Origin: a bacterium
GTDB lineage: Bacteria > Krumholzibacteriota > Krumholzibacteriia > G020349025
Direction: 5' to 3'
DNA length: 18,718 nt
Assembly: GCA_031362565.1 (NCBI GenBank)
Contig: JANLSU010000110.1
Span: forward strand, 1 to 18,718
The translations under genes were made by a program, and so were the position numbers. Below the pieces are notes generated by a model that saw only the letters and a list, made by a program, of their open reading frames with translations, was not told where the DNA came from and searched no databases. Shown here piece after piece: positions 1 to 18,718 of the stretch. Within the stretch, counting starts at the first letter, position 1. Every line of letters begins with the position of its first letter.

Positions 1-2208
1 CCATGCTGGGCAATCGATGGTTCACTTGTCGATTAGGGACCATGACATACCTCGGTTCGTTCGAAATGTCTGTGAATCCGACTGCTACTGACGTGTGACG
101 CAGTTCTCCTCGCTCTGTCTCCAACTGTCGCGCCACACGCAGGAGGACACGTCACCTCGCCGGGCTCCGCGACCGGTGAGGACCGTTGATGCACAGCCGT
201 AGGGTGCAAAACAACTGCACGCACGCTGCGTGATGTCGTGCGCGGGAACAGCTCTGGTTCCGAATGTATGAACACACTGCATCTTCTGAACAGACGATGT
301 CAACAGAATCCAGCACTCGCGATGGCGTAAGTAACAATAGTAACACTGCGTACGTATAATCAGCATTCGTGTGTCCGAGTTTGCACCACAATGGATCGTG
401 ATGGACAGGAGTCTCTCCGAACACCTTTGCGGCACCGTTCACCGAAAGAGTCGGTCCCGGACGAGGAAGTATTCGTCGCGCTTGATTTCCAATCTCGCCG
501 AGATAGTACGCTGGGCGAAGACGACATCTCCGGGGGTTAGTTTATCGAACATTCGTGCGATAGTTCCCGTCTAATGGTGTGTTTGTTCATACGCTGAGTT
601 GCGCACGCATTACTGGCACTAATCGGGGTGATCCGATCCACATCGCCGTCGACGACCTGGAGCCGCAGGAGGCCGCTCGACTTTCGACGTCGTCGCAGGG
701 AGGGAAACGTGCGGGCCAAGCCACTCGCCACTGAACCAGACTCGAAGCCTGTCGGTATTTGGATCCGTGTTTCCACGGAGGACCAGGCCCGGGGCGAGAG
801 CCCAGAACACCACGAACGCCGGGCAATGGCCTATGTCGAATCGAAGGGCTGGCGAGTCCGCGAGACGTACCACCTGGAAGGCGTTAGCGGGAAAGCGGTC
901 TCGGAGCACCCCGAGACCAAGCGGATGCTCGCAGACATCCGGTCTGGCCATATCTCGGGGTTGGTGTTCTCGAAGCTGGCGCGGCTCGCCCGAAACACCA
1001 AGGAACTCCTCGAGTTCGCCGATCGGTTCCGCGAGGCCGGCGCTGACCTCGTCAGCCTCCAGGAGTCCATCGACACGACGAGTCCGGCTGGCCGCCTCTT
1101 CTACACCATGATCGCTGGCATGGCGCAGTGGGAACGCGAGGAGATCGCCGAGCGCGTCGCCGTCTCCATCCCAATCCGTGCCAAGCTTGGCAAGCCGATC
1201 GCTGGCGCCCCACCCTTCGGCTACCACTGGGAGAGTCGTCAACTCGTCCCGCATCCCAAAGAAGCGCCGGTGCGGACACTCCTCCACGAGCTGTTCTTTG
1301 AGCACAAGCGTCGCAAAACCGTGGCGCGGCTCCTCAACGAACGCGGCTATCGCACCCGGAAGGGCGGCCTGTGGACGGACACGACCATTGAGCGTCTGCT
1401 CCGAGACCCCACCGCCAAAGGCGTGCGCCGCGCCAACTACACCCGTTCCCGGGGCCAGGGCAAAGGCTGGGATCTCAAGGCCGAACGCGACTGGGTCCTC
1501 GTCCCCTGCCCAGCGATCGTCTCCGAGGAACTCTGGACCGCTTGCGTCTCGATCCTCGACGCACGCCGCACCAAGGGCAAACGCGTCGGTCGCCCACCGG
1601 CCCACCTCTTCACCGGACTTGCGTACTGTCACTGTGGGCAGAAGCTCTACGTGCCGTCCAACATGCCGAAGTACGTCTGCTACCGGTGCCGCAACAAGAT
1701 CAAGATCGAAGACTTAGAAGCCGTCTTCCTCGACCAGCTCAAGGACTTCTTCCTCAACCCGGACCAAGTCGCCCAGTATGTCGACCAGTCTGACAATGTC
1801 CTCGAAGGCAAAGCCAAAGCCCTGGACGCCCTCCGGGCCGAAGAGACCAAGCTTCGCACGGAGATGGACCGGACCTATCGGCTCTACCAAGCCGACCAAA
1901 TCTCGGTCGAGGGCTTCGGGCACTTGTACCGCCCCTTGGAGGAGCGCCAGAAGCAGATTGAGGAGGAACTCCCGAGGCTGCAAGGCGAAGTCGATTACCT
2001 AAGGATCGACACCCTCTCACGGGCCGACGTCCTCGCCAGCGGCAAGGACCTCACGGCGCACTGGCCGGAGCTCACCGCCGAGGAACGGCGGCAGATCATC
2101 GAGGCCATGGTCGAGCGCATCGATGTGGGCAAGGACGATGTCGAATTCACCCTGCAGTACTCCCCGTCCCCTTCTGAAGCCGTGGTACAAAGGCAACGCA
2201 AACTCAGG
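1..2208. mobile_element. End of an integrative element (genomic island or prophage-like) inserted in comM/yifB; continues beyond the left edge of the window
   Basis: Large serine recombinase abuts the point where comM is truncated (minus strand ...GCA ATG AAC CCC TGA instead of ...AAMNPCPCG). Bases 1-620 are visibly more AT-rich than the rest of the window. Confidence 0.85.
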
Positions 2209-2376
2209 GGTTCATTGCCGCGACGAGTTGAAATCTTGCTGGATAGCATACGTTGTGGTTGGCGCGAGCGATCTGGATCGAGCCATCCTCGAGCGGCTGG
2301 CGCAGAAGATCCAAGAGATGACGCGGAAACTCCGGGAGTTCATCCAGAAATAAGACTCCCCGATGCGCCAGGGTGA
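709..2376 (+). CDS. Large serine recombinase/integrase (resolvase catalytic domain, recombinase domain, zinc ribbon, coiled coil)
   Basis: [10 protein letters not shown] catalytic-Ser motif, [28 protein letters not shown], and CHCG...YVCYRC zinc ribbon. GTG at 709 follows GGGAGGGAAAC (RBS) and is a better start than 628. The last ~55 codons read through the att site antisense to comM. Confidence 0.93.
2196..2216. other. Hybrid attachment junction (attL/attR) between the element and comM; crossover near 2204-2210
   Basis: ComM-like sequence ends at the Pro codon of AAMNP, and the expected Cys codon (TGY) reads TGA. The exact crossover cannot be fixed without the other end. Confidence 0.75.
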
Positions 2377-3280
2377 TCTCGCCGGGGGTCACCGGCCGGC
2401 CACCGCCAGCGAGACCCGCGATACTCACAGTGTGATGCGGAGCGCGGAACGGCCGGTCGATTTGCGCTGCCGCCGCCTGCGCGTGCCGCCCGCAGACCGA
2501 GAGAATTTGGCGCACTTCGATCGCTTCGGCATCGACGAGCGGCGGTAGAAGCGCCGGCATGCAGCGCGCCAGCATGCTCTTGCCGACGCCCGGTGGCCCG
2601 ACGAACAGCAGGTGATGGCCGCCGGCAGCGGCGATCGCCAGCGCGCGCTTCGCCGCTTCCTGGCCGTAGACTTGCGAGAGGTCCGGAGCTGTCGACGCCT
2701 CGGGCTGCGGGGGGACGTCGTCCGGCGCCGCTGACTCAACGGCGGCTCGTCGCGATCGCGCCGGTTCCTCACGACCATCGACCCATGCGACGGCGCTCGA
2801 GAGATGCGCGCAGCCGATGACTTCGACGCCGGTGACGAGGCGCGCTTCGGCGGCGTTTTGTTCCGGCACCAGCATCCGCCGCAATCCCAGCCGACGCAGG
2901 CCGGTGGCGATCGGCAACACGCCGCGCACCGGCCGCACCGAGCCGTCCAAAGCCAGCTCACCTAACACGCACGTGCCTTCGAGGCGCGCTGTTCGGCATT
3001 GCCCGGACGCGGCGAGCACGCCGAGTGCGATCGCCAGGTCGAACGCGGCGCCATCCTTGGGAACGTCGGCCGGCGCCAGGTTCACCGTCAGGCGCTTTTC
3101 AGGCAGCTCGAAGTCGCAGTTGGCGAGCGCCGCCACGACGCGTTCACGGCTCTCGCGCACCGCCAGGCTCGGCAGCCCGACAAGATGGAACGAGCGCAGG
3201 CCGCGCTGCAGGTCGATTTCGACCGCAACTCGCAAACCGTCCAAGCCGTGGACGGCGGCTGACGACACGGTTGCAAGCAT
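2204..3280 (-). pseudogene. comM: ComM/YifB Mg-chelatase-like AAA+ ATPase, 5' part (358 aa), interrupted by the integrative element
   Basis: [41 protein letters not shown], Walker [49 protein letters not shown]. The CPCG motif and C-terminal part of a typical ~500-aa ComM are missing. Confidence 0.92.
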
Positions 3281-3592
3281 CGCGGCAGGAGGACGCGAGG
3301 AAGACGGCGCTGCGTGCGCTCACGCAGGATCTGCGCCGAAGTCGCCGGGCGTGGGCCTACTTGCGGCGAGAAACGGTCGGCGACGTCGGCGATGAAGTCG
3401 GCGCCTTGCAATAGTCGCGACAGCCATCGCAAGGGGAACATGGCAGGCGGCGGGCGGCGGGCCTCGGTCACACGCGCACTCGGCTCGGATGTGAACACCG
3501 TCGACAGATCTCCGGCATCCCAGTTTACGAACGCCGCGCAGCTTTTTTCGAAAAACCAAGCCCGCACGGCCCATTTTCACGTACCGCCCGCG

Positions 3593-3607
3593 TGGCCCAT
3601 CTATTGC
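3593..3607 (+). promoter_or_regulatory. Putative sigma54 (-24/-12) promoter, module 1
   Basis: TGGCCC-ATCTA-TTGC has exact GG-N10-GC spacing (consensus TGGCAC-N5-TTGC). It recurs at 4018 with a different spacer. Predicted +1 is ~3619. Confidence 0.6.
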
Positions 3608-3618
3608 GAGTAACAGTG

Positions 3619-3667
3619 CGACCGTCGCGCCCCGGCACCGTCGAGTGCCGGAGTGTTCTTTGAAAAC
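3619..3667 (+). promoter_or_regulatory. Leader copy 1: hairpin (boxB-like) followed by boxA-like GTGTTCTTTGAAAAC
   Basis: Stem CCGGCAC/GTGCCGG at 3632-3651. The 15-mer at 3653-3667 is identical in copy 2 and resembles rrn boxA (TGTTCTTTGAAAA type). Confidence 0.55.
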
Positions 3668-4017
3668 CGGCCAGGGTTCGCCGCCGCGCCGATGTTCGTC
3701 GTAGTCGGCAACAGACAAACGACAGCGCAGACGTTTTCCATCTGCCTGCTACGCCGAGTTTCGATGCACCGGAAACCGATCGAACCTGTCCCGACGTTTT
3801 CCGTCCGTCTCGGGGTCGGCTCGGCGGGGCGACGGCGAGGGCGAGTGAACACTCGTTCTGGAACGAGCACTCGCAGGATAACACCGCCGCGCAGAGTTGC
3901 GACGGAGTGGACCCGGTGTCGACACGGTTGACAGGTCCCGTCACTCTGGTTGACGAATGACGGACGGCGACGTTGAAGAAACTCCACAGCAGCGCCATTT
4001 TTCGCGAGCATTTGGCG

Positions 4018-4032
4018 TGGCCCGCCTTTTGC
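4018..4032 (+). promoter_or_regulatory. Putative sigma54 (-24/-12) promoter, module 2
   Basis: TGGCCC-GCCTT-TTGC. Predicted +1 (~4044) coincides with the start of the conserved CGACCGTCG block, as in module 1. Confidence 0.6.
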
Positions 4033-4043
4033 GAACATTCATT

Positions 4044-4093
4044 CGACCGTCGATCCCCCGGCGCCATCGAGCGCCGGCGTGTTCTTTGAAAAC
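4044..4093 (+). promoter_or_regulatory. Leader copy 2: hairpin (boxB-like) followed by boxA-like GTGTTCTTTGAAAAC
   Basis: Stem CCGGCGC/GCGCCGG at 4058-4077, with a compensatory A-T to G-C change relative to copy 1. The boxA-like 15-mer is at 4079-4093. Confidence 0.55.
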
Positions 4094-4534
4094 AAGGCCG
4101 CGCTCGTCGTCGCGTTGTCTCGACCTGGGCCAGCCGCGCAGACGTTTTTCATCCGGAAGTGGCGTCGGGCAGTAGATTCACGCGAACCATGGCCAAGGAC
4201 GACTGTCCCGACGTGATCCGTCGTCACCCGACGCACAGCGCAGACGTTTTCCATCCAAGTGCTGCGTCCAGCCGCGGCGCAAGCGAACCACGGCCAGGGA
4301 CAACGGTCCCGACGTAATCCGAAAACGAGTCTAGTGTTTCGACGCACCCACTTCGTTCGCGATGGGCGAGCGGTGAAGGCGGCGCAGACGTTTTCCATCG
4401 AAATGCTGGGCCGGGTTGCGATGCACCTGAAACCCGACCGAACCTGTCCCGACGTCAGAACGTTTTACGCGCGGGCGCTGAACGCGGACGATTCGTTCTA
4501 TCGCTGACCACCCCGGCGCCCAGTGCGTTCACTG

Positions 4535-4786
4535 CTAGTTCGCCTTACGCCTTCGAGGCTTGTCAACGGCAGCAATCGTCGCTCGCAAGAGCGCATTCAC
4601 GCGCTTTGGGTCGCGAAAGACCTTGGCGACGTCGGAGTCGAGAACTACCACGACTGCATCCGAGGTTACGTCAGCTGCGAATCGATTGGGCCGCGACTTC
4701 TCGTAGTCGAGACGATACTCCCGCGCAAGTCCTTCGCGTCCCCGGCGGCGACCGCTAGCGCCGTTTGCCTTTTTCGTAGTCTTCAT
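4535..4786 (-). CDS. BrnA-like antitoxin (83 aa)
   Basis: LAREYRLDYEKSRPNRFA...VVVLDSDVAKVFRDPKRVNALLRA matches the pattern of small antitoxins found after BrnT genes. ATG at 4786 overlaps the 3' end of the BrnT remnant. Confidence 0.75.
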   Translation of the reverse strand: MKTTKKANGASGRRRGREGLAREYRLDYEKSRPNRFAADVTSDAVVVVLDSDVAKVFRDPKRVNALLRATIAAVDKPRRRKAN

Positions 4787-4864
4787 GTTCACCACGTGTC
4801 GACTTTCGAGCGCGGATGAGGCGCACCACACCATCCGCTCTGTGAAGAATACCAGGAGCAGCCA
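4755..4864 (-). pseudogene. BrnT-like ribonuclease toxin remnant (5'-truncated and frameshifted)
   Basis: LLLVFFTER in one frame continues as DGVVRLIRARKSTRGEHEDYEKGKRR* in another, consistent with a 1-nt deletion at ~4835. This resembles the BrnT C-terminus (LLVVFTER...IRIISARKAT..E...YE). There is an in-frame stop upstream and no N-terminal half. Confidence 0.7.
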
Positions 4865-5037
4865 CGATCATGGGCATGTCGGATGTGAGCCCGCAGACGT
4901 GTCCCATTCGGATGCCACGTCGAGTCGAGGTACACGGAAGTCCACTGCCAAGGGCGACTGTCCCGACGTTTTCCGTCGTGACCGGGGCCGCGGCGGCGAC
5001 TGCCGGCAGTGCTTGGGGCCGGGCGCGGCCCGGCGGT

Positions 5038-6144
5038 TTAGCCGTTGCCCTTCTTGGCGGGCGTGGCGGCTTGGCCTTTGACCTTGTCGGTTTCGGCGAG
5101 GCCCGAAACGACTTCGATCTGGATGCCGTCGGAGAGGCCGGTTGTGACTTCGCGGCGTTCGAATTTCTGGGGCGCGGTTTCGATTTCGACGAACTTCTTG
5201 TCGCCCTCGAACTGCAGGAGGCTTTCGCTAATGGCGAGCACTGAATCGCGGCGGTCGAGGACGATGTCGGCGTTGGCGCTGTAGTTGGCGCGGACGAGGA
5301 CGTCGGACTGCGGCTTGAGGGCGGCGCGGATTTCGAACTGAATGGCGCCGTCCTGGGCAGTGCCTTTGGGCGCGATGTGCTCGAGCGTCGCGTCCAGTTG
5401 GCGGCCCTGGATGGCGCCAATCGTCAAGAGGAGCGCCATGCCGGGCTTCAACTTGCCGACTTCCGATTCGTCGACTCGGCCCTTGAAGATCATGTCGTCC
5501 ATGTCGGCGATGGTGGCCAGCGTCGTGCCGGCGTTGAAATTGTTGGTTTCGGTGACCGAGTGCCCGACTTCGACGGGGACTTCGAGCACCATGCCAGCGA
5601 TCGTCGAGCGGACGAGGGTGTTGGTGACGGCGCCCGAGGTGTGCGAAATGCCCTTTTCGATGAGGCCCAGGTTGTCGTTCGCCGATGCGAGCTCGGCTTG
5701 GGCGTTTTGATAGGCCGTGTCGAACACTTGGAACGCGGCTTGGGAGATGACGCCGTCGTTGTGGAGCGTCGTGTTGCGCTCGAAATCCTTCTTGGCGTTT
5801 TCGAGGGTGATCTGGGCGCGGGCGACGCGATTCTGGGCGTTCGAGAGGTTCACCATGTCCGGCACGACACGAATGCGGGCGATGAGATCGCCGGCCTTCA
5901 CGGTGCGGCCTGTCTCGACATAGATCTCTTCGACGATGCCGGAAACGCGCGGCTTGATTTCGACTTCTTGCCGGGGCACGACAGCGCCGGTTGCCACCGC
6001 CTTGTTGACGATCGAGGTGCGTTTCGGCGCCTCGGTCTGGTACACGACTGCCGTCTTGTGCGACTTGGCCCATAGGAAATAGACCGTGCCCACGAAGAGC
6101 ACGAGGACCAGAACGCCGGCGAGGATGGAGAGAATCTTCTTCAT
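5038..6144 (-). CDS. Efflux periplasmic adaptor (membrane fusion protein), MacA/HlyD family
   Basis: N-terminal TM anchor, ATGAVVPRQEVEIKPRVSGIVEEIYV..G..VKAGDLIA lipoyl-like half, alpha-hairpin, VDESEVGKLKPG and VTTGLSDG. Confidence 0.92.
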   Translation of the reverse strand: MKKILSILAGVLVLVLFVGTVYFLWAKSHKTAVVYQTEAPKRTSIVNKAVATGAVVPRQEVEIKPRVSGIVEEIYVETGRTVKAGDLIARIRVVPDMVNLSNAQNRVARAQITLENAKKDFERNTTLHNDGVISQAAFQVFDTAYQNAQAELASANDNLGLIEKGISHTSGAVTNTLVRSTIAGMVLEVPVEVGHSVTETNNFNAGTTLATIADMDDMIFKGRVDESEVGKLKPGMALLLTIGAIQGRQLDATLEHIAPKGTAQDGAIQFEIRAALKPQSDVLVRANYSANADIVLDRRDSVLAISESLLQFEGDKKFVEIETAPQKFERREVTTGLSDGIQIEVVSGLAETDKVKGQAATPAKKGNG

Positions 6145-6191
6145 GAGTCAGAACCCTCGGCTTTCGATCGACATGTGGGTTGGAATCTCCG

Positions 6192-7463
6192 TCATTCGCT
6201 GCGTAAGGCGACAATCGGACTGACTTGCACGGCGCGCTGGGCCGGGGCGAGGCCGGCGAGGACACCGGCGCCGACGAGAATGGCGAGGGCGCGCAATGCC
6301 TCGGCAACACCGACATCCGGGTTGGTGAACATCCGGGCGCCATCGCCCGATGGCAGCAAGCGCGCGACGATTTCGATGACTCCAATGCCGGCGACGAGGC
6401 CAAGGTAGCCCGCGACCGCCGTCAAGATCACCGATTCGAACACGATCTGGCCGACCACTGCCGAGGGCGTCGCGCCCACCGCGCGCCGGATACCGATTTC
6501 CTTGGTGCGTTCCTTGACGATGATCAGCATGACGTTCGAAACGCCGATCGCACCCGCCGCCAGCGTGCCGATGCCGACGAGCCACACCAGGATGCGAATG
6601 CCACGGAAGAGCCCGCCGACCTTTTCGTATTCTTCTTCCAGGTTGAAGTGGCCGAAGGCGCGCAGATCATCCGGCGCCACCTTGTGGCGCGACTTGAGAA
6701 GTTGCAGCACCTTTTCTTCGGCCACCGAGGCCCGCACCTCCGGACGCGACACGACCGCCATCCATCCCACCCGGCCGCCGAAGTTGAAGGCGCGCTGGAA
6801 CGTCGTGAAGGGTACGTACACGGTTTGCGTGTCGCGCTCCCCGTCTTCGCCCGACTGCATCGACTTGAAGACGCCGATGACCTGAAAATAGACGCCCTGG
6901 ATGACGATGGATTGACCGATGGTGTTTTCACCCGGCCGGAAGAGCACATCCCGAACGCGAGTGCCGATGACCGCCACTTTGCGCGTCTCCTCGAGGTCGA
7001 TCGGGTTCAGAAACCGCCCGGCCTCGACGTGAATCGACTGGACGCGCTGGATTTCCGGGTAGTCGCCCATGACGCTGAAGCCGCCCGACTTGCGGCCGCG
7101 CGTCACGTTGTTGCCGCCCTGGAACCCGCCCAGTTGGGCGCGCGGCGCGACGATTTCCACTTCGGGAACTTTATCGCGGATCGCCTGCACATCCTGATTG
7201 TCGAGTTGCACGCGGCGCCCGGCCGGCATGCCGGCGTACGGCTTCTGAGTGCGCTGCGTCCACAGGAAGAAACTGTTGGTGGCACTGCCCGCAAAGCCGC
7301 GCATGACGCCGTTCCGAAGCCCCGCCCCCGACCCGATCATCACCATGAGCAGGAAGATCCCCCAGAACACCCCGAAGGCGGTCAGCCCGGTACGCAGGCG
7401 ATTGCGCAGAAGCGCCGCCTTGATCTCCTGCCAATGGTCGAGGTCGAAGAGCGATGCAAACAT
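6192..7463 (-). CDS. ABC transporter permease, MacB/FtsX family
   Basis: RNRLRTGLTAFGVFWGI, periplasmic MacB domain and GVSNVMLIIVKERTKEIGIRRAVGA. Likely start ATG 7463 (MFASLFDLDHWQEI). Confidence 0.92.
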   Translation of the reverse strand: MFASLFDLDHWQEIKAALLRNRLRTGLTAFGVFWGIFLLMVMIGSGAGLRNGVMRGFAGSATNSFFLWTQRTQKPYAGMPAGRRVQLDNQDVQAIRDKVPEVEIVAPRAQLGGFQGGNNVTRGRKSGGFSVMGDYPEIQRVQSIHVEAGRFLNPIDLEETRKVAVIGTRVRDVLFRPGENTIGQSIVIQGVYFQVIGVFKSMQSGEDGERDTQTVYVPFTTFQRAFNFGGRVGWMAVVSRPEVRASVAEEKVLQLLKSRHKVAPDDLRAFGHFNLEEEYEKVGGLFRGIRILVWLVGIGTLAAGAIGVSNVMLIIVKERTKEIGIRRAVGATPSAVVGQIVFESVILTAVAGYLGLVAGIGVIEIVARLLPSGDGARMFTNPDVGVAEALRALAILVGAGVLAGLAPAQRAVQVSPIVALRSE

Positions 7464-7470
7464 GATTCCC

Positions 7471-8703
7471 CTACTCGTCGCGCAGCGCTTCGACGGGCCG
7501 CACGGCTGCCGCCCGGCGCGCCGGAATGAAGCCCGCGATCGCGCCGGCCACGACCAACAGCACCGTCGCCGACACCGCAACGCCGAGATTCACTTCCGGA
7601 TTGCGGAAGAAATCCGAACCTTGAATGGCGTGCGCCATGAGTTGCAGAACGCCGACGCCTGCCACCAGTCCAAAGTAGCCCGCGACACTGGTCACGAGCA
7701 CGGCTTCCTGCAGCACGAGCCGCATGACCGACCAAGGGGTCGCGCCCAGGGCCTTGCGAATGCCGATCTCCTTGGTGCGCTCCTTGACGGCGATCATCAT
7801 GATGTTGGACACACCGACGACGCCCGCCAGCAAGGTGCCGATGCCGATCACCCAGACAAAGAGCCGAATGCCGCTCATGAGCCCCATGAAGCGCTGGAAT
7901 TCGACGACCGCGTTGTAGATGGTGACCGCCCGCTGGTCGTCGGGATCGAAGGAATGGCGCGCCGCAATGCGCTCCCGCAAACCAGCGGTGATCGCCTTGC
8001 TCTGTTCGACCGATGCGTCACCCACCGTCAGCATCATCATTCCAACCCGGTTGGCGCCATTGAACGTACGCTGCGCGGTCGAAATCGGCAGGTAGAGCGT
8101 TTCCGATTCGTTTTCGCCGCCCTCATCGGTGAACACGCCGACGACCCGGAACGGAATGCCGTTGACCCGGATATATTCGCCGATCGCCGCCTGCCCCTTG
8201 AAGAGCTGCGCTTTGATCCGGTCGCCAATCACCGCCACCTTGCGAAACTCGCCAATGTCCGTGTCGTTGATGAACCGGCCTTCGGTAATGATCGTTTTCT
8301 CGAGGAACCGGTGGTCCGGGTGCACCGAGCGCACGTTGTAGCTCGAAGTCTCGCGCCCGTAGGCGACGGTCAGATTGCCAGGAATGAAAAACCGCGAGGT
8401 GATGTGTTCGACCCCCGCCACCCCGTCCTTGATGGACGAATAGTCCTCGTTGGTGAACTGCACGAAGCGTCCCGGCGGCATCCCATGGTAGGGCGTGCTC
8501 GTTTGGCCGCTGCGAATGAAGACGCTGTTCGTGGCGTCGTCGCGGAACCCATACTCGACGCCGTGCGCCAGTCCCTGCCCCGAACCCAGGAGCACGACCA
8601 GCATGAGAATGCCCCAGGCGACGCTGAAGCCCGTCAGCGCCGTCCGGAGCTTGTTCTTACGCAGGGTGTCGAGGATTTCTTGCCAGACATCGAGATCGAA
8701 CAT
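7471..8703 (-). CDS. ABC transporter permease, MacB/FtsX family (paralog of the downstream gene)
   Basis: KNKLRTALTGFSVAWGI, GVSNIMMIAVKERTKEIGIRKALGA and PARRAAAVRPVEALRDE. Likely start ATG 8703. Confidence 0.92.
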   Translation of the reverse strand: MFDLDVWQEILDTLRKNKLRTALTGFSVAWGILMLVVLLGSGQGLAHGVEYGFRDDATNSVFIRSGQTSTPYHGMPPGRFVQFTNEDYSSIKDGVAGVEHITSRFFIPGNLTVAYGRETSSYNVRSVHPDHRFLEKTIITEGRFINDTDIGEFRKVAVIGDRIKAQLFKGQAAIGEYIRVNGIPFRVVGVFTDEGGENESETLYLPISTAQRTFNGANRVGMMMLTVGDASVEQSKAITAGLRERIAARHSFDPDDQRAVTIYNAVVEFQRFMGLMSGIRLFVWVIGIGTLLAGVVGVSNIMMIAVKERTKEIGIRKALGATPWSVMRLVLQEAVLVTSVAGYFGLVAGVGVLQLMAHAIQGSDFFRNPEVNLGVAVSATVLLVVAGAIAGFIPARRAAAVRPVEALRDE

Positions 8704-8710
8704 GCGAAGG

Positions 8711-9436
8711 TCAGCCCCTCCCGTCGGTCTCGATGAGCCCATCGCGCAAGCGAATGACGCGCTGGGTCAAGGCCGCAATCTCGCGCTCGTGCGTCACGAT
8801 GATCATGGTGACCCCGCCGGCGTTGATGCCGCGCAACACGTCCATCACTTCGAGGGAAGTCTGTGAATCGAGCGCCCCGGTGGGCTCGTCGGCCAAGATG
8901 ACTTTGGGTTCGGAAATGAGGGCGCGGGCGATCGCCACCCGCTGCTGCTGCCCGCCCGACAGCTCGCGCGGCAGGTGCCCCGCCCAGTCCGCCAGTCCAA
9001 CACGATCCAGATACTCGGCGGCCCGCCGCATCCGCTCGCCGCGCCGCACCCCGCGATAATAAAGCGGCATCGCGACGTTCTCGAGTGCCGTCTTGAAGGC
9101 GATCAAATTGAAGGATTGAAAAATGAACCCCAGCAGTTGGCCGCGCAGGATGGCGGCCCGGGTCTCCGACAGGTTCTTGACGAGCTGGCCGTCAAGGACA
9201 TATTCACCGGCGTCGTAATTGTCGAGGAGCCCGACGACGTTCAAGAGCGTCGACTTCCCCGAGCCCGACGCCCCCATGATCGACACCAGCTCGCCGGACC
9301 CGATATCCAGGTCGATGCCCTTGAGCACATGCAGCGTGTTGGCGCCCATGGCGTAGCTCTTGTGGAGCCCGCTCATGCGCAGCATGGCGGCTTTGCCGTT
9401 CCCGGTGGTGTGCGTCGAAGCCGCCGAAGTCCCCAT
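8711..9436 (-). CDS. ABC transporter ATP-binding protein (MacB/LolD-like)
   Basis: Walker A GASGSGKST, signature LSGGQQQRVAIARAL, Walker B ILADEPTGALD and VTHE. The start may be ATG 9385. Confidence 0.95.
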   Translation of the reverse strand: MGTSAASTHTTGNGKAAMLRMSGLHKSYAMGANTLHVLKGIDLDIGSGELVSIMGASGSGKSTLLNVVGLLDNYDAGEYVLDGQLVKNLSETRAAILRGQLLGFIFQSFNLIAFKTALENVAMPLYYRGVRRGERMRRAAEYLDRVGLADWAGHLPRELSGGQQQRVAIARALISEPKVILADEPTGALDSQTSLEVMDVLRGINAGGVTMIIVTHEREIAALTQRVIRLRDGLIETDGRG

Positions 9437-9508
9437 GCGAGCAGTTTACGCGGTTCGGGGAGCGAAGGTTACTGGGGGGGGAGGATGCCCGGCCTCCCCC
9501 GACCCCCG

Positions 9509-9531
9509 ACGGGCCGGCTCCGCCGGCCCGT
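9509..9531. terminator. GC-rich hairpin just after the response regulator stop (possible terminator or processing stem)
   Basis: ACGGGCCGGC-TCC-GCCGGCCCGT, a 10-bp perfect stem with no U-tract on the minus strand. Confidence 0.4.
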
Positions 9532-9533
9532 AA

Positions 9534-10970
9534 CTAGGGCGTCGAGTCGGGATCAATTCCCAGCTCCCGCATCTTGCGATAGAGGTTCGGGCGTTGCATT
9601 CCCAGACGCTCGGCGGCATGTGTCATGTTGCCGCCGGCATCGCGCAGCGCCTTGCGCACCATGTCGCGCTCGAGCTTGTCGCGCGCTTCGCGGAGCGCGA
9701 GCCCGTGCACGTAGTGGTCGAGCCAGTCGCCACCTTTGCTGGCGGCGGCCGGGGCGTTGAGCTGCAGGTGTGTGGAATCCAGAACGCCGTCCCGCGCGAA
9801 CAGGCTGGCTTGGGTCAGCACGTTTTCCAGTTCGCGGACGTTGCGCGGCCAGGAGTGCTCCATCAACTTGGCGAGCGCGGCTTCTGTCACCCGCGGCTTG
9901 CCGCCATCCGGATAGAGCTTCTGCAAGCAGTGCTCGACCAGGATCGGGATGTCCTCCTTGCGCTCGCGAAGCGGTGGCAGGGCGATCGTAATGACGTCGA
10001 GCCGCGCGAACAGGTCTTCCCGAAACCGGCCTTCCTCGACCGCCGACAACAGATTTTGATTGGTCGCTGCCACGATGCGCACATCGGTCGTCCGCGCCAA
10101 GTTTTCGCCGATGCGCTTGTACTCGCGCAGTTCGATGGCGCGCAGCAACTTGGGCTGCGTATCGAGCGGCATGTCGCCGATTTCGTCTAGGAACAGCGTG
10201 CTGCCGTTGGCCTCCTCGAAAATGCCGCGGCGGTCCTCGGTGGCGCCGGTGAACGACCCATGCTTGTGCCCGAAGAGCTCGCTCTCGATGAGCGCATGCG
10301 ACAGCGACGTGCAATTGATCGTGAACAGCGGCCGGTCACGCCGGGCGCTGGCATAGTGGATGGCGCGCGCCACCAGTTCCTTGCCGGTGCCGCTTTCGCC
10401 GCGTACAAGCACCGTATGGTTGGTGCCGGCGGCCAGCACGATGCGGTCGAACACGGCGCGCATCGGCAAGCTCTGGCCGACGATCTGCGACGGTCCATAG
10501 CGCGTTTGCACTTGGTTGCGAAGCAGCAGGTTGTCGGTCGCCAAGCGGCGGTTCTCGCGCGCCAGTCGCCGGCCGACCAAAGCGCGCTCGAGGCGCAGGC
10601 GAAGCTCGCTCAAGCCGGTTCCCTTGTTGATGTAGTCGACGGCGCCGGCCTGCATCGCCTCGACGGCATTCTCGATCGAAGCGTAACCGGTGATCGCCAG
10701 CACCGCAGCATCGGGATCCAAACGGCGCGCTTGACGAATCACCTCGATGCCGCACTCGAGCTGCGCGGGTTCGCCGTCAGCGCGCGGCAATTCCATGTCG
10801 GTGATCACCACGTCGAATGGCGTCTGCTCGAGCAGCGCGCGTGCCGCCGCTACGGTGTGCGCCTCCTGCGTCGCGTGCCCGAGCTTCTGCAGGGTCATCA
10901 CCATCGCGGCGCGGTGCGCCCGGTTGTCATCCACGACCAGGGTCTGGATGGGCTCTAACGATTTGGTCAC
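9534..10970 (-). CDS. Sigma54-dependent response regulator, NtrC/AtoC family (REC, AAA+, Fis HTH)
   Basis: VVDD and TDMELP receiver motifs, GESGTGKELVARAIH, ESELFGH..GSFTGA, LFLDEIGD, FREDLF, WPRNVRELEN and a C-terminal HTH. GTG start overlaps the kinase stop (GTGA). Confidence 0.96.
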   Translation of the reverse strand: MTKSLEPIQTLVVDDNRAHRAAMVMTLQKLGHATQEAHTVAAARALLEQTPFDVVITDMELPRADGEPAQLECGIEVIRQARRLDPDAAVLAITGYASIENAVEAMQAGAVDYINKGTGLSELRLRLERALVGRRLARENRRLATDNLLLRNQVQTRYGPSQIVGQSLPMRAVFDRIVLAAGTNHTVLVRGESGTGKELVARAIHYASARRDRPLFTINCTSLSHALIESELFGHKHGSFTGATEDRRGIFEEANGSTLFLDEIGDMPLDTQPKLLRAIELREYKRIGENLARTTDVRIVAATNQNLLSAVEEGRFREDLFARLDVITIALPPLRERKEDIPILVEHCLQKLYPDGGKPRVTEAALAKLMEHSWPRNVRELENVLTQASLFARDGVLDSTHLQLNAPAAASKGGDWLDHYVHGLALREARDKLERDMVRKALRDAGGNMTHAAERLGMQRPNLYRKMRELGIDPDSTP

Positions 10971-13198
10971 TCGGGTTCCTCCCCACGCCGGCCGGGCGGC
11001 AACACGACGGTGAAACGCGTCCCGGCACCCACTTCCGACTTGAAGCTCACACGTCCGCCGTGGCTCTCGACGATCTTCCGCACGATCGGCAAGCCCAGGC
11101 CCGTGCCCGCGTCCGCCTTGGTGGTGAAAAACAACGAAAACACTTGTTCGCCGATCTCGGCGGGAATGCCTGCGCCATCGTCCTCGAAGTGCACCATGTA
11201 GTGGCCCACCGGCGCGATGCCGTTGGTGCTGCGTTCGACGACGATGCGCAAGTGGCCGCCCGCCGGCGCCGCCTCGATGGCGTTGTTGATCAGGTTCTGG
11301 AACGCATCGCGAATTTGGCGCCGGTCGGCCTGCACCGGTGCCAGGTGTGGTTCCGACTCGATGCGCAGTTGAATCTGTTTGTCGCGAATTCTCTGGCCCG
11401 CGAACGCCAGCGCTTCGTCCACGACTTGCTGCAGATCACAGTCCGACATTTCCAGAATCGGGTCGCGCGCGTACTCGCGCAGTTCGTCGATCTTGCGGTA
11501 CAGGCTCTCGATTTCGTCCACCATGCAGTCGATCGCCCGGCCCGCGTCACCATGCGGATCGATTTCCTCGCGGACGTTTTCGACATAGAGCCGCAAACCG
11601 CCGAGCGAGTTGCGGATCTCATGCCCAAGCCGCGCCGCGATCTCGCCGATGGCCGCCAGACGCGCCCGGCGCTCGTCCTCCTGTGCGACACGAACGCGCT
11701 CGGTGATATCCGTGAAGGTGAGCAAGTAGCACCGCGCCATCCCCGGTTCCGAACTTTGATCATCGAGCGCCGCGACCGAGAGATCGAAAATGCGATCGGG
11801 AACCGCCTCATCATGCGATTCCACGAGCGCCGCCACATGCACCGGGCGGACGCATGCCGACTCGGCATCCGTTGCCTCTTGGCGGCGCCGGACTTCGTCG
11901 ATCGTCGCCAAGGCCACCGGGCTCCGGGCGAAAAGATCCTGCAGCGATTGGCCGGGCAGCGCCGCTTCGTCGCAGCCCAAGAGTTGCGCGGCCCGCAGGT
12001 TCGCCTTCAAGATGCGCCCGTCGAAGTCTGCAACCAAGAGGCCGCTCGTCGTCGACGACAGGATGAGATCATCGAGGCGCCCGAGACGCGCCATTTCAGC
12101 CACCAGGGCGCGATTGCGATTGCGATAGGTATACAACGGGCAGACGAGCGTTGCAATTTGGAGGGCGGCGATCGGACCCACGAAGTCGAGCCACGCGCCT
12201 TGCCACACGAAGGCAATCTTCTCGGTGACGAAATACGCCACCATGAGCGCGAGGCCCATGCCCACACCGCGCAACGGCGTCAAGCGCGTCATCCACAGCG
12301 CGCCGGCCAGCAGGAACAACCAGTTGATCACGAATTGCAGCAAGCGCGGCGCCGGCTGCAGAAATCGCCCTGAGAGAATCGTTTCGACCGCCGCACCCAG
12401 CACGTGCACCTCGGCCGCTTGCGGTGTCAGCGGCGTCGAATACGAACGCCCAGCGGCGCGCGATGTCGTACCCAGGAGCACCGGGTGCCCGGCCACGGCG
12501 TCGCGCTTGAAACGCCCGGCGGCGACGGTGGAAAGCGCCAAATCGGCACCGTTCTGTTTGCGATAGTTGACGAGCATGCGGCCTTGAGCATCGATCGGGA
12601 TGCGCCGCACCCGCGCCAGATCGATCTGGTGCCCAAGCTGCACCTGCACGTCGCCGGGCGCGATGCCGAGATGCTCGCACGCAACGGCCAGCGCAAACGT
12701 CGGCGTAAAGCCGTCCGCCGCCCGCACGACGAGCGGCATGCGCCGCACGACGCCGTCCTGATCGCGCTCGAGCGCAACGTCCGCCTGGCGCGCCGCGTCG
12801 AACCGCCCGCCCGCCACCACGGTGGCATTCCCCGCCGCGACCACGACCCGCAGACGCCGGTAGTCCGCCCCGAGTTGGAGGGCCGTCGTATCGACGGGCG
12901 CCCAATCGAGGTCGAGACCGAGGGTCGTGACATCGCTGGCCCGCAGGTGCTCGATCGCGTCGGCGTAGGCGCCAAACGGCCAGGGTCCGAGCCCAGTCGC
13001 GGCCAGGCTCTCGTCATCGACGGCGACGGTCACGACGGTCGGCGGGTTCGCACGCCGGGCCCAGAGCTCACGGAGCCGGAAACGGAGATCGAGGGTTTGC
13101 AGTTCGAAGACCTGCAAAGGACCCAACGGCAGGAGGGCTGCACCGGCCAGGCCCGCGGAGAGTGCCGCCACACCCAGAACGAATCGATTCCTACGCAC
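10967..13198 (-). CDS. Sensor histidine kinase: CHASE2, 3 TM, PAS, HisKA, HATPase
   Basis: ELQTLDLRFRLR, VAVDDESLA..G.WP, DQDGVVRRMPL and IPIDAQGRMLVNY (CHASE2); H-box LGHEIRNSLGG, NLINNAIEA, DDGAGI, FFTTK, GTGLGL. GTG at 13198 has GGAGG 7 nt upstream; the ORF-track extension to 13639 looks spurious. Confidence 0.93.
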   Translation of the reverse strand: MRRNRFVLGVAALSAGLAGAALLPLGPLQVFELQTLDLRFRLRELWARRANPPTVVTVAVDDESLAATGLGPWPFGAYADAIEHLRASDVTTLGLDLDWAPVDTTALQLGADYRRLRVVVAAGNATVVAGGRFDAARQADVALERDQDGVVRRMPLVVRAADGFTPTFALAVACEHLGIAPGDVQVQLGHQIDLARVRRIPIDAQGRMLVNYRKQNGADLALSTVAAGRFKRDAVAGHPVLLGTTSRAAGRSYSTPLTPQAAEVHVLGAAVETILSGRFLQPAPRLLQFVINWLFLLAGALWMTRLTPLRGVGMGLALMVAYFVTEKIAFVWQGAWLDFVGPIAALQIATLVCPLYTYRNRNRALVAEMARLGRLDDLILSSTTSGLLVADFDGRILKANLRAAQLLGCDEAALPGQSLQDLFARSPVALATIDEVRRRQEATDAESACVRPVHVAALVESHDEAVPDRIFDLSVAALDDQSSEPGMARCYLLTFTDITERVRVAQEDERRARLAAIGEIAARLGHEIRNSLGGLRLYVENVREEIDPHGDAGRAIDCMVDEIESLYRKIDELREYARDPILEMSDCDLQQVVDEALAFAGQRIRDKQIQLRIESEPHLAPVQADRRQIRDAFQNLINNAIEAAPAGGHLRIVVERSTNGIAPVGHYMVHFEDDGAGIPAEIGEQVFSLFFTTKADAGTGLGLPIVRKIVESHGGRVSFKSEVGAGTRFTVVLPPGRRGEEPE

Positions 13199-13319
13199 CC
13201 AAGCGCCTCCGCGGCACGGGCTCAAATTCGGACACGGACGGACGCGCGTCACCCTTGGAGACGCACCCGCCGCATCACCCTCAAAAAAGGAAGGCCGGCC
13301 GGCCCTGCGTTCGCTCAAC

Positions 13320-13334
13320 GCAACACCTATACCA
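13320..13334 (-). promoter_or_regulatory. Putative sigma54 promoter for the kinase/regulator operon
   Basis: Minus strand TGGTAT-AGGTG-TTGC with GG-N10-GC spacing, ~120 nt upstream of the GTG start. Confidence 0.55.
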
Positions 13335-13633
13335 GACCAGCGCCGGCAGCCGCGCGGGTTGGGTGCCTGCGAATCGTTGCGCAGCCCGCGGTTACAGCGC
13401 GCTGGCGGGCCGGTGGCCGAGCCCGACGCTTGGACGGCACCTTGGTAGCGTATCGAGTCGAGACGATGTGACGCCGATTTGATACACAAGCGCCGGGCGC
13501 CAGGCGGCCCCGATGCACCGCATCCCCCCGCCCCGAGCAACCTGCACGCGACCGCGACAACGCACCATTTCACGATGAGATACGCGACGCGCTTCACATC
13601 TTGTGCGAGGCATTCGGCGGGCTGCGCACAGAA

Positions 13634-13648
13634 CGGCACGCGTGATGC
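13634..13648 (+). promoter_or_regulatory. Putative sigma54 promoter (divergent) upstream of a structured RNA candidate
   Basis: CGGCAC-GCGTG-ATGC with GG-N10-GC spacing. Predicted +1 is ~13660. Confidence 0.45.
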
Positions 13649-13659
13649 GATACGGCTTC

Positions 13660-13925
13660 ACTGGGGTCGGGTTTGACGGAGGAGCGGAGAGACGAGTCCC
13701 GCGACAACACTCGCGACGACTCGGGACGGTCTCCGGCGATCCGCCCGGCTGCATGCAGAGTCGGACGACCCCTTCGAGATCTCCGCCGTTGCGCGCCCCT
13801 CTTCCCGAGGTTGCGAGGGGCCACATCGAACGCCTATGGGGGGAAGGTCCCACGCTCTCCTCCGTGGTCCAGGGGCGCCAACGGTTCGGTTCGCGAGGGC
13901 GCCGTAAGGCGCCCTCGCCGCTTTC
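13660..13925 (+). ncRNA. Candidate structured ncRNA (~190-nt rod plus terminator-like hairpin), architecture reminiscent of 6S RNA
   Basis: Nested helices 13676-13684/13857-13865 (9 bp), 13710-13726/13803-13817 (15 bp with a 2-nt bulge) and 13734-13741/13778-13785, with an internal bubble. No credible ORF covers it. Confidence 0.5.
13893..13925 (+). terminator. Terminator-like hairpin
   Basis: GCGAGGGCGCC-GTAA-GGCGCCCTCGC, 11 bp with a GNRA loop, followed by CGCTTTC (weak U-tract). Confidence 0.6.
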
Positions 13926-14014
13926 GGCTTCCCGCACGCCCCCTTGGCCATGCTGCGCCGCCGCCGCTACGATGCAGCCGCGAGGTTTCGCGCCCACCCA
14001 CGGAGGACAGCGAG

Positions 14015-14839
14015 TTGAAGCAGCAGCAACGATCGTTCGATTGGAGTTCGCACCGGCGTTCGGCACCGTCGACCGCACTGCTGGTGGTGCTGATTCTCCA
14101 GCTCGCTTCCGGCGGCTGCGGTGGTCCGCCGGTCAAAAAGCCCGCTGACCTGAAGACCAACATGGTCTTCGTGCCGGCCGGCGAATTCATCATGGGGCGC
14201 GAGGATGGCGACAAGGACGAACGGCCCGAGCGGCGCGTCTGGCTCGACGCGTTCTACATCGATCGCACCGAGGTGACGAACGCCGAGTTCAAAGTGTTCT
14301 GCGACGCCACCGGTTTTCTCTATCCGAACAATCCCGACGGCGAACAGACCTATTTCCTGGGCCATCCTCAACTGCCGGTCGTGAACATCACGTGGGACCA
14401 GGCGTCGGCGTACTGCAAGTGGTCGAACAAGCACTTGCCGACCGAAGCCGAATGGGAGAAAGCGGCGCGCGGTACCGACGGCCGCAAATACCCGTGGGGC
14501 AACGATTGGGCGGACAGCACCGGGAATTTCTTCCGCACCGATTCGTTTCAGCGCGCCGCACCGGTGGCGAGTTTCGCCGCGGGCGCGAGCCCATACGGTG
14601 CCCTCGACATGGCGGGCAACGTCTGGGAGTGGTGCGCCGACTGGTATCTGCTGACCGCCTACGCGTCAGACCCGGCGCGCAATCCGCAAGGTCCCGTCGG
14701 ACCGACGCCGTGGCGCGTCGTGCGCGGCGGCAGTTTCACCAGTCCCAAATCCGACGCTGAGGTTGCGAACCGCAGCAAGAATCCGCCGACCCAAGTCCTG
14801 CACCACCTCGGCTGCCGCTGCGCCTGGGCGCCGCACTGA
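14015..14839 (+). CDS. Formylglycine-generating-enzyme (SUMF1/FGE-sulfatase) domain protein, probable lipoprotein
   Basis: MVFVPAGEFIMG, FYIDRTEVTNAEF, PVVNITWDQA..YC.W, LPTEAEWEKAARG, DMAGNVWEW and RVVRGGSF. TTG at 14015 has GGAGG 8 nt upstream. A hydrophobic stretch ends in a lipobox-like LASGGC. Confidence 0.9.
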   Translation: MKQQQRSFDWSSHRRSAPSTALLVVLILQLASGGCGGPPVKKPADLKTNMVFVPAGEFIMGREDGDKDERPERRVWLDAFYIDRTEVTNAEFKVFCDATGFLYPNNPDGEQTYFLGHPQLPVVNITWDQASAYCKWSNKHLPTEAEWEKAARGTDGRKYPWGNDWADSTGNFFRTDSFQRAAPVASFAAGASPYGALDMAGNVWEWCADWYLLTAYASDPARNPQGPVGPTPWRVVRGGSFTSPKSDAEVANRSKNPPTQVLHHLGCRCAWAPH

Positions 14840-14886
14840 AGCGGCACTGAGATTGCTTTTGCGCTCTTCCAAGCCATGGAGGGCGC

Positions 14887-15675
14887 ATGTTTCTCGCCAC
14901 ACCTCTCGCGCCCCGGGCGCGTCTGTCGGTCGCGCCACTGGCGACCGGCCTGCTCGTCAGCCTGAATCTGGCGGTCGCAGCGTGGACTCTGCCCCAAGCC
15001 GCCCAGCTGCAAGACGCACGGCTCCACGCAGAAGCCGTTGAGGCATTGGACCCAGCGCCTGACATGCCTGCCCGATTGCATGCCATCCGGCGGGCGGCAG
15101 TCGGTGCCGAGCTCGCGGCAGTCGCCGCCCGCGATCCATTCGAGGTCTGGGGATACCGGCGCGGCGATTCGAATCTCCGCGCACTCCCAGCCCTGTTCGT
15201 GCACGCCGACGCGGGCCACGTGTTGGTGAACGTGGTTGCACTCGCCTTGGCGGGTGCGTGCCTGGAGCAAGTGTGGGGGGCGGTGGCGACCCTGGCGCTC
15301 TTCTTAGGCGCGGGCGCGATGGCGCTGGGCGTCGACGCCCGGCTGGGGCCGCCCGGTCTGCTCCTGGGCGCATCCGCCGGCGCCGCGGCGCTCCTGGGCG
15401 CCTGCTTCGTCCGGTTTCGCGACCGGCGCCTGCCGTTCGGGTACATGCACCTGGAATACTTGCGGCCGCGCTTCGGCGTCTTCCACGTGCGGGCCCGGGT
15501 GGTGGGCGTCGTGTGGGTGGCGCTGCAAGCCCTCGGCGCGGCGATCGCCGCGGCCCGCGGCGATACCAACGTCGCCTTCGTGTCCCACCTGGCGGGCGCC
15601 GGGGCCGGCATCCTGGTCGCCTGGTGCGCCGAGCGCCTGCCGCGGGCAGCCGCCGGCGTGGCCCCGGTTCAGTAA
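14887..15675 (+). CDS. Rhomboid-family intramembrane serine protease
   Basis: LFVHADAGHVLVN (HxxxxHxxxN), GAS catalytic Ser, VAFVSHLAG catalytic His, multiple TM segments and a GGAGG RBS. Confidence 0.88.
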   Translation: MFLATPLAPRARLSVAPLATGLLVSLNLAVAAWTLPQAAQLQDARLHAEAVEALDPAPDMPARLHAIRRAAVGAELAAVAARDPFEVWGYRRGDSNLRALPALFVHADAGHVLVNVVALALAGACLEQVWGAVATLALFLGAGAMALGVDARLGPPGLLLGASAGAAALLGACFVRFRDRRLPFGYMHLEYLRPRFGVFHVRARVVGVVWVALQALGAAIAAARGDTNVAFVSHLAGAGAGILVAWCAERLPRAAAGVAPVQ

Positions 15676-16160
15676 CAGCCGAGCTGGCGCAGACCTTCGT
15701 AGAGAACGATTGCGACCGCGTTCGAGAGGTTGTGGCTGCGCGCGTTGTTCCACATCGGAATGCGATAGCAGCGGTCAGGGTATGCGGCGAGGAAGTCCGG
15801 CTCGAGTCCCACCGATTCCTTCCCGAAAACGATGAGATCGCCGCGCTGAAACGGGATGGCCGTATGGGGCGAAACACCCTTGGCGGTCAGCAGATGGAAC
15901 CGGGGCGCCCCGAGTTCCGTTGCCAGAGCCGCGAACGACGCATGGTAGTAGACCTCGGCGCTCCGCCAGTAATCCATGCCGGCCCGGCGCAGATGCCGGT
16001 CGTCGACCTGAAATCCGAGCGGCTCCACCAGATGCAAAGGACACCCGGTCGCCATCGAGAGCCGGCCGATGCTGCCGGTATTGCCCGGGATTTCGGGCTC
16101 GACAAGGGCGATCCGCAGCGGCGGGTCCGGCGTGGCCTGAACCCCGGGGTGGCTTTTCAT
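15669..16160 (-). CDS. trmL: tRNA (cytidine/uridine(34)-2'-O)-methyltransferase, SpoU family
   Basis: IALVEPEIPGNTGSIGR, LHLVEPLGF, LRRAGMDYW, FGKESVGL and RIPM...RSHNLSNAVAIVLYE. Confidence 0.93.
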   Translation of the reverse strand: MKSHPGVQATPDPPLRIALVEPEIPGNTGSIGRLSMATGCPLHLVEPLGFQVDDRHLRRAGMDYWRSAEVYYHASFAALATELGAPRFHLLTAKGVSPHTAIPFQRGDLIVFGKESVGLEPDFLAAYPDRCYRIPMWNNARSHNLSNAVAIVLYEGLRQLGCY

Positions 16161-16245
16161 TCGGTCTCTTAAGTCCTCCGGTTGGGCCACCGCTGTCAAA
16201 AAAACATCCCGCTACACCTTGGTAGTTCCACGCGCCAGGCGCGTC

Positions 16246-16254
16246 TGCTATGAT
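16246..16254 (+). promoter_or_regulatory. Possible extended -10 promoter for the secreted-protein gene
   Basis: TG-C-TATGAT about 170 nt upstream of ATG 16424, with no good -35. Confidence 0.35.
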
Positions 16255-16423
16255 ACGCCAACCCTTGGATCCGCCACGGAAGGCCGCCGAAATCATTCTG
16301 TGTACGCGCCGAGCCCCACAGTGGACTTGGCGCGGTGGGTGACTGCGGCCGACGGAAGAGCTGCTTCGCGTCAGTGGACCACGGGCGAGAGTTGCCATTT
16401 CAGCCACTCCTCGGGAGGACATC

Positions 16424-17011
16424 ATGAAGCTCCGTGTTATCGCACCGCTTGTCTTGGCCCTCGCGCTCGCAGCGTCGACGGCGTCCGGTCAGTCCATCGG
16501 TATCTACGCCGACCCCTCTGGCGCAAACTGCAATCTGACCGCCGGCCTGTTCCAGGCATTCAACTGGTACATTCTGGTGAACCTAGGCGGCGCCGCGGCG
16601 GGTGGGACCACTGGCGCCGAGTTCCGCGTCGACAACTGGCCGGCGAGCTGGTCGTTCAACACCCTGACCCCGAACGCGAACTCGAATCTGGTGCTCGCCA
16701 GCCCGCTTACCGGCGGTTGCAACATCGCGTTCCCCAGTTGCCAGCCCGGCAGCAGTGGCGTGGTCGTGTTGTTCACGGTGAACACCTTGCCGCTGGACGC
16801 ACAGACGAACCGCAACGTGGCCGTGCTGCGCCACAACACGCCCAGCAACATCAATTTCCAGTGCCCACTCATCACGCTGTGCGACATCCCGGTGTTCACC
16901 AAGATCTGCGTGAACGGCGGCCAGGCCAGGATCAATGGCCCGGGCAACTGCACCGTCGCCGTCGAACGCCAGACGTGGTCGAACGTCAAGGCGCTCTACA
17001 GCAACAACTAA
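16424..17011 (+). CDS. Secreted hypothetical protein (signal peptide, 7 Cys, C-terminal VAVERQTWSNVKALY motif)
   Basis: GGAGG RBS, Sec signal peptide ending ASG/Q, strong GC3 codon bias and its own terminator. Confidence 0.85.
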   Translation: MKLRVIAPLVLALALAASTASGQSIGIYADPSGANCNLTAGLFQAFNWYILVNLGGAAAGGTTGAEFRVDNWPASWSFNTLTPNANSNLVLASPLTGGCNIAFPSCQPGSSGVVVLFTVNTLPLDAQTNRNVAVLRHNTPSNINFQCPLITLCDIPVFTKICVNGGQARINGPGNCTVAVERQTWSNVKALYSNN

Positions 17012-17036
17012 GAGCCGACCCAGGCGCTCTAAGACA

Positions 17037-17076
17037 AATGCGGCCCCGGCGAGCAACGTCGGGGCCGCATTCTTTT
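17037..17076 (+). terminator. Intrinsic terminator
   Basis: AATGCGGCCCCG...CGGGGCCGCATT 12-bp stem followed by CTTTT, 25 nt after the stop codon. Confidence 0.8.
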
Positions 17077-17225
17077 GGCATCCAACCGATCTTATTCCGT
17101 GGAAAACCAACTCAGCCGCGAGACAACCGCACAACCGCAAGCTAACCGCAAGCGCGTGGCGGTCTTCGGAGGTTTGCGACCCCCCGCCGACTACCTAGAA
17201 ACTCCCCCCGCGGGGTGGGGTTCTT

Positions 17226-18452
17226 TCAAGCGGCCTCCTGGATCGTGACTTCGTAGCCGAGATCGCGGAGTCTGCGTGTGAGGTGCTGGGCGATCCGGGT
17301 TCGATCACGTTGCACGAAGTGGTCGGGGCCGAGATCTTGATACGCGACGCCATCTCGGAGCATGTAGTAGATCGCCGTCAGCATGGAAGCTGCGACTGCC
17401 ACAGCCGCTTTTTTGGACCCTCCGCGGGATCGAATCCGGCGAAACAGCGATTGCAAATACGTTCCGTCGGTGCGTGATGCTGCCCATCCACACTGCACGA
17501 GCACTGGCTTGAGCCACTGACTGCTCTTGCGGATGCGAGTCGATCGTCGCTTGCCAGCGCTTTCGTCCATGCGCGGACACAGCCCTGCCCACGAAACCAG
17601 ATGCGCCGCGGTTGGGAAACGAGTCATGTCGGTGCCGATCTCCGCCAAGATGACTCGCGACGAGGCAATGCTGATGCCTGGCATTGTCATCAGAATGGCG
17701 GCTTCGGCTTGAAAGGGTTCGAGAGTCGACTCGATCTGCCCTTCACACTCCCGTACCACCTCGCCAAGGCTGTCGATCATCCGCAGGTGCTGGCGAAGCA
17801 GAAAACGGTGGTGAGGCCGCACGCGCCCGTGAAGGGCTTCCTCTAAGGATTCCCTCGAGCACTTCAGTCGATGGTTGCCCAGCGCTGCCAGCCGCTTGGG
17901 ATCTGTTTCCCCCGCGACTATCGCATCGAGCATTGCCCGGCCACTTAACCCAAGCACATTCGAGATGACCGAATCGAGCTTGATGTTGCAATCCTCGAGG
18001 ATCCGCTGCACTCGCTGTGTGTGCTGCACGACCTCGCGGAGTAGCTGTCGACGCGTGCGCGTCAAGTCGCGCAGTTCCTGAATCACGGGCGGCGGTACGA
18101 AACTACTGCGAATCAGCCCACAAGCCAACAGCTGAGCAATCCAGGTCGCATCGTTTACATCGCTCTTGCGACCAGGCACATTGTGAATATGCGCCGCGTT
18201 CGCAAGCACCAGTTCGAAGTCACCCTCCAAGACGTGCCACACCGGCTTCCAGTACGGCCCGGTTGCCTCCATCGCGACGATCGTGCACTCCACCTCGCGG
18301 AGCCAGTCGGACAGTTCCATCAGGCCCCGCGTTGTTGTCGCGAAGGTGCGCACCTCCTGACGCAAATTCGCACCCGAGCCGACTCGCCGACACGCAACGA
18401 CCGTCCTCTTGTGTACGTCTAAACCCGCGCAACGTGCATGCAGCGTATCCAC
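17226..18452 (-). CDS. IS110-family transposase (bridge recombinase)
   Basis: DEDD RuvC-like motifs GLDVHK, MEATGPYW and KSDVNDA; Tnp domain PGI...ILAEIG...F.TAAHLVSWAGLCPRMDESAGK with the catalytic Ser. Confidence 0.96.
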   Translation of the reverse strand: MDTLHARCAGLDVHKRTVVACRRVGSGANLRQEVRTFATTTRGLMELSDWLREVECTIVAMEATGPYWKPVWHVLEGDFELVLANAAHIHNVPGRKSDVNDATWIAQLLACGLIRSSFVPPPVIQELRDLTRTRRQLLREVVQHTQRVQRILEDCNIKLDSVISNVLGLSGRAMLDAIVAGETDPKRLAALGNHRLKCSRESLEEALHGRVRPHHRFLLRQHLRMIDSLGEVVRECEGQIESTLEPFQAEAAILMTMPGISIASSRVILAEIGTDMTRFPTAAHLVSWAGLCPRMDESAGKRRSTRIRKSSQWLKPVLVQCGWAASRTDGTYLQSLFRRIRSRGGSKKAAVAVAASMLTAIYYMLRDGVAYQDLGPDHFVQRDRTRIAQHLTRRLRDLGYEVTIQEAA

Positions 18453-18464
18453 GCAACACCTGCT

Positions 18465-18665
18465 TTCTACACCGCCGGCGTGAGGCCCTCGAATATCGAA
18501 GTCTACCTAACGTGCTCTAGGACACGAGCGTCCCTGGCGACAATCACGAGTGCTCGGAGGGCCTCCGGTCAAACTCAGACCCGGGCTTGTAGCACCAAGC
18601 AAAACCCGACCTCTATGCCGACGGCGCGCCTCCAGACTACACCCAGTTTCATAGACTCGGGTGCG
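18465..18665 (-). ncRNA. Predicted IS110 bridge RNA (ends approximate)
   Basis: Non-coding end upstream of the recombinase contains GUCUGAG (matches the target flank) and then UAGGUAG (matches the IS end), each followed by a small hairpin. Confidence 0.7.
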
Positions 18666-18718
18666 CGGAGCGCATGGGAACTCAGACAGAACGGGCCGCG
18701 CCGCGCGCTTCGCGCGCA

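Follow-up and report, generated by a model that had tools for sequence, protein, structure and literature searches.

BoxA-dependent antitermination is usually seen as a property of rRNA operons, with a few exceptions, and boxA is reportedly also present ahead of CRISPR arrays. Sigma-54 promoters are defined by GG and GC doublets at –24/–12, kept at a fixed spacing in elements of the TGGCAC-N5-TTGC type, with RpoN-dependent transcription beginning about 12 nt past the GC. The sigma-54-dependent regulatory RNAs that carry repeated motifs or are encoded by many gene copies (CrcZ/CrcY, NrsZ and Qrr1-5) do not exceed a few hundred bases, are ended by terminators and have protein partners that are already known. 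Multi-copy HNH repeats constitute a third group, exemplified by the mycobacterial REP13E12 family, and we know of no selfish HNH element in which sigma-54 control, an rrn-type boxA or arrays of a coding word are features. A literature search retrieved no paper linking sigma-54, boxA and small RNA. As regards boxA itself, the gamma-proteobacterial consensus is GYTCTTTAANA, and a boxA outside rrn has been described in the suhB leader (PMC5725501).

The locus described here shares features with these systems. It lies in the window, that is, the whole 18,718-nt stretch of DNA that was analysed, where direct reading and a repeat search recovered two modules and five units made of an A word, a linker and a B word, all at the positions given by a previous sequence-only reading. 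The features are as follows.

3489 to 3533 (approximate to a few bases), plus strand: conserved sites upstream of module 1, GTGAAC..TCGACAG..GTTTACGA, from an 11-copy alignment and reading
3593 to 3607, plus strand: sigma-54-type –24/–12 element of module 1 (TGGCCC-N5-TTGC)
3619 to 3667, plus strand: leader of module 1, with CGACCGTCG (3619-3627), boxB-like hairpin (3632-3651) and boxA TGTTCTTTGAAAAC (3654-3667)
3725 to 3805, plus strand: unit 1, with A (3725-3742), linker and B (3786-3805)
3852 to 3883, no strand assigned: palindrome CTCGTTCTGGAACGAG plus GCAGGATAACA, candidate enhancer
3914 to 3958 (approximate), plus strand: conserved sites upstream of module 2, GGTGTCGAC..TTGACAG..GTTGACGA, from alignment and reading
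4018 to 4032, plus strand: sigma-54-type –24/–12 element of module 2
4044 to 4093, plus strand: leader of module 2, with CGACCGTCG (4044-4052), hairpin (4058-4077) and boxA (4080-4093)
4136 to 4222, plus strand: unit 2, with A (4136-4153) and B (4203-4222)
4238 to 4321, plus strand: unit 3, with A (4238-4255) and a B-like word (4304-4321, CGGTCCCGACGTAATCCG)
4382 to 4455, plus strand: unit 4, with A (4382-4399) and B (4444-4455, B tail diverged)
4535 to 4877, minus strand: gene for a BrnA-like antitoxin (4535-4786) and what is left of a BrnT toxin gene (40 codons, 4755-4877)
4891 to 4977, plus strand: unit 5, with a diverged A (4891-4908) and B (4958-4977)

Each module consists, in this order, of upstream sites, TGGCCC-N5-TTGC, the start block, a 7-bp hairpin and GTGTTCTTTGAAAA. 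By direct reading, the –24/–12 words are TGGCCCATCTATTGC in module 1 and TGGCCCGCCTTTTGC in module 2, the start block is identical in both, and GTGTTCTTTGAAAAC occupies 3653-3667 and 4079-4093. The hairpins, CCGGCAC-CGTCGA-GTGCCGG and CCGGCGC-CATCGA-GCGCCGG, respectively, differ in the stem by a single G-C to A-U double change. The repeat search placed the A starts at 3726, 4137, 4239, 4383 and 4892 and the B starts at 3786, 4203, 4304, 4444 and 4958. The genes between units 4 and 5, formerly described as a TA cassette, are predicted to be antisense to the module-2 transcript; neither the BrnA-like gene nor the BrnT remnant matched Pfam, and both weakly matched a Pfam-confirmed BrnT/BrnA pair on contig C16 (E 1e-4 and 2e-5).

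A search of the genome and its relatives, which the sequence-only reading had proposed, revealed a family of 21 module copies in the own 5.4-Mb genome and one more on a related contig from a metagenome. With a covariance model of the module, 17 of the own copies were recovered at E<=1e-3, the two in the window scoring E 5e-18 and 3e-16, and four more diverged copies (C128b, C126b, C12 and C75) were recognised by eye. The metagenome copy is complete, carries A/B units and is about 75% identical, and the same model detected no module in 60 relatives. With one mismatch allowed, GTGTTCTTTGAAAAC matched the 5.4-Mb genome five times, against none for the reversed control, and the pattern TGGC-N7-TTGC-N40-56-TGTTCTTTGAAAA, sought across 185,579 species genomes with the own genome excluded, gave 25 scattered matches in unrelated taxa, with no related family evident. 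Conservation among the copies is confined to blocks (upstream sites, –24/–12, start block, hairpin and boxA) separated by variable spacers. The module very likely represents a real promoter and leader family. MITE or REP-type repeats have scattered intergenic copies and either a palindromic unit or inverted repeats at their ends. The copies here are dispersed among unrelated housekeeping genes; no terminal inverted repeats were seen, the A and B words are direct repeats, and the pieces of the family (palindrome, upstream sites, A and B) occur in mosaic orders. Lineage restriction and mosaic piece order are typical of selfish or decaying repeats, and they weigh against the reading preferred below.

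The assignment of the promoter to the sigma-54 type, already made from the two window copies, is strengthened by the family, given the exact GG-N10-GC spacing and the conserved upstream sites, and appears highly probable. The spacing is intact in 20 of 21 own copies and in L096, with N11 in C42. The upstream sites, whose family consensus is GTGTCAAC-N5-GACAG-N~14-GTTGACGA, lie at about –70 to –115 in aligned copies and are candidate sites for an activator or a bending protein, and a palindrome is found 170-280 nt upstream of most family promoters. The palindrome and second word at 3852-3883, 166 nt upstream of module 2, are an instance of this recurrent element. The genome encodes one RpoN (a single Sigma54_DBD gene) and 22 full-length sigma-54 activators with strong Sigma54_activat matches, one of them within the window (9534-10970); position does not single out an activator, as none of the 22 is consistently adjacent to the modules. 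It had also been proposed that copies losing the spacing or boxA while keeping the rest would indicate a generic MITE/REP-type DNA repeat. In this respect the outcome was divided, since the spacing is lost in only one of 21 copies, whereas boxA is lacking in nine, four of which have translated cargo.

The likeness of hairpin and boxA to Nus-factor sites, suspected from the window alone, is borne out by the rrn operon of the host. The module boxA TGTTCTTTGAAAAC and the rrn leader TGCTCTTTGAAAAC are identical in 13 of 14 bases, so that the host boxA is not unlike the motif, and when the element of the 16S-23S spacer (a hairpin, a gap of 3 nt and then boxA) is aligned with the modules, every column corresponds. 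Genome-wide, the strict pattern TG[CT]TCTTTGA[AC]AA has six matches, two in the rrn operon and four in modules. Compared with the gamma-proteobacterial consensus, the module boxA differs at one position, and the host rrn boxA differs identically (PMC5725501). The compensatory change noticed between the two window hairpins extends to the family: in 18 copies, 92% of the cells are paired and four of the seven pairs show double changes, a score reached by none of 500 shuffles, in an alignment that was fitted to the model. Genes for Rho and NusB are present in the genome. It is fairly probable that boxA would work as an antitermination site.

Terminator prediction also picks out the hairpin with the GUGUUCUUU behind it, which counts against this interpretation and suggests that the module itself could be the gene. 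It would then encode a small RNA of about 55 nt under sigma-54 control, beginning at CGACCG and ended by an intrinsic terminator formed by the hairpin and GUGUUCUUU, and the sequence further downstream would be unrelated. Both window hairpins were flagged in this way, each having a G+C-rich stem of 7 bp and a tail rich in U, and the 5′ block CGACCG is conserved. However, the U run is interrupted and begins 2-3 nt past the stem, conservation continues through GAAAA, which boxA needs and a terminator does not, and the same succession of hairpin, gap and word is found inside the rrn operon, where termination is impossible. In addition, the hairpin persists in gene-bearing members, where a ribosome-binding site follows it immediately. 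Such a small RNA is very improbable.

A link between boxA and what lies downstream is seen in the family members that drive real genes. There are four of them, heading two intact HNH endonuclease genes (two copies of a gene whose product has 389 aa), a truncated one and a ParE toxin pair, and they carry a ribosome-binding site in place of boxA. The module is consequently not a head special to the repeat array, as had been assumed, since it also heads HNH and ParE genes, there without boxA. A boxA within two mismatches is present in none of the four members with translated cargo and in 13 of the 18 gene-less ones (Fisher test by hand, ~0.017, for copies that are paralogous). Both this figure and the shuffle control of the hairpin overstate independence because the copies are paralogs, and the five gene-less members without boxA count against the preferred reading. 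Since gene-bearing members have a ribosome-binding site instead of boxA, the modules of the window are best read as gene-less cassette derivatives.

What follows the modules is better characterised as repetition of one word than of two motifs, as A and B are two versions of a single word of about 20 nt with the core GACGTnnTCC. With up to one mismatch, the B word GTCCCGACGTNNTCCGTC has 30 matches in the genome, against none for the control. Thirteen family promoters have A/B words downstream in the same orientation, the arrays being always sense to the promoter. Elsewhere, tandem runs consist of A only, with a 37-nt period (C128), or of B only, with a 45-nt period (C12). Between copies, A and B are identical at about 0.85 of positions, a value partly built in because the units were found by matching A and B, and the linkers at 0.55, against 0.48 for shuffled linkers. 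The linkers, 34-50 nt long and grouped in related subtypes, had no second match in the genome, none in phage or plasmid collections and no counterpart in HNH genes; guide- or spacer-like linkers were rejected on this lack of matches in the genome and both collections. Matches of the words in IMG/VR were single and scattered (13 loci for A, 81 for B) and were judged to be what chance would give for a 16-base and a 15-base word. Among the other genomes of the phylum, the A word gave lone one-mismatch matches in three of 207, and the B word gave such matches in two of the six same-family genomes; no amplification was seen of the relatives' own HNH junction word.

At the RNA level, the arrays folded no better than shuffles on either strand (z 0.01 and –0.25), and the RNAalifold consensus of 15 A-linker-B units contained trivial pairs only, on both strands. 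A small GACG/CGTC hairpin within A/B gives conflicting strand signals, with C.A mismatches in most A copies when it is taken on the plus strand and in some B copies when it is taken on the minus strand, and this counts against the preferred reading. The previous claim of an untranslated body is supported at the level of sequence, as the A/B frame is inconsistent and there is no in-frame start after boxA, and the arrays are probably untranslated. The opposite proposal, in which A encodes (S)ADVFH and B encodes CPDV(I/F)R in one frame as repeated peptides, draws on several synonymous differences between copies (GAC>GAT, TTC>TTT, GTT>GTC), on a Val codon whose third position takes every one of the four bases and on the in-frame arrangement of window units 1, 2 and 5. 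It has next to no likelihood, considering that A and B share a frame in eight of 15 units (chance, five), one of the eight having a stop, that no in-frame ATG, GTG or TTG follows boxA, whose TGA closes the frame, that the word is in another frame in two HNH paralogs, and that the variable bases also fall at the centre of a possible hairpin loop.

The word is not confined to the arrays. Four large HNH endonuclease genes, paralogs of one another, also contain it in sense orientation and use it in two frames, two of them encoding ADVF there and two PTVPTFSV. The idea of a private bipartite RNA motif consequently has to be abandoned, the word being common to the coding sequence of multi-copy HNH genes. 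In the comparison with selfish HNH genes, P0001 has no Pfam family at E<=1e-3, and its HNH-type match, to that part of the IscB model, reaches only 27 bits. Copies of HNH genes are numerous and fragmented in all six same-family genomes. C12 and C74 resemble HNH genes deleted from the 5′ leader to the B word, homology to HNH genes stops sharply at the word, and the C83 paralog alone has an extra inserted segment bounded by A words.

These observations bring in the main rival explanation, according to which the modules and arrays are inert debris: selfish HNH cassettes would have decayed into a mosaic through repeated insertion, deletion and gene conversion, any transcription would be incidental, and A and B would be kept alike through recombination or the nuclease's own cutting and repair rather than through RNA function. 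Besides the deletion derivatives, the sharp homology boundary and the HNH fragments in all six same-family genomes, it would account for the confinement of the family to a single lineage, the coexistence of intact, truncated and gene-less members, the varied piece orders with A-only and B-only runs, and the lack of structure in the arrays. On the other hand, promoter, hairpin and boxA are conserved in blocks, with compensatory changes and variable spacers, and boxA is present only where the cargo is untranslated; additionally, one A word is identical in the second organism, where the modules are only ~75% identical. For these reasons, inert debris is considered possible and yet rather unlikely.

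A role at the DNA level would explain some of the same facts differently. A nuclease or recombinase, for which the HNH enzymes themselves are candidates, could recognise the A/B word or use it for crossover, and the arrays could be landing pads or donor cassettes opened by enhancer-driven, antiterminated transcription. In agreement with this, the word is kept at the nucleotide level in two reading frames of HNH genes, the extra segment unique to the C83 paralog is bounded by A, and both the homology boundaries and the ends of the deletion derivatives coincide with the word, in the latter case B. Nevertheless, A and B are direct rather than inverted, with only ACGT shared between A and the reverse complement of B, no recombinase consistently adjoins the 16 loci, and the linkers have no counterpart in HNH genes, so that this role seems improbable.

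In the preferred reading, a selfish gene cassette has probably given rise to the modules and arrays as offshoots without a gene, which would still make long untranslated RNAs. In such a scheme, an enhancer-binding protein at the conserved upstream sites would activate sigma-54 RNA polymerase at TGGCCC-N5-TTGC, and the RNA would start near the conserved CGACCG block. In gene-less members, the nascent hairpin and boxA would then load an antitermination complex based on NusB/S10, allowing the polymerase to cross several hundred untranslated bases without being stopped by Rho. The arrays would most likely be made as long, unstructured, untranslated RNAs with many sense copies of the word. To this extent, gene-less derivatives of a sigma-54-driven selfish cassette producing Rho-resistant untranslated RNA, we give the reading an even chance. 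The array RNAs may further serve as decoys for a factor acting on the word in HNH genes or messages, a role that we consider doubtful; processing into small RNAs or a sponge role, as proposed by the sequence-only reading, would be a similar conjecture. The complete version, a working RNA device whose signal-activated sigma-54 promoter yields Rho-proof target-mimic RNAs titrating a protein or RNA that acts on the HNH word, appears doubtful as well. If it were true, fragments of the element would form a bank by which the cell or the selfish element itself could turn nuclease genes on or off.

So far the family comprises copies in one uncultured lineage and on one metagenome contig. Its organism appears to have copied the rrn hairpin and boxA onto about a dozen enhancer-dependent promoters, only for untranslated transcripts; if true, nature would here have tested under which conditions bacteria have to be protected from Rho. 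The family would also connect sigma-54 control with a multi-copy selfish HNH nuclease cassette, an unusual pairing, and this raises the testable idea that fragments of selfish genes are kept and transcribed as decoys.

Several known systems were considered and set aside. In Rfam 15, the region 3400-5000 had no match even at E<=10, the nearest being a chance-level one at 3334-3391 on the minus strand, so that the check suggested earlier disclosed no known family in the region, and no tRNA or tmRNA was found there. Integron attC sites have inverted core sites, RYYYAAC ... GTTRRRY, whereas GTT(T/A)TCC runs the same way in both A and B and no inverse core accompanies it. Sponges of the CsrB/RsmZ type expose GGA words in large number, within loops of hairpins on the strand that is transcribed, and they were rejected in view of an A/B core with GGA on the reverse complement only and no excess folding. 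In type III TA systems (ToxI-like), the RNA consists of ~36-nt repeats in tandem and shares an operon with the toxin gene that immediately follows; C128 does have four A words at 37 nt, but the ORFs downstream have no Pfam family. A CRISPR array, in which a single unvarying direct repeat alternates with unique and evenly long spacers close to cas genes, was likewise rejected, given two alternating words, linkers of 34-50 nt in subtypes and no cas family among the window genes in Pfam.

The closest counterpart is the rrn leader and spacer antitermination site, a boxB-like hairpin and boxA acting with NusB/S10, NusA, NusG and SuhB, with which the modules share the hairpin, the 3-nt gap and TG(C/T)TCTTTGA(A/C)AA, as well as a location near the promoter and ahead of untranslated RNA. 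They differ from it in having a sigma-54-type promoter and no rRNA or tRNA behind, with about 13 boxA copies outside rrn. As in the suhB leader and in CRISPR arrays, boxA is proposed to control Rho on a non-rRNA transcript, in the CRISPR case also a long untranslated repeat array; unlike CRISPR, the present arrays alternate two words, and their linkers are interrelated and have no match elsewhere in the genome or in phages and plasmids. The description of the locus as neither rRNA nor CRISPR is therefore upheld. With CrcZ/CrcY, NrsZ and Qrr1-5 the modules have in common an enhancer-dependent promoter, a predicted untranslated RNA, repeated short words and several loci per genome, whereas the array word has neither GGA nor an A-rich motif on the plus strand, and the modules bring a boxA leader besides. 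Finally, the family resembles degenerating selfish HNH and homing-endonuclease genes in that its HNH genes are multi-copy, occur in intact, truncated and fragmentary forms, and have gene-less derivatives in which the flanking signals are kept.

Direct reading of positions 3000-6000, together with a repeat finder, recovered every element listed by the sequence-only reading, namely two copies of a leader module and five A-linker-B units, in which A and B are two versions of one word of about 20 nt:

3593-3607 (module 1) and 4018-4032 (module 2), + strand: -24/-12-like word TGGCCC-N5-TTGC (direct reading)
3619-3627 (module 1) and 4044-4052 (module 2), + strand: start block CGACCGTCG (direct reading)
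3632-3651 (module 1) and 4058-4077 (module 2), + strand: 7-bp hairpin (direct reading)
3653-3667 (module 1) and 4079-4093 (module 2), + strand: boxA-containing word GTGTTCTTTGAAAAC (direct reading)
Starts 3725, 4136, 4238, 4382 and 4891, + strand: A words of the five units (repeat finder)
Starts 3786, 4203, 4304, 4444 and 4958, + strand: B words of the five units (repeat finder)

The five units occupy the 3725-4977 region, and the hairpins of the two modules differ by one G-C to A-U double change. No Rfam family matched positions 3400-5000, even at E<=10, and no tRNA was found in the window.

A search of the window's own genome (5.4 Mb, 133 contigs) with a regular expression and with a ten-copy covariance model placed the modules in a family of 21 copies, 17 of them detected by the model at E<=1e-3 and four, more diverged (C128b, C126b, C12 and C75, named by contig), by eye and BLAST. 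Unrelated housekeeping genes flank the 16 loci examined. In the aligned copies, conserved blocks alternate with variable spacers in the 5' to 3' order of upstream sites, A/T-rich stretch, CCGCAGAGCC, -24/-12 word, start block, hairpin and boxA; the upstream sites, GTGTCAAC-N5-GACAG-N~14-GTTGACGA, fall at about -115 to -70, and the start block, TTCGACCG in the family consensus, lies at the expected transcription start. It had been anticipated that a generic DNA repeat would lose the GG-N10-GC spacing or boxA in other copies; the spacing is intact in 20 of the 21 (pattern scoring amended after visual inspection of C86 and C42, with C75 added from a separate reading), C42 alone having N11, and boxA is absent from some members. 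The genome encodes one rpoN and 22 full-length sigma-54 activators. These features support the modules as a real, putatively enhancer-dependent promoter family of the sigma-54 type. Most family promoters also have, at a distance of 170-280 nt on their upstream side, a perfect palindrome, CTCGTTC-NN-GAACGAG (in the window at 3852-3883, 166 nt upstream of module 2). This palindrome is often joined to a CRP-like TTGTGAA-N4-TTCACAA and GCAAGATAACA, and represents a second candidate enhancer. It occurs at 23 genome places (<=1 mismatch), some of them within arrays and one in the 3' terminal part of an HNH gene (C126:84323).

The surroundings of the modules in the window comprise the following genes:

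628-2376, + strand: large serine recombinase gene (582 aa), overlapping the truncated comM/YifB-type gene (Pfam)
2204-3280, - strand: comM/YifB-type gene left of the modules, truncated after 358 codons inside the Mg_chelatase domain (Pfam)
4535-4786, - strand: BrnA-like gene, between units 4 and 5
4755-4877, - strand: BrnT toxin remnant of 40 codons, between units 4 and 5
5038-13639, - strand: right flank with HlyD/MacB-type exporter (ABC ATPase, two MacB/FtsX permeases, HlyD-type adaptor), NtrC-type sigma-54 activator and CHASE2-PAS histidine kinase (Pfam)
17226-18452, - strand: IS110-family transposase gene (DEDD_Tnp_IS110 and Transposase_20)

Positions 628-3280 have the appearance of a comM gene interrupted by a mobile element. 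The right-flank block runs in one direction throughout, convergent with the predicted module-2 transcript, and nothing links its activator, one of the 22, to the modules. Pfam recognised neither the BrnA-like gene nor the BrnT remnant, and the two show only weak similarity to a BrnT/BrnA pair on contig C16 that Pfam does confirm (E 1e-4 and 2e-5). Pairs of this type lie downstream of, and antisense to, a boxA-bearing module at two loci, intact at C16:12380-12690 and degenerate at 4535-4877 of the window; given this placement on the opposite strand, the module transcript would be antisense to the pair.

The A word is GCGCAGACGTTTTCCATC and the B word ACTGTCCCGACGTnATCCGTC, with the common core GACGTnnTCC(A/G)TC. 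Both are specific to their own genome, where B has 30 matches, against 0 for its reversed control, and A has 11; single one-mismatch matches occur elsewhere in two of six same-family genomes for B and in three of 207 further genomes from the phylum for A. They lie downstream of 13 family promoters, in the orientation of the promoter, and C12 carries three B words divergent from its family promoter, downstream of a different, sigma-70-like one. The words were also found inside four paralogous large HNH endonuclease genes of 733-852 codons:

C83:14769-17258 and C14:6599-8599: A at or near one aligned position, immediately ahead of a conserved (L/M)RFRxP segment, read (A)(D/N)VF; in C83, two extra A words bound an insertion absent from the paralogs
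C70:109724-111865 and C60:27873-30179: B about ten codons upstream of the A position, in another frame, read PTVPTFSV

Since HNH paralogs of the nearest genus carry CCGGACGTTTTCC or CCAGACGTTTGC at the same codons, the A/B word must have begun as coding sequence. The sigma-54-type promoter and boxA leader were borne out at the sequence level, but A/B is not a private RNA motif, its words being shared with HNH coding genes, and the module is not peculiar to the arrays, as it also heads real genes. The similarity between arrays and HNH genes is confined to the words and at most ~27 bases after B, and at two loci, C12 and C74, an HNH gene seems to have lost everything from its 5' leader to B. At C12:38000-38450 and C74:4100-4330, a sigma-70-like promoter and a large-HNH-type 5' leader (CTCCTCCC..GAGAAGATTCC) run almost immediately into B, the three C12 words having a 45-nt period. 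The large HNH family matched no Pfam family at E<=1e-3 and gave only a 27-bit match, to the HNH part of the IscB model. Each of the six same-family genomes carries it in multiple, fragmented copies, with 28 matches in one (G001) and many fragments at contig ends, and the relatives' own junction word was not amplified in the two of the six considered. Among other array-associated features, C128:18530-18700 has a family promoter lacking hairpin and boxA, followed by four A-type words repeated in tandem every 37 nt, and a G+C-rich element with a strong hairpin (..CACGTCTTCGGGGGTGTGGGACCCCCGA..), common to C16 ~11400-11480, C96 ~60-130 and C133 ~25020-25060, is located close to contig ends and where arrays finish.

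One frame gives ADVFH for A and CPDV(I/F)R for B, and several of the differences between copies are silent in it, as would be expected if the arrays were translated as repeated peptides. However, the two words are in a common frame in only 8 of 15 units (chance 5), one of the eight having a stop, the ADVFH frame has no start codon after boxA, and in two HNH paralogs the word is read in a different frame, which makes such translation highly improbable; as had been claimed, the arrays are very likely not translated as such, and the sequence supports a presumably untranslated cargo for both window members. RNAalifold detected no common fold for either strand, the predicted module-2 transcript (437 nt) is no more stably folded than shuffled sequence (z 0.01 for + and -0.25 for -), and the small GACG/CGTC stem inside A/B gave conflicting strand signals. 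Linkers have no other match in the genome and none in phage or plasmid collections. Pairwise identity among copies is 0.86 for A, 0.85 for B, 0.55 for linkers and 0.48 for shuffled linkers, a contrast partly built in, as matches to A and B served to locate the units.

A Shine-Dalgarno word and a real ORF stand behind four family members: C126b and C75 each head an intact 389-aa HNH endonuclease gene (C126:83221-84390 and C75:20072-21193, 82% identical to each other), C70 a 75-codon truncated version, and C89 an antitoxin-like ORF with a Pfam-confirmed ParE toxin. BoxA is present in none of these four and (<=2 mismatches) in 13 of the 18 that lack one, which comprise 17 own copies and one metagenome contig (L096); Fisher's test by hand gave ~0.017, but since the copies are not independent, the association of boxA with untranslated cargo is only suggestive. 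The 389-aa genes belong to a second HNH family, each behind a promoter of the module family with -24 word CGGC, Shine-Dalgarno and no boxA. At C89:62000-64100, the promoter, also without boxA, would drive the toxin pair divergently from lexA, and the interval from lexA to an imuA-like gene with a RecA fold holds two B words. The L096 contig (1,554 nt) shows the full architecture, with upstream sites, TGGCCC-N5-TTGC, hairpin and exact boxA followed by B-like, A, B, A and B words, one A being identical to a window A; its ~75% identity to own-genome modules and 56% amino-acid identity in the flanking gene indicate a related but different organism. Among 185,579 species genomes, own genome excluded, a sigma-54 word followed by the module boxA gave 25 scattered matches in unrelated taxa.

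Altogether, the family appears to be a selfish cassette, an HNH gene equipped with a sigma-54 promoter of its own, most copies being gene-less derivatives. As for why gene-less copies retain boxA and many sense-oriented words, the preferred mechanism, itself rated unlikely, is that the array RNA would act as a decoy for a factor acting on the HNH-gene word. Its main rival, in which the arrays are inert debris of recombination that gene conversion keeps similar, is less likely than not but a serious contender; a DNA-level recombination role is improbable and, like translation and a short terminated sRNA, ranks below it as a lesser rival.

The leader was compared with the host's ribosomal RNA (rrn) operon, in which a hairpin followed by CTGCTCTTTGAAAACTG precedes the 16S gene and a hairpin followed by GGGTGCTCTTTGACAATCG precedes the 23S gene. 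The module word TGTTCTTTGAAAA closely matches this boxA, and the strict pattern TG[CT]TCTTTGA[AC]AA has six genome matches, the two rrn sites and four modules, the remaining modules being one or two bases off. The modules and the rrn spacer element can be aligned column by column (6-7-bp stem, loop ending UCGAG, three-base gap, boxA). Over 18 copies, 92% of hairpin cells are paired, four of seven pairs change on both sides, 0 of 500 shuffles reach the observed score, and sliding the partner column lowers pairing to 27-46%; as it comes from related copies in an alignment fitted to the model, this covariation is support rather than proof. A simple scan flagged the hairpin with GUGUUCUUU as terminator-like, as if the module were a gene for a short sRNA ending there, but conservation continues through GAAAA, the rrn operon interior has the same hairpin-word arrangement, and gene-bearing members retain the hairpin immediately 5' of the ribosome-binding site, for which reasons this reading is rated very improbable. 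The evidence supports the leader as a putative copy of the rrn hairpin-boxA element, and genes for Rho and NusB are present in the genome. With respect to the published gamma-proteobacterial boxA consensus, GYTCTTTAANA (PMC5725501), the module boxA differs at one position, at which the host rrn boxA differs identically.
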